Shown here: one piece after another, positions 1 to 64,000 of the stretch
Numbering within the stretch: the first letter of the stretch is position 1
How the letters are laid out: each line of letters begins with the position of its first letter
DNA from: an uncultured Mycoplasmatota bacterium
Lineage (GTDB): Bacteria; Bacillota_I; Bacilli_A; RF39; UBA660
Length of the DNA: 64,000 nt
Assembly: GCA_947165285.1 (NCBI GenBank)
Contig: CAMUZS010000003.1
Coordinates: 87,598-151,597 of the forward strand
Reading direction: 5' to 3'
The notes under the pieces: model-generated
Databases searched by the model: none
What the model was told of the DNA's origin: nothing
What the model saw: the letters and a program-made list of their open reading frames with translations, nothing else
Position numbers and translations under genes: made by a program

Positions 1-899
1 ACTGCATTATCCTCATCCATTACATTAACAACAACAATAATTAAAATAAGTAAAACTACAATTGCTAAAATAACTAATATAATATATGGAAGGATTGGTA
101 AGATAACTTTAACAAAAAATGCAGCAGCCTTTTCTTTAACTCTTCTTTTTACTTCTTTTTTAACAACTTGCTTAGCTTCCTCTTCTACCGCTTCAGAAAG
201 TGATGCACCACTTTCATCCATGTTATTCATTACATTTGATGCACTTTGTAAAGCATTAAAGTCCTTAAAAGCTTTAGATGTACTATTATTTGAATTTGAT
301 TTATTATTTTTATTTACATTATCATTATTATTATGCGTTTTATTTTCTTGCTTATCATTATTTTTATTATTATTTTGATTTTTAATAGCATTTTTATTTT
401 TATTTATATTTGGATTTTGAACTCTATTTGAATTTTGACTTGCATTATTAATATTAGAAATATTACTATTATTATTTCTTTTATTAAGTTGTGTATTTTT
501 ACCTACATTATTATTTAAATTTTCGTTATTGTTTTGAATCTGTATATTATTATTATCGCTATTTTGTTGTATATTATTGCTTTGTTGTATACCATTATTA
601 TTTAAATTAATACCTTGATTATTATTATTATTATTATCATTACTAACCATCTTATTATCTTCTTTTCTAGGAAGATCATTATTAGAATTATTTAATACAT
701 TTAGATTATTATTAAATGAATTCATATTATTTAACTGATTATTTCTTGGTTGTCTAATATTATTATTATTATTAAAAGGCTGATTATTATTTCTATTAAT
801 ATTATTATTATTATTTGGTTGAGCAGTTTGATTATTACTACTTTGTGTTTCTTGATTATTTTGATCAATTAATTGATTATTTTCTTCATCATTTTTCAT
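1..899 (-). CDS. Asn/Gln-rich low-complexity protein with C-terminal transmembrane segment (partial; 3' end runs off the window)
   Basis: ATG at 899 follows an AAGGCGGTG-like RBS. The same frame reads MKNDEENNQLIDQNNQ... at the start and ...VVLLILIIVVVNVMDEDNA near position 1. Absent from the ORF track because no stop codon lies inside the window. Confidence 0.5.
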   Translation of the reverse strand, partial: MKNDEENNQLIDQNNQETQSSNNQTAQPNNNNNINRNNNQPFNNNNNIRQPRNNQLNNMNSFNNNLNVLNNSNNDLPRKEDNKMVSNDNNNNNNQGINLNNNGIQQSNNIQQNSDNNNIQIQNNNENLNNNVGKNTQLNKRNNNSNISNINNASQNSNRVQNPNINKNKNAIKNQNNNKNNDKQENKTHNNNDNVNKNNKSNSNNSTSKAFKDFNALQSASNVMNNMDESGASLSEAVEEEAKQVVKKEVKRRVKEKAAAFFVKVILPILPYIILVILAIVVLLILIIVVVNVMDEDNA

Positions 900-957
900 A
901 ATCACACCGCCTTTTACTATTAACATAATTTTATCATAAAATACAAAAAAAGAACAC

Positions 958-2091
958 TTATTTAGTGTTCAAAGATTTTAATTTATCATATTCAATTTTA
1001 AAGAATTCTAAAAAATCATTTATTTCTTTATTTGTAGTTATACTTGCAATACTAATTCTAATAGTTGATAAAGCTCTATCCTTATCATTATATATAGCCA
1101 TAACACTAGTAGATAAATTTCCGCTTGAACAAGCAGTATTTGTACTTAAATAAACCTCATGACTTTCCATAGCATGTACAAAACTTTCAGGTTTAATTCC
1201 TAATATGCTGATATTTAAAATATGTGGAATAGAATATTTAGTACTATTAATTTTAATATCTTCATATTTTTTTAATTCATTAACTATTTTGTCATTTAAT
1301 TTTTTAACATATACTTCCTTTTTATCTAAATTTGAATTAGCAATTCTTATTGCTTTAGAAAAAGCTACTATTAATGGCAAAGGCGGAGTTCCAGGCCTAA
1401 TAACATCATTTTTAGAACTTCCATGAATTATTGGAGTAAGATTAATCTTACTATTTTTATATAACATTCCAATTCCTTTAGGTCCAAATATTTTATGTGC
1501 AGAAAAAGAAGCCATATCAACATCTTTTAAATTAAATGACACCTTTCCTAACATTTGAGTTAAATCACTATGAAATATGGTTAATTTATTTTGTTTTTTG
1601 ATAATTTGTCTAATACTCTTAAAAGGTTGCCTAACACCAGTCTCAGAATTAAGTCCACAAATACTTACTAAAATAGTTTCATCTGTGATTTTATTTTTAA
1701 GATCATCAAAATCAATTAAACCATCTTCATCATTATTTACATAACTAATTTTAAAACCAATAGATTGTAAATAATCACAAATTGAATATACTGAAGGATG
1801 TTCTAACTTAGATACAATAATATGTTTACCTCTATTTTGATAAGATAAAGCACAACCAATAATTGCTAAATTATTAGATTCAGTAGATCCACTTGTATAT
1901 ATTATTTCATTCTCTAAAATATTTAAAACACTTGCTATTTGTTTAGTAGCACTATTAAGTAAATTTCTAGACTTTAATCCAAGTGAATGAATTGAGTTTG
2001 CATTACCTATATAATCTCTAGTAACTTTATTATATGATTCTAATACATCATAAGATACAGGAGTTGTTGCACTATAATCTAAATATATCAT
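958..2091 (-). CDS. cysteine desulfurase (class V aminotransferase, NifS/IscS/NifZ-like)
   Basis: IYLDYSATTP N-terminus, PLP-lysine motif SAHKIFGPKGIG, catalytic-Cys loop NTACSSG. Start overlaps the ezrA stop (ATGA). Confidence 0.9.
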   Translation of the reverse strand: MIYLDYSATTPVSYDVLESYNKVTRDYIGNANSIHSLGLKSRNLLNSATKQIASVLNILENEIIYTSGSTESNNLAIIGCALSYQNRGKHIIVSKLEHPSVYSICDYLQSIGFKISYVNNDEDGLIDFDDLKNKITDETILVSICGLNSETGVRQPFKSIRQIIKKQNKLTIFHSDLTQMLGKVSFNLKDVDMASFSAHKIFGPKGIGMLYKNSKINLTPIIHGSSKNDVIRPGTPPLPLIVAFSKAIRIANSNLDKKEVYVKKLNDKIVNELKKYEDIKINSTKYSIPHILNISILGIKPESFVHAMESHEVYLSTNTACSSGNLSTSVMAIYNDKDRALSTIRISIASITTNKEINDFLEFFKIEYDKLKSLNTK

Positions 2092-3815
2092 TTAACTTGT
2101 TCCTCCAAAATACTCATTAAAGAATCATAAAAGTTTGGCTCTATTACATTAATTGCATTTATAGAATTTTCTAAAGATTTTTTAAAATCTCCTTTAAAAT
2201 AATAACTTTCAGACATATTAAGAGATTCATCTAAGTCCCTATTCACAATTCTAAATCTATTACCATAAACTACAGCCATTTCAGCCATATATGCTGTTTT
2301 AACTAAATTATTAGCAGTATTATATACTTTTAAAACTAAATCTCTTGCAGTATCAACTCTAATGTTTAATGTTTTAATTGAAATAGGTTTAGTATTTAAC
2401 TCTTTTACCATCTCTTTTACGGCTTGTTTAGCTTCACTTAATTCCACATAATATTTTTTAGGTATAACTGGCAGTTTATAACTAACAATTCTATGTTGAG
2501 CTTTTCTTAGTATTTCTTTAATTTCTTTTAATTGTTCTCTTGCCCTTACTTCATCTTCTTTTAAATTACCTATACTATTTAAAGCTTCATCTAATTTTTC
2601 CTTAGTATTTATAAGACGATTATTTAACGTATCCATTTCTTTAGATAATCTAGAAAAAGCATACTTTTTACTACGATAAGCCTCAATTATTTGATCATAA
2701 TCTATACGAATTTCTTTTAATTCTTGATGAATAACTGGAATTATTTTCATATCCTCATCAGTTAAATCATATGAATATTTAAATTCACTTATCTTTCTCG
2801 CTAAATCATTAGTAATTTTATCATATTTTAATGTTCTAGAAAGAATAGTTCTTTGATAATCACTAAATACTTTACGAGAGTTTCTTTCTTTATCAAAAAT
2901 ATCATATAAACTCTCATAATAATCTAATATAGTTTTTAAATCTAATGTAGAATCTTCAATATTTAAAACATTTAATCTTTCTAAAATATCTTTTATTTTT
3001 TTATTAGCTTCTTCAATATTATAATCAATATTTAAATAATCTATATTAAATCCATCTTGAATTAATTTTGTAGCATTTAATTCAACATCTTTTATTTTAG
3101 CTGGTAATACTTTAGTTCCAAGCATAATAATTCCCGGAGCTTCTTTTATTACTAAATCTAAATTACCTATTACATCATCTAATACTTTAACAATTTTATT
3201 AACTTCTTGATAATTATTATTATCTATTGTTACTTCAAATGCACTAAATAATTTATCTACTCTATCAAATTGTAATTCAATTGGACCAGATACTAAATTA
3301 AAATCATCTTTATTATTATTATAATTTGCCACTATTTCTCTATATTTAGCCTTTAATTTAGTGATACTTCCTCTATTTCTATCTTCAGATAAAGTAATCT
3401 CTTTTATCTCATTTAATAAATAATTAGTTTTAGTTTTTATAAAATATATTTGATATTCAGTTTCAGCAAGTTTTGCCTTTAATTCTTTACTTTTTCTTTG
3501 TCTATGGAGTTCTTCTATTTCTAATAATTGATCATCTATTTTAGGTAAATCAACTTCTTTTATTTCATTAAATCTTACTTTCCAATCATCAAATTTTTCT
3601 TGAAGCGATTGATTATTAATTAAACCTTCTACTTTATTTAATTCGGATAAAATACCAGCAGAAATAATTAAATTTTTATTTCTTTCTAATTCATTAAATT
3701 TAAGTTGATATTTATTCTTTTCTTTTTTATTAATAATTGTTAAAACAACTATTATTATAATAAAAGCAATTATAAAATAAGTAACACCTAATAATATAAA
3801 TGTATTACTACTCAT
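2088..3815 (-). CDS. ezrA: septation ring formation regulator EzrA
   Basis: Single N-terminal TM helix, then ~540 aa of coiled-coil-rich sequence. Size and adjacency to a cysteine desulfurase match Bacillus/Staphylococcus. Start set at ATG 3815 (AGGAG RBS 8 nt upstream) rather than the GTG at 3824. Confidence 0.75.
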   Translation of the reverse strand: MSSNTFILLGVTYFIIAFIIIIVVLTIINKKEKNKYQLKFNELERNKNLIISAGILSELNKVEGLINNQSLQEKFDDWKVRFNEIKEVDLPKIDDQLLEIEELHRQRKSKELKAKLAETEYQIYFIKTKTNYLLNEIKEITLSEDRNRGSITKLKAKYREIVANYNNNKDDFNLVSGPIELQFDRVDKLFSAFEVTIDNNNYQEVNKIVKVLDDVIGNLDLVIKEAPGIIMLGTKVLPAKIKDVELNATKLIQDGFNIDYLNIDYNIEEANKKIKDILERLNVLNIEDSTLDLKTILDYYESLYDIFDKERNSRKVFSDYQRTILSRTLKYDKITNDLARKISEFKYSYDLTDEDMKIIPVIHQELKEIRIDYDQIIEAYRSKKYAFSRLSKEMDTLNNRLINTKEKLDEALNSIGNLKEDEVRAREQLKEIKEILRKAQHRIVSYKLPVIPKKYYVELSEAKQAVKEMVKELNTKPISIKTLNIRVDTARDLVLKVYNTANNLVKTAYMAEMAVVYGNRFRIVNRDLDESLNMSESYYFKGDFKKSLENSINAINVIEPNFYDSLMSILEEQVK

Positions 3816-3879
3816 ATTATTCACTCCTAGCTTAATAATATTTTATCACATTTATTTAATTATGAATATATAAAATTTA

Positions 3880-3911
3880 ATAAAATAAAAGTGATTCTAA
3901 TTAGAATCACT
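3880..3911 (-). terminator. Rho-independent terminator after the 811-aa surface protein gene
   Basis: Perfect inverted repeat gtgattcta/tagaatcac (3891-3910), followed on the minus strand by a T-rich run. Confidence 0.7.
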
Positions 3912-3914
3912 TAT

Positions 3915-6350
3915 TTATTTTAAAGCAACAACTGGTCTAACACCATTAGTACCTGTTGATTCACTAATTTGATAATTTGATGCATATAATCGCCATAATT
4001 TTCCTGTATCAGTGTAGTTTGGCGATCCAATCCAAGAATTTTGAGCTTTACCTCCTACATAAAAAGATCCATTACCAGCTGCATTTAATACATTTTTAGC
4101 TGTTTTATAAGTTGCAGATCCACCATATTCTTTAATATAATATCCTTTTGCGTTTGCTTTATAACCATATTCAATAACTTTTTTCACAGATGTAACCCAT
4201 GAGTTGTATGCATCTAAGAACATTTCAAGACCTGGAGCACCTACTGCATATTTTGCTTTAGATGAAACACAATATTGAGTCCAATTACCTCGATATGCAT
4301 AATAAGCGGCTACATTTTCATTATCTCTATCTATTACTCCAGCTGATCCACTTGAATCAACGGTTTGTGACCATAAAGGATTAAATTTAACCATATCACT
4401 TAAAATAGCTGGTTTTATACTTGCACTAGCACTTGTATAAAATGATGTATGTGAAGTATAATCATCAGTTAATTCCTTATCATGAGCTCTTCTTAAATAA
4501 ATTGTATTAGCTCCATCTCCATATTTATTATCTGCATCAAAATAAAATATTTGCCAAATTACACTATCTTCTTTGTAATCAGTTATTTCTGAACCAATAT
4601 AAGTTGTAAAATTACTAGCATTAACAACTGCTTTAGCATCAGCAATAGTCATTGAACCATTAACATCAATATTTTGAATACCTACTGAAGATGTATTATT
4701 TGCTTTATCTGTTGCTGTTACTGTTACCGTATAATTACCAACAGTTGATACATCTATACTAACAGTGTCATTTCTTCCAAATGTTCCACTACTAGGAGAT
4801 GCTGTTGCTCCACTAGGTGGATTTACAATATAAGAAAAATGATCAAAACCAGAACCGTTTTCAGTAGTAGATGCTTTTAATTTAATTAATAGTTTTCCTT
4901 TGTTTAAAGTTACAACAGGAGTTGTTGGTGCAATATTATCAATCCATTGTGCAGTTAAAGTATAATTTTTCGTTGCGGAAATAATACCTTCGTTAGGATA
5001 AACATTATTATTTTCATCTTTCCAACCATTAAAATTATAACCAGTTCTTGTATATGCTACTGGTGGTAAAGTTTGATTAGTATTTTTTTCAAAAGAAGAT
5101 TGAGCCATAGTACCACTTACAGATGAATCTCCCTTTAAATAATCAACTGTAATAATATTTTCTCTCCATATTGCATATAAAGTTAATTCTGCATTATCAA
5201 TAGTTGTTAAATTATATATAAAATCATCTTCTGTATAAGTTGCAGTAGTAGCATTAGGATTATCACTCCATCCAACAAATATATATCTTTGTGGAACAGT
5301 AAAAGTATTCAATACTTTTTTATTTTCATCATATAAAAAGTTTACGCTAGTTGATTCATTATTTCCATTATTTGATAAAAAATTAACACTATAACTTATT
5401 GGAGTCCAATGTGCAGTTAATATTAATTCTTTTTCATCAGGAACAACTGAATTGTTCTCAATTTTAACATTATTTTGAGTATACCAACCATCAAATTTAT
5501 ATCCAGTTCTAGTTGGAATAGGAAGATTTTGGAATCTATCACCAGCATCTATATCTATTTCATCACTTATTTGTGTTCCTCCATTAGAATTAAAAGTAAC
5601 TCTTGATACTATCTTTTGATATCTACCATATACATTTTTAACCTCATCAGTTACAATTGTATCAACTGTAATAGCCTCTGCTTCAGGTTCTTCACTTAAA
5701 TACCATCCTAAAAATTCATAATTTTCTTCTTCTTTAAGTGGTAATTCTCCAAAGGGTTGATCTAAATTATAAGATTTAGAAAGATTAACACTACTTGTAT
5801 TAAATGTTACTTCACTACCTTCCCAAGATGAGTCTTCTAATTGAATTTTTCCACTAAAAGTTTTTCCTTTGTTGTAATCTTGATTTGATTGAGTTTCAAT
5901 AAATTTAATTGTTAAAGTATAAACATGACTATCACCTGGATTAATAGGTATATTTTCCATTAATTTTTTTGATTTTATTGGAACTTGCATATCATTTGAA
6001 GAATTATATGCCCCAGGAGATGTGGATGATATTTCATATAATAATTCATTAGGTTGTACAAAATTATTAATTAAATCTGTTAAATAAACAGTATATGTTG
6101 ATGGTAAATTTCCAGTATTTACAATAGTAAAATTTTTTTCTAATGATGAACCAGGTATCCAATTATCACCACTAACTTGATTACCATCATCCAATCTTAA
6201 AGACATAGTACCAGATGAAATTACAGTAGTATTAGCTAATTCATTACCATTTGCTGATCCATCAAAAAAAGCATAAGATAAAGGTATTAACAATAGTAAA
6301 AAAATTACAAATAATATAAAAATTAACGTCTTTTTTTTATTTTTTTGCAT
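3915..6350 (-). CDS. secreted multidomain surface protein: SipW-type signal peptide, camelysin/TasA-like N-domain, four Listeria-Bacteroides (Flg_new) repeats, Ig-like region, C-terminal ...GVRPVVALK domain
   Basis: MQKNKKKT + hydrophobic core + LSYAFFDGSANGNE...SSGTMSL matches the SipW-cognate signal pattern (YAyFsD ... GTl.l). Repeats carry GYKFDGWY, FVGWSDNPNATT, GYNFNGWKD and a LGWYLSEEPEAE variant. Start set at ATG 6350. Confidence 0.75.
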   Translation of the reverse strand: MQKNKKKTLIFILFVIFLLLLIPLSYAFFDGSANGNELANTTVISSGTMSLRLDDGNQVSGDNWIPGSSLEKNFTIVNTGNLPSTYTVYLTDLINNFVQPNELLYEISSTSPGAYNSSNDMQVPIKSKKLMENIPINPGDSHVYTLTIKFIETQSNQDYNKGKTFSGKIQLEDSSWEGSEVTFNTSSVNLSKSYNLDQPFGELPLKEEENYEFLGWYLSEEPEAEAITVDTIVTDEVKNVYGRYQKIVSRVTFNSNGGTQISDEIDIDAGDRFQNLPIPTRTGYKFDGWYTQNNVKIENNSVVPDEKELILTAHWTPISYSVNFLSNNGNNESTSVNFLYDENKKVLNTFTVPQRYIFVGWSDNPNATTATYTEDDFIYNLTTIDNAELTLYAIWRENIITVDYLKGDSSVSGTMAQSSFEKNTNQTLPPVAYTRTGYNFNGWKDENNNVYPNEGIISATKNYTLTAQWIDNIAPTTPVVTLNKGKLLIKLKASTTENGSGFDHFSYIVNPPSGATASPSSGTFGRNDTVSIDVSTVGNYTVTVTATDKANNTSSVGIQNIDVNGSMTIADAKAVVNASNFTTYIGSEITDYKEDSVIWQIFYFDADNKYGDGANTIYLRRAHDKELTDDYTSHTSFYTSASASIKPAILSDMVKFNPLWSQTVDSSGSAGVIDRDNENVAAYYAYRGNWTQYCVSSKAKYAVGAPGLEMFLDAYNSWVTSVKKVIEYGYKANAKGYYIKEYGGSATYKTAKNVLNAAGNGSFYVGGKAQNSWIGSPNYTDTGKLWRLYASNYQISESTGTNGVRPVVALK

Positions 6351-6419
6351 TCCTATCATCCCTATACTAACAGTATAACATAAAAAAACCTTTTCTAGCA
6401 ATAGCAGAAAAGGTTAAGA

Positions 6420-7229
6420 TTATCTTTTTAAATTGTATTCTTCAGTATTTAAGCTATTAATATCTACTTTAGTATCTTCTAAATTTACATCCTTTTTACT
6501 TGAATCAATAACTCTTGAAGTATTTACTACTCTAACAGGTTGTGGAGCAGGTATATCATCTAAATTAAAATTATCACTTTTTTCTTCTAATGTATCAGGT
6601 GTAACATAAACTGAAGAAAATTGTTCAGCTGTATTTTTTGATTCATCATGATTTTCTAAAGTTACTTCATTAGATTTATCTTCTTCAACATTTTCATCAT
6701 TATCAAATTTCATTTCATCAAAATCAAATTCTTTAGCTGCTGGGGTTTCTTTTTTATATTCTTCTAATAGTGTTGAAGCAATCTTATCTAAATCATTTTC
6801 TGCAGCAATTACTTCTTGACTTTGATTTTCATCAACAACTTCAGTTTGTTTCATAATACCTTGATCGCTAACAAAAGCTAGTTCATTATCAGATGTTGTA
6901 AAATCATCTGTCATTTCATCTGCCCTATTTTCATACTTATTTATTTCTTCTTCTTTGTCATTTTTAAAATCTTCTTCTAAAATTTGACTATCTGGATTTA
7001 TATTAATTTCAATTGGTTGACCTTCTACTTGTGCAAAAGCATCATCAGCTTTTTCATCAGCTAAGTCATTTTCCTTAGTTATTTCACTAACTTTTTTTTC
7101 TTTAGATGAATCTTTTAATGCTGTTATTAAAACAATAATAAATAATAAAACTAAAACAACAATTGTTCCAATTAAAAGAGGAAGAAACCAACTTTTACTA
7201 TATATATTTTCTAAAAAATTTAAAATCAT
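6420..7229 (-). CDS. membrane-anchored, highly acidic hypothetical protein
   Basis: N-terminal TM (WFLPLLIGTIVVLVLLFIIVLI), then a D/E-rich sequence. AGGTGG RBS before ATG 7229. Confidence 0.6.
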   Translation of the reverse strand: MILNFLENIYSKSWFLPLLIGTIVVLVLLFIIVLITALKDSSKEKKVSEITKENDLADEKADDAFAQVEGQPIEININPDSQILEEDFKNDKEEEINKYENRADEMTDDFTTSDNELAFVSDQGIMKQTEVVDENQSQEVIAAENDLDKIASTLLEEYKKETPAAKEFDFDEMKFDNDENVEEDKSNEVTLENHDESKNTAEQFSSVYVTPDTLEEKSDNFNLDDIPAPQPVRVVNTSRVIDSSKKDVNLEDTKVDINSLNTEEYNLKR

Positions 7230-7306
7230 ATTAACCACCTTTTTATTAAATTCTATTCCTATTCTAGAAAAATAATAACATAATCTTTATTCAAAATCAA
7301 TCATTT

Positions 7307-10300
7307 TTAAAATAGACTTAATTGGTTAGTTTCAGGTAATCCAGTAAATACTCCAAGGTTTTTAAGCTTTTCTATAGTAGTAATACTTACCTTTCCTCTA
7401 TTTTGAAAATCTTCAATACTTGCAAAAGCTCTTTCATTTCTAGATTTAATAATTGTTTTAGAAACTTCCTCACCAAGACCATCAATTGTTCTAAAAGGAC
7501 AAATAATAGTTTTTTCATCTTCATCCAAAATAAAATTATGACCATCAGATTTTAAAATATCAATATTACCAAATTTATAACCCCTAGCTGTTGCTTCTAA
7601 ACATAATTTTAATGTTTCAAGAAGTGATTGTTCTTTATTAGTTGCATTAAATCCTTTTGATTGAATATCTATAATTTTTTTCTTAATAGTATCATATCCT
7701 TGAAGCATAACATCTATATCAAAATCATCAAATCTAGTTGAAAAATAAGTTGCATAATAAACACCGGGTTTATGAACTTTATACCATGCAATCCTAAATG
7801 CTGAAGTTACATATGCAGCAGCATGAGCTTTTGGAAACATGTATTTTATTTTAAAACATGAATCTATAAACCAATCAGGAATTTTTGCTTCTTGCATTAT
7901 TTTTTTATAATCAGCCCAAGTATCTGGATCTTTTGAAGCTTTTCCTTTTCTAACAAATTCCATTATTTTGAATGCCTTAAATGGCTCAAGTCCACCATAC
8001 ATAAGTTCTACCATAATATCATCACGACATCCAATTACTTTAGCAAATGGTACAACCTTTTTTTGAATTAATTCTTGAGCATTACCAAGCCATACATCTG
8101 TACCATGAGCAAGACCAGATATCTTAACAAGTTCAGCAAATGTTGTTGGTTTAGTATCTTTAACAAGTTGAATAGTAAATGGTGTACCAAATTCTGGTAC
8201 TCCTAAAGTACCTGTTTCACACATTATTTGTTCTTTAGTAACACCAAGTGCTTTAGTAGATGTAAATATCGACATTGTTTCTTTATCATCAAGAGGAACT
8301 TCTAAAATATTATCACCTGTTATTTCTTGTATCATTCTAAGTTGTGTAGGATCAGTATGACCCAAAATATCCAATTTTAATACATCTTCATCTATTGCAT
8401 GATAATCAAAATGAGTTGTTCTCCATACACTATTTGGATCTTCTGCTGGAAATTGATATGGAGTAAAATCAAATACATCCATGTATCCAGGAATTACAAC
8501 TATTCCACCTGGATGCTGACCAGTAGTTCTTTTTACTCCTGTACATCCTAAAGCAACCCTCTCTATTTCAATATTTCTCATTACAATATTTTTATCTTCC
8601 AAATATCCTTTAACATAACCATATGCAGTTTTTTCTGCCACTGTTCCAATTGTCCCAGCACGATAAACATTATCAACACCAAATAAAACTTTAGTATATT
8701 CATGAGCTGAAGCTTGATTAAGATCCGAAAAATTAAGATCTATATCTGGCACTTTATCAGCATTAAATCCTAAGAATGTTTGAAAAGGTATATCATGACC
8801 ATCTTTATACATTAAAGTATTACAATTTGGACATTTTCTATCTGGCAAATCAAATCCACATTTATATTCATTTCCTAATGGTTCACCAGCTTCATTTTCA
8901 AATTCAGACAATTTACATTTAGGACAACGATAATGTGGAGCTAATGAATTTACTTCTGTAATTCCCATTAAATGAGCAACAAAAGATGACCCAACACTAC
9001 CACGTGATCCAACTAAATATCCTTCATCATTTGAATGTTTAACTAATTTTTGAGCTATTAAATATATAACATCAAAATTAGCACCTATAATTGCTGTCAT
9101 TTTCTTTTTAGCATTATTTTTTAATTCTTCATCGGATAAATTATCTTCATTATCAAGTTTTAAACTCTCATATATTTCATTTTGAACAGCATCTGGTCCC
9201 TTTAAAATTACCTCATGTAATTTCTTATAAACATCATCTTCAGATGTTGAAACTATTTTTCTAACAGCATCAATTATTGGCTGACCATATAATTCTAAAG
9301 CAATTCTTTCTTCAATATGATGTGGCAAAACATCACCATATAATTCACTTGCTTTACTATAAACCATATTAGTAGTATCCATTTTAGAATTTTCTATTAT
9401 TGGAGCAAATGGAATTCCATTAGTATTAATTATTACTTCTATTTCTTCACATAAATCAGCTATTTTATTAGTATTTTCCACTACTATTTTATATGCTTCT
9501 TCACTTCCAATAAATGAAAATTCATCTAACATTTCATTTGTTGTTTTTAAATACATATTTGGTATTTCTAATCCTTTTCTATTTAAAGGATGTAACTTAC
9601 CATTAAATTTTTGGTTAATAATTATTTTTCTATACAACAAATCTTCTTTAGTTAAATTATGAACATCCCCAGTAGCTACAACTAATTTTCCAGCATCATT
9701 TGCAACTCTTATAATTTTTTTAAGATGTTCTTGTGCCTCTATTACATTATTAAACTTATTATTTTCACCAATTAAATGAGAAAATATAGATACTGGTTGA
9801 ACTTCTATATAATCATAAAAATTCATTAAGTTAACTAATTCTTCATCCTCTAAATTAAATGCTTTTTCAAATATTTCTCCATTTATACAACCAGATCCAA
9901 TTATTAATCCTTCTCTTAATGAATCTAATTCTTTTCTAGGAATCTTAGGTTGTTCATTTTTATACAAATATTTAGTATTGGCAATTGATATTATCTTAAA
10001 TAAATTCTTTAGTCCTATTCTATCTTTAGCTATAACACTTGCATGAAAAGGTCTAGCAAATCTTATTACTGATGCAACATCAACTTGTTCTAAAATATCA
10101 TTTGTTGTATTAATATTTCGATCATACATTACCTTACACATTTTATAAAAAGCTATTGCAGTACCTTCAGCATCATAATCTCCACGATGATGTTTATCTT
10201 CATCCCAAGGTACATCTAATTTTTTTACTAATGTAGATAATTTATGATTTGGCCATCCTGGATATAACATTCGTGCTATTTCCATAGTATCTAAAACAGT

Positions 10301-11800
10301 ATATTCAAATTCTCCTAAATTATATTTACTACATGATGCTTTCATAAAAGATATGTCAAATTTTGCATTATGAGCAACCATTGGATCATTTCCTGCCCAT
10401 TTCAAAAACCTTTTAGTTACATTTTCTTCATTATCACATGATTTTAACATTTCATCTGTAATTTCAGTTAATTCTACTATTTTTTTTGGTAATACTCTAT
10501 TTGGATTAATAAGCTCATCAAATCTATCTATTATTTCTCCATTTTTTATTTTAACTGCACCTATTTCAATCATTTGATCAGATCCAGCATAAAAACCAGT
10601 AGTTTCAGTATCAAATACTACAAATTCATCGTTTAATAAATTATATTCTTTATTTTGAAATATTATATCTATATCATCATTTACTATATTTAATTCAGCA
10701 CCATATAGCACTTTAAAATGATCTTGTTTTTCTTTTCCTTTATTAATATCTTGAACAATATGATAAAGATCAGGAAAAGCTTGAACACAATTGTGATCAG
10801 TTACAGCAATAGCTTTCATTCCAAGATTATATGCATGTTTTACTAATTTTTTTGCATCAACTACAGAATCCATCGCAGACATCATTGTATGTGCATGAAG
10901 TTCTACTCTTTTAATTTCTGCATCATCTTTTATTAAAGAATCTTTACTGTTTATAGATTCCATGTTTCTAACATTTAAAACTAAATCTTTTGAAAATTCA
11001 TCATATTTAATATTACCATGAAAACGATACCACTTATCTGTCTTTATTTTTTTACATAATTTATTAAAATCATCTAAATCTCTTTCAAAAAATTTTGCTA
11101 ATATACTATTTGTTTTATCAGATATTTTCATTGTCATTATATTTGTTTTTTCAAAACTTTTTGGCTCTAATCCAAATATATAAGCTTCAACTATAATATT
11201 ATTACTCTCACCTATTAAATCATCTATTGCAACAACATCACCATCAACATGTGTTCCAATAATTATAGGTGAATCATCAACTTTTGTTGAACTAGCACCT
11301 TTTTCCTTAGCGTTTTCAATTTCTTTTTGTATTATTTGATTTTTTTCTTCATTTAAAATACTACTAATTTCAACATTATCTATTCCATATTGTTTTAATT
11401 CTTTTAATATTTTTTTACCATATTCATCTACTAATTTTTTATCAATTGGCGTTAAAACTTCCAATAATATAGTATTATCTTCTATACTAACACTTGCTTC
11501 TTTCAAAGTAGAAAGTGAAGGTGTTTTATCAATTAATTTATTTAACAAATAATTAAATGTTTTTAATATATCATCACTAGTTATTTTTTCATACTCTAAA
11601 TTAATTAAACATTTTTTTTCTTGATTAATACCTTTTTTTGCACAATCAAATAACTTATTTAAAATATTAGGTTCAATAAATTTTTTACTATATAGATAAA
11701 CAGTAAAAGTTTCAGTTGATTTTTTTAATATTACATTTGTTATTTCTACATCTAATTCTTCATCAAAATTAATGCTATTAAAAAATTTTACTGCTTTCAT
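7307..11800 (-). CDS. polC: DNA polymerase III alpha subunit, PolC type
   Basis: 1497 aa. PHP motif ELHAHTMMSAMDS; inserted DnaQ-like exonuclease (VVFDTETTG, HNAKFDISF); zinc module CPKC...CPNC; pol III alpha core; GAAGGAAG RBS. Confidence 0.97.
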   Translation of the reverse strand: MKAVKFFNSINFDEELDVEITNVILKKSTETFTVYLYSKKFIEPNILNKLFDCAKKGINQEKKCLINLEYEKITSDDILKTFNYLLNKLIDKTPSLSTLKEASVSIEDNTILLEVLTPIDKKLVDEYGKKILKELKQYGIDNVEISSILNEEKNQIIQKEIENAKEKGASSTKVDDSPIIIGTHVDGDVVAIDDLIGESNNIIVEAYIFGLEPKSFEKTNIMTMKISDKTNSILAKFFERDLDDFNKLCKKIKTDKWYRFHGNIKYDEFSKDLVLNVRNMESINSKDSLIKDDAEIKRVELHAHTMMSAMDSVVDAKKLVKHAYNLGMKAIAVTDHNCVQAFPDLYHIVQDINKGKEKQDHFKVLYGAELNIVNDDIDIIFQNKEYNLLNDEFVVFDTETTGFYAGSDQMIEIGAVKIKNGEIIDRFDELINPNRVLPKKIVELTEITDEMLKSCDNEENVTKRFLKWAGNDPMVAHNAKFDISFMKASCSKYNLGEFEYTVLDTMEIARMLYPGWPNHKLSTLVKKLDVPWDEDKHHRGDYDAEGTAIAFYKMCKVMYDRNINTTNDILEQVDVASVIRFARPFHASVIAKDRIGLKNLFKIISIANTKYLYKNEQPKIPRKELDSLREGLIIGSGCINGEIFEKAFNLEDEELVNLMNFYDYIEVQPVSIFSHLIGENNKFNNVIEAQEHLKKIIRVANDAGKLVVATGDVHNLTKEDLLYRKIIINQKFNGKLHPLNRKGLEIPNMYLKTTNEMLDEFSFIGSEEAYKIVVENTNKIADLCEEIEVIINTNGIPFAPIIENSKMDTTNMVYSKASELYGDVLPHHIEERIALELYGQPIIDAVRKIVSTSEDDVYKKLHEVILKGPDAVQNEIYESLKLDNEDNLSDEELKNNAKKKMTAIIGANFDVIYLIAQKLVKHSNDEGYLVGSRGSVGSSFVAHLMGITEVNSLAPHYRCPKCKLSEFENEAGEPLGNEYKCGFDLPDRKCPNCNTLMYKDGHDIPFQTFLGFNADKVPDIDLNFSDLNQASAHEYTKVLFGVDNVYRAGTIGTVAEKTAYGYVKGYLEDKNIVMRNIEIERVALGCTGVKRTTGQHPGGIVVIPGYMDVFDFTPYQFPAEDPNSVWRTTHFDYHAIDEDVLKLDILGHTDPTQLRMIQEITGDNILEVPLDDKETMSIFTSTKALGVTKEQIMCETGTLGVPEFGTPFTIQLVKDTKPTTFAELVKISGLAHGTDVWLGNAQELIQKKVVPFAKVIGCRDDIMVELMYGGLEPFKAFKIMEFVRKGKASKDPDTWADYKKIMQEAKIPDWFIDSCFKIKYMFPKAHAAAYVTSAFRIAWYKVHKPGVYYATYFSTRFDDFDIDVMLQGYDTIKKKIIDIQSKGFNATNKEQSLLETLKLCLEATARGYKFGNIDILKSDGHNFILDEDEKTIICPFRTIDGLGEEVSKTIIKSRNERAFASIEDFQNRGKVSITTIEKLKNLGVFTGLPETNQLSLF

Positions 11801-11816
11801 CTTACTTCCTTCTCTC

Positions 11817-14690
11817 TTATACTTTATTTATTTTATTAATATTAACTTGATATTCATTATATCTTTTTGTTACTCTACCATTTATTTCAACTAAATCATT
11901 TTCTTTAATATTTTTTATTAAATTAACTTCATTGTTAAATAATAAGAAATTTAATTTACTAGTTTCATCACTAGCTAAAATAAATGCCATATTACCTCCA
12001 ACTTTTGTTTTAATAACCCTAATACTATTTATTATAACAATACATTTGATAAATTTATTAAAAAACTTATCAACTTCACATAATTTGACAATTTCTTTTC
12101 CTTGATATCTACTTGCAGGATGATTTGTTAGATAAAAACCATAAGCATCATATTCTTGTTTAATTAATTCACTTTTATCAAATTCTTCATCTATTTCTAA
12201 TATAGGTTTTTCAACAAAACTTTCATCTAAATTTGAAAGTAATTCACTATATCTTATTGCACTTTCTAAATTATCTATTAAAGTTTTATGATTATAATTA
12301 AAATCATCTAAAGCACCGCTTTTAATTAAATACTCAATTACCTTTTTATTAATATTTTTCGAATAACATCTAGCTACAAAATCAAAATAATCTTTAAATA
12401 TATTATTACCTCTTTTTAAGATTATTTCATTTTCTACAGATAAACCAACATTTTTAATAATAGAAAGTGGAAGTCTTAATTTATCATTTTCCATTACATA
12501 ATTACTCTGACTATAATTAATACTAGGTTTTAATAAAAAAATATTTTGTTGCTTAGCTAATTGCAAATATTCATTAGTTTTATTTTCATTTCCTATAACC
12601 ATATTAAGTAAATTACATAGATAATATGTTAAATAATGAACTTTTAAAAAAGCTTGTTGATATCCTATTAAAGCATACGAAACACTATGTGCTTTATTAA
12701 AACCATATCCTGCAAACTTTAATATTTTTTCATAAGTTTTAATCGCTACTTCTTCACTATAACCATTCTTAATTGAAGAACTAATAAAATGATTTTTTTC
12801 ACTAATAATAATATCTTCTTTTTTCTTAGACATAGCCCTTCTTATATTATCAGCCTCAGCAAATGTATAATTTGCCATCCTTCTAAGAATTAACATTATT
12901 TGCTCTTGATATATAATAATTCCATATGTTTCATTTAAAATATCTTTTAAAGAATCATCAATATAATCTATTTTTGCTTTACCATTTTTTCTTGCTATAA
13001 ATTCATTAATATATTCCATTGGACCAGGTCTATACAAAGCTAAAGCACATGTTAAATCACTAAAAGTTTTAGGTTTTAGTTTTTTTAAAAAATTTTTCAT
13101 TCCTTCACTTTCAAATTGGAATATTCCACTTGTATCCCCACTTGAAAATAATTCATATACTTTCTCATCATTTAAATTAATACTATTAATATTAAAGTTA
13201 TTTGGAATTGAATCTATTATATTATGCATAACACTTAAATTAGTAATACCTAAAAAATCCATTTTTAAAATTCCTAATTCTTCTAAATAATTTAAGGTAA
13301 GTCCTGCTAATAAAGAATTATTATTAACATATACTGGAATTATATCATCTAAGTTAACATCACAAATAGCAACACCTGCTGCAGTTGTAGATATTTGTCT
13401 TTTAATTCCTTCTAATTTCAAAGCCATTTTATAAACTTTTTTTAATTCTGAATATAAATTTAAAATATTTTTAACTTTCTCATTTTTTAAATTATCTTTT
13501 AAAGATATTTTAGTATTTGCATTTATAACTTTTGTTAATATATCAATATTTTTATCTAAATCATAATACTTTGCTACATCTCTTAAAACCTGTCTAGATC
13601 CTAGTGTAGCATATGTCATTATAGACGCAACTTTTTCTTTACCATACTTTTCTTTTACATATTCAATTACTTGATCTCTTTTACTATCTTCAAAATCAAC
13701 ATCAATATCAGGCATTGTTATTCTTTCAGGATTTAAAAATCTCTCAAATAATAAATTGTATTTTATTGGATCAATATTAGTAATACCAATAGAATAACTA
13801 ACTAAAGATCCAGCAGCACTTCCCCTACCAGGACCCACGTAAATATTATTTTGCTTAGCATATTTAACATAATCATAAACAATTAAAAAATAATCAACAA
13901 AACCCATTTTATTAATAACATCTAATTCATAATTCAATCTATTAATATATTCTTCTTTAATATTATTATTAAATCTTTTAGACAATCCCTTATGACAAAG
14001 AGCACATAAAAATTTATAACTATTATTAATACTTGTTTCATAAACTGGAATATGTCTTTTATTTTTTACAATTTCTATATTAATATTTTGAACAAATTTT
14101 TTATTAATCTCAAAATCTTCATTATTTATATCTTGTATTTTTAAACACTTAATAACTTTATTATCATTTCTAATATTATCAAGAATTTTAAAATATTCAT
14201 CTAATTCTTCTAAAGAATTACAAATATTAATCTTAACAATATTCTTACTTATAACTAACGCATTTTTCTTCTCATAATCATTTTCATAAGATATATATAT
14301 ATCACTAAAAGAATCATTAAATTTATTAAAATACTCTTTTGAATTAAATGGTATAACAAGTATTACATCTTCATTATATTTTATTAAATTATCATAATTA
14401 ATATTATCTTCTTGTACTAATGTATTAATTTTTAATAATGATTTATATCCATTATAATTTTTTGCATATAAATAAAAATGTCTTTCTTCAAATAATATAT
14501 CTAAACCAATTATTGGTTTAATATTATTTTTTAGACATTCATCATAAAATTCAATAGATCCAAATAAATTATCATCAAGAATTCCTAATGATTTTATATT
14601 ATTTTCAACACCAAAAGAAACTAAATCAGATATTTTGATTAAGCTGTTTAAAAGAGTATAGTCTGTTTTAATTCCAAGTGTTGAGTACAT
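11817..14690 (-). CDS. dnaE: DNA polymerase III alpha subunit, DnaE type
   Basis: 957 aa. N-terminal PHP region, GPGRGSAAGSLVSYSIGITNIDP, FNKAHSVSYA, C-terminal OB-like region; GGAGGG RBS. Confidence 0.95.
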   Translation of the reverse strand: MYSTLGIKTDYTLLNSLIKISDLVSFGVENNIKSLGILDDNLFGSIEFYDECLKNNIKPIIGLDILFEERHFYLYAKNYNGYKSLLKINTLVQEDNINYDNLIKYNEDVILVIPFNSKEYFNKFNDSFSDIYISYENDYEKKNALVISKNIVKINICNSLEELDEYFKILDNIRNDNKVIKCLKIQDINNEDFEINKKFVQNINIEIVKNKRHIPVYETSINNSYKFLCALCHKGLSKRFNNNIKEEYINRLNYELDVINKMGFVDYFLIVYDYVKYAKQNNIYVGPGRGSAAGSLVSYSIGITNIDPIKYNLLFERFLNPERITMPDIDVDFEDSKRDQVIEYVKEKYGKEKVASIMTYATLGSRQVLRDVAKYYDLDKNIDILTKVINANTKISLKDNLKNEKVKNILNLYSELKKVYKMALKLEGIKRQISTTAAGVAICDVNLDDIIPVYVNNNSLLAGLTLNYLEELGILKMDFLGITNLSVMHNIIDSIPNNFNINSINLNDEKVYELFSSGDTSGIFQFESEGMKNFLKKLKPKTFSDLTCALALYRPGPMEYINEFIARKNGKAKIDYIDDSLKDILNETYGIIIYQEQIMLILRRMANYTFAEADNIRRAMSKKKEDIIISEKNHFISSSIKNGYSEEVAIKTYEKILKFAGYGFNKAHSVSYALIGYQQAFLKVHYLTYYLCNLLNMVIGNENKTNEYLQLAKQQNIFLLKPSINYSQSNYVMENDKLRLPLSIIKNVGLSVENEIILKRGNNIFKDYFDFVARCYSKNINKKVIEYLIKSGALDDFNYNHKTLIDNLESAIRYSELLSNLDESFVEKPILEIDEEFDKSELIKQEYDAYGFYLTNHPASRYQGKEIVKLCEVDKFFNKFIKCIVIINSIRVIKTKVGGNMAFILASDETSKLNFLLFNNEVNLIKNIKENDLVEINGRVTKRYNEYQVNINKINKV

Positions 14691-14700
14691 AAAACCCTCC

Positions 14701-15717
14701 TTAAAATAATGTATCTTTATAATGTGCTATTTTTAAATGCTCATAAGACTTTTCACAAGCAATTCTTCCCCTTTGAGTTCTTTTAATAAAACCTTCTTGA
14801 AGTAAAAATGGTTCTACTACATCTTCAATAGTAGATACTTCTTCACCAATTGATGTTGCAATAGTTTCAACTCCTACTGGCCCACCATTAAACTTATTAA
14901 TCAATGATTTTAAATATTCTATATCAATTTGATCAAGTCCAAATTTATCAACATGTAATCTTTCTAAAGCTAAATCAGTTAATCTCTTAGTTATATTAGT
15001 ATCACCATTAACTAATGCAAAATCCCTAACTCTTTTAAATAAACGATTAGCAATTCTCGGAGTCTTTCTTGATCTTTTTGCTAATTCTATTGCTGCGTCT
15101 TCATCAATTGACATATCAAGAACACGAGACGTTCTTTCAATAATATGTTGTAATTCTTCATCAGTATAATAATTTAATTTTGATACTATTCCAAATCTAT
15201 CTCTAAGGGGAGCAGATATATCCCCAGCTCTTGTTGTTGCCCCAACTAATGTAAATGGTGGTAAATCAATTTTAATATTTCTTGAATTACCTTCTTGTCC
15301 TATAACTATATCAAGTTCAAAATCTTCCATAGCAGGATATAATATTTCCTCAATAAATCTAGGCATACGATGTATTTCATCAATAAACAATACATCATTT
15401 GGTTCTAATGTTGAAAGTATAGCAGCTAAATCACCACTTTTTTCAATTGATGGACCAGATGCCGATTTTAAATTAACACCAAGTTCATTAGCAATAATAT
15501 GAGCAAGTGTAGTTTTACCAAGTCCTGGAGGACCATATAAAAGTACATGATCTAATACTTCACCTCTTAACTTAGCTGCTTTAATAAATACTCTCATATT
15601 TTCTTTTATTTCTTGTTGTCCTACATATTCATCCAATGTTTCAGGTCTAATATTTTTATCTATTTCAACTTCTTCTTTAGTTGCATCTAAATCATATATG
15701 TCATTTTTTTTAGTCAT
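14701..15717 (-). CDS. ruvB: Holliday junction branch migration helicase RuvB
   Basis: Walker [10 protein letters not shown], Walker B FIDEIHR, typical RuvB length (338 aa). Confidence 0.97.
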
Positions 15718-15736
15718 ATTATCCCTCCTTTAAATT

Positions 15737-16291
15737 TTATTTTAACATTAATTTTAACGCACTCTTTACTTGTTCTTCTAAAGATAAACTTGGATCAACT
15801 TGTGATACAACTCTTTTAATATCAACATTCTTATATCCAAGAGAAGATAATACTTCAATTAATTCATTTGTTACATCTTCTTTTTGATCATTTGTAGTTA
15901 AATCTAATTTCCCTTTTAAATCTAAAATAATTTGTTTTGCAACTTTATCTCCAATTTTAGGAAATTTCTTTAAATATAAAATATTTTCTCTTTCAATAGC
16001 ATCAACAATACCACTTACTGATCCTAATGCTATCATTGGAAGTGCCATCTTACATCCAAGTCCCTTAACACTAATAAGATTTAAAAATAAATCTTTCTCT
16101 TCAGTAGTTTTAAATCCATATAAACTATTATCATCTTCAGCTATTTTTTGATAAACATATACTATGTATTCTTCACCTTCTTGAAAAGAATATGGATTTC
16201 CAGTATATATTTGATAACCTATTCCATTATTATCTAATACAATATAATTAGATGTTATTTCTTTAATAATACCTTTTATATAATTATACAT
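15737..16291 (-). CDS. ruvA: Holliday junction DNA-binding protein RuvA
   Basis: MYNYIKGII... OB N-domain, HhH motifs (VKGLGCKMAL, FPKIGDKVAKQI). Sits directly upstream of ruvB. Confidence 0.92.
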   Translation of the reverse strand: MYNYIKGIIKEITSNYIVLDNNGIGYQIYTGNPYSFQEGEEYIVYVYQKIAEDDNSLYGFKTTEEKDLFLNLISVKGLGCKMALPMIALGSVSGIVDAIERENILYLKKFPKIGDKVAKQIILDLKGKLDLTTNDQKEDVTNELIEVLSSLGYKNVDIKRVVSQVDPSLSLEEQVKSALKLMLK

Positions 16292-16306
16292 AGTATCATC
16301 TCCTTA

Positions 16307-16864
16307 TTAACAATTTTCGTCACATGCTTCAATAAAACTTTTAATTATATTATTATAACTTTTTAATAATTTATCATGATCTAAAACTTCAAAATATGAT
16401 TCTAATACATTACCATCTTCAAAAGTAATAACAGTACCAGGATATAAATCATTAGTTCCTACTTTACCTTTAATTTTTGAAATATTATTATCATGAATAT
16501 CAATATAATAAACTTTTGGAATACTAGTACTGCTTATAGCTTCTTCTAAAACCATTATAAAACTTCTAGCATTATTATCATTGCTATCTCCAATAAAAAC
16601 TATTCCGTCATTATTATTAAATAGATTATTTAACTCAGTATCATTTAAATAAACATAAGAGTTATTTTCACTTAATTTAACTTTAATACTATCTATATTA
16701 TCATTTTTACTTTCATACTCATTTTTTATTTTTATTGCATCACTTTCATTATTAGTTGGTTTATTATCTTCTTTTTTATTAATATTTAAAATCATTAAAT
16801 AAATTAATGCACATAAAATTAACAACAAAGGAATAAACCATATCCAAAATTTACTATTTTTCAT
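16307..16864 (-). CDS. hypothetical membrane-anchored extracytoplasmic protein
   Basis: 185-aa ORF with one N-terminal TM; no catalytic motif recognised. Confidence 0.55.
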   Translation of the reverse strand: MKNSKFWIWFIPLLLILCALIYLMILNINKKEDNKPTNNESDAIKIKNEYESKNDNIDSIKVKLSENNSYVYLNDTELNNLFNNNDGIVFIGDSNDNNARSFIMVLEEAISSTSIPKVYYIDIHDNNISKIKGKVGTNDLYPGTVITFEDGNVLESYFEVLDHDKLLKSYNNIIKSFIEACDENC

Positions 16865-16865
16865 A

Positions 16866-17945
16866 TTAATTACCTCTTTTATCAGAATCTATAGATACAT
16901 CACAATATCCATCAGAAAAATCCATTGTACTCTTTCCAACAATTATATCTTTACTACGTCTAGGATCACATACCATTATTTTAAATCCTTCATAATTATA
17001 AATAACACTTTCATCACTACTTTGTTCTTGATATCCTAAAGCTTCATTTTTTATTTCATCAAATGTTATTAAATTATTCTTTAATGCATTATATAAATTA
17101 TATAAATTTCCATTTATTTTTATATTAATATCATTTATACAAGATTTATAAAAAATATTATCAGTAGTTTGAAACCATAATTCTTTATCATATTCACAAT
17201 ATATATTACTATCTGCATCTATATTTATATCATCAGTACTAACAGAACTCATACTAATTTTACTATCGATCATATAAATATTATTATTATCTTTACGATC
17301 AATTTTACCAATAATAGTTACTAAAGTATTTTGTTCTAAATTAGATATTTCTTTACTACCTATATTAAACGATACATATAAATTAATTGTTTCATTAAAT
17401 CTTATCATATCTTCATATTCATCATATGATTGCATCAAAATAGTTTTATCATCAATTACTTTAGATACTCTACCAATTACTTTAACATAATTATCACTAT
17501 ATCTATTAAAATCATTTTCAATATTTGATAATACATTATTTATATTTTCAGAAGTTAAATTTTCTTTTTCACAATAATAACCCAATTTATATAGTGGATC
17601 TACTTTAAAAGTTTTATTTTGACAAGACCATACTCTATAACCAATTGCATTATATACTTTTCCAGATTCAGTTGAAGTTATATTATAAGTAAAAATAGGA
17701 ATATGTTTTAAAGTACTTACACATAAATAATCTAAAGCAATAACTAAAAAGGTAAAAATAATAGCAAATAATGGAATAAAAAGAATTTTATTATTTCTCT
17801 CTATTTGTGAAGAATATGTTAAAAAAACTATACTTGCTAAACTAAGTATTACTCTAACTAAATTAAATCTATTTAAAAATAAAGCTATGATAAGTAAAAT
17901 TATTCCCACAACTAATGTTACAAATCTTTTATAAACAGTACTCAA
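16866..17945 (-). CDS. hypothetical membrane protein (three N-terminal TM helices + ~270-aa Cys-containing soluble domain)
   Basis: 359-aa ORF; TTG start with GGAAGTGA RBS; no family recognised. Confidence 0.55.
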   Translation of the reverse strand: MSTVYKRFVTLVVGIILLIIALFLNRFNLVRVILSLASIVFLTYSSQIERNNKILFIPLFAIIFTFLVIALDYLCVSTLKHIPIFTYNITSTESGKVYNAIGYRVWSCQNKTFKVDPLYKLGYYCEKENLTSENINNVLSNIENDFNRYSDNYVKVIGRVSKVIDDKTILMQSYDEYEDMIRFNETINLYVSFNIGSKEISNLEQNTLVTIIGKIDRKDNNNIYMIDSKISMSSVSTDDINIDADSNIYCEYDKELWFQTTDNIFYKSCINDINIKINGNLYNLYNALKNNLITFDEIKNEALGYQEQSSDESVIYNYEGFKIMVCDPRRSKDIIVGKSTMDFSDGYCDVSIDSDKRGN

Positions 17946-17994
17946 TTATATCACTTCCCTACATATCATTATATCTTATTTTATTGCATAACAA

Positions 17995-18020
17995 AAGAAA
18001 AAAACGAGTAAACTCGTTTT
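17995..18020 (-). terminator. Rho-independent terminator after hup
   Basis: Hairpin aaacgagt/actcgttt (18002-18019), followed on the minus strand by a T-run. Confidence 0.75.
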
Positions 18021-18032
18021 ATCTTAACATAA

Positions 18033-18305
18033 TTAGTTAACGCTATCTTTTAATTTAGAACCAGCTTTAAATGATACAGCATTTTTAGCAGGAATATGTA
18101 AAGGTTGTTTAGTTAATGGATTAATTCCATCTCTAGCAGCTCTTTTAGTAACTTTGAAAGTACCAAATCCTACTAAAGTAACTTTTCCTTGTTTTTTAAC
18201 TCCTTCTGTAATTCCTTCGATAGCAGCATCTAATGCTCTAGCAGCATCAGCTTTTGTAAGTCCAGCTTTAGCAGCTATAACTTCAACTAAATCAGTTTTA
18301 CTCAT
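18033..18305 (-). CDS. hup: DNA-binding protein HU
   Basis: 90 aa. MSKTDLVEVIA..., GFGTFKVTKRAARDGINPLT arm motif. Confidence 0.95.
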   Translation of the reverse strand: MSKTDLVEVIAAKAGLTKADAARALDAAIEGITEGVKKQGKVTLVGFGTFKVTKRAARDGINPLTKQPLHIPAKNAVSFKAGSKLKDSVN

Positions 18306-18497
18306 AAATTTTACCTCCTAATGTAAATTTATTTTGTTATAAGGCATCATATCATCCTTACAATCTAAAATTAGCAAAAAATATAAGCAAAATCAAGAGA
18401 AAAACTGTATTTTTTAATTATTTTTTTTAAATTCGTCAAATTATTTTACTTTTTTTAACATTATTTTACGCACATTTACACACAGTATAGGCTTATT

Positions 18498-19976
18498 TTA
18501 TAGTACTATAGCTATTAAATTATTACTTCCTTTATTAACTATTTTGGTAACAGTTTGAGATAATTTATATTTAGTATTTTCTGGCATAATAGATAATTTT
18601 GCTTTAATACCTTCACCAACCATCTCATTTAAACTTCTACCAAATATTTCACTTTTCCATATACTTTGAGGATCATTTGATGAATCCTTCATTAAATAAT
18701 TAATTAATTCCTTACTTTGAAGTTCTGATCCTATTATTGGCTCAAAAGTAGATTCAACATCAACCCTAATTAAATGAATACTTGATGCTAATGCTTTTAA
18801 TTTAACACCATATCTAGATCCTTGTTTAATTATTTCAGGAGTATCTAATTTCATATCTTTTAAAGTAGGATAAACAATTCCATATCCAGAAGTTTTAGCT
18901 TGTTTTAATGCTGCTTTAATTGCATCAAACTCTTCTTTTCCATTTCGATAAGTTGCAAATACTTTTAACATTGCTGCCTTAGAATTAACAGATTCACCAA
19001 TCATCGAATTTAATACTTCATTATATAATTTATCACTACTATCTAAATTAACAGTAACTACACCAGTTCCTGCATCAACATTAGATATAGTTGCACTATT
19101 AATAAAAGTTGAATCCTTAAACGAATCTAATAATTTATCAACATCTTTTAATTTTTTTATTTCCATGGAACTATTTTTTATTAAATCTAAGTAATGCTTT
19201 TTAATGTCGTTATTATTATCTAAAATATGAACCCACTCTGGTATAGAATAATTAATATCAAGAACAGAAAACTCATATAATGCTGTTTTTAATACATCAT
19301 ATATTTCTTTTTCACTCATATCAATAACAGACATAGGCATTACAGGTACTTCATAAGTATCATTTAATTCTTGTGCTAATTTTTTTGTCTCATCACTATT
19401 AGGTTTTGAAGAATTTAATATAACAATAAATGGTTTTCCTATAGATTTTAATTCATTTATAACTTTACTTTCTGCATCTACATAATCTTCCCTTTTAATA
19501 TCCGAAAAAGAACCATCTGTAGTAACAACAATTCCTATAGTAGAATGATCCTTTATTACTTTTTGAGTACCAATTTCTGCTGCCTCAACAAAAGGAATAT
19601 TTTCAGGAAACCAAGGTGTCATAACCATTCTGGGATTACCATCTTCATCAACATATCCATTGGCACCAGGAATAACATATCCAACACAATCAATTAGTTT
19701 AATATTTGCAGAAAAATCATCTATTTTGATTTTAGCACCACTGGAAGGAACAAACTTTGGCTCAGTAGTCATAATTGTTTTTCCTTCTGCAGATTGAGGT
19801 ATTTCATCTAAATATCTCTTTTTTTCAATTTCATCATCAATATTTGGAACTATTAATTCTTGAATAAACTTTTTGATAAAAGTAGACTTTCCTGTTCTAA
19901 CAGCTCCAACAACTCCTAAATAAATATCACCATTACCTCTTTTTGCTAAAGGTAAAATTATATTATTCTTATTCAT
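18498..19976 (-). CDS. spoIVA: stage IV sporulation protein A (spore coat basement-layer ATPase)
   Basis: 492 aa. DIYLGVVGAVRTGKSTFIKKF (Walker A) and EGKTIMTTEPKFVP closely follow the B. subtilis SpoIVA N-terminus as recalled. Confidence 0.93.
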   Translation of the reverse strand: MNKNNIILPLAKRGNGDIYLGVVGAVRTGKSTFIKKFIQELIVPNIDDEIEKKRYLDEIPQSAEGKTIMTTEPKFVPSSGAKIKIDDFSANIKLIDCVGYVIPGANGYVDEDGNPRMVMTPWFPENIPFVEAAEIGTQKVIKDHSTIGIVVTTDGSFSDIKREDYVDAESKVINELKSIGKPFIVILNSSKPNSDETKKLAQELNDTYEVPVMPMSVIDMSEKEIYDVLKTALYEFSVLDINYSIPEWVHILDNNNDIKKHYLDLIKNSSMEIKKLKDVDKLLDSFKDSTFINSATISNVDAGTGVVTVNLDSSDKLYNEVLNSMIGESVNSKAAMLKVFATYRNGKEEFDAIKAALKQAKTSGYGIVYPTLKDMKLDTPEIIKQGSRYGVKLKALASSIHLIRVDVESTFEPIIGSELQSKELINYLMKDSSNDPQSIWKSEIFGRSLNEMVGEGIKAKLSIMPENTKYKLSQTVTKIVNKGSNNLIAIVL

Positions 19977-20054
19977 AAATCACACTCTCTTACTAACAAA
20001 TTCTATGAATAAATATAATATATTATTACAAAAAAAATTCAGAATTATCTGAAT

Positions 20055-20858
20055 TTATTTATCTTCATCTATTTCTATAGAAATATCATTTTTATTTACT
20101 ACTTCCACATCTAATGTTTCGATATCATCATCTAATACTTTACGTACTTTCTTCTTTTTCTTAATTACAATTATAATTATAATAAATATAATAATTAATA
20201 AAGTAATACTTCCAATTAAAATTATGATATTTAAAGTATTATAAACACTAAATTCAAATGAAATTATATCATTATCTTTTTTAGCATAATCCCATATTAA
20301 TTTTTTACTATCATTTTCTATACTCGTTGCATTATTTGAAATAGCTTTATTTGGTAAATTAACAATAAATTTTAAATCCATACTATTTTTTATAGAATCA
20401 TTATAATTACTTTCAGTATAACTATTATTATCAGCTATTTTAAAATTAGCAACATAAGTATTTTTAAAAAATCCTTTTTTTATTTTAAATAAATATTTAC
20501 TATCACTTGAATATGATATATTTGCTTTAACATCTAAATCAGTGCTTAAATCATCTATATTATTAAAATGTTTCTTTAATAAATATCCCTTATAATTACC
20601 ATCATCATAATCTTCAACACTATATCCATTTGATTGTGCAGTTTTTGTATAATTATTATCAGTATTTTCAGATTCATCACTATTTGTATCATCAGTATTA
20701 GTATTTGACATTTCACTTAATTGTTTTGAATATGCCATTATTATAGACATATCCATACTTTTATCATTATTAATAGACATTTCATAATTTACTTTAACAC
20801 ATCCACTAAATAATAATGATATAAATAATATACTAAATAACTTAATCCCTTTTTTCAT
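20055..20858 (-). CDS. lipoprotein with C-terminal TM anchor (LppM/DUF3153-like); paralog of 45879-46670
   Basis: Lipobox LLFSGC. VKVNYEMSINNDKSMDMSIIM resembles SLRENIEMNISADKNISMSIVM in the paralog. C-terminal hydrophobic helix plus KKKKK. Confidence 0.7.
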   Translation of the reverse strand: MKKGIKLFSILFISLLFSGCVKVNYEMSINNDKSMDMSIIMAYSKQLSEMSNTNTDDTNSDESENTDNNYTKTAQSNGYSVEDYDDGNYKGYLLKKHFNNIDDLSTDLDVKANISYSSDSKYLFKIKKGFFKNTYVANFKIADNNSYTESNYNDSIKNSMDLKFIVNLPNKAISNNATSIENDSKKLIWDYAKKDNDIISFEFSVYNTLNIIILIGSITLLIIIFIIIIIVIKKKKKVRKVLDDDIETLDVEVVNKNDISIEIDEDK

Positions 20859-20869
20859 TCTTCAACCTC

Positions 20870-22135
20870 TTAATTAAATTTATATGGATTTTCTATAGAA
20901 CCGTCACCACTTACTGTTTTATCTCCTTTTATATTTATAACAGGTCTTATTTTATTAATAGTATTAACAACACTTGCATCTATTTTTCCAGTTGATGTAA
21001 CTATTCCAACATAAGCTCTACCATTAAAAATTGCAGGTGACATTGTATAATAATCATTACCATTATATAAATAATAATCATAATTATCTTGATTTGATAA
21101 TCCACCAATAATTGCAACTTCATCCATAGTAATTAAACCTATTTTATATTTTTTAGAACCACCATATTCTAAAGATGTTTCACTACATTCAATACTAGGT
21201 TCAAACTTTTCAAAATTTCTAATAAACGATCCATAATTATATCTATAAGTTTTAATTGAACTTACATCAACACAATAAGGCTTTTCAATAATATCTCCAT
21301 CGTAATCAGATAATTTTTCCTTATAAAAATTATCAATATAATCTTTTAGTTTACTTTCATCATATGCAACGCTTTTTTCTTGATAAATTGCATCAGTATA
21401 ATTACTCTCTAAATCATTTCCATCATACATAATCTTTATAGTATTATCATCATTTATCGCTAAAATCTTCCAATTCATATTAGCAAATTTTAAATTATTA
21501 TTATTATAATCACCTTTAATATATTTATTTTCATTTATATTTATTAAATTATTATCTATATTATTAGATAATTTTTCAGAAAAAGTTTCTACATTATCTG
21601 AAGAAATGTAATATTTTGCATTAAAAATATTTTTACTTTCTGATAATGCATTATCATCATCAAACCAAATTCTAAAATTAACTCTTTTTGTACTTCTTGA
21701 AGGTAGTTCTATTTTTAAAACTTTATATATTTTTTTTATTTCTTCATTAACATCAATTCCATTTAACTTATTTAAATTAATAAAACTAAGTGATTCATCA
21801 CCATTAACACTAACTTTCATTTTATCATCACTTATTAAAGATTTATCATAAACATCTAAATAAAGATAAGCATTTTCATTTGAATTACAACTATTAGATA
21901 TTGTTATAGTATTAGGTATAGTTGTATTACCATCTTCATCAGACAAAGCTCTTGGATTAACCATATTAATTATTTGGTCATCACTATAAATAACATTTAT
22001 ACATTCATTAGTATTTATAGCTAAAAAATCATCCTTTTTAGACATTGTCCAAAGTTCATAATGTGTTAAAACTAAAACATTTATTACTAACAATACTAAT
22101 ATTACAATTATTCTTGTTTTATACCTTGAGTTCAC
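20870..22135 (-). CDS. signal-anchored secreted protein with C-terminal ...IRPVINIKGD...PYKF domain
   Basis: N-terminal TM. The C-terminal half shares loose motifs with the 811-aa protein (NWKILAINDDN vs VIWQIFYFDADN; IRPVINI vs VRPVVAL). GTG start at 22135 with AAGGTGA RBS is preferred over 22144. Confidence 0.6.
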   Translation of the reverse strand: MNSRYKTRIIVILVLLVINVLVLTHYELWTMSKKDDFLAINTNECINVIYSDDQIINMVNPRALSDEDGNTTIPNTITISNSCNSNENAYLYLDVYDKSLISDDKMKVSVNGDESLSFINLNKLNGIDVNEEIKKIYKVLKIELPSRSTKRVNFRIWFDDDNALSESKNIFNAKYYISSDNVETFSEKLSNNIDNNLININENKYIKGDYNNNNLKFANMNWKILAINDDNTIKIMYDGNDLESNYTDAIYQEKSVAYDESKLKDYIDNFYKEKLSDYDGDIIEKPYCVDVSSIKTYRYNYGSFIRNFEKFEPSIECSETSLEYGGSKKYKIGLITMDEVAIIGGLSNQDNYDYYLYNGNDYYTMSPAIFNGRAYVGIVTSTGKIDASVVNTINKIRPVINIKGDKTVSGDGSIENPYKFN

Positions 22136-22199
22136 TATCTTCACCTTCTATTTAATGATACTATATGTCAATAAGAAAGTCAAAGAAAAAAGGAGAATA

Positions 22200-23660
22200 T
22201 TATTCTCCATTAGTAATTTTCTTAACCAATTCTTTTGCTTCATTAATTGATTCTTCAGTTGGTATCATTACATATAATTTTTGCCTTGGATAAGAATATG
22301 TAAATTCTGATCCATTCTTACCATCCATTACAAGTTTTTCTACTTGCCAATCAATATTTTTATCAATTTGCATCTTAATAAATTTCTTCATACTTTCATC
22401 ATCTAAATTAGTAATAAATGTACTAGATAATGCATCTAATAAAGATGTATAATTAGTAATTATTTTAGGAGAAGTTACTTTATCAAGAATTGCTTCAATA
22501 ATTGCTTCTTGATGAGCTCCACGAACTCTATCCCCATCATTAAATGAATGTCTTTCTCTAGCAAATGATAATGCTTCTTTACCATTTAAAGTATTCCATC
22601 CCTTATAATACATATATTCCTCAGTTGTATTATCATCATATAATCCTGATTTAAATGTATAATCACTATATACTCTAATACCACCTAGTTTATCTACTAT
22701 TTTAATTAATGAAGTAAAATTAAATTTAACATAATAATTTATATTTATATCAAGTAATTTTTCAATAGTTTTAACTGATGTATTAATTCCATAAATACCA
22801 GCATGTGTTAATTTATCCTTAAGTCCATTTTTCTTATATAATTGAACATAATAATCTCTTGGAATATCAACAAGTGCTATCTTATGAGTTTTTGGATTAA
22901 CACTAACAATAATATTAACATCAGATCTTGATTGTGTTTTTATACTTCCATAAGTATCAATACCACTAATATATATATTAAATGGATTATTAGTAATATC
23001 TGTATCTTTTTTTACTTCTTCTTCAATTACTTCTATTTCAAAAGATTCTAATATTTTTGTTTTACTACTATAATTTTCATAATTTTCTTCTAATATTTTT
23101 TCTTGTGATTCTTCAATTAAAAATGCCATAACCTCATCTTTTAATAATGCATCAGTTACTGAATATGAATCTTCATAAAACTTATTATTTGTTTTAACTT
23201 TTTTTTCTAATTCTGAAGTTGCTTTTTTATATCCATCTTCATCAATTTCAATTAAACCAAATGATTCATCTTTTAAATCTTTTAGTTCATTAAATTTACT
23301 ATTACTTTTAACAACAATCATATATTTTTCAATAACTTTATTATTATTACCACTTATTACTTCAAAAAAATTATCAGTCTTACATTCATAAAAGATACCT
23401 ACTCCATATGTAATACTTAAAATTAAAAATAAAAATACTCCTAATTTTCTTTTCTTCTTTTTTTTCAAAAATATCATAGTAATAATATCAAGTATAACCA
23501 ATAAAATAGCTAAAGGAATAGAAAATTTCATTGGCAAAACATTCAATTTAAAAGTAATAACTATCAAAGCAATAGTTAAAACATTTATTAATAACATCAT
23601 TAGTTTTACTAAAAATGGTAATGATCTTCTTTTAGTATGTTTAGTCTTATCTTTCTTCAT
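22200..23660 (-). CDS. LytR-CpsA-Psr (LCP) family cell-wall polymer transferase
   Basis: N-terminal TMs. LCP core SRSDVNIIVSVNPKTHKIALVDIPRDYY and ALSFARERHSFNDGDRVRGAHQ. Confidence 0.85.
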   Translation of the reverse strand: MKKDKTKHTKRRSLPFLVKLMMLLINVLTIALIVITFKLNVLPMKFSIPLAILLVILDIITMIFLKKKKKRKLGVFLFLILSITYGVGIFYECKTDNFFEVISGNNNKVIEKYMIVVKSNSKFNELKDLKDESFGLIEIDEDGYKKATSELEKKVKTNNKFYEDSYSVTDALLKDEVMAFLIEESQEKILEENYENYSSKTKILESFEIEVIEEEVKKDTDITNNPFNIYISGIDTYGSIKTQSRSDVNIIVSVNPKTHKIALVDIPRDYYVQLYKKNGLKDKLTHAGIYGINTSVKTIEKLLDININYYVKFNFTSLIKIVDKLGGIRVYSDYTFKSGLYDDNTTEEYMYYKGWNTLNGKEALSFARERHSFNDGDRVRGAHQEAIIEAILDKVTSPKIITNYTSLLDALSSTFITNLDDESMKKFIKMQIDKNIDWQVEKLVMDGKNGSEFTYSYPRQKLYVMIPTEESINEAKELVKKITNGE

Positions 23661-24291
23661 AATTAGCTCCTATTATATTCAATCTTTGTAAATCATTTAT
23701 TATTTTATTTCCACAAGATTCAATAAATAATAATATTTGATCTATATTTATCATAACAGTTTTTTTATTATCCATTTCTTGAATTAATAAACTCATTTTA
23801 TCAACTAATATATTTAGTTTATCAACAGGTATTTCATCAATATTACTTTTAGGGTATTCTATTTCATTTTGAAAATAATATAAATCCAACATATATTTAT
23901 CAATTAACTCTTGATTTAATCTAGTATAATCATTATAAAGTAATTTTTTCATGGCCATATAAGTAACATTATTATCCTTAGTATAATCTCCTATATATTC
24001 ATAAACATAATCTTTAAACCAATAATAATCTGTTAATAAATGAATTAAATATCCTAGTTCAAAAGGTTTATCTAAATCATTTTTATATTTATCAATAAAT
24101 CTTTTATAATGAGGAGGAGTATCCTCTTTTTCATGTAAATCTAAAAAATGAGATTTATTCTTATTTTCACCTATTTGCTTTGCAATATCTGGAGCAATTG
24201 CACCAAGTGATAACAATCTCTCATCCATTTGTAAAAATGAATTAACTTTTTTAGCTACACATAAATGAATTACTGCTGAAGCCACTTTCAA
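23647..24291 (-). CDS. putative metal-dependent hydrolase (zinc phospholipase C-like family), tentative
   Basis: HLCVAKKV..., GAIAPDI...SHF and GYLIHLLTDYYW resemble this family. The start may be the GTG at 24285 (AGGTGA RBS). Confidence 0.4.
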   Translation of the reverse strand: MKVASAVIHLCVAKKVNSFLQMDERLLSLGAIAPDIAKQIGENKNKSHFLDLHEKEDTPPHYKRFIDKYKNDLDKPFELGYLIHLLTDYYWFKDYVYEYIGDYTKDNNVTYMAMKKLLYNDYTRLNQELIDKYMLDLYYFQNEIEYPKSNIDEIPVDKLNILVDKMSLLIQEMDNKKTVMINIDQILLFIESCGNKIINDLQRLNIIGANYEER

Positions 24292-24392
24292 TCACCTAAA
24301 CAAAATTATACTATTATAATAATTATTTTTTAAGAGATAACTATTTACTTGACATAGTTATATACATAAAAAAAATAGATAAATCTATTTTT

Positions 24393-26525
24393 TTAATTTT
24401 GAAATTGTGAATTATATAGTTCAGCATAAACACCATTTAAATTTAATAAATACTCATGTTTTCCTTGTTCAACAATATTGCCATCTTTCATAACAAGTAT
24501 TAAATCAGCATTTTTTATTGTTGATAATCTATGTGCTATAATAAATGACGTTTTATTTTTTATTAGTTTATCCATTGCATTTTGTACCAATTCTTCAGTT
24601 CTTGTATCAACATTAGAAGTTGCTTCATCTAAAATTAAAAACGGTGCATTTTCAACCATACCTCTAGCAATTGTTAAAAGTTGCTTTTGACCTGATGATA
24701 TTGAATCATTTTCTTCGATTAAAGTATCAAAACCATTAGGTAGTGTATTAATAAAATGTGTAAGACCAACATTATCACATATTTCTTTTAATTTAACATT
24801 TGATATATTATTTTTATTAAATAATATATTATCTTTTATCGTTCCTTTAAATAACCAAGTATCTTGAAGAACCATAGTAAATAATAAATGAATATTTTCT
24901 CTAGATAATTCTTTTATAGATACACCATCTATTTTAATATCTCCATCTTTAATATCATAAAACTTCATAAGTAAATTTACCATAGTTGTTTTACCTGCTC
25001 CAGTTGGTCCAACTATAGCAACCTTTTGACCAGCACTTACTTTAGCACTAAAATCTTTAATAATTACTTTATCATCATTATATGAAAATTTAACATGTTC
25101 AAATTCAATATTTCCTTTAACCTCATCTTTATCAAGTATTTTTTCAATATTTTCTTCCTTATCCATTTCTTCTTCATCTAAAAATTCAAATACTCTTTCA
25201 GATGCAGCTGCAGTAGATTGAAGCGAAGTAAATGCTTGAGCTATTTGAGAAAGTGGTTGAGTAAATAATCTAACATAAGTTATAAATGCTACAATTACAC
25301 CAAATGTAATCATACTTTTAGCAGTTAATATTGCACCAACTACACAAACTGCAACATACCCTAAATTACCAATAAACATCATTGATGAAGGCATTAAACC
25401 TGCAAGAAATTGACTTTTTCTATTAGCCTCATATACATTTTTATTTAACTCATTAAATTTCTTATCTGATTCTTTCTTTCCATTATATGCCTTTACAACT
25501 AAAAGACCAGAATAAACTTCTTCGATATGAGAATTTAATTTTCCTAATTCTCTTTGTCTATCTTTAAAATACTTTTGAGATTTTGAAAGCAATAATCCCA
25601 TAGAAACAAATCCTATAATACTTGCAATTATAGCTGTAAAAGCCATAATATAATTTGTTATGAACATCATTATTGTAGTACCTACAAATAAGGTGAGTGA
25701 ACTTACTAAAGGAGCAAGAGATTGATTCATTGATTGAGCAATAGTATCAGTATCGTTTGTAACACGAGATAAAGTATCTCCTACTTGATTCTTATCAAAA
25801 AATTTAAGTGGTAATCTATTTATTTTATGAGAAATTCTAGTTCTTAATTCTTTTGCAAAATTATTAGATACAATAGTCATAGCAATAGATTGTAAAAATG
25901 AAAACAATGCACTAGCTATATATAAAATAGCTAGAACAATACTTATTCTTTTAATCATATCAATATTCATAAATGGTTTAATTACATCTTGAATATTTTT
26001 TGGCAATTCATCCACTTTTTCATATATTACTTGTGATGTTGCATTACTATCTAAAGAAGACATTATTTTTATAAATTCCAATTGATCTTTTGAATTTATC
26101 TTAATTTTATCAATTTCAAATTCAGGTAATATATAGTTAATTGTATTATCAGATAAATTAGAAATATTATTAACTATGCTATTTTGATCATCAATATTTA
26201 TTTTTGAAATCATTACTAAAAAATCATTCTTTTCAGTTTCAGTTAAATCAGACTCATTAATTTTATTATAATCTATGTTACTTAAATTACTTTTAATTTT
26301 GTTAGATAATAATTCTATATTATCTTTTTTTACAATTAAACCTTGAGTAATTTCATCAGTAAGTTTTGATAATTTATTTGGTGCAACAATTGAAAGAATT
26401 GAACCAAGTGCTGCCATTATTAACGCAAGAAATATTATAATCTTAAATAATTTTAATTCCCTAAATAATCTTGATATTGCTTTAAAGAAGTCCTTAGATT
26501 TTTCTTGTTCTTTACCTCTATGCAT
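24393..26525 (-). CDS. ABC exporter, fused permease/ATPase (longer BmrD-like partner)
   Basis: Six-TM exporter domain, Walker A GPTGAGKTT, signature SSGQKQ, Walker B FLILDEATS. Overlaps the upstream partner gene. Confidence 0.9.
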   Translation of the reverse strand: MHRGKEQEKSKDFFKAISRLFRELKLFKIIIFLALIMAALGSILSIVAPNKLSKLTDEITQGLIVKKDNIELLSNKIKSNLSNIDYNKINESDLTETEKNDFLVMISKINIDDQNSIVNNISNLSDNTINYILPEFEIDKIKINSKDQLEFIKIMSSLDSNATSQVIYEKVDELPKNIQDVIKPFMNIDMIKRISIVLAILYIASALFSFLQSIAMTIVSNNFAKELRTRISHKINRLPLKFFDKNQVGDTLSRVTNDTDTIAQSMNQSLAPLVSSLTLFVGTTIMMFITNYIMAFTAIIASIIGFVSMGLLLSKSQKYFKDRQRELGKLNSHIEEVYSGLLVVKAYNGKKESDKKFNELNKNVYEANRKSQFLAGLMPSSMMFIGNLGYVAVCVVGAILTAKSMITFGVIVAFITYVRLFTQPLSQIAQAFTSLQSTAAASERVFEFLDEEEMDKEENIEKILDKDEVKGNIEFEHVKFSYNDDKVIIKDFSAKVSAGQKVAIVGPTGAGKTTMVNLLMKFYDIKDGDIKIDGVSIKELSRENIHLLFTMVLQDTWLFKGTIKDNILFNKNNISNVKLKEICDNVGLTHFINTLPNGFDTLIEENDSISSGQKQLLTIARGMVENAPFLILDEATSNVDTRTEELVQNAMDKLIKNKTSFIIAHRLSTIKNADLILVMKDGNIVEQGKHEYLLNLNGVYAELYNSQFQN

Positions 26526-28278
26526 TATAAAGTTCCTCCTTTGAAAGTTGTGATAATGCTATTTGTTTATAAACATCACAATTTTTAAGTAAATATTCAT
26601 GACTACCTTGGCCAACACATTTTCCATTATCTAAAACTATAATTTTATCAGCATTTAAAATAGTACCTATTCTTTGGGCAACTATCATAACACTTGCACC
26701 TTTAGTATATCTTTTTAATTCTTTTCTTAAAGTAGCATCTGTTTTAAAATCAAGTGCAGAAAAAGAATCATCAAATATATATATTTCAGGATCCCTTGCA
26801 ATAGCTCTAGCAATTGATAATCGTTGTTTTTGACCTCCAGAAATATTTGTTCCACTTTGTGCTATATGAGAATCTAAATTTTTTTCTAAACTATTAACAA
26901 ATTCACTTGCTTGTGCAACATCAATAGCTTCTTGAACTTTTTCATCACTTATTTCTTTTTTACCATTATCACCATACTTAATATTAGATTTTACACTACC
27001 ATTAAACATTATAGCTTTTTGAGATACATATCCAATTTTATTATGAAGCTCTTCTTGTGTATAATCTCTAACGTCTATTCCATCTACTAAAATACTACCC
27101 TTAGATACATCATAAAATCTAGGTACTAAATTTATTAATGTAGATTTACCTGATCCAGTTGATCCAATAAATGCAATAGTTTCACCCTTATTTAGTTTAA
27201 ATGAAATATCTTCAAGTAAATACTCATTTGCATCTGGATATTTAAATGAAACATTTTTAAATTCAACTGTTCCCTCTTCAGTTGTTTTTATATTTCCTTT
27301 TCCATCAATAATTGATTCTTTAGTATTTAAAACTTCATTAATCCTTTTTGCACTTACTTGTGCACGAGGAACCATCATAAATATTACAGCCAACATTAAA
27401 AACGACATTATAACTTGAATAGCATATGATGAAAACACTACCATATCACCAAATATAGATAACTTATCAACCATTAAAGCATCTTTAATCATAAATGCAC
27501 CAACAAAATAAATAGATAGTGTTAAAAAATATAAAACTAAAAACATTAAAGGCATCATAACAGAAAATGCTTTTTGAGAAAATAATTGAATATTAGTTAA
27601 TTCATCATTAGTATTTGTAAATTTTTGTAATTGATATTCTTCTGCATTAAAAGCTCTGATAACTCTTATACCAGTTAAATTTTCTCTAGTAATAGAATTT
27701 AGTTTATCAGTTAATTTTTGAAGTTTTTTAAATTTAGGAATAACAATAATTATTAAAAGTATTACAGTTGTTAATAAAACAATAACTCCAATACCAGTTA
27801 AAGCAGACCATTGCCAACTCTTATTTAATATTTTTGTTACTGCCCATACTGCAGTAATTGGTGACTTAATAATCAACTGAAGTCCCATAGCAATTAACAT
27901 TTGTATTTGAGTAATGTCATTAGTAGTTCTAGTAATTAAACTACTTGTTGAAAAACCTTTTACTTCATGCATTCCCAAGTTCTCAACTTTATTAAACACT
28001 TTTTTTCTTATATTAAAAGACAAAGATGCAGCAGCATTAGCTACAAAATATCCAACAATAATTGAAGTTAATAAACTACCAAGGGCACATAAAAGCATGT
28101 ATGTACCATTTCTTAAAATATCAAATATATTACTTCCTTCAGTTTGAACAAGTTTAGTTATTTCTGCCATATAATCAGGCATTTTCAAATCTAAAAATAC
28201 TTGAATTATTATCAATATAAAACTAAATAATATAAACAAAATATCTTTTTTAGTAAAATTCTTAAATAATTTAAACAT
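26518..28278 (-). CDS. ABC exporter, fused permease/ATPase (BmrC-like partner)
   Basis: Walker A GSTGSGKST, signature SGGQKQR, Walker B IYIFDDSFSALD. Confidence 0.9.
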   Translation of the reverse strand: MFKLFKNFTKKDILFILFSFILIIIQVFLDLKMPDYMAEITKLVQTEGSNIFDILRNGTYMLLCALGSLLTSIIVGYFVANAAASLSFNIRKKVFNKVENLGMHEVKGFSTSSLITRTTNDITQIQMLIAMGLQLIIKSPITAVWAVTKILNKSWQWSALTGIGVIVLLTTVILLIIIVIPKFKKLQKLTDKLNSITRENLTGIRVIRAFNAEEYQLQKFTNTNDELTNIQLFSQKAFSVMMPLMFLVLYFLTLSIYFVGAFMIKDALMVDKLSIFGDMVVFSSYAIQVIMSFLMLAVIFMMVPRAQVSAKRINEVLNTKESIIDGKGNIKTTEEGTVEFKNVSFKYPDANEYLLEDISFKLNKGETIAFIGSTGSGKSTLINLVPRFYDVSKGSILVDGIDVRDYTQEELHNKIGYVSQKAIMFNGSVKSNIKYGDNGKKEISDEKVQEAIDVAQASEFVNSLEKNLDSHIAQSGTNISGGQKQRLSIARAIARDPEIYIFDDSFSALDFKTDATLRKELKRYTKGASVMIVAQRIGTILNADKIIVLDNGKCVGQGSHEYLLKNCDVYKQIALSQLSKEELYNA

Positions 28279-28355
28279 AAAAGTCCTCCATAATATATTT
28301 ATTAAATCGACTATATAATAATAACATAAAAAATAAAAAAATGTAATTCATTACA

Positions 28356-30374
28356 TTATTTTTCATAATCGCAAGAACTACATTTTATTTTATCTTTTTT
28401 CTCAGTTAATAAACTATTACAATTTGGACATAACTCTCCAGTAGGTTTATCCCAAAGTGCAGTTTTACATTTAGGATAATTATTACATCCATAAAATGAT
28501 TTGCCTTTTCTTGTTCTTTTTTCAATTATTTTCCCATCACAATTTGGACAATCACATATTTCAATTATTTCTTTTTCTTCTTTTTTTATATATTTACACT
28601 CTGGATAATTTGAACAAGCAATAAATTCTCCATATCTTCCTTTTCTTATAACTAAAGGACTATTACATTCTGGACAATTTTCTCCAGTTTCTTGAGGAGC
28701 CTTTTTCTCCATATTAGAAAAAGCATCTTCTACTAAAGGTTCAAATTTATTCCAAAAATCATTTAAAACTTTAATATTATCTTTATTATTATCAGCAATT
28801 TCATCTAAATCTTCTTCCATATTAGCTGTATACTCAACATTTATAATATCAGCAAAAAACTCTTGTAATTTATCTGTTGTTTCAATACCAATATCTGTTG
28901 GATGAAATTTCTTTTCTTCAATTATTACATAACCTCTTGTTTTTAATGTTTCAATAATTGTTGCATAAGTTGAAGGTCTTCCTATTCCAAGAGATTCTAA
29001 TTCTTTAATTAATGAACTTTCACTAAATCTAGCTGGTGGTTTTGTAAAATGTTGTTCAGATTTTATTTCTTTTGAAACTAATTTATCTACACCAGTTAAA
29101 TCTGGAAGATTATTATCATCTTCTTCATTATCTTTATAAACTTTTAAATAACCATCAAATGTAATTACAGAACCAGTAGCCTTAAAAATATAATCATTAT
29201 TATTTAAAAGAATTGTAGTTTGTAAATACTTTGAATCAGCCATTAAACAAGATAATGCTCTATCATAAATAAGTTTATAAACTTTATATTCATCAGCACT
29301 TAAATATTTTTTTATACTTTCAGGATCTCTTTTTATCGATGTTGGACGAATTCCTTCATGTGCATCTTGAACATTATCACTTTTTTTAGATTTTTTTACA
29401 TATCCAACATATTCTTTACCAAAATTATCTTCAATATATTTTAGTGTTTCATCAATAAATAATGGAGATAATCTGGTACTATCAGTTCTCATATATGTAA
29501 TTAAACCAACAGTTTCTTTTCCTATATCTACACCCTCATATAATTTTTGAGCAATTCTCATTGTCTTAGATGCAGAAAAATTAAGTTTATTAACAGCAGC
29601 TTGTTGCAAAGTTGATGTTATAAAAACAACTTTAGATGCACGCTTTTTTTCCTTTTGTTCAACATTATCTATTAAAAATTCTTTTCCTAACTTAGATAAT
29701 ACAAAATTCGTTTCATCTTCATTAGTTAATTTTATCTCTTCATCTTTATATTTAAAAAGATTAGCTTCAAAATCATATTTATCGATTAATGCTGTTATAC
29801 TCCAATATTCTTCAGGAATAAAGCTTTCAATTTCTCTTTCTCTATCAACTATTAATTTTAATGCAACACTTTGAACACGTCCAGCACTCTTGCCACCTGT
29901 TTTTGATTGCATTAACTTAGATAATCTAAAACCTATAATTCTATCTAATATTCTTCTTGTTTCTTGAGATTTAACTAAATTCATATCTATTTTTCTTGGA
30001 TGTTTAAAAGCTTCCTCAACAGCAGGCTTTGTAATTTCATTAAAAACAACTCTTTGATAATTATCTTTTAAACCTAGAGCATCTTGTAGATGCCAAGAAA
30101 TAGCTTCTCCTTCTCTATCAGGGTCTGATGCTAAAAATACATTATTACATTCTTTAGCATCACTTTTTAACTCTTTAATTGTAGCTGATTTTCCCTTAAT
30201 AGCAATATAATTTGGTTTAAAATTATCATCTAAATCAATTCCTAAACCATACTTACCAGTAGTAGCTAAATCCCTAATATGTCCTTTGGATGAAACAACT
30301 TTATAATCACTACCTAGATATTTTTCAATAGTTTTACTCTTACTTGGAGATTCAACAATTACTAAGTTTTTCAT
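28356..30374 (-). CDS. topA: DNA topoisomerase I
   Basis: TOPRIM LVIVESPSKSKTIEKYLG and DPDREGEAISWH, active-site Tyr region ITYMRTDSTR, three C-terminal Cys4 zinc ribbons. Confidence 0.96.
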   Translation of the reverse strand: MKNLVIVESPSKSKTIEKYLGSDYKVVSSKGHIRDLATTGKYGLGIDLDDNFKPNYIAIKGKSATIKELKSDAKECNNVFLASDPDREGEAISWHLQDALGLKDNYQRVVFNEITKPAVEEAFKHPRKIDMNLVKSQETRRILDRIIGFRLSKLMQSKTGGKSAGRVQSVALKLIVDREREIESFIPEEYWSITALIDKYDFEANLFKYKDEEIKLTNEDETNFVLSKLGKEFLIDNVEQKEKKRASKVVFITSTLQQAAVNKLNFSASKTMRIAQKLYEGVDIGKETVGLITYMRTDSTRLSPLFIDETLKYIEDNFGKEYVGYVKKSKKSDNVQDAHEGIRPTSIKRDPESIKKYLSADEYKVYKLIYDRALSCLMADSKYLQTTILLNNNDYIFKATGSVITFDGYLKVYKDNEEDDNNLPDLTGVDKLVSKEIKSEQHFTKPPARFSESSLIKELESLGIGRPSTYATIIETLKTRGYVIIEEKKFHPTDIGIETTDKLQEFFADIINVEYTANMEEDLDEIADNNKDNIKVLNDFWNKFEPLVEDAFSNMEKKAPQETGENCPECNSPLVIRKGRYGEFIACSNYPECKYIKKEEKEIIEICDCPNCDGKIIEKRTRKGKSFYGCNNYPKCKTALWDKPTGELCPNCNSLLTEKKDKIKCSSCDYEK

Positions 30375-30380
30375 ATATTG

Positions 30381-32522
30381 TTATTCACCCTTTTCATTTT
30401 TTTCTTTTTTTACATAGTTTTTATTTTTATCTAATCCTTCACCAGGTTTAAATCCCTTATTTAATTTTTTATTAAGATAAGTAAAATAATCTCTTTTTAT
30501 AGCTAAATTATTCATAGCCATTTCATTTTTAATACTATTATTAATATATGATAATTCTTCATCTGTATAAGTTTCTTCACCTAAATATTTAATCTTACCT
30601 TTAGCAGCATCAAAATAAGCTTTATCACTTCTCCAAGATCCATCTGCAAATGCTACATAATTTGGATAAGCATCACTTAAAAGATCATATCCACCATAAA
30701 GACGTGGGTCATAATCTAAATCAAATAAATTTGCTATAGTTGGAGTAATATTCATAAATGATGTATATTCATAATACTTTTTAGATTCTAATTTAGGATT
30801 ATAAATAATAAATGGAGTTCTATCTACATCACCATTTGATGATATATCATATTTTGTAATTTGTTTAAATGTAGATTCATCAAGACCATATGGTTCATGA
30901 TCTGCATAAATCATTAAAACAGTATCATTTAATTTTCCACTCTTTTCAAGTTCATCTAGTAAAACACCAAACATATCGTCTACAATTTTTAATTTAGACA
31001 TATATCTCTTGTTTTCTAAACTCCATTTTTCCTTTTTAAATAGATTTAAATACTTATCACCAGTTACTGAAGAATAAGAATATTTCATATGAGATGAAAC
31101 AGTTGTCATCCAAGCCATAAATTTATCATTATTAATAAATTTAGGTAAAGCTTTTTTAGCAAAATCATCATCACATGGCCAAGGTTGATATTCAGATCCT
31201 AATCTCATTCCTAAATCGTAAACTCCATAAAATTTTCTACTTCCCATGTTTGGATGATAATCATGTCTATAATAAAAGTGATCGTCAAAATCATGATAAC
31301 TAGAAGTATTATATCCTTGTTCATTAAATAGATTAAATAATGATTCATAATATGTATTGCCTTTGTAAACATTTGCAGTACAATTTCTATTAATTGTATA
31401 AAGCGATGTAATACCACTCATTTCGTTATTTCCTGTTGAACAAGCATTTCTTGGTGAAAAAGCATTTTCCCAAGACCAACCACCATTATATATTTTAGCA
31501 AAATTAGGGAAATACTCTGGATAATTAATTAAAACATTTGACCCAGACTCTATCATAATTACAAGTAAATTTTTTCCTTTAAACATTCCAGTATATTCAT
31601 TTTTTGGTGTTATTTCTTTACTCATAAAATATTCATTTAATTTTTTGAAATCAGGAACAGTTTCTTCATCATTTAGTTTAATCCATTCACTGTCATCAAT
31701 TTCTCTTTTTAAATCATCTTTTACATTATTGAAAATATCTCTTTTTTCAGCAAGCCCTACTTCAACTTCTTCATCAGTTTGAAAAATAAGAGCTTTAATA
31801 TCAACAAATGCAAAACCTTCAATACCAAATTGAGAAACAGCAACTCTAGTCATAGATGGATTTTTAAATGATTGAAGTGCTGTAACTGATTGAGTTTTAT
31901 TTTGCATGAAATCTGCACCTAATGATAAATAATAAAAAATACTAAATACAACTATTGCTAATAAAAATGATAATCTAGTAACTAAATTTTTCTTTTTTAA
32001 TTTCTTTTGTTGTTCTAATCTAGCAGCTTCTTTTTTCTTTTTACCTCTTATTTTATCTATAAATGATACTTCTAAATTTGATTCATATGTATTAATTTTC
32101 TTTTCAAAAAATATAAGATAAATAACAAACAATACAAATGGAATTAAAAGTAAATAATAATGAGGTTTAATACTTTTAATAAAGTCTCCAATAAATCCAG
32201 TAATTGCCTCTGCTTGAGTAGATGTTGCAAGCGACATATAATTTGTAAAATAATCATTAAATCCAGCTTGAGCAATAGCATATATAGTTGCAACTAAAAG
32301 AATTAAGATAATACAAAAATTTCTCCAAAATTTATTAAAGAAAGAAAATATAATTGCTAATAATGAAGAAAAAACTGTAATACCTAAAGCAATTCTTAAA
32401 ACTGACCAATCAAATGGTAATTCCATTACTCCTTTAAATATCATTTCTATTAAAAATATTGCAAAAAACAATAACATAAATGTTCTTAATGTTTTATTAA
32501 TTAGTAATTTCATCTTTTTCAA
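30381..32522 (-). CDS. LTA synthase (LtaS) family sulfatase-fold membrane protein
   Basis: Five N-terminal TM helices plus an extracellular alkaline-phosphatase-like domain (LLVIMIESG, ACSTGNNEMSG, IYADHEPYG). Confidence 0.85.
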   Translation of the reverse strand: MKKMKLLINKTLRTFMLLFFAIFLIEMIFKGVMELPFDWSVLRIALGITVFSSLLAIIFSFFNKFWRNFCIILILLVATIYAIAQAGFNDYFTNYMSLATSTQAEAITGFIGDFIKSIKPHYYLLLIPFVLFVIYLIFFEKKINTYESNLEVSFIDKIRGKKKKEAARLEQQKKLKKKNLVTRLSFLLAIVVFSIFYYLSLGADFMQNKTQSVTALQSFKNPSMTRVAVSQFGIEGFAFVDIKALIFQTDEEVEVGLAEKRDIFNNVKDDLKREIDDSEWIKLNDEETVPDFKKLNEYFMSKEITPKNEYTGMFKGKNLLVIMIESGSNVLINYPEYFPNFAKIYNGGWSWENAFSPRNACSTGNNEMSGITSLYTINRNCTANVYKGNTYYESLFNLFNEQGYNTSSYHDFDDHFYYRHDYHPNMGSRKFYGVYDLGMRLGSEYQPWPCDDDFAKKALPKFINNDKFMAWMTTVSSHMKYSYSSVTGDKYLNLFKKEKWSLENKRYMSKLKIVDDMFGVLLDELEKSGKLNDTVLMIYADHEPYGLDESTFKQITKYDISSNGDVDRTPFIIYNPKLESKKYYEYTSFMNITPTIANLFDLDYDPRLYGGYDLLSDAYPNYVAFADGSWRSDKAYFDAAKGKIKYLGEETYTDEELSYINNSIKNEMAMNNLAIKRDYFTYLNKKLNKGFKPGEGLDKNKNYVKKEKNEKGE

Positions 32523-33498
32523 CTTCCTTTTCCCTATATATTAAATCACGAACTGGAGCATAAGTAAAACGATAATTTTCTAAAACACCATATTTTTTTA
32601 TAATTTCCAAATGTCTTTTTGTTGGATAGCCCTTATGCTTTGCAAATTCATACTCTGGATATTTCTTGTCTAATTCGTACATCATATTATCTCTAGTTAC
32701 TTTAGCTATAACCGAAGCTGCTGCAATAGATTGAGAAATAAAATCGCCATGAACTATGCTAATACTTGGAATATCTAAATCAAGCTCCATAGCGTCAATT
32801 AAAACACATTTTGGAACAATTTGCAAGTTTTTTATCGCTTTTTTCATAGCAAGTTTAGATGCTTCATAAATATTTATTTCATCTATAGTTTTTGCATCTA
32901 CGATTCCAATTCCAATTGAAATAGCATCACGTTTTATAATATCATAAAATTCATTTCTTTTCTTTTCACTTAATTTTTTAGAATCAGTTAAACCATTTAA
33001 ATGATAATTTTTAGGTAAAATAACACAAGATGCAACAACAGGACCAACAAGCGGACCACGACCAACTTCATCAACTCCTGCTATTAAATCTATACCATTA
33101 CTAATTAATTCTTTTTCATATCTATAATTATCATCTTTTGCTAGTAATAAATCTAATTGTCTAATTAATTTTTTATCTTTTGATCTATTTAATAATTTTT
33201 TTAATTTTAAACATTCCTCAAGATTCATGGTTTTATAACCATTTATAATATCAATATTTTTTTCATTATAATAAGATGTACCTATTTCAAATACATCCTT
33301 TGTTTTAATAATGTTTAAATATCCTTTAGTTTCTTCCCAATCAATACTATCATAAATTTTTTTACTAACAGATATATCTATATCTTTAGTTTCATCAATT
33401 ACATCATGAAGTACTAAACTAGTACCTGATATTATAATATAATCATCTTTATTTAATTTTAATTCATTTAATTTGTTTAATACTTCATTCTTATTCAT
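32497..33498 (-). CDS. rnhB: ribonuclease HII with an unusually long N-terminal nucleotidyltransferase-like extension
   Basis: RNase HII core GVDEVGRGPLVGPVVASCVIL, DSKKLS, KHKGYPTKRH. Start set at ATG 33498 (GGTGA RBS) rather than the ATG at 33513 inside the rbgA stop region. Confidence 0.9.
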   Translation of the reverse strand: MNKNEVLNKLNELKLNKDDYIIISGTSLVLHDVIDETKDIDISVSKKIYDSIDWEETKGYLNIIKTKDVFEIGTSYYNEKNIDIINGYKTMNLEECLKLKKLLNRSKDKKLIRQLDLLLAKDDNYRYEKELISNGIDLIAGVDEVGRGPLVGPVVASCVILPKNYHLNGLTDSKKLSEKKRNEFYDIIKRDAISIGIGIVDAKTIDEINIYEASKLAMKKAIKNLQIVPKCVLIDAMELDLDIPSISIVHGDFISQSIAAASVIAKVTRDNMMYELDKKYPEYEFAKHKGYPTKRHLEIIKKYGVLENYRFTYAPVRDLIYREKEVEKDEITN

Positions 33499-33506
33499 AA
33501 TAACAA

Positions 33507-34367
33507 TCACCATTCATATCTATCAAATGTAATACCTTGAATTCTTTCACTTTTTACATCATTTATTATAGCTTCACTAACTCTATTAAAATCAGCTTCA
33601 CCATTTTTATAGGCACCTAATTTCTTGCCAATAGTATTATAAACTTCTATAATATCTTCATCAAGACTTTCCATATTATATCTCATACTTAATTTATCTG
33701 GATAATATTTATTTAATTTTTCTAATATATGCCAAGATACTTTGCCTATTGGAAGTACCTCTTCTCTTATTGCTGACATAGAAGCAAGATTTAATGCTAC
33801 TTCTTCACTTTCTATTTTTGGCCATAAAATACCTGGAGTATCTAATAATAATACATTTGATTTTGTTTTAAGCCATACTAAATTAGTAGTAACACCAGGT
33901 TTATTACCAGTATTTGCTACATTTTTTTGAACAAACCTGTTGATAAGAGTTGACTTACCAACATTTGGAATTCCAAGAACTAATACCCTTATTTCTTTAT
34001 CCTTCATTCCCTTATCATTTCTTTTTTGTTGAATACTTTCCATTAATTCATTAGTAATATTAATAAGTTCATTAAAATTAACACTTGATTCAGATAAATC
34101 TAATTTAACAACCTTATATCCTTTTTCTTCATAATATTTTATCCATTTATTAGTTTCATCTTTATCACATAAATCATATTTAGTTAAAATTAAAACTCTA
34201 GGTTTCTTTAATAATATATTATCTTTATCTTGAATCTTAGAAGAAAAAGGAATTCTAGCATCTATTATTTCATATACTACATCTATTAGCTTTTCCTGTT
34301 CCATTATTAACCTTCTAGTTTTAGCCATATGACCAGGATACCAGTTGATGTTAGTTTTATTATCCAT
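33507..34367 (-). CDS. rbgA: ribosome biogenesis GTPase A (YlqF/RbgA), circularly permuted GTPase
   Basis: G4 LTKYDL precedes G1 GIPNVGKST and G3 DTPGILWP. Start set at ATG 34367 (MDNKTNINWYPGHM; GGAG RBS 8 nt upstream) rather than the TTG at 34391. Confidence 0.9.
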   Translation of the reverse strand: MDNKTNINWYPGHMAKTRRLIMEQEKLIDVVYEIIDARIPFSSKIQDKDNILLKKPRVLILTKYDLCDKDETNKWIKYYEEKGYKVVKLDLSESSVNFNELINITNELMESIQQKRNDKGMKDKEIRVLVLGIPNVGKSTLINRFVQKNVANTGNKPGVTTNLVWLKTKSNVLLLDTPGILWPKIESEEVALNLASMSAIREEVLPIGKVSWHILEKLNKYYPDKLSMRYNMESLDEDIIEVYNTIGKKLGAYKNGEADFNRVSEAIINDVKSERIQGITFDRYEW

Positions 34368-34400
34368 AGGAATCACTCCATTTCTATTCAATTATAGCAT

Positions 34401-34430
34401 AAAAAAGACGAAATTTATTACTATTTCGCC
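34401..34430 (-). terminator. hairpin + T-run upstream of the rbgA promoter (ends ORF214 transcription)
   Basis: gacgaaat/atttcgcc stem, followed on the minus strand by TTTTTT and then TGcTATAAT (34391-34399). Confidence 0.55.
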
Positions 34431-34451
34431 CATTTTTAAGTCATTTTCGTA

Positions 34452-34472
34452 GTTACTATAAACCGTAATCAA
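34452..34472 (-). repeat. 21-mer TTGATTACGGTTTATAGTAAC (minus strand), copy next to the rbgA promoter
   Basis: Identical to 35331-35351. Confidence 0.9.
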
Positions 34473-34510
34473 TTATTTGAATATAGTTTCCTGGTCATAT
34501 GGTATTTAAA

Positions 34511-35155
34511 TTATTTAGTTAGTTTTTTTATTTTACTTTGACTATATAAATATTCTTCCATATGAATTTGGTGTCCATAATCATTAACATCGTCTATTTC
34601 TTTCATATTACTATACATTCTCATAAATACTACATTAAACGGATTATAAAAACTTCCTGAATTTCTAAATCTTATTGGAATATGATGCAAGGAATTAAAG
34701 TCTCTATCATATCCATCAATGTATGGTTGAATAAAAAATTCTAATTTAAATATTTCATCTTCTTTTTTTATTTTTAAAACGTTGGCTACACAAAATGCCG
34801 TTTCATCAGAATACCAAGTTATTAATTTTTCTTTTTCATTATATAATACATTATAATTTGATGTATTTGATTTTCTATATTTTTCTTTTTGAGCTTTTTT
34901 AAAATTACTACTAAATTGGTGGTTTTGATATTTATATATATTTATATCATCTATATCATTAAATAATTGTTCAAATAGTCTATATACTTCATAGTTTTCT
35001 TTAGTAATTACAAAGTTATTATCTTTATTAACTTCTTCTGAATAAATAATCCAATATAAATCTAAATTACCTCCATAGGTAATAGCAAGATACTTATTTT
35101 CTTCTTTAAAAAATATATCTATTCCAAATTCACTGTCTTGTTTTACAACTTTCAT
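34511..35155 (-). CDS. hypothetical cytoplasmic protein (cassette ORF, 214 aa)
   Basis: GAGAAGAGG RBS 6 nt before the ATG. No signal peptide and no recognisable family. Confidence 0.6.
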   Translation of the reverse strand: MKVVKQDSEFGIDIFFKEENKYLAITYGGNLDLYWIIYSEEVNKDNNFVITKENYEVYRLFEQLFNDIDDINIYKYQNHQFSSNFKKAQKEKYRKSNTSNYNVLYNEKEKLITWYSDETAFCVANVLKIKKEDEIFKLEFFIQPYIDGYDRDFNSLHHIPIRFRNSGSFYNPFNVVFMRMYSNMKEIDDVNDYGHQIHMEEYLYSQSKIKKLTK

Positions 35156-35176
35156 ATTATACCTCTTCTCACAATT

Positions 35177-35195
35177 GTTACTGTGTCGTAATCAA
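35177..35195 (-). repeat. 19-mer variant TTGATTACGACACAGTAAC just upstream of the ORF214 RBS
   Basis: Shares the TTGATTACG...AGTAAC ends with the 21-mers. Confidence 0.7.
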
Positions 35196-35330
35196 TACCT
35201 TAATTCCTATACAATTTTTCATATATTTTGGTCATTTTTGACTAATATTATTAAAGTTTTATATATTTTATTATAAAGATGCAAGATATTAATTCCCGCA
35301 AAACCTTATAAATAAAGGAACTTTTAAAAA

Positions 35331-35351
35331 GTTACTATAAACCGTAATCAA
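35331..35351 (-). repeat. 21-mer TTGATTACGGTTTATAGTAAC fused directly to truncated rbgA' codon 9
   Basis: Identical to 34452-34472. Confidence 0.9.
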
Positions 35352-35512
35352 CCAATTTATATTAGTTTTATTATCCATAGGAATCACTCCATTTCTATTC
35401 AATTATAGCATAAAAAAGACGAAATTTATTACTATTTCGTCCAATTTTAAGTCATTTTTATGGTTACCATAAATCGGTATCAAATATTAATATATAGTTT
35501 CCAAGATATATG
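35352..35512. repeat. copy 2 of the ~160-bp direct repeat (orphan rbgA' codons 1-9 + RBS + -10 + terminator + degenerate 21-mer at 35463-35483)
   Basis: Encodes MDNKTNINW with synonymous differences from copy 1 (AAT ATA AAT vs AAC ATC AAC), then breaks off. Confidence 0.9.
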
Positions 35513-35519
35513 ACTATTA

Positions 35520-35771
35520 ATTATTATCTGATTATAATAATAAACCAACTTTTTCTTTAATAATATTCATTTTATCTTCATTCATTATTCTATTTGGTCA
35601 ATTTTTTTACTTTGAATTTTTAGAAGAAATAATTGATTCTTGATAATGTCTATGTGCATTTTCTATACACTTATCTGCATCTTAAATAATTTTCAAATAT
35701 TTTTTTGTATATTTTATTCTTTCTTTTTTTGCGTTATTTATTGAATCACAATTAGGTAATACTATTTTCAT
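35520..35771 (-). pseudogene. probable decayed gene fragment (29-codon ORF followed by in-frame stops)
   Basis: GAGGAG RBS + ATG at 35771 gives MKIVLPNCDSINNAKKERIKYTKKYLKII*. The same frame continues as DADKCIENAHRHYQESIISSKNSK* after the stop. Confidence 0.3.
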
Positions 35772-35860
35772 TTGATACTCCTCTCTTTATTTTTTTCTCT
35801 TAATTTTTCTAATACTTACTTTAAATACATAATATATTCCTTTCTTTATTAATTATAATA

Positions 35861-35891
35861 TAAAATTAAATGTGTTGATATTATCAACACA
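35861..35891 (-). terminator. Rho-independent terminator of the SipW/TasA-like operon
   Basis: Inverted repeat tgtgttgata/tatcaacaca (35871-35891) immediately after the TAA at 35893; T-rich tail on the minus strand. Confidence 0.6.
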
Positions 35892-35892
35892 T

Positions 35893-38073
35893 TTAACTTA
35901 AATACATTGTATTATATAACAAACCATCTATAGTTTCAGTAGAATCTATTCTTGTACTATTATCTTCAAATTCATTTATATTACCATTTATTGAAGATGT
36001 AACACCTTTAGAAATACCATCATAATATTTCAAAGTTCCAGTATTACTTATTCCATAGGTTCTACCAACCATAACCGGTGTACTAGCATTAATATTTCCA
36101 TCTTTTGATCCAATAATTAACGTAGATACATTATCAACAGCACTAAAGTTTTTAGAAATTATTGTTCCACCTTTTATAGTTATAGTACCACCATTTAAAT
36201 TTTGAACAGTGGCTCTTTGATTAGTAGTAGAAGTAAGATATGCATCCCCTGATATTTCTACAATACCACCATCATTATATACAGCTTGTCTTGTTCCTAT
36301 TGCATTAATACTTCCACCAGTTATATATAAATATGCCCCTTTATAATTATTTATAGCACCTTGAGTTGTACTAGAATTAATTGTTCCATTAATAATTTTT
36401 AATGTACCATAATTTTTAATAACATTACTTACACCACTATTTCTTAAAGTATTACTTTGAATATCAAGAACTACATTTTTATTTTTTTCAATAGTAATTA
36501 ATTCTGCTATATCATGTAATACTGTAATAGTTACTTCCCTATTATCAGCTGGAACAGCATTAATAGCTTGTTGTAATGTTTTATATTCAACATCACCAAT
36601 TCTTGCATTTTTAGCATCCTCTATGCTTGTCCAATGAGCAAAGAATTCTATGTTATCACTAATAACAGTATCTTGATTAATCTTTGTTCCACCTTCTAAA
36701 GAAGTAAACCATCCATCAAAATAATAACCTGTTCTTGTTGGAACTGGAAGAACACCTACTTTATCATTCTTCTTAACATTTCTTGTAGCTTCACTACATG
36801 TTCCTTCATTTGAATTAAATCTTACTTCATATGTTTGTGCTAAATATGACATAACATAGATATTGCCATTAATATAGTCAGTATCATTAAAAATACCATA
36901 ACCATCTTCAGTATCACTTACTTTTGAAAAATCTTCAAATGAATTTTTAGTTCCTTTAATAACACCATCATAAAATCCAAAAGCACTCTTACTACTTACT
37001 CCATATAAATACCCTTGTAATACTGGAGTATTAGTATTTACAGTACCATCTTTTGAACCAATTACTAACGTACCATTAGCATTTTCTACAGCATATTTTT
37101 TTTCAGATATTATTGTTCCACCTAAAATAGTAACATGTCCATTTCCAACATTATTTATAGTAGAACGTTCCGGTGCATTTGTTTTTAAATAAGCACTACC
37201 AGATATTTCTACAGTACCACCACTATTATAAATAGTTTGTCTTATTCCTGTAGTTATAATACTACCACCTGACATTTTAAGAACACCAGTAGGATTATTA
37301 TCTATTGCTCCAAACCCCGCATCAGATGTAATAGTACCATTTTTTATTTCAATAGTACCATTATTTATAATAACATTAGTATTACCATTATTACTAATTG
37401 TAAAATTTTGAAAATCAAATTCAATATTTTTACCATTATCTATTTGTAATAATTCACTAGTATTCTTTAATAAAACTACTGTTGTCTTTTGATTATTAGT
37501 TGGAACATCATCTATTGCTTCTTGTAATGTAGCATAATAAGTCTCACCTATTCTAGCAACATTAGATAATTCTTCAAAAACAAAATCTAATTCAAAAGGA
37601 TAAGTAATATTTGAACTATCATATACTCCTTCCTTATATTTCATTGTTATATATAATTCCTTAGTTGCCCCAAAGTTACACTCATTATTATTATTACAAA
37701 GAGCATCTCCAATACTATAATCAGATAATTCAAAATCCAAATAAGGACTTTCATTTATTATTTCAGATATCTTCATTACTGACTCAAGATAAACCGTTAC
37801 ATTTACTTTATAAGTTATACTTGAATCAGTATTCGGTAATGTTACATTACCATAGATTTTATCCATATTATAATTTTCAGAATTACTAACTCCCATACCA
37901 CTAGAATTAGTTGCAATAATATTTGTAATTCTAGCCATCGCAGTTGGTTTTACTGATGCCATAATATTTTCAATTTTATCAGTTGCTGAAGCAGCTGAAA
38001 AACCAACAGATAAAAATGTTATACTTATAAATAGTACTAAAATGATTAATAAAATACTCTTATTTCTTTTCAT
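35893..38073 (-). CDS. secreted large subunit/adhesin: TasA-operon-type signal + N-domain, two ~240-aa beta-helix-like modules separated by one Flg_new repeat
   Basis: MKRNKSILLIILVLFISITFLSVGFSAASA...ASVKP resembles the N-terminus of the 213-aa protein. It also contains TGYYFDGWFTSLEGGTK and an internal duplication (ARIGETYYATLQEAIDDVP... / ARIGDVEYKTLQQAINAVP...). Start set at ATG 38073 (GAGGAA RBS). Confidence 0.75.
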   Translation of the reverse strand: MKRNKSILLIILVLFISITFLSVGFSAASATDKIENIMASVKPTAMARITNIIATNSSGMGVSNSENYNMDKIYGNVTLPNTDSSITYKVNVTVYLESVMKISEIINESPYLDFELSDYSIGDALCNNNNECNFGATKELYITMKYKEGVYDSSNITYPFELDFVFEELSNVARIGETYYATLQEAIDDVPTNNQKTTVVLLKNTSELLQIDNGKNIEFDFQNFTISNNGNTNVIINNGTIEIKNGTITSDAGFGAIDNNPTGVLKMSGGSIITTGIRQTIYNSGGTVEISGSAYLKTNAPERSTINNVGNGHVTILGGTIISEKKYAVENANGTLVIGSKDGTVNTNTPVLQGYLYGVSSKSAFGFYDGVIKGTKNSFEDFSKVSDTEDGYGIFNDTDYINGNIYVMSYLAQTYEVRFNSNEGTCSEATRNVKKNDKVGVLPVPTRTGYYFDGWFTSLEGGTKINQDTVISDNIEFFAHWTSIEDAKNARIGDVEYKTLQQAINAVPADNREVTITVLHDIAELITIEKNKNVVLDIQSNTLRNSGVSNVIKNYGTLKIINGTINSSTTQGAINNYKGAYLYITGGSINAIGTRQAVYNDGGIVEISGDAYLTSTTNQRATVQNLNGGTITIKGGTIISKNFSAVDNVSTLIIGSKDGNINASTPVMVGRTYGISNTGTLKYYDGISKGVTSSINGNINEFEDNSTRIDSTETIDGLLYNTMYLS

Positions 38074-39166
38074 CGTTAATTTCCTCATTCAAATCGCTTA
38101 ATCTTACCATATAATAATATAAACTATCATTATGTACTATATAAAACACACATTTTTCATGTTCTTCGATTAAATAATAGTTTATTACTTCTTTAATATT
38201 ATCTCTAACATCAACTAATTCTTGAAATTCAACTACTTTAATAAGTTTATAATCATCAAAATTAATTAATGTACATACATTAACGATTATTCTGTCATAA
38301 CACTTTAATATTTTATTAACATGTTTATCAAAATTATTATCTTTTAATTTTAATAGTTTATATAATCTTCTTACTTTTTTTAAATATCTAACTAAATAAA
38401 TAAGAATTAATAATAAGATTATTATACTAATAATTAAGAATAATACATCTTTTATTACATATTTAGTATTAGTAACTATTTTATTCTCATTTTCTAATTT
38501 TTCATCATTTAAATTTATATTTATTTCTTGTTGAGACAAAGGTATTTTTAATGTAGTCTTACTAGTATTAAATAATTTATAACTATTATCTTCTTTATTT
38601 TTTTCTTCAACTTGTAAGTATACTTCTAAATAACTTGTTGTACTAACAGCATAACTTGTTCTAAACGAATTTACTAAATTGTTATATTCATCATAATCTA
38701 TTTCAATATTTTCATTAATTATAATTCCTTTGTCATTATTTATTTCTTTAATAGTATCTTCTTTTAAAACATATTGTTTTTCAAAAAAGACATTTGAATT
38801 ATTTTGACTAGCTATAACTAGGTTACCAATTATATTGTATTTAACATCTAAATAACTTTCTTTATCAACATTAAATTTATATGTAAAATCAACATTAACT
38901 TTATTAATTAAACTAGCCACATAAGCCATATTTTTTCCTAAAAAAGGCGTATCATAAAAATCATTTTCTTTTAAAAATATTTTATAATCAATACTACCTG
39001 TTTCTTTATAATTAACTATACTATCTTCAGAAAAAGAAAAAGCTTTATTAAATGCCAAAAGTAAAAAAATAATAAGAAGTATTAATATTAGGGTACTGCA
39101 AAAAAAACGCAAGTAAAAACGTCTTCTTACTCTAATATCTAAATACTTCTTATTAATTACTCCCAT
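38060..39166 (-). CDS. two-TM membrane protein of the DUF5305-like type found beside SipW genes
   Basis: N-terminal TM, ~200-aa extracytoplasmic region, second TM (VLFLIISIIILLLILIYLV), ~110-aa cytoplasmic tail. The family assignment comes from recalled gene context only. Confidence 0.55.
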   Translation of the reverse strand: MGVINKKYLDIRVRRRFYLRFFCSTLILILLIIFLLLAFNKAFSFSEDSIVNYKETGSIDYKIFLKENDFYDTPFLGKNMAYVASLINKVNVDFTYKFNVDKESYLDVKYNIIGNLVIASQNNSNVFFEKQYVLKEDTIKEINNDKGIIINENIEIDYDEYNNLVNSFRTSYAVSTTSYLEVYLQVEEKNKEDNSYKLFNTSKTTLKIPLSQQEININLNDEKLENENKIVTNTKYVIKDVLFLIISIIILLLILIYLVRYLKKVRRLYKLLKLKDNNFDKHVNKILKCYDRIIVNVCTLINFDDYKLIKVVEFQELVDVRDNIKEVINYYLIEEHEKCVFYIVHNDSLYYYMVRLSDLNEEINDEKK

Positions 39167-39171
39167 TTTTA

Positions 39172-40296
39172 TCAACTCTCTTTATTAAGCCAAACTGTTG
39201 GATAACCAATAAATGGAACTTTTGTATCTACTTTTCCTATAATGGCTTCTTCTTCAGTTAAGAAATCATCTATTTTATTATTAGAATCCCCTTTTGTATA
39301 ATACATATTTTTTCCATCTAATTTTACTTTTTTATATATTCTATGCACAACAACAACGTCATTGTGTTTGAAGGCAATAATATCCCCTTCTTCTAGTTTT
39401 TCTTTAGGAACCTTTTGATCAACAATTACAACATCGCCAATATGTATTTTAGGTTCCATACTACCACTGGCAATAGCAACAGCATAAAATCTAAAATAAC
39501 CACTATAAAAATATATCATAACGCATATTACCGCTATTGGTAATATGATACCTTTAAATTTCCTTTTGTGATAATTACTATCAAAAATTTTATCTTTTCT
39601 GTAATCAAGGAATTTTAATATTCTAAATGAGAATACTACAGGTACTACTAAATATATTATAGATATAACATATTCACTAGGATTTGGTAAAATTGGTATT
39701 ATATATGGATATAAAGTAAAAACTAAATCAAATATTATTACAGGTTTATATCCTAGTTTTCTTGTAATATATGAGTAACATATATTTCTTGAAATAACAG
39801 GTAGCAAGGTAAGTGCCACATATCTTAATACGTCATATGCAGAAGTAAAATTAGTTGGAATAGTATTATATGTTAAATCCATCAAAATTAAAGTTATAAC
39901 CACAATAACTGTACAAATTTTACTTCCTTCAGCTTTACAAAGCATATTATATCTAAATATTTCTCTTAATATACAATAAAATATAACTGGAATAATAAAT
40001 TTCTTTAATCCATCAATGGTTAAATAGTTTTGTGTTCTTGCAAGTCCAACAGCCAATCCTAGCAAATAATATAATATAAAATATAAGACTACATAGAATA
40101 ATATTTCAAATAATATATCTTTCAAGTATCTGTTATTATCTTTTTCAATCACAAAGAACTTGTGAAATATTATTAATAATAATCCTAAAAATAAATCAAT
40201 TTTAAATTTTGAGAAAAAACCAGTAAAAGTATTAATTAAAAGTATTATTATTATAATTGCTATAAAGAATAATAATCTTTTATAACCCTTTTTCAT
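39172..40296 (-). CDS. sipW: SipW-type (ER/archaeal-type, S26B) signal peptidase I fused to a ~260-aa N-terminal polytopic membrane domain
   Basis: C-terminal ASGSMEPKIHIGDVVIV...GDIIAF...VVVHRIYKK...YYTKGDSNNKIDD gives the Ser/His catalytic pattern of SipW/Sec11. About 7-8 predicted TM helices precede it. GGAGGA RBS. Confidence 0.85.
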   Translation of the reverse strand: MKKGYKRLLFFIAIIIIILLINTFTGFFSKFKIDLFLGLLLIIFHKFFVIEKDNNRYLKDILFEILFYVVLYFILYYLLGLAVGLARTQNYLTIDGLKKFIIPVIFYCILREIFRYNMLCKAEGSKICTVIVVITLILMDLTYNTIPTNFTSAYDVLRYVALTLLPVISRNICYSYITRKLGYKPVIIFDLVFTLYPYIIPILPNPSEYVISIIYLVVPVVFSFRILKFLDYRKDKIFDSNYHKRKFKGIILPIAVICVMIYFYSGYFRFYAVAIASGSMEPKIHIGDVVIVDQKVPKEKLEEGDIIAFKHNDVVVVHRIYKKVKLDGKNMYYTKGDSNNKIDDFLTEEEAIIGKVDTKVPFIGYPTVWLNKES

Positions 40297-40345
40297 TTTT
40301 TTCCTCCATCTTCATCTACTAACTAATTAGTATTAATAGATAACA

Positions 40346-40987
40346 TTAGTCTACTGAATCATATGTTAAAACAATACTTGGTAATGTAACATCAAAGTCA
40401 CCATCTGCTTGTCCACTACCATCAGCATAAGTTATAGTTACAATAACTTGTTCAGCAGCATCGGTTGCTAAAGAATGACTAGTTAAACTTGCTACAGATG
40501 TAGTTGTAGCTGATTCACTTCCTACTTTAGCACTTAGTGTAATTCCAGTACATGCAGTATCAACTAAAGCTTGAGTAGTTCCAGTTTTAGCTGTACAAGT
40601 TTTTGATCCTTGGAATACAATACTATTTAAATATGCAACATATTTTCCTGCATTATATGCATAAAATGTATATGTAGCTGATTGTCCTGGTTCAGTAAAT
40701 GTTGCTTTTAAATTAGATACTGTTGGATCCGATGTATTATCAATTGTTGCGGCAGTAGCTGTAAACCCATCTACATTTTTATTTAATGTTGGTGTAATAT
40801 TATCTGTTTCAACTGCAGATGAACTAGATGAAAAATCAACATTAAATGATGATGCATCTGGCTTAACCTCAGCTGATGAAGAAATTGTTAATGTGTTTGA
40901 AAATGCAGCGTAACCAAGTGATACTCCTACAATTCCTAGCAATAATGCGGCAATTGCTAATGCCTTATAACCTTTATTATAATTCAT
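40346..40987 (-). CDS. secreted TasA/BsaA-like candidate fibre subunit (213 aa, Ala/Ser/Thr-rich)
   Basis: Signal anchor ALAIAALLLGIVGVSLGYAAFSNTLTISSSAEVKP. First gene of the operon, with a strong AAGGAGGAG RBS and codon use visibly less AT-rich than its neighbours. Confidence 0.7.
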   Translation of the reverse strand: MNYNKGYKALAIAALLLGIVGVSLGYAAFSNTLTISSSAEVKPDASSFNVDFSSSSSAVETDNITPTLNKNVDGFTATAATIDNTSDPTVSNLKATFTEPGQSATYTFYAYNAGKYVAYLNSIVFQGSKTCTAKTGTTQALVDTACTGITLSAKVGSESATTTSVASLTSHSLATDAAEQVIVTITYADGSGQADGDFDVTLPSIVLTYDSVD

Positions 40988-41351
40988 AAAAAACTCCTCC
41001 TTCTTAATAATTACAAATTATAAATTTTTATACCATAGAACATACTTGAAACACTAGTCTGTTACTATAACTTTAGTATATCACAGATTAATATTTATAC
41101 AATCAAAAAGTAAATAAATAATTGTAAAAAAATGTAAATTATACATCTATTTTACATTTTATAGTAGCATCTTAATAAAATCATCAGATAATTTCTTATC
41201 TAACTTATCTATTAACAACCGATTAATTTCATACAATTCCTCGACAATACTTCTAACAATTACGCAATTACTTTTCCCTTCATTGTTACAAATGTAAAAT
41301 TCATTAAATTTCATAAATATCACATCATTTTTATACTATAAATAGTCATAA

Positions 41352-42197
41352 CTAAAATTTATTTAATCTTAATGCATTTTTTGGACATTCATTAATACAT
41401 TTAGCACATAAAATACATTCTGTTCCATTTTTTCTTTTTCTTGAATCATCTAACATATCAACATTCATAGGACAATTTCTAATACATTTTTTACAATTAA
41501 TACATTTTAAGTGATCACATCTTACTCTTATATAAGAAAAATAACTCATAGGTTTTAAAAATACAGTTATAGGACATATATACTTACAAAATGCTCTATT
41601 ATCCTTAAATATAAATGCAAGTAATATTCCTAGTGCATAATAGAATAAATTACCTATTATAAATGAATAAAACATTATTGTTTCAAGATTACCTACCTTA
41701 AAAATAAATAATGCACCTACAAAAGTTAGTGAAAATAAAAATACAATATATTTAATCCAGCCAATTTTCTTTCTTTCACCTTTAGGAACTTTATATGGTA
41801 ATAAATCAAGTATCATACCAGTCCAACAAGCATAACCACACCAACCTCTTCCAAAAATTAAAGGTCCTACAATTTTAGCTACAAAATAATGAATTGTTGC
41901 TGCTTCAAAAACTCCTAAAAATAAATAATACCAAAAACCCTCTAACTGCATATTTTCTCTACATATTATACCTAAAAAAACAAGCATATATAATCCAACA
42001 CCAATTTGAACAAAATTTCTAGCATATTTTAATTTATGTTTCATCATTAATATACCTAAAGAAACACAAGTTCCAATGTATGTAAAATTTAGCAAATAAA
42101 ATAATTTAGAAGTAGATATAAATAAACTAATAGCAACTATTTCAAATATACACCATATTATAATAGAAATTCTATTTTCTTTAATAAGCTTCTTCAT
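41352..42197 (-). CDS. polytopic membrane 4Fe-4S ferredoxin-type protein (NapH/MauN-like)
   Basis: Multiple TMs; CGYACW; two ferredoxin motifs, CINCKKCIRNCP and CILCAKCINECP. Confidence 0.75.
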   Translation of the reverse strand: MKKLIKENRISIIIWCIFEIVAISLFISTSKLFYLLNFTYIGTCVSLGILMMKHKLKYARNFVQIGVGLYMLVFLGIICRENMQLEGFWYYLFLGVFEAATIHYFVAKIVGPLIFGRGWCGYACWTGMILDLLPYKVPKGERKKIGWIKYIVFLFSLTFVGALFIFKVGNLETIMFYSFIIGNLFYYALGILLAFIFKDNRAFCKYICPITVFLKPMSYFSYIRVRCDHLKCINCKKCIRNCPMNVDMLDDSRKRKNGTECILCAKCINECPKNALRLNKF

Positions 42198-42211
42198 AAG
42201 TACTACCTTCT

Positions 42212-42472
42212 TTATTTTATTATATGAGCAGTAATAATAGAGTAATTATAAGAATTTATAGTTATTATTATACTATCTATTTCACAATAATAATTCTTTC
42301 CTTTTTTGTATACCAAAGATTTATTATTTATTATTTTTTCCTTTAAATAATTTACTACATCATTACTAATATTTAAATTTTTTTTAATTCTATCTTCACC
42401 AAGTTTAGTAGTATGAATTTTATTAATATTAGATATTAAAACATTTTTAAAATCTAATAATTTATTATCCAT
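42212..42472 (-). CDS. DUF3781-like small protein
   Basis: HTTKLGEDRIKKNL...KKGKNYYC pattern. Confidence 0.55.
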   Translation of the reverse strand: MDNKLLDFKNVLISNINKIHTTKLGEDRIKKNLNISNDVVNYLKEKIINNKSLVYKKGKNYYCEIDSIIITINSYNYSIITAHIIK

Positions 42473-42567
42473 AAAATCACTTCACTTCTACTTGATTATA
42501 TCATAATAAGTAGGTTTTTCCCTACTTATCTATATTTTTATAAAAAAATAATGTTAAGTTATTAACA

Positions 42568-42897
42568 TTATTTCTTTTCATATATAGTATCTCTTCCTAG
42601 AGAATCCTTAACATTTAATTTGTTACCTTCAATACTAAAAGTTGTTTCAAATGGAGCTGTACTTCCTGTATATAAAATTGATATTTTATCACCATTTATT
42701 TCATAAGTACAATTCATTAATGTACCAGCAGCATCATAACTACAAGTCTTATCTTCATTAAATGTATATACATATGAACCTTGAGCCCACTTTCCAATTA
42801 TAGGATCTTTTTTAGCTTCCTTTTTATCATTTCCACATCCAAATAATGTTACACATAACATTACCACAATAAAACTTACTAATATATTTTTTTTCAT
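42568..42897 (-). CDS. small lipoprotein (lipocalin-like, DUF5640-type)
   Basis: Lipobox TLFGC; GKWA...YTFNEDKTC...YEINGDKISI. Confidence 0.6.
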   Translation of the reverse strand: MKKNILVSFIVVMLCVTLFGCGNDKKEAKKDPIIGKWAQGSYVYTFNEDKTCSYDAAGTLMNCTYEINGDKISILYTGSTAPFETTFSIEGNKLNVKDSLGRDTIYEKK

Positions 42898-42902
42898 ATA
42901 AT

Positions 42903-44717
42903 TTATTCTCCTATTCTTTTCATATTATATTTTTTTGATAATACTAAACCAAATATACTTAAAACAAACAATACTACAAAAAACATTATTTTATCACTTG
43001 TTTTTGGATTAACAATATTATCATTTTCCTCTGCTTCTTCTACATCATCATTTATTTCTTTTGCATCTTTTTCATAAAAAGTATATGTTAATTCTATATC
43101 ATCATATAATTTATCATCATTAATACTTATACTCCATACACCTTTTTCAAAATTTTCATTTGCTTTCATATTAGTTGGTAGAATAATATCTGATAATTTA
43201 GTACCAGCATATACATTAGATACTATATCATCACTAGATCCATTATCCCATGTACCATTTTTTATTTTAAAAGTTACTTTTATATTACTTTTAATCTCTA
43301 CATAATTTGCTTCATTATCATCATAATAGAATAAATAATTATCATATCCAGAAACATTAACTTTTTTTATTTCTAAATCATTTCCATCTGAATTTAAAAA
43401 TTTCAAATTATTTAAATTTTCACAATTACTGCAACCATCAAAAGCAGGAGTGCCTTTTGCAATTAAATGACTATTTTTAAAATCTAAAATATTACCTCTA
43501 ATAGCATAAGTATTATTACCATCTACTAATACTTCAGATTTTTCTATTTTAGTAAATGTTCCATATATTGAACTCCTTGTTGTATTTAAATTAGAATTAA
43601 CAATATTTGTATTATTTAACATTATGTTACTAATCTTATCAAGATTAATATTTGAGTTTAAAACATCATACATATTAAATGCAACTGTTCCGTTACTTAA
43701 ATTAATAGTACTATCACTTAATAATTTAATACTTGTTGTATTATAAGAATTAGTATCTACAGTTGATTTATTTATTCTATTTATAAATAAATTATCCATA
43801 TTAGCTATCTTAATTTGAGAATTATCAATTTCACATTCTGTATTTATAGAACCTTCAATTGACGCATTTTTAACGTCTATTTCACTATCTTTTATTTTAA
43901 AAGTTTCAGTTCTTATTAACATATTATTACTACTACTTGTTGATTTAATCTCAGAATTTTCTATAACTAAATTACTATTTAAATATTGAAAACCACTACC
44001 ATAATTTACTTTAGAATCCTTAATAGTTAAATTCGCACTAGATGCTATTGTATTATTAATATTTAAATTAGAATTAGAAATTATAAGAGGTCCACCTATA
44101 TTTAAATTAGGTAAATTTAAAGTACTGTTTTCTATTTTATTATCTGCTGTTGAAACATTAAAAGATATACCTGTACCACTTAATGTAGAATTATTTACAT
44201 TAAACGACTTAAAACCTAAACCTCCAAAACTTACAAACGATACATCAGAATTATTAAACACAACACCAGAATTACTAGATGATGTTAATGAAAATTTAGA
44301 ATTATTAACAGTTAAATTATTAATATAATTAATATAAGGAACAAAAATATCACTACAATTATTAATAGTTAAATTACCAGTACCATTACCATTTGTATTA
44401 TTAATAACTATCTTATGATCTGATTCTATAGTTACATTCTTAGAAAAGTTAAGAGTAGAAAATGTAATATCTGTTTTTGTCCTTATTGTTATATCTCTAT
44501 TAACAAATACAACAGCAAAATTTTCACCATCTATAGCATTTAACGTTAAAACATCATTTTCAAAAGTATAACGATCTGATAAAGCTGGATCATGCATAGG
44601 TTGAACAGTACCATCTTCATTTATTCCCATTTGAATAGTTCCTGCAGCTTTAACATTAACTGAAAAAGTTACTGCAAACAAAAAAGTTATAATAAATAAT
44701 AGTTTTTTAAAATTCAT
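42903..44717 (-). CDS. Asn-rich beta-helix-like surface protein with C-terminal sorting-signal-like anchor (NPKTS + TM + basic tail)
   Basis: Sec signal MNFKKLLFIITFLFAVTFSVNVKA. Degenerate N-x-S/T-rich ~20-aa repeats. C-terminus NPKTSDKIMFFVVLFVLSIFGLVLSKKYNMKRIGE. Confidence 0.7.
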   Translation of the reverse strand: MNFKKLLFIITFLFAVTFSVNVKAAGTIQMGINEDGTVQPMHDPALSDRYTFENDVLTLNAIDGENFAVVFVNRDITIRTKTDITFSTLNFSKNVTIESDHKIVINNTNGNGTGNLTINNCSDIFVPYINYINNLTVNNSKFSLTSSSNSGVVFNNSDVSFVSFGGLGFKSFNVNNSTLSGTGISFNVSTADNKIENSTLNLPNLNIGGPLIISNSNLNINNTIASSANLTIKDSKVNYGSGFQYLNSNLVIENSEIKSTSSSNNMLIRTETFKIKDSEIDVKNASIEGSINTECEIDNSQIKIANMDNLFINRINKSTVDTNSYNTTSIKLLSDSTINLSNGTVAFNMYDVLNSNINLDKISNIMLNNTNIVNSNLNTTRSSIYGTFTKIEKSEVLVDGNNTYAIRGNILDFKNSHLIAKGTPAFDGCSNCENLNNLKFLNSDGNDLEIKKVNVSGYDNYLFYYDDNEANYVEIKSNIKVTFKIKNGTWDNGSSDDIVSNVYAGTKLSDIILPTNMKANENFEKGVWSISINDDKLYDDIELTYTFYEKDAKEINDDVEEAEENDNIVNPKTSDKIMFFVVLFVLSIFGLVLSKKYNMKRIGE

Positions 44718-44812
44718 ATTTCCCACATCCTATTATTATTATAACAGTGCTTTACATTCAAATATACTTTTTTTGACATGATATACACTTTAATTTACAA
44801 ATTATTTACTAA

Positions 44813-45295
44813 TTAAATATCCATAAAAGAACTAATATGTGCAGTAGAATAATTAGTATTACATAAAATATCATTTAATACATCAACAGTATCATCTATC
44901 ATAATTATATTTTCATCCATTACTTCTGGATGTTTATTTCTAATTTCAATTATCTTATTAACTTTTTCACTATCATTTTTTACACAATAAACATTATCTT
45001 TTAAGATATTATAATACTTGTTAACAAATTCCTTTTTATATTCTATTTCAATATCAGCATTAACACGAGTTAATACATAAATATTATTAATATTTCTTTC
45101 TTTTATAAAATTTTGTAGTCTTTTACTAACTCTATCTTGAATATAAACATTTTCTTCATTTTTTAAACAAATGTCCCATTCTTCATCAGTTAAAAAATGA
45201 TTTCTTTGACCAAATTCCATTGTGGCTAAAACACCATCAACATCAAATACTAAAATACTATTAATATCATTTAATAATTCTTTAATTTTACTCAT
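44813..45295 (-). CDS. HAD-superfamily phosphatase/nucleotidase-like protein
   Basis: Motif I VFDVDGVLA; late IMIDD motif; 160 aa. Lies 3 nt downstream of lepB. Confidence 0.6.
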   Translation of the reverse strand: MSKIKELLNDINSILVFDVDGVLATMEFGQRNHFLTDEEWDICLKNEENVYIQDRVSKRLQNFIKERNINNIYVLTRVNADIEIEYKKEFVNKYYNILKDNVYCVKNDSEKVNKIIEIRNKHPEVMDENIIMIDDTVDVLNDILCNTNYSTAHISSFMDI

Positions 45296-45298
45296 ATA

Positions 45299-45781
45299 TT
45301 AAAACTTCTTAAAATGATTAAATGGGAAAATTATTAAATCAGTAGTTCCTAGTATTTGATCTTTCTTAACAGGTCCAAATGACCTACTATCAAATGAATT
45401 ATTTCTGTTATCACCAATAACAAAATATTCATCATCACCTAAAATATATTCTTTAAAATCAGGAGTTTTTCCATTAGCATGAGAATCATCAACTTCTTCA
45501 TTATTAACATAAATAATTCCACTAACACATTTTATTTTTTCACCAGGCATTGCAAATAATCTTTTGATTAATTTGTTACTTCCCTTTTGAATAACAACAA
45601 TCTCACCTTTTTTTAAATTATTCTTAGCAAATTTCTTTAGTATCATAACATCTCCACTAAATAATGTTTTTTCCATTGAAGGACCATCTACAGTTACCGG
45701 AGTTATAATAAAACTTCTAATTAATACAACAACTAATATAATAACAATATAAGGAATAATTTCCTTAATAATTTTTTTCAT
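45299..45781 (-). CDS. lepB: signal peptidase I (bacterial LepB/SipS type, S26A)
   Basis: VDGPSMEKTL (Ser), IKRLFAMPGE (Lys), GDNRNNSFDSRSFGPV. Confidence 0.93.
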   Translation of the reverse strand: MKKIIKEIIPYIVIILVVVLIRSFIITPVTVDGPSMEKTLFSGDVMILKKFAKNNLKKGEIVVIQKGSNKLIKRLFAMPGEKIKCVSGIIYVNNEEVDDSHANGKTPDFKEYILGDDEYFVIGDNRNNSFDSRSFGPVKKDQILGTTDLIIFPFNHFKKF

Positions 45782-45878
45782 GTATTATCACCATATAAAT
45801 TATATCATAATATATCTTACTTGACATTATTATTTTAATAATGATAAAGTATAAATAATAAGGAAGGAGTTTATAAAA

Positions 45879-46670
45879 ATGAAAAAACTAAGTAAAGTAT
45901 TATTAGCTATTATTGTTACAGTATTTTTATTTACTGGATGCTCTTTAAGAGAAAATATTGAAATGAATATTTCAGCTGACAAAAATATTTCAATGAGTAT
46001 TGTTATGGCAATGGATGAAGATATGATTGATTCTATGTTAACTGCAGATGGAACATTAACAAAAGATAAAATCACAGATGAAAAAAGATGGGAGTATATA
46101 GATAAATCAGTAGATAAAATGGATGATTCATACAAAAAAGAAAAATATAATCAAGATGGTTACAAGGGATATAAATATACTATTGAACTAGGAACACTTG
46201 ATGATATTAGTACAACATCAAGTGATAAAAGAGTTGATTTATCTGAAGCTTTTGAAGGAAAATTCAAAGGAAATAATTTATTCATTAAAGAAGATAATAC
46301 ATATATTTCAAATATGAAATATACTGTTGAAGGAGATAATGATTACTCTCAATATGAATCAATGGGAGCAATGTTTGATTTAAATTTTGTGATTAATATA
46401 CCAAACCAAGCTAAAGATTATAATGCAGATAAACTTGAAAATGAAGGTACAAGACTTACATGGAGTTTAATGAAATCAGCTGATATAGAATTTAAATTTG
46501 ATTTAGATTCTAAAGCAAATAATAATGATACAAAAGAAGCTAATAAAGAAAATGATTCAAAAAATAATAATACTATAATTATTATCGGTGCAGTTATTGG
46601 TGGTATTTTATTAATAGCAATTATAGTATTAATAATAGTTTTATCAAAGAAAAACAAAAATAATAATTAA
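45879..46670 (+). CDS. lipoprotein with C-terminal TM anchor (LppM/DUF3153-like); paralog of 20055-20858
   Basis: Lipobox LFTGC. Shares N-terminal and ...FVINIPNQA / FIVNLPNKA motifs with the paralog. One of only three plus-strand genes called in the window. Confidence 0.75.
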   Translation: MKKLSKVLLAIIVTVFLFTGCSLRENIEMNISADKNISMSIVMAMDEDMIDSMLTADGTLTKDKITDEKRWEYIDKSVDKMDDSYKKEKYNQDGYKGYKYTIELGTLDDISTTSSDKRVDLSEAFEGKFKGNNLFIKEDNTYISNMKYTVEGDNDYSQYESMGAMFDLNFVINIPNQAKDYNADKLENEGTRLTWSLMKSADIEFKFDLDSKANNNDTKEANKENDSKNNNTIIIIGAVIGGILLIAIIVLIIVLSKKNKNNN

Positions 46671-46685
46671 TTTAAAGCAAAAAAA

Positions 46686-46712
46686 ATTAAGGATAATACC
46701 TTAATTTTTTTG
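46686..46712. terminator. bidirectional terminator between the lipoprotein gene and rplS
   Basis: attaagg/ccttaat hairpin, flanked by an A-run on one side and a T-run on the other. Confidence 0.65.
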
Positions 46713-47066
46713 TTTCTTATTTTGTAAATTTCTTTCTTTAATTTTAACGTCTTTTTTCATTCCTCTTACATAATGTAGTTTAGCTCTTCTAACCATACCA
46801 GGTTTAACAACTATAATAGAATCAATAGTTGGAGCATTAACTGGAAATACTCTTTCAACACCAATACCATAAGATTTCTTTCTTACAGTAAATGTTTCTG
46901 AAACAGATCCACCTTTTCTTTCAATTACGATACCTTCAAATGCTTGAATTCTTTCTTTTTTACCTTCTTTTACCCAAACATTTACTTTTACAGTATCTCC
47001 TACACGAAACTCAGGAATGTCTTTTCTAATTTGTTTTTCATTAATCTTATCTACCAAATTAGCCAT
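46701..47066 (-). CDS. rplS: 50S ribosomal protein L19
   Basis: MANLVDKINEKQIRKDIPEFRVGDTVKV... Start set at ATG 47066 (AAAGGAG RBS) rather than the TTG at 47084. Confidence 0.95.
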   Translation of the reverse strand: MANLVDKINEKQIRKDIPEFRVGDTVKVNVWVKEGKKERIQAFEGIVIERKGGSVSETFTVRKKSYGIGVERVFPVNAPTIDSIIVVKPGMVRRAKLHYVRGMKKDVKIKERNLQNKKQKN

Positions 47067-47203
47067 AATTACATCTCCTTTCAATAATATATATCACATA
47101 AAATCATTACCAAATTAAATAAGTAAGCGGATTTTCTACAAAGGTATAAACCTTCGAAGCAATACGATTATAACAAATACTTAAATAAAATTCAATACTT
47201 TTA

Positions 47204-47227
47204 ATAAAAAAACACCAATAATTGGTG
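47204..47227 (-). terminator. short Rho-independent terminator after recA
   Basis: caccaa/ttggtg stem directly after the TAG stop; TTTTTTT on the minus strand. Confidence 0.55.
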
Positions 47228-48238
47228 CTATTTAGTTTTAAAACCATAATGTTCTCTTACTTTATTTTCTATTTCTTTAAATACATCAGGATTATCTTTT
47301 AAATATTCTTTAACATTTTCTCTACCTTGACCTATCTTTTCTCCATTATAGGCATACCATGCACCAGATTTTTCTAAAATGTTTATTTCAGATGCAATAT
47401 CAATTATTTCACCAGTATGAGATACTCCTTCACCATACATAATATCAACTACAGCACTTTTAAATGGAGGAGCTACCTTATTTTTTACTACTTTAATATT
47501 AGTTTTATTACCTATTATTTTATCTCCTTGTTTAATAGCTTCACCACGTCTAATATCAAGTCTTATTGAAGAATAAAACTTTAATGCTCTTCCACCAGGT
47601 GTTGTTTCAGGATTACCAAACAAAACTCCAACTTTTTCTCTTAATTGGTTAATAAAAATAGCTGTTGTTTTAGTTTTATTAATTGTTCCTGATAATTTTC
47701 TTAATGCTTGAGACATTAATCTTGCTTGAAGTCCTACATGAGAATCACCCATCTCACCTTCAATTTCTGCTTGAGGAACTAATGCTGCTACTGAATCTAT
47801 TACTACAATATTAACAGCTTCAGATCTAACTAAAGCTTCACATATTTCTAAAGCTTGTTCACCAGTATCAGGTTGTGATAATAATAATTCATTAATATCA
47901 ACACCCAAATTTTTTGCATAAACTGGATCAAGAGCATGTTCTGCATCAATAAAAGCTGCTCTTCCACCACTTTTTTGCACTTCTGCAATTGCAGTCAAAG
48001 CAAAAGTTGTTTTACCACTTGATTCTGGTCCATATATTTCAATAATTCTTCCCTTTGGATATCCCCCAACTCCTAAAGCAATATCAAGTGCCATAGAACC
48101 GCTAGATGTTGTTTCAACATTAATATGTTCTTGACTACCCAACTTCATAATAGCACCCTTACCAAATTGCTTTTCTATATCAGCCATTACTTGTTCTAAT
48201 GCTTTATTTTTATCCTTTACATCACTTGAAACCTTCAT
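47228..48238 (-). CDS. recA: recombinase RecA
   Basis: Walker [22 protein letters not shown]2 loop region; 336 aa. Confidence 0.98.
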
Positions 48239-48270
48239 ATTTACCTCCCAGATTTTTCGTATAAATTTAT

Positions 48271-48298
48271 TTTATAATAAAATTCTTTTCTTTGTCAA
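48271..48298 (-). promoter_or_regulatory. putative sigma-A promoter of recA (TTGACA-16-TATAAA)
   Basis: Read on the minus strand between the peptide ORF stop and the recA RBS. No Cheo/LexA box (CGAAC-N4-GTTCG) is visible. Confidence 0.45.
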
Positions 48299-48312
48299 TG
48301 TATTTAAATATA

Positions 48313-48429
48313 TTATATTATTTTAGCAACAAAAAATTTCATTTTAATTCTAATATAATTAAAAAATTCATTTAATCTTTGTGCAAAATAAGATCCACCT
48401 TTAATATTAATTAATTCATATTTTTGCAT
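48313..48429 (-). CDS. unannotated 38-aa peptide with double-glycine leader (bacteriocin- or pheromone-like)
   Basis: AAAGGAG RBS 7 nt before the ATG. Sequence MQKYELINIKGG|SYFAQRLNEFFNYIRIKMKFFVAKII. Below the ORF-track length cutoff. Confidence 0.5.
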   Translation of the reverse strand: MQKYELINIKGGSYFAQRLNEFFNYIRIKMKFFVAKII

Positions 48430-48460
48430 AAAAATACTCCTTTCTATTATTAGTCCCTCT

Positions 48461-48488
48461 ACTATATATATAATCTACTTTTTATCAA
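48461..48488 (-). promoter_or_regulatory. putative promoter of the peptide ORF (TTGATA-16-TATAGT)
   Basis: Read on the minus strand, downstream of the operon terminator. Confidence 0.35.
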
Positions 48489-48500
48489 TTTCCTTTTTTT

Positions 48501-48530
48501 AAAATAAAAAAAGTATCATATTTTGATACT
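48501..48530 (-). terminator. Rho-independent terminator of the pilin-like operon
   Basis: agtatca/tgatact hairpin (48512-48530) right after the stop; TTTTTTATTTT on the minus strand. Confidence 0.7.
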
Positions 48531-49586
48531 TTATTCATCTTTTACAATTCCAAACCATTTAGTTGGTTTCTTTTCAATACCACCAGGAACCATTTTATCA
48601 AATCCCATTTTATATAATAATCTATTAATAGGTTCATTTTTTTCTGCTTTATCATCCAAATAAGGTAAATTATCAAATGTCTTACAACGAGATTCATATT
48701 CAAATTCTTGAACATCTTTTTCATTTAACATACTCTTATTTAAAACAATTTGATAACTCTTCATTTTTTCCAAAATCATTCTATCTAGTCTAATCATTTT
48801 ATTTAATTTAATAGTGGTAGGTTCAATAATATGAAGAACTTCATTCATAGTAGTTATTTTATCAGATTCATTAATATCTACTAAAATTATTTCATAATCA
48901 CTATTTGGATTTTTAGTAATAGATTCAAGTTCTGCTGAAGAAACACTTCTTAAATCACCATCATTAAAAAACATAAAATCATTTTTATCAACTTCAACAG
49001 CTAATACTTTATATTCTTTTTCTAAAGCTTTTTTCATCATATAAGTAAGAGTTGTAGCACCAGCTCCTGATGTCAAATCCTTAATAGCAATAACTCTAGT
49101 TCCCATAAACATTTTATTAACAGAATCATTAATAAAATTAGAATTAACTTGTCCTGGATCTAAATTAATATTAGATTTTTTATCAGTTCCAGAAGAAGAT
49201 CCTAAAATATGATATTGAGCAACATCTTTATAACTATTTGGATTATTTATTAAATATGCAATAGCATCAATATTTCTAGTAAAATTATATATTCCCATAG
49301 AAATTAACTCAGATATATAAGATGGAGAATTAACTTCTTCACTATCATCAAGTAACAATATTACCTTAGTCATATCAAGACCAAAAGATAACTTTTGAAT
49401 ATTAGCAATATTTTTATAATCAACAATTGCAGTAATATCTAAAATCATTTTATTAAAGAAGAAATTTTGAAAATTATTAACAATATCTTCAACTTCAAAT
49501 TCTCCTTGTACATTTTTAATAATATCTATTTTTAAATTAGATAACATTTGACTATACTTATTTGCAATAATTACATTCATTTTCAA
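48531..49586 (-). CDS. TadZ/CpaE-like protein: receiver-like N-domain + MinD/ParA-fold domain with degenerate Walker A
   Basis: RVIAIKDLTSGAGATTLTYMMKKALEKEYKVLAVEVD aligns with the MinD/ParA ..KGGxGK[ST]T.. block, but both lysines are replaced. YEIILVDINESD is Walker-B-like. AAGGAGGA RBS. Confidence 0.6.
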   Translation of the reverse strand: MKMNVIIANKYSQMLSNLKIDIIKNVQGEFEVEDIVNNFQNFFFNKMILDITAIVDYKNIANIQKLSFGLDMTKVILLLDDSEEVNSPSYISELISMGIYNFTRNIDAIAYLINNPNSYKDVAQYHILGSSSGTDKKSNINLDPGQVNSNFINDSVNKMFMGTRVIAIKDLTSGAGATTLTYMMKKALEKEYKVLAVEVDKNDFMFFNDGDLRSVSSAELESITKNPNSDYEIILVDINESDKITTMNEVLHIIEPTTIKLNKMIRLDRMILEKMKSYQIVLNKSMLNEKDVQEFEYESRCKTFDNLPYLDDKAEKNEPINRLLYKMGFDKMVPGGIEKKPTKWFGIVKDE

Positions 49587-49594
49587 TTTCCTCC

Positions 49595-50107
49595 TTAACC
49601 TATACCATTTAAATATGTATCATCATATGTTGCATCTATTTCACTAGTTTGTCCTTCAACATTAAATACACCAATTCTACCTAAAACAGGTAAATCAAAT
49701 CTAAAGAATAAATTTATTTTATAATAAGCTCTAGATTTAAAATAACTATGATAATTTCCAAATTTAGTAAAACAATAATAATATTCATTATTATTATTTC
49801 CATCAATAACCTCTATTTGAGGATGATCAACATCTAAACTTTTAACACCATAAGTGTGAATAGCGTTTGTACTAGTAACTAAAGCACACTTACCAGTAGT
49901 TTTATAACCAGATTGATTTAAATAATTATTAATTAATGCAATACCATTTTCAGTCATTCCTTGACTTTTTTCAATAATTCCTAAAACTTCATTTTTTATT
50001 CTAAAAGATTTTGAGTAATTAATAGTAAGGGCAATATAAGCTGCAAAAATCAAGGTAAATATTAATACTAATTGAAATACCCATGTTCCACCAATTGTCT
50101 GTCTCAT
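49595..50107 (-). CDS. TadE/minor-pseudopilin-like protein (170 aa)
   Basis: MRQTIG|GTWVFQLVLIFTLIFAAYIALTI. Paralog of the 152-aa ORF (INxSKSFRIKNE, GYKTTGKC, AYYKINLFFRFDLP). GGGAGG RBS. Confidence 0.55.
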   Translation of the reverse strand: MRQTIGGTWVFQLVLIFTLIFAAYIALTINYSKSFRIKNEVLGIIEKSQGMTENGIALINNYLNQSGYKTTGKCALVTSTNAIHTYGVKSLDVDHPQIEVIDGNNNNEYYYCFTKFGNYHSYFKSRAYYKINLFFRFDLPVLGRIGVFNVEGQTSEIDATYDDTYLNGIG

Positions 50108-50120
50108 ATTTACCTCCCTA

Positions 50121-50579
50121 CTACTCCATTAATTTAGGATAATACAACTTTTTAGTTGATCCCTTAATAGAAAATGTAAACATATTTCTTACAATAGGTA
50201 AATCTATAGAAAAGAATACCTTAATTTGATAGTATGCACTATCAGGAAATTGTTCCTTAGTATTATTACTAGTTTCATACTTTACATACATTTCCTTAGC
50301 ACAAAATAAACCACGATTTCCTTGAGTAATCATAGCTTTTCCATCTTCTTTACTATCACAATTACCATAAGTTCTATATCCTATATGATCCATATATTCT
50401 TTAATTTGTTCTACAGCTTCACCATTTAAACCATTATTTTTTTGAATTATATTAATAATTTCATTCTTAACTTTATAAGCTTTATTCATATTTATAGAAA
50501 GGCATAAGTATCCTGTAAAAAGTACTACAAAGGTAACTACAATTCCAGTTAAAAAGTAAGAACCTATCGCTTCTCTCAC
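50121..50579 (-). CDS. TadE/minor-pseudopilin-like protein (152 aa)
   Basis: (GTG start) MREAIG|SYFLTGIVVTFVVLFTGYLCLSI; INMNKAYKVKNE, GYRTYGNC, AYYQIKVFFSIDLP. Confidence 0.55.
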   Translation of the reverse strand: MREAIGSYFLTGIVVTFVVLFTGYLCLSINMNKAYKVKNEIINIIQKNNGLNGEAVEQIKEYMDHIGYRTYGNCDSKEDGKAMITQGNRGLFCAKEMYVKYETSNNTKEQFPDSAYYQIKVFFSIDLPIVRNMFTFSIKGSTKKLYYPKLME

Positions 50580-50585
50580 TACCTA

Positions 50586-50849
50586 TCATCCTTTCCAAGG
50601 GCAATAAAATTCATGATCATCATCTTTTAAGTGACATTTTACTTTTTCAATATTTTTCATATCATCACATTTATTTGTACCAGAACCCTCACCACATGGA
50701 TTTTCACATATTGCCTTACTACAATTACTATTTGCTTTAAAATTATTGTCTAGTGATGGCCAAATAGTATAATAGAAAAAAGCCACAAGAAGAGCAACTG
50801 CTATTACAACAATTATTGTAAGATTAAGTTCTCCTGTAGCTTCTTTCAT
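50586..50849 (-). CDS. small Cys-rich pilin-like protein (87 aa)
   Basis: MKEATG|ELNLTIIVVIAVALLVAFFYY; six Cys; NSNCSKAICENPC motif. Confidence 0.6.
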   Translation of the reverse strand: MKEATGELNLTIIVVIAVALLVAFFYYTIWPSLDNNFKANSNCSKAICENPCGEGSGTNKCDDMKNIEKVKCHLKDDDHEFYCPWKG

Positions 50850-50885
50850 ATTTCATTACCTCACTATTTTATTCTTTTTTATAAA

Positions 50886-51182
50886 TTATTTAGATGGAGT
50901 AGTTGTTCCACCAGTATTTCCACCTGTTGTTCCACCTGTTGTATCCGTTTTAGCTTTATTTGGACAAACAACTTCCTTAGTTTCTCCTTTATCATCAATA
51001 TAAGTACAACTACATGTATCAGCATCACAACCAGATGGACAAATAGCGTTTGCACAATTAGTATTTCTTTCTATACTACTCTTAATTCCTGGCCATACAA
51101 ATGCATAAAAGAATGCTGCCACGGCTGCAATTGCTACAACTGTAACAACTGTCATATTTAATTCTCCTGTTGCCTCTTTCAT
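50886..51182 (-). CDS. small Cys-rich pilin-like protein (98 aa) with Thr/Gly-rich tail
   Basis: MKEATG|ELNMTVVTVVAIAAVAAFFYA; six Cys; NTNCANAICPSGC; tail TDTTGGTTGGNTGGTTTPSK. GAGAGGAG RBS. Confidence 0.6.
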   Translation of the reverse strand: MKEATGELNMTVVTVVAIAAVAAFFYAFVWPGIKSSIERNTNCANAICPSGCDADTCSCTYIDDKGETKEVVCPNKAKTDTTGGTTGGNTGGTTTPSK

Positions 51183-51215
51183 ATATATAATCTCCTCTCT
51201 CTCTACTATATATAA

Positions 51216-51244
51216 TTATAATGTATATTTTTCTAAATATCAAT
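51216..51244 (-). promoter_or_regulatory. consensus-like sigma-A promoter of the pilin-like operon (TTGATA-17-TATAAT)
   Basis: On the minus strand, -35 at 51244-51239 and -10 at 51221-51216, about 34 nt upstream of the first ATG. Confidence 0.6.
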
Positions 51245-51339
51245 ACATTAATTTACACTTTACACCTTAAAAATTAAATAAATTATTGTTATAGTTGTCA
51301 TATATACTTTCTTTTCATTTTTAAATAAAAATTATAATA

Positions 51340-51366
51340 ATAAAAAAATCAAGTAAAACTTGATTA
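51340..51366 (-). terminator. Rho-independent terminator of the 232-aa membrane protein gene
   Basis: atcaagt/acttgat hairpin overlapping the stop codon; TTTTTTT on the minus strand. Confidence 0.65.
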
Positions 51367-52062
51367 TTTAAATACTGCATTATTATAGACTCGTTTCATA
51401 ACTTCATCTGGATAAAACTTATCAAAAAATGATCCAAGTGGTGAAAAAGGGTGCCATCCTAATTGTCTAAACCAATATCTTATTGCTGCTCCAAATGATA
51501 CAAATAAATCAAACATAATAAATACTAATAATACTCTATATAATAAAATTCCTAAATTATATGGTATTTTCTCAATTAATTTTGATAAAAAAGGATAAAC
51601 AATATAAACTAGTAACAGTGCAAGTAATCCCCAAACTAACATATAAGGGACTGTTGTTCTACCATGAATATTTAGAAATTTATCTGAATAATTCCATGAA
51701 ACTGCTCCAGTAAATCTTTCTTGTAAAAAACTAGCAATATATTCAAATGCTCCCCCTATTAAACCACCATATAAGAAGTTTTCATACCATCTTTTTTCTT
51801 TTCTAAGTAAAAAGTAAGCCATTAATACTGCACCAAATCCATAAACTGGAGATAATTCACCATAAATAAGTCCTCTTCTTGTAACCCACACAATTGGTTG
51901 ATTATTAATATATTGAAATCCAATTGTTAATAACTCTTCAAAAATACAACCAAATACACAACCTATAACAAATATAAAAAATAATTTTTCTTTACACAAA
52001 CCCTTAGCAAATACACGTTTATCAGCTTGAAAATAATTAATTAATTTCTTCATTTTCATCAC
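51364..52062 (-). CDS. polytopic membrane protein (DUF1113 / putative type-IV ABC-transporter CmpB-like family)
   Basis: About 6 TMs; FGCIFEELL, GGAFEYIASFLQERF and SWNYSD motifs typical of that family as recalled. Confidence 0.55.
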   Translation of the reverse strand: MMKMKKLINYFQADKRVFAKGLCKEKLFFIFVIGCVFGCIFEELLTIGFQYINNQPIVWVTRRGLIYGELSPVYGFGAVLMAYFLLRKEKRWYENFLYGGLIGGAFEYIASFLQERFTGAVSWNYSDKFLNIHGRTTVPYMLVWGLLALLLVYIVYPFLSKLIEKIPYNLGILLYRVLLVFIMFDLFVSFGAAIRYWFRQLGWHPFSPLGSFFDKFYPDEVMKRVYNNAVFK

Positions 52063-52116
52063 TTCTTACCTTATAACAAGATTATACATTATTTTTTTAA
52101 TAAAAAAAAGTACTAA

Positions 52117-52653
52117 TTACTTAGCACTTTTAGTTGTTGTAGTCTTTTTAGTTGCAGTAGTAGTCTTTTTAGTTGCAGTAGTTGTTTTTTTAGCAGTAGT
52201 TGTTGCTTTTTTAGTTGTAGTTTTCTTTTCTTCTTTTACTTCTTCTTTTTCAACAACTTTTTCTTCAGCTTTAACAGCAGCTTTTTTAACTACTTTTCCA
52301 TCATTTGCATCTTTTGCAATTTTTACAATTGATTTAAATGCTTTACTATCATTTACAGCAAGTTCAGCAAGCATTTTTCTATTAATTTCTACTCCAGCTT
52401 TAGTTAAACCTGAAATAAATTTAGAATAAGAAATATCATTTTCTCTACACGCAGCATTAATTCTTGTAATCCATAATTTTCTAAAGTTTCTTTTATTAGC
52501 TCTTCTATCTCTAAATGCATAATTTCCACTGTGGAAAACTTGTTCTTGAGCTGTTTTATATAATCTATGTTTAGAACCAAAGTATCCTTTTGCTTGTTTT
52601 AATACTTTTCTTCTTCTTGTTTTAGATACGCTTCCGCCTTTAACTCTTGTCAT
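52117..52653 (-). CDS. rplT: 50S ribosomal protein L20 with ~60-aa Lys/Thr/Ala-rich C-terminal extension
   Basis: [35 protein letters not shown]... L20 core (~118 aa), then ...[31 protein letters not shown]. Confidence 0.95.
52141..52215. repeat. 21-nt tandem repeat inside the rplT 3' extension
   Basis: agtctttttagttgcagtagt occurs at 52141-52161 and identically at 52162-52182, followed by diverged units (7-aa period TTATKKT). Confidence 0.85.
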
Positions 52654-52667
52654 GTTCTACACCTCAC

Positions 52668-52868
52668 TTATTTAATAACAGATTTAATTCTGTTACTCAT
52701 TCCTTTACTTAATGTTCCTTTATTTCTTCTTTGTCTTACAGATTTTGAAGAATCTTTTGCTGTTTTATGATTTCCATTACCCTTTTTATAAGTAATTGTC
52801 CCATTTTTCTTTACTTTTAAAACTTTTGAACTTGCTTTATGTGTTTTTTGTTTAGCTCCTTTTGCCAT
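52668..52868 (-). CDS. rpmI: 50S ribosomal protein L35
   Basis: 66 aa, very basic. Sits between infC and rplT, as in the conserved operon. Confidence 0.93.
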   Translation of the reverse strand: MAKGAKQKTHKASSKVLKVKKNGTITYKKGNGNHKTAKDSSKSVRQRRNKGTLSKGMSNRIKSVIK

Positions 52869-52885
52869 ATTTATAACTTCCTTTC

Positions 52886-53416
52886 TTACTTCTTTTTAGG
52901 TGCAAGTAATACTGACATTGTTCTACCATTTAAATTTGGCTTTTCTTCAATATCACATACTTCGCTTAATTCATCAGCAAACCTTAATAATACTTCTTTA
53001 CCTTGTTCAGTATAAGCCATTTGTCTTCCTTTAAATCTAATAGTTGCTTTAATTTTATGTCCTTTACATAAATAATCATATGCATTTTTCTTTCTTGTAT
53101 TAAAATCTCCAATATCAATTGTTAATGATAATTGATATTCTTTAATATCTTTATTAGATTCTCTTTGTTTCTTTTGTTGTTCTTTCATCTTTTTTTGCTT
53201 TTCATAACGATATTTGTTATAGTCCATAATTTTTCCAACAGCAATATTTCCATTATCACTCATTAATACAAGATCAAGTCCTGCATAATTAGCTAAAGTA
53301 AGAGCATCAGGTAGTTTTTTAACTCCCATTTGTTCTCCATTTGGCCCTATTACCATTAATTCTGCAACATTAATATTTTCATTAATTAAAGTTTCATTGC
53401 TTTTAAAGTTTGCTAT
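52886..53416 (-). CDS. infC: translation initiation factor IF-3, non-canonical ATA start
   Basis: GGAGGTG RBS (53429-53423) + 6 nt + ATA at 53416 gives (M)ANFKSNETLINENINVAELMVIGPNGEQMG..., 176 aa. The longer track ORF adds an implausible hydrophobic N-terminus and has no RBS. Confidence 0.85.
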   Translation of the reverse strand: MANFKSNETLINENINVAELMVIGPNGEQMGVKKLPDALTLANYAGLDLVLMSDNGNIAVGKIMDYNKYRYEKQKKMKEQQKKQRESNKDIKEYQLSLTIDIGDFNTRKKNAYDYLCKGHKIKATIRFKGRQMAYTEQGKEVLLRFADELSEVCDIEEKPNLNGRTMSVLLAPKKK

Positions 53417-53590
53417 TTTAAACACCTCCATATAATTAAAAAGATAGATACAATTGTATCCACCTAATAAGCCTAATAACATTAATAAATCTTTAAGCAT
53501 TGAACCTATTACCTATATAGCAATCAGGTGAATTTGTGGATACAAATTTCTTTCTCTTTAAAATAACAACTAGATTATATAAATAATTAC
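53417..53590 (-). promoter_or_regulatory. infC-rpmI-rplT leader with alternative terminator/antiterminator pairings (L20-leader-like attenuator)
   Basis: Minus strand: hairpin AATTTGT-ATCC-ACAAATT. GTATCCAC (53543-53536) is complementary to GTGGATAC, which overlaps the palindrome GATACAATTGTATC (53460-53447), and that palindrome is followed by TATCTTTTT. Confidence 0.4.
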
Positions 53591-53598
53591 ATCATTTG

Positions 53599-54381
53599 TC
53601 AAGCATTTTCACTTATTAATTCACTTAATTTAACTATAGATAATCCCTTTGATTTTATATAATCTATTATATATGCGACATCATCTATTAAAACATTATC
53701 CTTAATTAATACAATATCACCAGAAGATATATTATTTTTAATAGCTAACATATTAGTAGAATTAAAAACTAAATTAGGTTCTACTAAGTATTTTTTATTT
53801 CTTATACAAAAATCTTTATTATTTCTTCCAATTAAGCAAATATTAGTATTAATTTTATCTTTATTTAATATTCTTTCAACACTTTGATATTCTTCAAAAT
53901 CATTATTAATTTGTTCAAATTTTGGATTTTTATTAACACTTTCTTTTTTTACTAATATACTAGCACTAATATTATTAGATACTAAATAAGTAATAATATT
54001 ACTTTCATCATTTTCTAATATAAATGATACTGCCTTTTTATTAGGATTTCCTTTAGAAATAATCTTATCTTTATTGTCTTCTAAACTAATATCTGGTTTA
54101 ATCTTGTTTGTTTCTAAAAACAAACTATTAAAAGTACCATTATTGCTTTTCATATTCATTAAACTTTTAATTTCATTTATTCTTTTACCATACATTCCAG
54201 GAACAATATAAGAATCATCTATTTGTGCATTAACAGCATCAACATTATACTCATTAGAATATTCCTTTATACTTTGCATAATTGGATCTTTACTTCTTAA
54301 AAATATAGCAGATTTTTCAGTTACATAAAAACTACATAGAATAAATAATAATACTATAAAATACTTTAAATATTTCTTCAT
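53599..54381 (-). CDS. membrane-anchored hypothetical protein (possibly a degenerate NodB/polysaccharide-deacetylase-like fold)
   Basis: N-terminal TM. KKAVSFILENDESNIITYLVSNNISASILV resembles NodB motif 1, but the Asp-Asp and His motifs are missing. Confidence 0.4.
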   Translation of the reverse strand: MKKYLKYFIVLLFILCSFYVTEKSAIFLRSKDPIMQSIKEYSNEYNVDAVNAQIDDSYIVPGMYGKRINEIKSLMNMKSNNGTFNSLFLETNKIKPDISLEDNKDKIISKGNPNKKAVSFILENDESNIITYLVSNNISASILVKKESVNKNPKFEQINNDFEEYQSVERILNKDKINTNICLIGRNNKDFCIRNKKYLVEPNLVFNSTNMLAIKNNISSGDIVLIKDNVLIDDVAYIIDYIKSKGLSIVKLSELISENA

Positions 54382-54443
54382 AATATATTCACCTAATAAA
54401 TAATATGAAAAAAAACAACTCGCAATGAATACGAATTGTTTTA

Positions 54444-54794
54444 TTAGCCAATTTTATTTTTTAAAAGTTCTACTCCTCTTTTTGTATCCGGAATTAAAAT
54501 ATCATAGATATCTTTATATTTCTTTAACTCATCTATAAATTTTAATTCTTCTTTTGTTAGAGTGTAATAATTATCTTCACCTACAGTTTTTATCTTACAA
54601 TCAGTTCCTAATATATAATCAGCACTTACTCCAAATATATGAACAAAATCTATAATAGCTTCAATTGAGGGATTTCTTAATTCTTTTTCATATAAGCATA
54701 CTACAGATTTTTTAACACCGATCATTTCACCTAACTCACCTTGAGTCAAATTTTTAGCTTTTCGTAATGCTTTTAGCCTGTCTCCTTTTATCAC
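54444..54794 (-). CDS. XRE-family helix-turn-helix transcriptional regulator
   Basis: LKALRKAKNLTQGELGEMIGVKKSVVCLYEKELRNPS. GTG start with GAGGTGA RBS. Confidence 0.85.
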   Translation of the reverse strand: MIKGDRLKALRKAKNLTQGELGEMIGVKKSVVCLYEKELRNPSIEAIIDFVHIFGVSADYILGTDCKIKTVGEDNYYTLTKEELKFIDELKKYKDIYDILIPDTKRGVELLKNKIG

Positions 54795-54866
54795 AAATAT
54801 TCACCTCAAGTCAATTATAGGACCTAATTATAAGCAAAAATATACTGTTTACCTTGTGTAAAATTA

Positions 54867-55208
54867 TTATTCTTCAATTGTAACATTTTCTTTTTTAGAT
54901 GATAAAAAAGTTACTCTTTCTGCAATAACTTCAATAGAATATTTTGTATTACCATCTTGATCTTGATAAGAATTCGTTTGAAGTCTTCCTTTAATACCAA
55001 CAACATCTCCACAGTGACAATACTCGGCAGTATTTGAAGCTATTCCATTCCAAAGAGCACATCTAATAAAATCTGTTTCGTATAATCCATTAGTATTTTT
55101 GAAAGGTCTTTGAACTGCTAAAACAATAGATGATACTTTTTTATTATTTTCTGTTTCAATAACTTCAGGATCTTTAGTAAGCCTTCCAACAAGTACTATT
55201 TGATTCAA
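54867..55208 (-). CDS. ssb: single-stranded DNA-binding protein, short form without acidic C-terminal tail
   Basis: MNQIVLVGRLTKDPE OB-fold pattern; 113 aa ending ...KKENVTIEE. TTG start with AAAGGAGGA RBS. Confidence 0.85.
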   Translation of the reverse strand: MNQIVLVGRLTKDPEVIETENNKKVSSIVLAVQRPFKNTNGLYETDFIRCALWNGIASNTAEYCHCGDVVGIKGRLQTNSYQDQDGNTKYSIEVIAERVTFLSSKKENVTIEE

Positions 55209-55379
55209 TATAATTCCTCCTTTCTTGAAAAACGTACTCTATCAAATGTTAAAAATACTGTCAAAAAGCAATTTTTAAATTATTGCACACCAAAAAAGAG
55301 CAATAATTTAATTATTGTCTATACAAAAATTATCCCTCTTTTTTTTAAAACTCTTCTAAAATTTGATTTTTGTATTTTT

Positions 55380-56678
55380 TTAATTTTTTAACAATCTATT
55401 TAATTCAACAGCATATTCAAGTGGTAATTCTTTTTTAAAATCATTAACAAATCCAAGTAATAATAATTCTTTAGCTATATCTTCACTTAATCCCTTACTT
55501 GTTAAATAAAATAATTTTTCTTCATTTATTTTAGAAACAGTTGCTTCATGTTCAATCATTGATGAATTATTTTCAACAATATTTTTTGGATATGTATCAC
55601 TTTTTGATTTACTATCTAAAATTATAGTATCACATTTTACACTTGCACTAGAATTAATAGCATTTTTAGTAATTCTTGTAGTTCCCCTATAATTTGCTAT
55701 TCCACCATCAGATGCTATTGATTTACTAACAATATTACTAGTTGTATTTTTACCAATATGAATCATTTTGGCTCCAGCATCTAATACTTGATTTTCTTTT
55801 GCATATGCAATAGATATAGAATTTCCTTTAGCATAATCACCTTTTAATATACAAGATGGATATTTCATAGTTACTTTAGAACCTATATTTCCATCAATCC
55901 ATTCCATTTTTCCATAAGATTCAACAATTGCTCTTTTAGTAACTAAATTATAAACATCAGTTGACCAATTTTGAATAGTAGAATATTTACAATGTGAATG
56001 TTTTCCTACATATATTTCAACAACTCCTGCATGAAGTGAATTAGCAGAATAAGTTGGAGCAGTACATCCTTCAATATATGATAAATCACTATTATCATCT
56101 ACAATAATTATTGTTCTTTCAAATTGACCAAGAGATTTAGAATTAATTCTAAAATAAGATTGTAATGGTCTATCTAATTTGGTATCCTTTGGAATATATA
56201 TAAATGATCCACCAGACCATAAAGCAGTATTTAAAGCAGTATATTTATTTTCATTATATTTAACTAAATTATTAAAATACTTTTTAAAAAGATCAGGATA
56301 CTTTTTTAATGCATCATCACTTGATGTAAAAATAATATTACTATCTTTATTACTGTGATAAAAAACTTCAGATTCTATTTGATTAGTAACTCCACCCAAA
56401 TATTCTTTCTCTGCTTTAATAACACCTAAATCTTCAAATGTATTTCTAATTTTACAAGATACATTATTCCAATTATCTTCCATTTTTTCATTTACTTTTT
56501 TATAATAGCAAATTTCATCAAAATTTATATCTAACTTTGGTCCAAAATCAGGATTATCTAACTTCAAAAATTCTTCAAAAGCTTGAAGTCTAATATTTAA
56601 CATCCAATCAGGTTCATTTTTTCCTTTAGATAAATTTATAATAAATTCTTTAGATAATTTGCCTTCCATAAAAATCAC
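55380..56678 (-). CDS. sufB: Fe-S cluster assembly protein SufB (SufB/SufD family)
   Basis: ...MIEHEATVSKINEEKLFYLTSKGLSEDIAKELLLLGFV... C-terminal signature and a beta-helix core. The start is uncertain (GTG 56678 or ATG 56669; neither has a good RBS). Confidence 0.85.
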   Translation of the reverse strand: MIFMEGKLSKEFIINLSKGKNEPDWMLNIRLQAFEEFLKLDNPDFGPKLDINFDEICYYKKVNEKMEDNWNNVSCKIRNTFEDLGVIKAEKEYLGGVTNQIESEVFYHSNKDSNIIFTSSDDALKKYPDLFKKYFNNLVKYNENKYTALNTALWSGGSFIYIPKDTKLDRPLQSYFRINSKSLGQFERTIIIVDDNSDLSYIEGCTAPTYSANSLHAGVVEIYVGKHSHCKYSTIQNWSTDVYNLVTKRAIVESYGKMEWIDGNIGSKVTMKYPSCILKGDYAKGNSISIAYAKENQVLDAGAKMIHIGKNTTSNIVSKSIASDGGIANYRGTTRITKNAINSSASVKCDTIILDSKSKSDTYPKNIVENNSSMIEHEATVSKINEEKLFYLTSKGLSEDIAKELLLLGFVNDFKKELPLEYAVELNRLLKN

Positions 56679-56751
56679 TAAAGTTATTATACAATATTAT
56701 TGCAAAAATTCAAATTTTCTGATATATTCTTTATAGTAAGGATATGATGGT

Positions 56752-57501
56752 ATGACAAATAATATTTTATTTGATTTCTTATTAAAATATGATAATTTAA
56801 GCGAACTATCATATTCAAATAATAAATTAACATATCAAGATAAAACAATTGATACTAGAAATGTATATTTAAATGATTTCTTTAGTAATCAATACAATCA
56901 ATTAAATTTAGATCAATACACTATATCTGCTAAAGATTTCTTTAATATAATTGAAATACATTCTAAAATAATAGAACCAGAAAATTCGATTAATGAAGTT
57001 CAAGTTAGCGAATTAGAAAGATTTGCTTTAAGTATTTTAGAAAAAGCAGGAAAAACTATAAAAAATAATAAAGTAAATAACTATGATGTTATTAATTGTG
57101 ATCACTATTTTAATTTATTAAATAATAATGAATTAAGTGAAGATGATTTAAAAAAATTAATTGATTATGAAACATATATAAATCAATTAAACACTTATAA
57201 TAATTATCTTTTACCTAACCAAAACAATGAATTAAATAAATATAAAGCAAACATAATAGATTTAATTGAAAAGCAAAATACAGACAATATATTAAATGAT
57301 AATCAATTAAATGCAATAAAACAATATAATGATATGACTAATAAAATTGCAAATAATAATCTAGTAAGTAATAATAAATTAGTTAAAAAAGCAAATTCAG
57401 AAATATCTGCAGGATTTATAAATGCATTTATTGTAATTTTATTAATGTTATCTTCTGGAATAGTAATTGGAACAATAGTATACTTTACAATAATAATATA
57501 A
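56752..57501 (+). CDS. Asn-rich hypothetical protein with C-terminal TM anchor
   Basis: 249-aa ORF on the plus strand; C-terminal AGFINAFIVILLMLSSGIVIGTIVYFTIII. Confidence 0.55.
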   Translation: MTNNILFDFLLKYDNLSELSYSNNKLTYQDKTIDTRNVYLNDFFSNQYNQLNLDQYTISAKDFFNIIEIHSKIIEPENSINEVQVSELERFALSILEKAGKTIKNNKVNNYDVINCDHYFNLLNNNELSEDDLKKLIDYETYINQLNTYNNYLLPNQNNELNKYKANIIDLIEKQNTDNILNDNQLNAIKQYNDMTNKIANNNLVSNNKLVKKANSEISAGFINAFIVILLMLSSGIVIGTIVYFTIII

Positions 57502-57530
57502 AAAAATCACATAAAAAGTGATTTTTTATT
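57498..57530. terminator. bidirectional terminator between convergent genes
   Basis: aaatcac/gtgattt hairpin (57504-57524), flanked by an A-run and a T-run. Confidence 0.65.
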
Positions 57531-57786
57531 TTGTTTCAATTATTAACTTAATTGCAGTTTTTTGTTCATCATTTATTAATACATCGTTAAATGCAGGAAT
57601 TACACATAAATTATATCCCGATGGAGATAAAAATCCTCTTGCTATAGCTATTGCTTTAATACTTTGATTTAAAGCACCTGCTCCAATGGCTTGAAGTTCA
57701 ACACTTTGATTTTCCCTAAAGATATTTGCAATTGCTCCAGCAACTTTACTAGGATTAGATTTCGATGATACTTTAAGTATTTCCAT
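57526..57786 (-). CDS. spoVS: stage V sporulation protein S
   Basis: MEILKVSSKSNPSKVAGAIANIFRENQSVELQAIGAGALNQSIKAIAIARGF... follows B. subtilis SpoVS nearly position by position. AAGGAGGA RBS before ATG 57786; 86 aa. Confidence 0.95.
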   Translation of the reverse strand: MEILKVSSKSNPSKVAGAIANIFRENQSVELQAIGAGALNQSIKAIAIARGFLSPSGYNLCVIPAFNDVLINDEQKTAIKLIIETK

Positions 57787-57829
57787 GATTTCCTCCTTTA
57801 TAGAATATATGAATAAAAAAAAGAAAGTA

Positions 57830-58690
57830 TTACTTTCTTTCCCATCTAGCAAAATTACCACAAGGTAAAATAATATTACTATTACTTTGTTTTATTCCAA
57901 GTTCATCACTAAATATTTTACCACCTAAATCAGAAACTAAAACTATATTTAAAATATTTTCTAAAACAGTTTTAGAAAGTCCAGTAGTATATGAATTAAT
58001 TAAAAACAATAATGAATCATCTGATAGTAATTCCTTACACAAAGATACCAATTCAAATAAGTCTTTTTCAATATTCCATACTTCTCCAGATGATCCTCTT
58101 CCAAATGAAGGTGGATCCATTATAATAATGTCATATTTATTACCACGTCTAATTTCTCTTTTTACAAATTTTAAAACATCATCTACTAAAAATCTTATTG
58201 GTTTATCCTCTAGATTTGATGATTTAACATTTTCTTTTGCCCAATCAATCATTCCACGAGATGAATCAACATGAACAACCGATGCTCCTGCAGATAGTGC
58301 TGCAATACTAGCCGCTCCAGTATAAGCAAACAAATTTAATACTTTAATATCTTTTCTATTAGATTCTCTTATAATTTTATCTATATAATTCCAATTATAT
58401 GCTTGTTCTGGAAATAAACCAGTATGTTTAAAATTCATTAATTTTAAATTAAAAGTATAATCTCTATAATTTATTTGCCAACTACTAGGAATACTTTTTA
58501 TTATTTTCCAAGATCCTCCACCAGAACTACTACGACTATATTTAGCATCAGCTAATGAATTACTTAAATCATCTTGCCATATTATTTCAGGATCAGGTCT
58601 TAATAAATAATACTTACCCCACTTTTCAAGTTTTTCCCCATTACTCATTCCTATTATTTCATAATCTTTAAAATCATTAACTATTTGCAT
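57830..58690 (-). CDS. class I SAM-dependent methyltransferase (RlmI/RlmK-like rRNA methyltransferase type)
   Basis: VLNLFAYTGAASIAA (SAM motif I) and IIMDPPSFGRG. Start set at ATG 58690 (AGGTG RBS). Confidence 0.75.
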   Translation of the reverse strand: MQIVNDFKDYEIIGMSNGEKLEKWGKYYLLRPDPEIIWQDDLSNSLADAKYSRSSSGGGSWKIIKSIPSSWQINYRDYTFNLKLMNFKHTGLFPEQAYNWNYIDKIIRESNRKDIKVLNLFAYTGAASIAALSAGASVVHVDSSRGMIDWAKENVKSSNLEDKPIRFLVDDVLKFVKREIRRGNKYDIIIMDPPSFGRGSSGEVWNIEKDLFELVSLCKELLSDDSLLFLINSYTTGLSKTVLENILNIVLVSDLGGKIFSDELGIKQSNSNIILPCGNFARWERK

Positions 58691-58699
58691 ATTTAACAC

Positions 58700-59218
58700 C
58701 TACTTTGAGATAAGATATTTAGTAATTGGATCTATTAATTCTAAAATAGAATGAATCATAAAAAAGTAACCTAAAACTAATATTTGAACATTACTACTAT
58801 AATTAAAACATAAACTAGTTAAAATACCCGATATAATAAAAACAATTAAAGTAATAATTCTAAGTTTCCACATTTTATCTTTTCTATCATTATAATAATC
58901 TGTTTTAATAAATTTTATAACAGACATTAAACTTACCCAAACCATAATTGATATACATAATACTTTTGAATTAAAAACTAAATTATAATCTACAATAGCA
59001 GTTGCTAAACTAACAACAAACGTAAGTAATCCCTCAATATCTTTTGAAGATTTAGTCATTAAATATTGAGCTAAATTTAAAATAGAATATAAAAACATAA
59101 TACTTATAAAGATAGTTTTAATATCACTATATTTTATAATTCCTAGAATAATAGTTAAAATACCTACTAAGAATAAACATGAATTAATTATAATATCAAT
59201 TTTTTGTTTATATTTCAT
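58700..59218 (-). CDS. small polytopic membrane protein (HdeD/DUF308-like)
   Basis: Starts at MKYKQKIDIIINS...; five or six TM helices; overlaps the upstream stop by 11 nt. Confidence 0.55.
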   Translation of the reverse strand: MKYKQKIDIIINSCLFLVGILTIILGIIKYSDIKTIFISIMFLYSILNLAQYLMTKSSKDIEGLLTFVVSLATAIVDYNLVFNSKVLCISIMVWVSLMSVIKFIKTDYYNDRKDKMWKLRIITLIVFIISGILTSLCFNYSSNVQILVLGYFFMIHSILELIDPITKYLISK

Positions 59219-59765
59219 ATAAAATATTTTCCTTCCAATAATTATTATTATTAAAATATTTCTCATTAATATTAGAAACAATATTTTCTAGTTCAAAAAG
59301 ATTAAATTCAATATTCAAATAATCCAAAACCATTTCAATAGCTTCATATAAAGAGACATTATTATTAACAATTAATATTTCCTTATTTGAATTAATACAT
59401 CTAATTTCAGGTACTAAATCTTTAAAATAACTTGGTATAATTAATCTACGATGATAATTATTAGTTGATAACTTTATTTGATACACTAAATTATTCTTCT
59501 TAAATAAATTAATCTTTACATCATGTGTATTAGCATATCTAATTATTTTACTATAACTAATAAGATCAATAGATTTTTCTATTATAACATTATTATTTTC
59601 TAAATCAACAACATATGCTCCATTATATAAAACTAAAATTGGTTTAATTTTATAATTACTAATATTGTCTAAAGTATTTTCGTTGTTTAAAATGATAATA
59701 TATTTGCAATTATCATCTATTTCATTGATTAATTCCTTTTCAATATTTACTATCTTTATATTCAT
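59208..59765 (-). CDS. hypothetical protein
   Basis: 185-aa ORF; no diagnostic motif. Confidence 0.5.
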   Translation of the reverse strand: MNIKIVNIEKELINEIDDNCKYIIILNNENTLDNISNYKIKPILVLYNGAYVVDLENNNVIIEKSIDLISYSKIIRYANTHDVKINLFKKNNLVYQIKLSTNNYHRRLIIPSYFKDLVPEIRCINSNKEILIVNNNVSLYEAIEMVLDYLNIEFNLFELENIVSNINEKYFNNNNYWKENILYEI

Positions 59766-59857
59766 ACATCATCACAATATTAGTATACACCATTTTAACA
59801 TAATATTTACATATTTTTTAACATTGCTGTTGTAAAATGATGTAAAATAAAAAATCA

Positions 59858-60475
59858 CTAATCATGTGATTTAATTACATATACTATAAAACCAACACCT
59901 ACGATAGCTACTAAAACAACTAATATAATAACTACATTATTAGACACTTTTGGTTCTTCCATATGATCAAAAACATCATATTTTTCATTTGAATTATACA
60001 TTTCAATAACTTGATCAATTATTTTCTTTCCTAAGTCTTCACTAAAACCAGAGTATGCTTTATTACCTACAACAATAAAAGGTACTCCATCACTTTTTTC
60101 TCCTAAAGTTGAAGCAACTTTACTCATTAATCTGTTATTACTTGTATTATTCCATACTTCATAAGAAACTATATTATAATACTTTCCATATTCTTTTGCA
60201 TTTTGTGCAAAATATACAATAGCATCTAGACAATGTGGACAAGTTGATCCTCTAAATATATAAACATTAATCTTTTTATCATCTTCTTTATAATCTGATA
60301 AATCTGCTGCTTTTAATTTAGATACGTCTTCTTCATATCCACCTAGCGCTCCAAATACCTTAATTTCATCCTCTACTGCTTGTTTTAATGTTTCTTTTGC
60401 CTCAGCATTTACTAATAAATTAAAAGAAAAAATACTTACTAATAATACAAATAAAATTTTAAATATCTTGTTCAT
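59858..60475 (-). CDS. secreted, C-terminally anchored thioredoxin-fold thiol-disulfide oxidoreductase (DsbA/BdbD-like, CPHC)
   Basis: Signal peptide, FRGSTCPHCLDAIVYF active-site motif, C-terminal TM VVIILVVLVAIVGVGFIVYVI. Confidence 0.75.
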   Translation of the reverse strand: MNKIFKILFVLLVSIFSFNLLVNAEAKETLKQAVEDEIKVFGALGGYEEDVSKLKAADLSDYKEDDKKINVYIFRGSTCPHCLDAIVYFAQNAKEYGKYYNIVSYEVWNNTSNNRLMSKVASTLGEKSDGVPFIVVGNKAYSGFSEDLGKKIIDQVIEMYNSNEKYDVFDHMEEPKVSNNVVIILVVLVAIVGVGFIVYVIKSHD

Positions 60476-60477
60476 TT

Positions 60478-60729
60478 TTAAACCTCCCTAACACTAATGT
60501 TTTTTTTAGTTTTTATATATTCTAATCTACTTTTAATTTTTATAATCGTTGAACCAGTATAAAAAATACCTATTGTAGAAAATACTCCAGTTAATCCAGA
60601 TATAAATAATGATTCAACAACTTCATTCATTAAAGAAATTGTAAACATTACTGCAGATAGAAATAATGATAAAAACCAAACTACCATTAACATTCTAAAT
60701 ATAATTATTTCACCCTTAATATTCTTCAT
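60478..60729 (-). CDS. small two-TM membrane protein
   Basis: ATG 60729 with GGTGA RBS; lies 2 nt upstream of the oxidoreductase gene. Confidence 0.5.
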   Translation of the reverse strand: MKNIKGEIIIFRMLMVVWFLSLFLSAVMFTISLMNEVVESLFISGLTGVFSTIGIFYTGSTIIKIKSRLEYIKTKKNISVREV

Positions 60730-60812
60730 ATTATTCACCAATAAAATTATAACATAAATTACTTGCCCAATCTATATTTTTTTAAATTCATAATATATAT
60801 AAGGTGATTTAT

Positions 60813-61610
60813 ATGAACATATTATTAAATATCAATCCTATTATTTTAAGCTTAATAGCAACTACCTTTACTTTTTTTATTACATTATTAGGATCATCAA
60901 TAGTATTCTTTTTTAAAAATATTAATAAAAATTTTTTAGATGCAATGCTAGGAATTTCAGCTGGAGTTATGATAGCAGCATCATTTTTTTCATTACTAAA
61001 TCCTGCTATTGAAATGGCAAAAAGTCTAAATTTAATTGTTTGGTTAGTTTTATTAATAGGTTTTACCTTAGGAGGAACTATATTATATTTAATAGATAAA
61101 TTTACTAATAAATTATTAAGTAGTAGAAAAAAAATCAAAAAGAAAAGTTTAAAAAGATGTATTATGCTAATAATTTCAATTACCTTACATAACATTCCTG
61201 AAGGAATGGCAATTGGAGTTGCATTCGGTAGTACAATCTATAATATTGACGGAGCCACTACTTATGCAGCACTAATATTAGCAATTGGAATTGGAATACA
61301 AAATTTTCCTGAAGGAAGTGCAGTATCACTTCCATTAAGACAAGAAGGATTATCTCGATTTAAATCATTTTTATTTGGTGGATTATCAGGTATAGTTGAA
61401 ATATTTTCTGGACTAATTGGTGTATTACTTGTTTTAAAAATAAGATTATTATTACCCTACTTATTATCATTTGCAGCTGGGGCAATGATTTATGTAGTAA
61501 TCGAAGAATTAATTCCAGAATCACAATCAAATGAAAGAAAAGATTTAATGGCATTATTTACACTTATTGGATTTTCTATTATGATGATATTAGATATAGC
61601 ATTAAGTTAA
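60813..61610 (+). CDS. ZIP-family divalent metal (zinc) transporter, ZupT/GufA-like
   Basis: HNIPEGMAIGVAFG and QNFPEGSAVSLPL motifs; eight TMs. ATG 60813 with AAGGTGA RBS. Confidence 0.85.
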   Translation: MNILLNINPIILSLIATTFTFFITLLGSSIVFFFKNINKNFLDAMLGISAGVMIAASFFSLLNPAIEMAKSLNLIVWLVLLIGFTLGGTILYLIDKFTNKLLSSRKKIKKKSLKRCIMLIISITLHNIPEGMAIGVAFGSTIYNIDGATTYAALILAIGIGIQNFPEGSAVSLPLRQEGLSRFKSFLFGGLSGIVEIFSGLIGVLLVLKIRLLLPYLLSFAAGAMIYVVIEELIPESQSNERKDLMALFTLIGFSIMMILDIALS

Positions 61611-62404
61611 TTATTAATATAATAAGCATAATATTCATCAAATGTTATATTTTCATCTTTAATAATTAAAGCTACTTCTTTTCCTACATATCTAAAATGC
61701 CATGGTTCAAAAGAAAAACCAGTTATTCTTTCTTTTTCTTTTGGATATCTTAAAATAAATCCATATTTATATGAATTATTTATTAGCCATTTATATTCAT
61801 TTGTATCTTTAAAGCTATTATTAACACTATTAATATCCAAACTTAATCCACTTTGATGTTCAGAGCATCCTGCCCTAGCAACGTATTTTTCAGTTAATTC
61901 AAATCCTTTATGCATAATATTATAATTATATATATATTCTTGATAATTATAATTTCTAAAAGCAGATATATTAAATAGCTTTATATTATCATTTAAAGCA
62001 TCATTAGCCATAATTTCAAACATATTCTTTGCTTCTTTTCTTAACATATTATGTTGCCCTAAATTATATAAATTAGATATTTCTTCTAAATCATCAGGAA
62101 TATAATCACTTTTTAAACAATTATATTTATTAACTAATACTATATTATCCAAAGATGTATCTGTTTCATTAATATTTATATAATAATCTCTATATAAACC
62201 AACATTAACTTCTCTTACTATATTATCAATATTATTATTTAAAATAGAATATGATAAATACTTATCAATATTTTTTTCTAAATAATATTTATTATCTTTT
62301 AATATATTTATTAAATTTTCTCTATCATAATAATTAATAGTATATTTATATTTATTACATCCAAAACATAATATAATTATAAACAACATAAAAAACTTTT
62401 TCAT
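61607..62404 (-). CDS. M15B (VanY-type) D-alanyl-D-alanine carboxypeptidase lipoprotein
   Basis: SEHQSGLSLDI and EPWHFRYVG zinc-site motifs; lipobox ILCFGC. The start must lie downstream of the terminator palindrome at 62431-62450. Confidence 0.85.
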   Translation of the reverse strand: MKKFFMLFIIILCFGCNKYKYTINYYDRENLINILKDNKYYLEKNIDKYLSYSILNNNIDNIVREVNVGLYRDYYININETDTSLDNIVLVNKYNCLKSDYIPDDLEEISNLYNLGQHNMLRKEAKNMFEIMANDALNDNIKLFNISAFRNYNYQEYIYNYNIMHKGFELTEKYVARAGCSEHQSGLSLDINSVNNSFKDTNEYKWLINNSYKYGFILRYPKEKERITGFSFEPWHFRYVGKEVALIIKDENITFDEYYAYYINN

Positions 62405-62419
62405 ATTAAATAATATTTT

Positions 62420-62450
62420 ATAAAATAAAAAAATTGCCAATTGGCAATTT
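62420..62450 (-). terminator. Rho-independent terminator after the acidic coiled-coil protein gene
   Basis: 20-nt palindrome aaattgccaattggcaattt, followed on the minus strand by a T-rich run. Confidence 0.65.
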
Positions 62451-62451
62451 A

Positions 62452-63567
62452 TTATCTACTTAATGTAGCAACTTCTTGATTACTATTTGTAATATTTTCA
62501 TTAAATTTATCAATCAAATCTTGAGGTATTTCAGATACAGGTATTGGTTGAGTTTTTAAAACAAAATTATAATTTGGATCTTTAACACTATTTACAAATG
62601 TTCTTGTTGCTTTAACACCAGCAGCACTATATTGTTGTTCAATAAGTGGTTCAATCAATTCATTAGGAATTGGATCAATATTAGTATTTTCTTGAGCAGC
62701 TTCCTCTACTGGAGCTTGTGGAATTTCTTCTTGATTAACAACTTGATCAAAACCATTTTCAACAGGTGTTTCTTCTTTTACTTCTTCAGTAACTTCTTCA
62801 ACAGGTGCTACATCAGATGTATTATTTTCTACACCAGCATCAAATGAATTAACACCAAATTCAGGAGTAACACTATCTTCCATTGGAACAATAGGCCCAT
62901 TTAAATTGATATCATTTTCAGGATTTTCAAGAACATTTTCATCTTCTTTAACTTCCTCATTAACTTCTTCTACTGGAGTATCAAGTACTGGAGCTATTTC
63001 ATCAGTTACTTCATTTTCAACTTGATCTTGTTTTATAACATCATTTTCTTCAACACGATCAACATTTCCTATTTTATTTAAAATATCTTCTTTATCATTT
63101 TTGTATGTTTCAATAAATTCATTTAGTAAAGCACTCATTTTTTCTTGTTCTTCAATAATATCATTAATCTTATTATCTTTACCATAATTTGAAACTTTAT
63201 CTTCTAATGAAGCTACTAAATCACTTAATTTAGAAATATCACTTGATTTAGACTTTTTATTATCAATTAACGCTTTTTTAATATCATTAATAACATCTCT
63301 TAAATCATCTTCAGTTTTTAATAAAGCAGTATTTAATTGATCATTTTCAGCAACAGCTTTTTCCATTTTTAATTGAGAAATTTCTGCTTTAAGACTTTCT
63401 CTTTCTGATTTTAACTCAGATAATTCTGCATTCTTATCAGATATTTTATTGTTAGCATTTGAGATTATTTCTTTCTTAATATATTCCATATACTCGCCTT
63501 GAGTTTCAGATTCAAACTTATCACGAAGTATAATTAAATCACTATTTTCCATTTCAACGTTTTCCAT
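62452..63567 (-). CDS. acidic coiled-coil hypothetical protein
   Basis: 371 aa. The N-terminal half is heptad-rich (AELSELKSERESLKAEISQLKMEKA); the C-terminal half is E/V/P-rich. Confidence 0.55.
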   Translation of the reverse strand: MENVEMENSDLIILRDKFESETQGEYMEYIKKEIISNANNKISDKNAELSELKSERESLKAEISQLKMEKAVAENDQLNTALLKTEDDLRDVINDIKKALIDNKKSKSSDISKLSDLVASLEDKVSNYGKDNKINDIIEEQEKMSALLNEFIETYKNDKEDILNKIGNVDRVEENDVIKQDQVENEVTDEIAPVLDTPVEEVNEEVKEDENVLENPENDINLNGPIVPMEDSVTPEFGVNSFDAGVENNTSDVAPVEEVTEEVKEETPVENGFDQVVNQEEIPQAPVEEAAQENTNIDPIPNELIEPLIEQQYSAAGVKATRTFVNSVKDPNYNFVLKTQPIPVSEIPQDLIDKFNENITNSNQEVATLSR

Positions 63568-63585
63568 AACTTAAACCTCTCCTTC

Positions 63586-63840
63586 TTAAAGACTTTTAAT
63601 CTTTTCAATAATACTATTGATTAAATCCCATTCTTGTTGGCTACTTACTTCACCTAAAGCACTAGGTCCTACTACTGGATCATATACTCCAATAAATAGA
63701 TTTTCTTGATTATTTTCATCTTTTTGATGATCAGTATATGCAATATAACCTTTATGAGTTTCATTACATACTAATGAAAATAAAATATCACAACTAACAT
63801 TTTCTCCATTCATATTTACAACTAACTTATCTTGATTCAT
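63586..63840 (-). CDS. DUF1292-family small protein
   Basis: 84 aa; ...ILFSLVCNETHKGYIAYTDH...ENLFIGVYDP pattern. Confidence 0.6.
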   Translation of the reverse strand: MNQDKLVVNMNGENVSCDILFSLVCNETHKGYIAYTDHQKDENNQENLFIGVYDPVVGPSALGEVSSQQEWDLINSIIEKIKSL

Positions 63841-64000
63841 ATAAACAACCTTCTATTCTACAATCAATTTTATCATATGTTTTTTTATTTATCAATAATA
63901 AAATATTGCTATTTTACATTTTTATTTAAAAACAATTTTTTTAAATAAAATTATTGACATTTTTTTATTTAATATTATATAATGTAATAGCAATGCCTGA

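Follow-up and report, generated by a model that had tools for sequence, protein, structure and literature searches.

Single-gene cassettes inserted after codon 9 of rbgA in uncultured gut Bacilli, probably placed by a TnpX-like serine recombinase acting in trans

A stretch of 64,000 nucleotides from an uncultured Mycoplasmatota bacterium (the window) was analyzed around the start of rbgA, an essential gene for ribosome assembly. A unit of 1011 bp with a single gene was located directly behind a copy of rbgA codons 1-9, and its other end supplied the first nine codons of live rbgA. Judged from sequence comparison alone, the unit is probably a non-autonomous cassette inserted site-specifically at the rbgA TGG, with a TnpX-like large serine recombinase (LSR) acting in trans as the most likely enzyme. 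The features of the region were as follows.

33507 to 34367, minus strand: rbgA (ylqF), 286 aa, intact
34341 to 35351, minus strand: whole inserted unit, 1011 bp, starting directly behind the upper TGG and closing with the final G of the lower one
34341 to 34502, minus strand: proximal (attR-side), cassette-borne module copy, with a 17-nt inverted repeat arm, box3, terminator, TGCTATAAT, GGAG and rbgA codons 1-9
34511 to 35155, minus strand: ORF214, the cargo gene, 214 aa, sole gene between the repeats
35196 to 35351, minus strand: gene-less leader module, 156 nt, with box1, palindrome, promoter-like block, A-rich stretch and TAGGAATTAAGGTA
35352 to 35512, minus strand: distal (attL-side) copy of the rbgA upstream module, with box variant, terminator, TGCTATAAT, GGAG and rbgA' codons 1-9
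34367-34341 and 35378-35352, minus strand: rbgA codons 1-9, ATG to TGG, MDNKTNINW
34379-34376 and 35390-35387, minus strand: RBS GGAG, one per repeat copy
34399-34391 and 35410-35402, minus strand: extended -10 TGCTATAAT, one per repeat copy
34431-34406 and 35442-35417, minus strand: terminator-like hairpin with T-run, one per repeat copy
35351-35331, minus strand: box1, the 21-mer TTGATTACGGTTTATAGTAAC, cassette-specific right half of the left junction
35318-35304, minus strand: imperfect palindrome CCTTTATTTATAAGG in the leader
35287-35279, minus strand: conserved promoter-like block ATCTTGCAT in the leader
35177 to 35195, minus strand: box2 TTGATTACGACACAGTAAC, the gene cassette's own junction box, ending the separable 156-nt leader
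34472-34452, minus strand: box3, exact copy of the 21-mer, 110 nt inside the cassette 3' promoter module
35483-35463, minus strand: box variant TTGATACCGATTTATGGTAAC, four mismatches, in the distal module

The first-pass annotation of this DNA had described two direct repeats of about 160 bp, 1011 bp apart, with 78 identical nt. The repeats (34340-34501 and 35351-35512, spacing 1011) were found to be 162 nt long and identical at 142/162 positions, with a longest identical run of 78 nt (34351-34428 and 35362-35439). The terminator, extended -10, RBS and rbgA codons ascribed to each repeat were all located on the minus strand; four terminator-like sites occurred in the region, against 0.2 expected. 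Codons 1-9 varied only synonymously between the copies (AAC ATC AAC and AAT ATA AAT), and live rbgA was the continuation of the lower copy (34367) only, both as annotated. The window rbgA was a TIGR03596 YlqF equivalog (311 bits, cut-off 208). The conserved core of RbgA begins at residue 7, so the junction behind Trp9 falls where the conserved protein has only just begun. An exact-protein look-up of the window RbgA gave no record.

The two module copies belonged to different variants. The distal copy was closer than the lower copy to the native module of genomes with an empty site (L047 and L006; variant B), and it is probably the original rbgA promoter and start of the lineage. Its rbgA' start now opened a 29-aa ORF (MDNKTNINWLITVYSNFLKVPLFIRFCGN, then stop) reading into the cassette. 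The proximal module was variant A, as in L063, and the same module was found behind the ORF214 homologs of L095 and L097. The proximal module is inferred to be the present source of promoter, RBS and first nine codons for live rbgA.

About 100 related loci from uncultured 24%-GC gut Bacilli/'Tenericutes' were compared. Cassettes of 0.26-2.3 kb, mostly with a single gene, were inserted exactly after ...ATH AAY TGG (Trp9) of rbgA, and their 3' end consisted of their own RBS and rbgA codons 1-9, so that insertions stack as same-strand arrays. About 60 distinct junctions were observed in about 40 related loci, each with an rbgA-like start ending ...ATHAAYTGG and then non-rbgA sequence, and all were on the rbgA strand. 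The units from junction to junction (n=58) had a median of 1.15 kb, again all on the rbgA strand. At least 10 junctions were present within 10 kb in L063, and about 22 same-strand genes ended at rbgA in L098. The long arrays had distal stretches (L001 below 8.5 kb, L002 below 6.6 kb and L098 below 9.9 kb) of tightly packed genes without recognisable rbgA' fragments; either their junctions have eroded or these genes arrived by another route.

Empty sites were also present. Of 35 species-level loci whose upstream sequence reached 3 kb or more, 13 were empty and 19 had junctions. The first-pass annotation had proposed an integrative element that entered after Trp9 with a replacement rbgA 5' end, to be checked by looking for empty sites, and the empty and filled sites in relatives supported it: the terminator, promoter and rbgA were uninterrupted in L047, L006, L050, L066 and L013. 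L047 and L042 had a common upstream flank, and L042 contained a RhuM cassette exactly after TGG. The same cassettes also occurred at different positions and in different species with 80-92% nucleotide identity (proximal in L041 and seventh in L063; L001 and L002; L024 and L042/L069). The window cassette was 97% identical in L095, with a different rbgA' fragment upstream and different neighbours. The cargo of the arrays included GNAT, NUDIX and toxin-like genes and the anti-phage genes DRT, OLD/Gabija-like, PbeC, RhuM and TIR.

Identity among attB, attL and attR stopped exactly at TGG, with T or G as the next base, and the sequence after TGG fell into three unrelated right-hand classes among the roughly 60 junctions. 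The similarity between the window and L095 began in the rbgA' codons and extended through the cassette. A crossover is possible anywhere in the shared rbgA' segment and not to the right of TGG; its placement at the invariant TG/GG of TGG is an inference. Crossing over within the box, at its ATTTA centre, was excluded, since empty sites read TGG TAT CCT... and all attL switched at TGG. The claim that the cassette is bounded by TTGATTACG..AGTAAC sites was not sustained, the recurrent boundary being ...ATHAAYTGG on both sides. The 41 cassette-side T1 sites showed a weak dyad, ATAAAY-TG-GTTGAT, around the non-palindromic TG (0.46 versus a null of 0.33, sd 0.05), an arrangement known from serine-recombinase sites, and a scan of live attB showed no dyad symmetry.

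The 21-mer TTGATTACGGTTTATAGTAAC occurred exactly twice in the 64 kb (34472-34452 and 35351-35331; none expected). Its duplication had been correctly noted earlier, with the upper coordinates off by one, and both box variants were located at the positions first given. The 21-mer forms the cassette-side half of the site and is not a site at both ends. The 156-nt leader behaved as a separate module: it was common to unrelated genes in L002 and L063, where similarity stopped after box2, and absent in L096/L097. Box2 followed rbgA'-TGG directly in L096, and an X27 contig without the leader joined 35342 to 35185.

ORF214 had no match in Pfam, NCBIfam, PADLOC or PHROGs, and an exact-protein look-up gave no record, consistent with its earlier description as a protein without known family. 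A search for its homologs, which had been proposed as a check, detected 561, an unannotated family always found in such cassette arrays. The predicted structure (pLDDT 86, pTM 0.80) had no solved or viral relative in a PDB fold search and BFVD.

The window unit contained this single ORF of 214 aa, with no Int/Xis and no transfer genes, and neither a recombinase motif nor an LSR homolog was found anywhere in the 64 kb. The absence of an enclosed recombinase had been stated before, and the window cassette is therefore non-autonomous. LSRs were found in relatives, inside elements with the same junctions, when recombinases were sought elsewhere as had been suggested. They were encoded between an rbgA' fragment and live rbgA in elements of 4.7 kb (L027), 4.4 kb (L048) and 3.7 kb (L015), and within the element of L094. 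In L009, L018 and L035, tandem LSRs preceded the rbgA junction by 84-178 nt, and the same held for L059, L102 and L094. In all 8/8 LSR-positive loci the gene was upstream of rbgA and co-oriented, and none was downstream or opposite. Box and leader classes were common to LSR-bearing elements and LSR-less cassettes (for example L027 and L002_9950). No LSR was present within 10 kb in 14/19 junction-bearing loci, and trans action is assumed for this reason. The earlier suggestion of mobilisation in trans thus agreed with the lack of a recombinase in the window and with the LSRs of relatives; trans action itself is an assumption.

The LSRs had Resolvase, Recombinase and Zn_ribbon_recom domains, with TnpX as the best PDB match (N-domain 2mhc, E = 3.6e-31) and a DUF4368 tail. 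Scores against NCBIfam CcrB were 82-119 bits (cut-off 900), and those against CcrA at most 85 (cut-off 700). In a metagenome scan with the LSR profile, 79/80 matches were distant LSRs (34-41% identity) from other hosts and not next to rbgA, and the scan was useful only as a specificity control. In scans of viral contigs with junction patterns, 10/11 matches were chance matches in phages of 31-40% GC, and only L094 was relevant.

In the proposed mechanism, the segment 35351-34341 would have entered rbgA at a fixed point, after ...ATH AAY TGG (Trp9), through site-specific recombination. The right end of the cassette appears to mimic the rbgA 5' end, in this case with a whole terminator, extended -10 promoter, RBS and nine codons. 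Through this mimicry the essential gene would be rebuilt, and an attB-like site would be regenerated beside rbgA, ready to receive a further insertion. The original promoter and start, now displaced, would read into the cassette, and ORF214 is probably expressed from there. The cassette-borne terminator may insulate rbgA, which would be driven by the cassette-borne promoter. Catalysis is most likely by a TnpX-like LSR, single or as a tandem pair, acting in trans. It could come from elements like the 3.7-4.7 kb ones of relatives, with the same junctions, or from genes immediately upstream of rbgA. Repeated insertion would give same-strand arrays, and the locus would resemble an integron platform that runs on serine recombinases; in which direction arrays grow is an inference. 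Several points stand against this mechanism, among them the lack of an LSR in the window, the distal array genes without rbgA' fragments, and the absence of any excised circle or same-species empty site from the short unitigs and from raw-read runs without the strain. Canonical serine integrases tell attP and attB apart. Here both partners have an identical left half, which would fit only the less directional behaviour of the Ccr type. The dyad symmetry is also weak and is lacking in live attB.

One rival reading is that the assembly is faulty here, or that the rbgA promoter region was recently duplicated by slippage. Short-read MAG assemblies are often broken or mis-joined at the rbgA repeat, and the reads at hand could not span it. 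Logan unitigs broke at the repeats or were too short, and the raw-read runs did not contain the strain, so neither the assembly nor excision could be read. A joint from 34350 to 35347 in X2 was anchored by just 26 nt on one side; cross-mapping from some other junction is its most likely source. This explanation is nevertheless largely refuted and hardly deserves further weight, in line with the first-pass opinion. The copies differed at 20/162 positions, synonymous codon changes included, and represented two module variants known from different species. The independent assembly L095 reproduced the left junction, leader, gene and 3' module at 97% identity, and the same architecture occurred in dozens of separate assemblies, some of them from long-read MAG collections. 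Many MAG contigs broke 20-350 nt upstream of rbgA, and the word depth of the RBS and rbgA' segment in ruminant gut metagenomes was 10-100 times that of its flanks, both as expected for a multi-copy junction. Homologous recombination at an rbgA hot spot, by transformation or between repeats and without a dedicated recombinase, would make the window repeat a local duplication. Substrates are available in repeats of 27-160 nt with long identical runs (78 nt here), the 156-nt leader is gained and lost between the direct repeats box1 and box2, and the module variants look mosaic. As the whole account it is improbable, because it leaves unexplained the rbgA-start mimic at the 3' end of each unrelated gene, the exact switch of about 60 junctions at TGG into three unrelated classes, and the junctions shared with LSR elements. 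Homologous exchange is probably a further source of shuffling beside site-specific insertion.

Site-specific insertion by another recombinase was also considered, either a tyrosine Int/Xis of the Tn5253 type or host Xer, with the LSRs only as cargo or self-mobilising genes. It has some appeal, since streptococcal ICEs enter the rbgA 5' end via a tyrosine integrase, most array loci lack a nearby LSR, and the junction can also be read as an inverted repeat, TAAAYTG-N8-CRRTTTA. XerC/D-like genes were present a few kb downstream of rbgA in L025, L029, L035 and L078; this is the usual Firmicute topA-xerC synteny. The rbgA'-bounded elements contained LSRs only; no tyrosine recombinase was found inside any of them or adjoining any array. 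The LSR genes always ended beside the junction, and the site was unlike Firmicute dif, so this route is unlikely, if somewhat less so than homologous recombination alone. For Xer/dif, as for IS200/IS605 (TTGAT/TTAC targets), there was no sequence or gene support. The TTGATTACG..AGTAAC boxes might instead be operators of a transcription factor co-regulating ORF214 and rbgA. Three or four boxes occur per cassette, ahead of the promoter module and in front of the gene RBS. The first-pass annotation had named a common operator as an outcome that would refute the insertion. The box class did occur before unrelated genes (L002_6697 and L063_8691), but as part of a shared cassette leader and not as a general operator. 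Moreover, the boxes varied between cassettes while the junction geometry was constant, box1 always abutted TGG, the similarity of leader-sharing cassettes stopped exactly at box2, the natural deletion spanned box1 to box2, and no cognate regulator was present in the window cassette. Operators in place of recombination-site halves are thus very unlikely; a regulatory role as a second function is not excluded.

Site-specific insertion by an LSR was compared with known systems. It resembles SCC/ECC (SCCmec and the Enterococcus cassette chromosome, with CcrA/CcrB LSRs) in that the serine-recombinase genes are often a tandem pair, the end of a conserved ribosome-related gene is entered and restored between direct repeats with the gene end, the cargo is variable, insertion regenerates the target so that elements stack, and recombinase-less relatives occur. 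Tandem or composite SCC and ccr-less SCC exist. The cassettes here enter rbgA at its 5' coding end, with promoter, RBS and nine codons replaced, whereas SCC enters the 3' end of rlmH. The units here are mostly single-gene, of 0.26-2.3 kb, in arrays of up to 10-20 units, whereas SCC are islands of 20-60 kb. The LSRs here are TnpX-like and far below the Ccr family cut-offs (119 versus 900 bits), and the att core ATHAAYTGG is unrelated to TATCATAA. The closest sequence and structure relatives of these LSRs are TnpX/TndX (Tn4451/Tn5397, Clostridia). TnpX moves its own 6-kb transposon into GA-centred targets with low specificity, whereas the LSR clade here keeps to one target gene.

Tn5253 and other streptococcal ICEs use the same target gene at the same 5' end. 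Their attB spans the first codons and the upstream region, and the element-borne copy keeps the N-terminus while the promoter may be replaced. They are conjugative elements of 20-65 kb with tyrosine Int/Xis and 83/84-bp repeats over the first 20 nt of the CDS. In contrast, the units here are about 1 kb, gene-poor, LSR-associated and without a tyrosine recombinase, with the junction after nt 27 and in arrays. Integrons, especially sedentary chromosomal ones, share one fixed insertion point beside a resident promoter and long same-strand arrays of mostly single-gene cassettes without their own recombinase, with cargo of similar flavour. An IntI tyrosine recombinase and attC imperfect-palindrome sites are both missing here; what repeats is the target gene start, copied directly, insertion is inside an essential ORF, and many cassettes have their own promoter-like leader module. 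A literature search for LSR-driven cassette arrays at rbgA found no prior description.

Uncultured, genome-reduced gut Bacilli ('Tenericutes'/RF39-like MAGs) might possess a functional serine-recombinase analogue of the integron for gene capture, with the attI equivalent in the first codons of rbgA, cassettes of 0.3-2 kb with rbgA-start mimics in place of attC, separable 156-nt promoter/leader and terminator-promoter modules shuffled by that one machinery, and arrays as banks of small enzymes and anti-phage genes. This wider proposal could equally prove right or wrong. If it is true, the anchor in an essential ORF would make each insertion self-selecting for precise recombination. To our knowledge, no other well-understood system than the integron stockpiles single-gene cassettes, and Firmicutes-type lineages essentially lack integrons. 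Confirmation would provide a second, independent solution, with serine instead of tyrosine recombinases and an essential-gene anchor, in abundant uncultured gut bacteria of humans and ruminants. It would also explain the systematic breaks of MAG contigs at rbgA. The rbgA-start and box signature would be a simple way to harvest hundreds of mobile accessory genes, including orphan folds like ORF214 and compact defence genes, and LSR/att pairs with a short, well-defined natural target may serve genome engineering.

Further details of the modules were recorded. The proximal module contained a 17-nt inverted copy of rbgA codons 10-15 at 34502-34486. A regulatory RNA helix of the two was rejected: the arm was kept only as CATATG and a few bases, without co-variation with rbgA third positions in L047, L053, L050 and L066. 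An Rfam scan of 33400-36000 detected no RNA family. Box1, box2 and box3 were alike within one cassette, and the proposed mechanism leaves this unexplained. A small hairpin, not attC-like, was present at +31 to +52 in 36/60 junctions, compared with 20 (sd 3) in shuffled sequences.

On the minus strand of the window, one gene is enclosed by two modules that each contain the start of rbgA. This arrangement, described in the first-pass annotation, was confirmed, with one coordinate shifted by one base. The region 35512-33507 reads as follows:

35512-35352, minus strand: upper (distal) module, with a box-like 21-mer, a terminator hairpin, TGCTATAAT, GGAG and ATG..TGG, the last encoding MDNKTNINW
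35442-35417, minus strand: terminator hairpin of the upper module
35352/35351, minus strand: junction TGG/T
35318-35304: junction hairpin/dyad, window copy
35155-34511, minus strand: ORF214, the cargo gene, separated from the upper junction by a 196-nt non-coding leader
34502-34341, minus strand: lower (proximal) module, a copy of the upper module, directly followed by the remainder of rbgA

The lower and upper modules were identical at 142 of 162 positions, including a 78-nt core without mismatch. The 21-mer reported to recur has exactly two copies in 64 kb, with none expected. The rbgA of the window is a bona fide YlqF/RbgA gene (TIGR03596, 311 bits vs a cut-off of 208), with rnhB downstream and lepB and rplS 10 kb upstream. 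The family profile match begins at RbgA residue 7, which puts the post-Trp9 junction right at the beginning of the conserved protein. The 380 nt at 35513-35892 contained no ORF and had no match among the other loci.

The rbgA region of relatives was surveyed by anchoring on RbgA with one genome per species, which gave 80 loci, all from MAGs of uncultured gut 'Bacilli/Tenericutes/Mollicutes'. Upstream copies of the rbgA start ranged from 0 to at least 10 per locus (the maximum in locus L063) and in every case lay on the rbgA strand. At least 15 of the 80 species-representative MAG contigs (L004-L083) end 20-350 nt upstream of rbgA, and in ruminant gut metagenomes the segment of RBS and rbgA start copy (rbgA', codons 1-9) was 10-100 times deeper than its flanks. 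A multi-copy junction would be expected to give both contig breaks and excess depth. Assemblies of the clade break systematically at the junction repeat, and arrays are therefore probably under-counted.

Mobility was supported by the existence of empty as well as filled sites. Where at least 3 kb of upstream sequence was available (35 loci), 13 loci were empty and 19 had junctions, in agreement with the proposed insertion. Loci L047 and L042 have a flank in common. Between species, the same cassette types differed in array position and were 80-92% identical in nucleotide sequence. In L095, a cassette 97% identical to that of the window had a long-type rbgA' fragment ahead of it and different neighbours.

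About 60 distinct junctions were catalogued. The left side of every junction is an ORF start ending in ...ATH AAY TGG, either short, M(D/N)(E)NKTNINW, or long and Lys/Glu-rich, ending in ...INW. TGG is the exact limit of identity between junction and live gene. The right side falls into three classes: T1, TGG/TTG-N6-ATTTA... (41 junctions); T2, TGG/TA..CTTATGGAAAAC, which resembles rbgA itself (14 junctions); and T3, TGG/G... (5 junctions). A small hairpin/dyad with a CTT..AAG core was present about 31-52 nt past the junction in 36/60 junctions, vs 20 ± 3 in shuffles. It had compensatory variants (CCTTATAAAATAAGG vs, for example, ACTCTT..AAGAGT), and its stem reached 10 bp in junction L063_8691. 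The 58 junction-to-junction units ranged from 261 to 5821 bp in length (median 1150 bp).

In most T1 cassettes a conserved ATCTTGCAT block comes next, followed by a stretch rich in A and by TAGGAATT..GGT; box2, the second copy of a cassette-specific box, sits immediately 5' of the RBS of the gene. Short-leader cassettes have a single box only. From four lines of sequence evidence, the leader from box1 (at the left junction) to box2 is a separable module. The leader of the window is common to two unrelated genes, with similarity stopping directly past box2; in L096/L097, rbgA' runs straight into box2, the RBS and the ORF214 homolog, without the leader; and a contig from run X27 joins 35342 to 35185, a precise loss of the 156-nt leader. 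Within a cassette, box1, box2 and box3 (in the 3' module) belong to one class, which may reflect recombinase specificity.

The fourth line is that the 3' terminator-promoter module of the cassette is the native rbgA upstream region of the clade. It was found at the empty sites L047, L006, L050 and L066 and also on ORF214-type cassettes in L095, L097 and L063. The upper copy in the window is close to the L047/L006 variant and the lower copy to the L063 variant. The pattern fits a resident upper and an imported lower module.

The search for ORF214 homologs gave 561 detectable proteins, none of them named. In every readable context they lay in a long run of small, mutually unrelated genes on one strand, among them NUDIX, GNAT, HD, flavodoxin, 2'-5' RNA ligase, TIR-WD40, dCMP deaminase, ASCH, APH-like, dUTPase, NADAR and other genes. 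The run in L098 has about 22 genes. A repeated RBS and rbgA-like start lies between run genes, and rbgA is the end point of the runs where the contig extends far enough. The predicted ORF214 structure was confident (pLDDT 86) and had no fold relative in PDB or BFVD.

No recombinase had been noticed in the cassette, and none was found anywhere in the 64-kb window. Large serine recombinases (LSRs) were found at related loci. Locus L094, obtained by a junction-pattern scan of viral contigs, encodes, on the rbgA strand, a 155-aa protein with a resolvase domain together with two LSRs of 550 and 544 aa; GNAT cassettes and junctions come after them. Both LSRs have Resolvase, Recombinase and Zn_ribbon_recom domains, and one also has DUF4368. 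In a tblastn search of all loci, tandem LSRs preceded the rbgA junction by 84-178 nt in L009, L018 and L035; those of L059 and L102 likewise lay directly upstream of rbgA. Elements bounded by an rbgA' fragment and live rbgA contained single LSRs (L027, 4.7 kb; L048, 4.4 kb; L015, 3.7 kb), and remnants were present in L016, L031, L042 and L049. Every match was upstream of rbgA and co-oriented with it. LSR-bearing elements and LSR-less cassettes have the same boxes and leaders. Cargo of the former includes OLD/Gabija-like, DRT-UG31, PbeC and RhuM genes. The LSRs are TnpX-like, with 2mhc as the top PDB match; Ccr family membership was ruled out (119 bits vs a cut-off of 900). More distant relatives in other hosts did not adjoin rbgA. 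That the LSRs catalyse the insertions is inferred from co-location; no assay or circle supports catalysis yet.

In the proposed mechanism, an LSR, probably acting as a heteromeric pair as with CcrAB, would recombine the rbgA'-box site of the cassette with the rbgA 5' end, with the crossover at the TG/GG of TGG or close to it. In T1 sites the TG of TGG, which is invariant and non-palindromic, is the centre of a weak dyad. The right junction (attR) would again resemble the empty site (attB) because the left arm of the cassette mimics the rbgA start, so that the next cassette would land beside rbgA and older ones would shift distally. The arrangements of L042, of the window and of L094, where the LSR element is distal and the cassettes are proximal, agree with such a shift. 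The resident promoter of the window would now open a 29-aa ORF and read on into the leader and ORF214, while the imported terminator and TGCTATAAT promoter would restore rbgA expression. Other arrays have a minimal junction, an RBS and nine codons placed directly after the cargo stop codon, so that rbgA would be co-transcribed with the cassettes.

Tn5253 and its streptococcal ICE counterparts are documented to integrate into the rbgA 5' end and to restore the start, but they use a tyrosine Int/Xis and are tens of kb long. SCC/ECC elements are defined by LSR pairs that target one end of a ribosome-related gene, by direct repeats and by cargo that varies; integrons are defined by same-strand arrays of single-gene cassettes. 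A literature search found no description of a system combining these features.

The displaced rbgA start in the window (35378-35289, minus strand) opens the 29-aa ORF MDNKTNINWLITVYSNFLKVPLFIRFCGN*. Many T1 junctions have an equivalent ORF whose stop codon is the TAG within the conserved ATTTAG. Gene-caller predictions for L003 (6251-6916) join the rbgA' start, in frame, to a HAD hydrolase. The RbgA N-termini of L004-L083 occur in discrete types shuffled among species: the short MDNKTNINW, MNENKTNINW and MNNENKTNINW, and a long type with a Lys/Glu-rich extension of 25-30 aa ending in ...INW, which is found together with LSR elements. RbgA, an essential protein, appears to take its first 6-30 residues from the last-inserted element.

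The distal parts of long arrays (L001, 1-8500; L002, 1-6600; L098, 850-9900) are tightly packed on the same strand with spacers of 10-60 nt, and no recognisable rbgA' fragments were found in them. Either old junctions were eroded or deleted, or there is a second accretion mode. Larger islands (>10 kb) lie upstream of LSR pairs (L035, 1-3500; L018, 1268-3283; L009, 5276-5716). They hold a type I R-M system with a tyrosine-recombinase hsdS shufflon (L035), PbeC/DndD-like ATPases (L018) and MazF-like toxins (L009 and L018); the rbgA 5' site thus hosts defence islands too.

A 17-nt inverted repeat (16/17 matched) pairs 34486-34502 with 34325-34341 in the window. Its arms flank the promoter, RBS and rbgA codons 1-9, the left end of the promoter module being an inverted copy of codons 10-15 (CCATATGACCAGGAAAC / GTATCCTGGTCATATGG). 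Across species, mainly CATATG and a few bases of the arm are kept, without co-variation with rbgA; the repeat may be what remains of an inverted half-site. A surface/secretion-type gene block (35893-41000, minus strand) lies between lepB (45299-45781) and the rbgA module; it includes a 731-aa protein with a Listeria-Bacteroides repeat, a DUF5305 membrane protein and others, and is missing from the lepB-rbgA interval in several relatives. RNase HII (32497-33513, minus strand), whose gene start overlaps the rbgA stop, has 338 aa, of which roughly 100-140 form an additional N-terminal domain, the family profile match beginning at residue 105-143.

Follow-up and report, generated by a model that had tools for sequence, protein, structure and literature searches.

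The 64-kb stretch of DNA that we analysed (the window) contains five closely packed open reading frames on its minus strand, at positions 48531–51182, which encode proteins of 98, 87, 152, 170, and 349 amino acids. The spacing between the genes is 6–36 nucleotides, and a GGAG-type ribosome-binding site can be read upstream of every start. The sigma-70-type promoter TTGATA-17-TATAAT (51215–51243, minus strand), located about 30 nucleotides upstream of the first gene, matches at 11 of 12 positions and is the best promoter-like match in the region 48200–51450. These features bear out the five genes with ribosome-binding sites and the single promoter described in an earlier interpretation of this DNA, the sequence-only reading. 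The first gene, pil1 (50886–51182, minus strand), encodes a major-pilin-like protein of 98 residues composed of the leader MKEATG, a helix, a head with six cysteines, and a Thr/Gly-rich tail. The product of its paralog pil2 (50586–50849, minus strand; 87 residues) has the same leader and a six-cysteine head, and ends in CPWKG. E1 (50121–50579, minus strand; 152 residues) starts with GTG and encodes a minor-pilin-like protein in which the leader MREAIG and a transmembrane helix precede an extracellular domain with the motif YYxIxxFFxxDLP at its end. E2 (49595–50107, minus strand; 170 residues) is also minor-pilin-like and has the leader MRQTIG. The last gene (48531–49580, minus strand) encodes a TadZ-like protein with a receiver-like domain, a linker, and a domain of the MinD/ParA/FleN fold. 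Its reading frame is open from 49586, and the ATG at 49580 gives a 349-residue protein beginning with MNVII. This ATG is most likely the start of the gene, which corrects the frame end at 49586, because the sequence AAGGAGG is located 9 nucleotides 5' of it and every homolog begins with MNVI.

An AT-rich hairpin (48497–48541, minus strand; RNAfold −13.7 kcal/mol) with a 9-bp core at 48510–48532, followed by a U-run, overlaps the stop codon of the 349-residue protein gene and is probably a weak intrinsic terminator. The claim of one terminator is thus partly confirmed, since the hairpin is present but a GC-based scan of the operon region called no terminator. Purifying selection acts on all five genes (dN/dS 0.13–0.53), also in comparisons between copies of the block that lack neighbouring machinery genes.

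At the N-terminus of each of the four small proteins, a six-residue leader, M(K/R)xx(T/I)G, precedes a stretch of about 20 hydrophobic residues. All of them thus display the short polar leader ending in glycine and the hydrophobic helix that characterize class III signals. Among distinct proteins from about 80 related loci (about 300 distinct homologs in total), Gly6 is kept in 73 of 75 pil1, 67 of 70 pil2, 78 of 79 E1, and 56 of 76 E2 proteins. By this measure of sequence conservation, the shared leader proposed from the single copy is real and far beyond chance. Glu7, the residue at position +1, is kept in 74/75 pil1 and 68/70 pil2 homologs, in agreement with the observation that the two smallest proteins differ in this respect from both G|FTL(I/V)E and G|xxxxEY. 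None of the four proteins has the glutamate at mature position 5 that is typical of type IV filaments, and the E1 and E2 homologs contain no conserved acidic residue within the first 10 mature residues. The N-terminal 26 residues of pil1 are nearly constant across 75 distinct homologs, and the remainder of the protein is variable (dN/dS 0.13–0.53 for pil1 and 0.21–0.43 for pil2). A frozen helix combined with a variable head is the pattern expected of packing in a filament core.

The small proteins could instead be ordinary signal-anchored surface or membrane proteins that are never cleaved, with a superficial likeness to pilins and with the ParA-like protein serving an unrelated positioning role. 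Two points in favour of this explanation are that the leader carries no net positive charge and that the glutamate is at +1. We consider this explanation improbable, because Gly6 is common to two unrelated protein families of one operon, and the helix of pil1 is nearly frozen while its head varies. Of the four proteins, pil1 and pil2 are paralogs (hhalign E 5e-37), as are E1 and E2 (E 2e-52), which upholds both proposed pairs, and E1 has only the N-terminal 24 residues in common with pil1 and pil2 (hhalign probability 68–89%). The six cysteines reported for each of the two smallest proteins are present, and four of their positions are conserved family-wide; in the pil2 family, conservation of these four columns is 99–100%, and the C-terminus is KG in 68 of 69 members.

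The AlphaFold2 model of E2 (pLDDT 86.6, pTM 0.77) has a 45-residue N-terminal helix (residues 3–47), a second helix (53–65), and five β-strands. The long helix combined with a β-sheet agrees with a pilin-like fold and speaks against plain signal anchors, but a Foldseek comparison with the PDB found no pilin neighbour; the best match is to levivirus coat proteins (E 0.04). The lack of a match to any pilin family, by sequence or by structure, favours the signal-anchor explanation. The Flp Pfam model does not match the pil1/pil2 family, and hhalign gives probabilities below 1% against four Flp sequences. Likewise, a search of 56 E1/E2 members with TadE (PF07811) gave no match at an E-value of 0.1 or lower, and comparison with seven canonical TadE sequences yields hhalign probabilities of 2–3%. 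The E2 superfamily comprises 1,321 representative clusters, and no bridge from it to TadE is visible, since the best 150 of the 1,321 matches of the family profile are all from the same family. Some long E-family members have a C-terminal M15 peptidase or extracellular repeats of the Flg_new type.

In the AlphaFold2 model of the 349-residue protein, a disordered linker joins an N-terminal receiver-like domain of βα-repeats to a domain of the MinD/ParA/FleN fold. Its Foldseek matches are MinD, BcsQ, HypB, FleN, FlhG, and ParA (E 1e-4 to 1e-5, TM 0.3–0.5). In its fold class, the model agrees with the domain arrangement proposed from sequence, and the deviant P-loop described there is present. 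The P-loop of the window protein reads TSGAGATT, and that of the family (H/G/N)AG(A/S)T(T/S) without a lysine in any member; 5,235 homologs of the protein were found. In contrast, MinD/ParA ATPases have both lysines of xKGGxGK(S/T). [quoted passage not shown] The 349-residue protein resembles TadZ/CpaE in its modelled layout of a receiver-like N-terminal domain and a MinD/FleN-fold domain and in an atypical Walker A motif without the P-loop lysine; it differs in having no sequence-profile similarity to them and in that its signature lysine is lost too. Two compared proteins at the CpaE/TadZ position, from Sinorhizobium (KGGTGSST) and Novosphingobium (SGGCGATS), also have lysine-less P-loops, and at the sequence level the missing lysine is a trait held in common with these two proteins rather than peculiar to the 349-residue protein. 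Searches with its profile against canonical TadZ/CpaE and the PDB returned no sequence match, the TadZ_N Pfam domain was not detected, and its only Pfam matches are weak ones to CbiA/AAA_31. The solved TadZ structure is not among the best 50 Foldseek matches of the model.

The block pil1-pil2-E1-E2-ParA is present in identical order at 577 or more sites in species-representative genomes, of which nearly all are metagenome-assembled genomes (MAGs) of uncultured gut "Bacilli/Tenericutes". The order is invariant in all related loci with enough sequence, with pil1 always first and the ParA-like gene always last. Spore-coat and phage genes are not the context of the homologs. In most relatives, the block comes directly after genes for a CpaB-like protein, an ATPase of the CpaF/VirB11 type, and two polytopic membrane proteins of 300 and 262 residues. 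Of 45 species-representative loci that are readable on both flanks, 31 have this set immediately upstream. That the block is so strictly syntenic with CpaB-like genes and an ATPase of the T2SSE family is a further argument against unrelated signal-anchored proteins.

The window carries the minority, orphan arrangement; only 4 of the 45 loci are fully orphan. A Pfam scan of every open reading frame of at least 100 residues in the 64 kb detected no T2SSE ATPase, T2SSF platform protein, secretin, or A24 peptidase, as the sequence-only reading had stated. The DsbA-like CPHC protein that it listed is present as an open reading frame at 59858–60475. No open reading frame with the GxGD(V/I/A)K motif of A24 peptidases was found in 97 loci, and the lack of a prepilin peptidase nearby is another point in favour of uncleaved anchors; in Tad systems, this peptidase (TadV/A24) can be shared or have its gene at a separate site (PMC6668835). 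The proposal that the machinery is encoded elsewhere is supported by a relative, the MAG SIG198: its block is orphan, like that of the window, and its ATPase locus lies elsewhere in the genome. In SIG198, the homolog P0028 (81% identical) is located in the orphan block, and the CpaF-family protein P0208, from a machinery locus without a pilin block, shares with P0028 the 1,256,952-bp longest contig and the JGI sample.

The rarity of the fully orphan arrangement, and the occurrence of orphan blocks at different chromosomal sites in different species, as expected of remnants of mobile DNA, could indicate that the window copy is a decaying, non-functional remainder of an integrated conjugative element. 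This is very improbable in view of the five intact reading frames with a strong promoter and ribosome-binding sites, the dN/dS values of 0.18–0.53 at dS 0.55–1.5 in orphan-copy comparisons, the 81–82% identity of the ParA-like protein among three orphan species, and the motor locus retained elsewhere in SIG198.

The gene order of the full locus, from the CpaB-like gene through the two larger pilin-like proteins, is that of monoderm Tad/Flp (type IVc) loci, except for the position of the ParA-like gene. The annotated monoderm Tad loci on a Streptomyces plasmid and on Clostridium sporogenes pRSJ11_1 encode SAF/CpaB, CpaF, two platform proteins, a small pilin, and two TadE proteins. Secretins are not expected in monoderms, and the monoderm versions of Tad, like the block and its neighbours, lack one. 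Further shared traits are the MinD/ParA-class protein with a lysine-less P-loop and the short leader ending in glycine. The CpaB/RcpC-type protein of Tad is present in the relatives but not in the window: Pfam RcpC matches nine of nine CpaB-like members (best 4.6e-7) and TIGR03177 matches at 4.6e-6, all with scores under the curated cut-offs, and hhalign against canonical CpaB/SAF proteins gives 89% (E 2e-6). The ATPase contains a T2SSE domain and matches NCBIfam VirB11 (4.7e-33), TrbB (4.6e-29), and TadA (7.4e-29) with similar scores, all under the cut-offs.

The 300- and 262-residue proteins, at the position of TadB/TadC, are putative platform proteins, and their negative comparisons also favour the signal-anchor explanation. 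T2SSF Pfam models match none of 40 members of the two families, and hhalign gives probabilities of at most 2% against canonical TadB/TadC; in the positive control, canonical TadB against TadC scored 97.7%. Unlike TadB and TadC, the two proteins have no paralogy detectable by hhalign. The pilin-like and Tad-like labels therefore stand on architecture and synteny, but not on profile similarity, as the tests for Flp, TadE, T2SSF, and TadZ are all negative. The block also differs from Tad/Flp in the glutamate at +1 in place of G|xxxxEY, the Cys-rich globular heads of pil1 and pil2, the lack of a TadV peptidase in the locus, and the terminal instead of first position of the ParA-like gene. Furthermore, it is often fused to a type IV secretion system (T4SS), and it can be split from its machinery over two loci, which is very rare for Tad (PMC6668835).

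Of the 45 loci, 30 carry VirB4 and other T4SS genes on the downstream side of the block, and 10 of these 30 lack the upstream ATPase set. In 46 of 67 loci, a T4SS_pilin gene of the VirB2 type comes no more than about 2 kb after the ParA-like gene. These neighbours match families of Mycoplasma integrative and conjugative elements (ICEs), namely VirB4_plasma (Mbov_0397; 5.9e-106), Mbov_0396 (7e-9), and MMCAP2_0566 (3e-12), and in many relatives they directly follow the block, a frequent link that the sequence-only reading had no means of seeing. The block may accordingly belong to a conjugative T4SS of the Mycoplasma-ICE type rather than to an adhesive Tad pilus. The filament or membrane complex would then function in mating-pair formation, or in the transfer or uptake of DNA; the ATPase would be the VirB11 of the T4SS, and the window copy would work with a T4SS elsewhere or be left over after its loss. 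VirB11 is the best NCBIfam match of the ATPase, and its nearest annotated relatives are on plasmids of the Bacillus group, including a pLS20-type conjugation operon. The closest cultured relative found is a CpaF/VirB11 cluster on plasmid pA of Peribacillus sp. R9-11, which encodes, in order, a DUF5411-like protein, the ATPase (32% identity), 281- and 247-residue proteins, a 120-residue E-like protein, and finally a VirB2-family protein. In a database of 18 sequences, our family HMMs matched the 247-residue (3e-9), DUF5411-like (2e-7), and E-like (2e-5) proteins of pA. The similarity is very low, however, and neither a ParA-like gene nor pilins of the MKEATG type were detected there. Even the chromosomal machinery locus of the SIG198 type opens with a T4SS_pilin gene.

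We nevertheless regard the conjugative role as unlikely. In 15 of the 45 loci there is no T4SS within 7.5 kb, and some of these consist of the machinery and block alone. No gene for VirB4 or a coupling protein lies near the machinery locus of the SIG198 type, and the window, in contrast to the ICEs, contains no T4SS genes, including the VirB4 ATPase and coupling protein. CpaB-like and TadZ-like proteins belong to Tad and not to T4SSs, and the E2 model has no Foldseek match to the VirB8/NTF2-like fold. A review does not describe Mycoplasma ICEs as having a CpaF/VirB11 ATPase or pilin-like block and says that Gram-positive T4SSs lack VirB11 homologs (PMC12857230). The conjugative explanation bears mainly on what the filament does and less on what it is, and it overlaps with the one that we prefer.

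With a probability of roughly 0.6, the operon supplies the subunits of the filament and the positioning protein for a pilus system that is Tad-like but very divergent, and that is here detached from its motor genes. The system is most likely typical of uncultured, Mollicutes-related gut Bacilli, in which it often lies beside a Mycoplasma-type conjugation apparatus. In this Tad-like system, pil1 and pil2 would be paralogous major-pilin-like subunits and E1 and E2 paralogous minor-pilin-like proteins, all four entering the membrane via their N-terminal helices. A peptidase whose gene lies elsewhere may cut off the M(K/R)xx(T/I)G leader or, at the least, recognise it. The CpaF/VirB11-type ATPase, the two polytopic membrane proteins, and the CpaB-like proteins would pull the subunits into a filament, which E1 and E2 may prime or cap. 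We infer that cleavage occurs after Gly6 and that the subunits assemble into a filament, the surface of which would be formed by the disulfide-stabilised variable heads of pil1 and pil2. As a hub without hydrolytic activity, the ParA-like protein may recruit the machine or position it. The motor genes are not adjacent to the block and, by analogy with SIG198, would be expected at another locus in the genome of the window organism; the system would therefore be split.

Sequence-orphan Tad-like clusters have a precedent among uncultured gut Firmicutes in the genome-reduced order TANB77, the sequence-divergent cluster of which has machinery recognisable mostly by structure, followed by sequence-orphan pilin-like proteins with a single transmembrane segment (PMC11680825). 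TANB77 belongs to Clostridia, whereas the block is from a Bacilli/Mollicutes-related lineage. The TANB77 cluster also differs in its fused TadC/TadB, separate TadZ and CpaE, and seven pilin-like genes encoding 143–621 residues, and neither a T4SS association nor a split arrangement is reported for it (PMC11680825). The Com pseudopilus (ComGC–ComGG) resembles the block in that its small pilins are of comparable size and its major and minor pilins are encoded in one operon. It differs in that the window contains neither an N_methyl/G|FTLxE motif nor a ComGA/ComGB context. The SIG198-type genome encodes a separate N_methyl pilin, and Com is therefore a different system from the block.

In the window, five minus-strand genes are arranged head to tail with gaps of 6-36 nt. 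The first two encode the major-pilin-like proteins pil1 (50886-51182, 98 aa) and pil2 (50586-50849, 87 aa), followed by the minor-pilin-like E1 (50121-50579, 152 aa, GTG start) and E2 (49595-50107, 170 aa), and by a ParA-like protein encoded by the open reading frame 48531-49586. Each start is preceded, on inspection of the sequence, by a GGAG-type ribosome-binding site, and the best match of the region in a promoter scan, TTGATA-17-TATAAT (51243->51215, minus strand), agrees at 11 of 12 positions. The reading frames, ribosome-binding sites and promoter match bear out the five-gene operon described in the sequence-only reading. The last gene is also present, with its start moved to the ATG at 49580; because all homologs begin with MNVI and AAGGAGG is located 9 nt upstream of this ATG, the product most likely has 349 rather than 351 residues. 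The single terminator proposed earlier is only partly confirmed: RNAfold gives a 9-bp AT-rich hairpin (-13.7 kcal/mol) that overlaps the stop codon of the last gene and is followed by a U-run, a probable weak terminator, whereas a scan for GC-rich terminators called none.

Most likely, the block supplies the pilin-like and TadZ-like half of a type IV filament system that is Tad-like but divergent; the motor genes are not adjacent to it in this genome and are predicted to lie beyond the 64 kb. The neighbours of the block are housekeeping genes, CmpB, L20 and IF3 upstream and RecA and L19 downstream, with SSB, SufB, SpoVS, SpoIVA, RuvAB, TopA and PolC further out. A Pfam search of every open reading frame of at least 100 aa in the window identified no T2SSE ATPase, T2SSF platform protein, secretin or A24 peptidase, as had been stated from the sequence.

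The system of the operon is invisible to standard annotation. Pfam and NCBIfam gave nothing above cut-off for the five proteins; four have no family match, and the last has only weak, sub-threshold matches of ParA type (CbiA, AAA_31, BcsQ). The family is nevertheless widespread. Homologs of the last protein number 5,235; none carries a name, and all come from MAGs labelled "Bacilli" or "Firmicutes bacterium". E2 has 66 homologs in a word-indexed search and 1,321 representative clusters in a full profile search. In a scan of species-representative genomes, at least 577 stretches encode this ParA-like protein; almost all belong to MAGs of uncultured gut "Bacilli" or "Tenericutes", with Ca. Coprovivens, Ventrenecus and Caccenecus among them. 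A tblastn search of PLSDB plasmids with the ParA-like protein found no match. The host bacteria, which are uncultured and have reduced genomes, are abundant in the gut communities of animals and humans, and surface filaments likely shape their attachment, DNA exchange or host interaction. Our literature search found no published description of the five-gene block.

The four small proteins share a six-residue leader ending in glycine, and this feature is retained in most homologs of all four families (73 of 75 distinct pil1, 67 of 70 pil2, 78 of 79 E1 and 56 of 76 E2 proteins). The approximately 20 residues that follow the leader of pil1, ELNMTV(V/I)TVVAIAAVAAFFY, are almost frozen, even between loci in which the identity of the ParA-like proteins has fallen to 50%. 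This hyperconserved helix, MKEATGELNMTVVTVVAIAA, could mark the whole clade. The heads of pil1 vary in length and contain four or six cysteines. The proposed paralog pairs are confirmed, with E-values of 5e-37 for pil1/pil2 and 2e-52 for E1/E2, and only the N-terminal 24 residues are common to both pairs. The predicted structure of E2 (AlphaFold, pLDDT 86.6, pTM 0.77) consists of helices 3-47 and 53-65 and five β-strands; it has no significant neighbour in Foldseek, and a VirB8-like fold was dismissed as no such match appeared. In long members of the E family, the C-terminus bears Listeria-Bacteroides surface repeats or an M15 peptidase, which indicates that the C-terminal part is extracellular and modular.

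The glycine leader and the frozen helix agree with the class III-like geometry read from the sequence. Against a pilin identity stand the glutamate, which is at position +1 rather than +5, and the lack of matches to pilin families. Among 92 pilin and E members, not one has a Pfam match to Flp or TadE, and only four have a faint match to the archaeal Pilin_N. Comparison by hhalign with the Flp and TadE sequences of four annotated canonical Tad loci was negative, and in a profile search of 1.84 billion representatives for a bridge from E2 to TadE the top matches all belonged to the same family. The profile comparison suggested in the sequence-only reading thus left Flp, TadE and TadZ unmatched; the CpaB-like proteins of relatives, which match RcpC/CpaB, are the only family that scored in hhalign against the four canonical loci. 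The block falls outside the canonical Tad families. The Flp motif, TadE and T2SSF, as well as a peptidase encoded in the locus, were looked for and not found; the Pfam check for weak Flp, TadE and T2SSF matches took in 145 family members. Identity with the Com pseudopilus was rejected because the N_methyl motif is missing.

The AlphaFold model of the last protein is of moderate confidence (pLDDT 66); in it, a disordered linker joins an N-terminal βα-repeat domain (residues 1-122) to a C-terminal domain. In a fold search, the C-terminal domain resembles MinD, BcsQ, HypB, FleN, FlhG and ParA, with E-values of 1e-4 to 1e-5 and TM-scores of 0.3-0.5. Both P-loop lysines, reported lost in the window's protein, are lost in every member of the family. 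TadZ belongs to the FleN subfamily, has an atypical Walker A motif and functions as a recruiting hub (PMC6668835). A P-loop is recognisable in two of the four CpaE/TadZ-position proteins of annotated Tad loci, KGGTGSST in Sinorhizobium and SGGCGATS in Novosphingobium, and both lack the P-loop lysine. The receiver-like and MinD/ParA-fold organization is supported at the level of predicted structure, whereas a sequence link to TadZ is not: the ParA-like family has no relevant match among PDB sequences in sequence and profile searches, and its profile connects to neither canonical TadZ nor any PDB chain. The solved TadZ structure is not among the best 50 fold matches. It is plausible that the last protein works like TadZ, but membership of the TadZ family is unsupported.

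In each of the 80 retrieved loci that are long enough to judge, the order pil1-pil2-E1-E2-ParA is intact. Where the last protein has homologs of 57-77% identity, the same five genes have the machinery directly upstream, in the order large protein, DUF5411 protein, one or two CpaB/RcpC-like proteins, T2SSE-family ATPase, and proteins of approximately 300 and 262 aa. Downstream are two VirB2-type T4SS_pilin genes, a 700-950-aa membrane protein and a TcpE/PrgI-like protein, followed by VirB4, a cell-wall hydrolase and the coupling protein. These conjugation genes belong to Mycoplasma ICE families (NCBIfam; VirB4_plasma/Mbov_0397, 5.9e-106; Mbov_0396; MMCAP2_0566). Homolog context, proposed as a check of the sequence-only reading, places the ATPase set or T4SS beside the block in most of the 45 loci with both flanks judgeable: 20 have the ATPase set upstream and the T4SS downstream, 11 the ATPase set only, 10 the T4SS only, and four neither, as in the window, the counts being approximate because in a few loci an insertion has moved the ATPase set to the margin of the retrieved sequence. 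The putative filament may serve adhesion or the often-adjoining Mycoplasma-ICE-type conjugation machinery. A sporulation-related role, raised by SpoIVA and SpoVS in the window, has no counterpart in other loci; a link to the neighbouring recA is rejected because the flanks differ in every orphan locus; and the S26 signal-peptidase cluster at 38-46 kb is absent beside the block elsewhere. An extra pil1-like copy is present in some loci of relatives (L048, about 7736-8631; L065, 8216-8740), so the major-pilin-like gene has sometimes been duplicated again.

In the ATPase of the relatives, a T2SSE domain is present, and related proteins are annotated as CpaF by PGAP and JGI. The VirB11, TrbB and TadA models of NCBIfam score it about equally, all below cut-off, and the closest annotated genes (28-32% identity) are members of the CpaF/VirB11 family on plasmids of the Bacillus group. 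On one of these, Peribacillus plasmid pA, the core order recurs (DUF5411-like, ATPase, 281-aa, 247-aa, E-like and VirB2-family genes) with family HMM matches that are weak but specific; the DUF5411 family HMM matches a 125-aa protein just upstream of the pA ATPase with an E-value of 2e-7 in an 18-sequence search. In contrast, the ATPase of a pLS20-type plasmid is located inside a plain conjugation operon with none of the block-type partners. The 300- and 262-aa proteins match neither a T2SSF model nor each other, and their position makes them the putative platform. DUF5411 proteins of the machinery locus begin with MKESYWG-YWLI..., a leader of the same type as in the block proteins (L010 3065-3745; L013 7654-8388), and may be a further pilin-like component.

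Fully orphan blocks occupy different chromosomal sites in different species. In MAG SIG198, the block of the ParA-like protein P0028 (81% identical) lies between glycosyltransferase genes and priA, and the CpaF-family protein P0208 shares with P0028 a longest contig of 1,256,952 bp and the JGI sample. The P0208 locus has the order ftsA, ftsZ, T4SS_pilin-like gene, 240-aa, 1439-aa, DUF5411, two CpaB-like genes, ATPase, 300-aa and 262-aa genes, and contains no pilin block, VirB4 or coupling protein. In at least this one relative, the orphan arrangement is therefore a split system, which supports the suggestion that the window's block is served by machinery elsewhere and gives a naturally occurring case of a Tad-like system divided between two loci. 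The dN/dS values of all five genes are 0.13-0.53; those between orphan copies, 0.18-0.53 at dS of approximately 0.55-1.5, indicate that these copies are maintained and not decaying. The SIG198-type machinery locus is chromosomal, directly follows ftsA-ftsZ and starts with a VirB2-type T4SS_pilin gene (L013 2129-2491; PF18895, 27.1 bits, just above cut-off).

No A24 gene or motif was found in the window or in 97 loci; a regular expression for the catalytic motif gave only two chance matches over all loci, in the ATPase tail. Prepilin peptidases can be shared among systems or encoded apart, and MSH loci contain none (PMC6668835). The SIG198-type genome carries a Com-type N_methyl pilin, which implies a prepilin peptidase somewhere in that genome. 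The oxidoreductase-like CPHC protein noted near the block is present as a 205-aa thioredoxin-like reading frame (59858-60475, approximately 8.7 kb away, no Pfam match at 1e-4), and a PedC-like/thioredoxin gene lies 1.5 kb from the SIG198-type orphan block (L007 12587-13024). Either product could be the oxidoreductase for the cysteine-rich pilin heads. A glycosyltransferase/GtrA cluster (L007 1-8351) immediately precedes the SIG198-type block on the same strand. Together with the Thr/Gly/Ser-rich tails of 10 of 79 pil1 proteins, a type of tail also present in the window's pil1, this makes glycosylation of pilin tails conceivable.

Annotated monoderm Tad loci have the same gene order as the full loci, except for the position of the ParA-like gene. 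A close analogue, a sequence-orphan Tad-like cluster identified chiefly from structure, has been published for TANB77, an uncultured gut order (PMC11680825). In contrast to the block family, the genome-reduced Erysipelotrichales isolate Bulleidia extructa has a canonical, HMM-recognisable tad operon including tadV (PMC12786226), and one relative has a second, canonical-looking Tad set 5-7 kb from its orphan block (L094 15618-17094), with a TadE-like N-terminus (MEKKGQALVEF...), a ParA with intact KGGVGKT and a CpaF match at +7.3 kb.

A broader reading, which we consider improbable, is that the block and ATPase set form a branch of the type IV filament superfamily that has so far gone unrecognised and that Mycoplasma-ICE-type T4SSs have recruited as their pilus or mating module: a conjugation-linked monoderm pilus, retained as a split chromosomal system in some lineages, the present one included. 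Such a branch would be characterized by E+1 pilins with disulfide-rich heads, platform-position proteins without T2SSF sequence kinship and no dedicated A24 peptidase, and its hosts may be wall-bearing relatives of Mollicutes. 

According to a 2025 T4SS review, Gram-positive T4SSs lack VirB11 homologs, and a VirB4/coupling-protein pair with a type IV pilus is described only from a Gram-negative island (PMC12857230). The frequent physical coupling of block and T4SS therefore provides concrete, testable grounds for connecting type IV filaments with DNA transfer in monoderms.

Elsewhere in the window, a minus-strand cluster (35893-45781) contains two S26/S24 signal-peptidase-I-like genes (45299-45781, 39172-40296), a 160-aa neighbour, and genes for a DUF5305 and a DUF5640 protein, a 731-aa surface protein with Listeria-Bacteroides repeats and unknown proteins of 607 and 213 aa; the whole resembles a cluster in which a dedicated signal peptidase accompanies surface or fibre proteins. 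The presence of SpoIVA (18498-19976) and SpoVS (57526-57861) shows that sporulation genes are retained in this AT-rich, apparently small-genome Bacilli lineage. Ribosomal protein L20 (52117-52653, minus strand) has 178 residues, with the Pfam domain at residues 3-109 followed by a Lys/Thr/Ala-rich tail with repeats. Two membrane/lipoprotein-like paralogs contain LppM domains (45879-46670, plus strand; 20055-20858, minus strand), one of which is the only plus-strand gene of the recA region.
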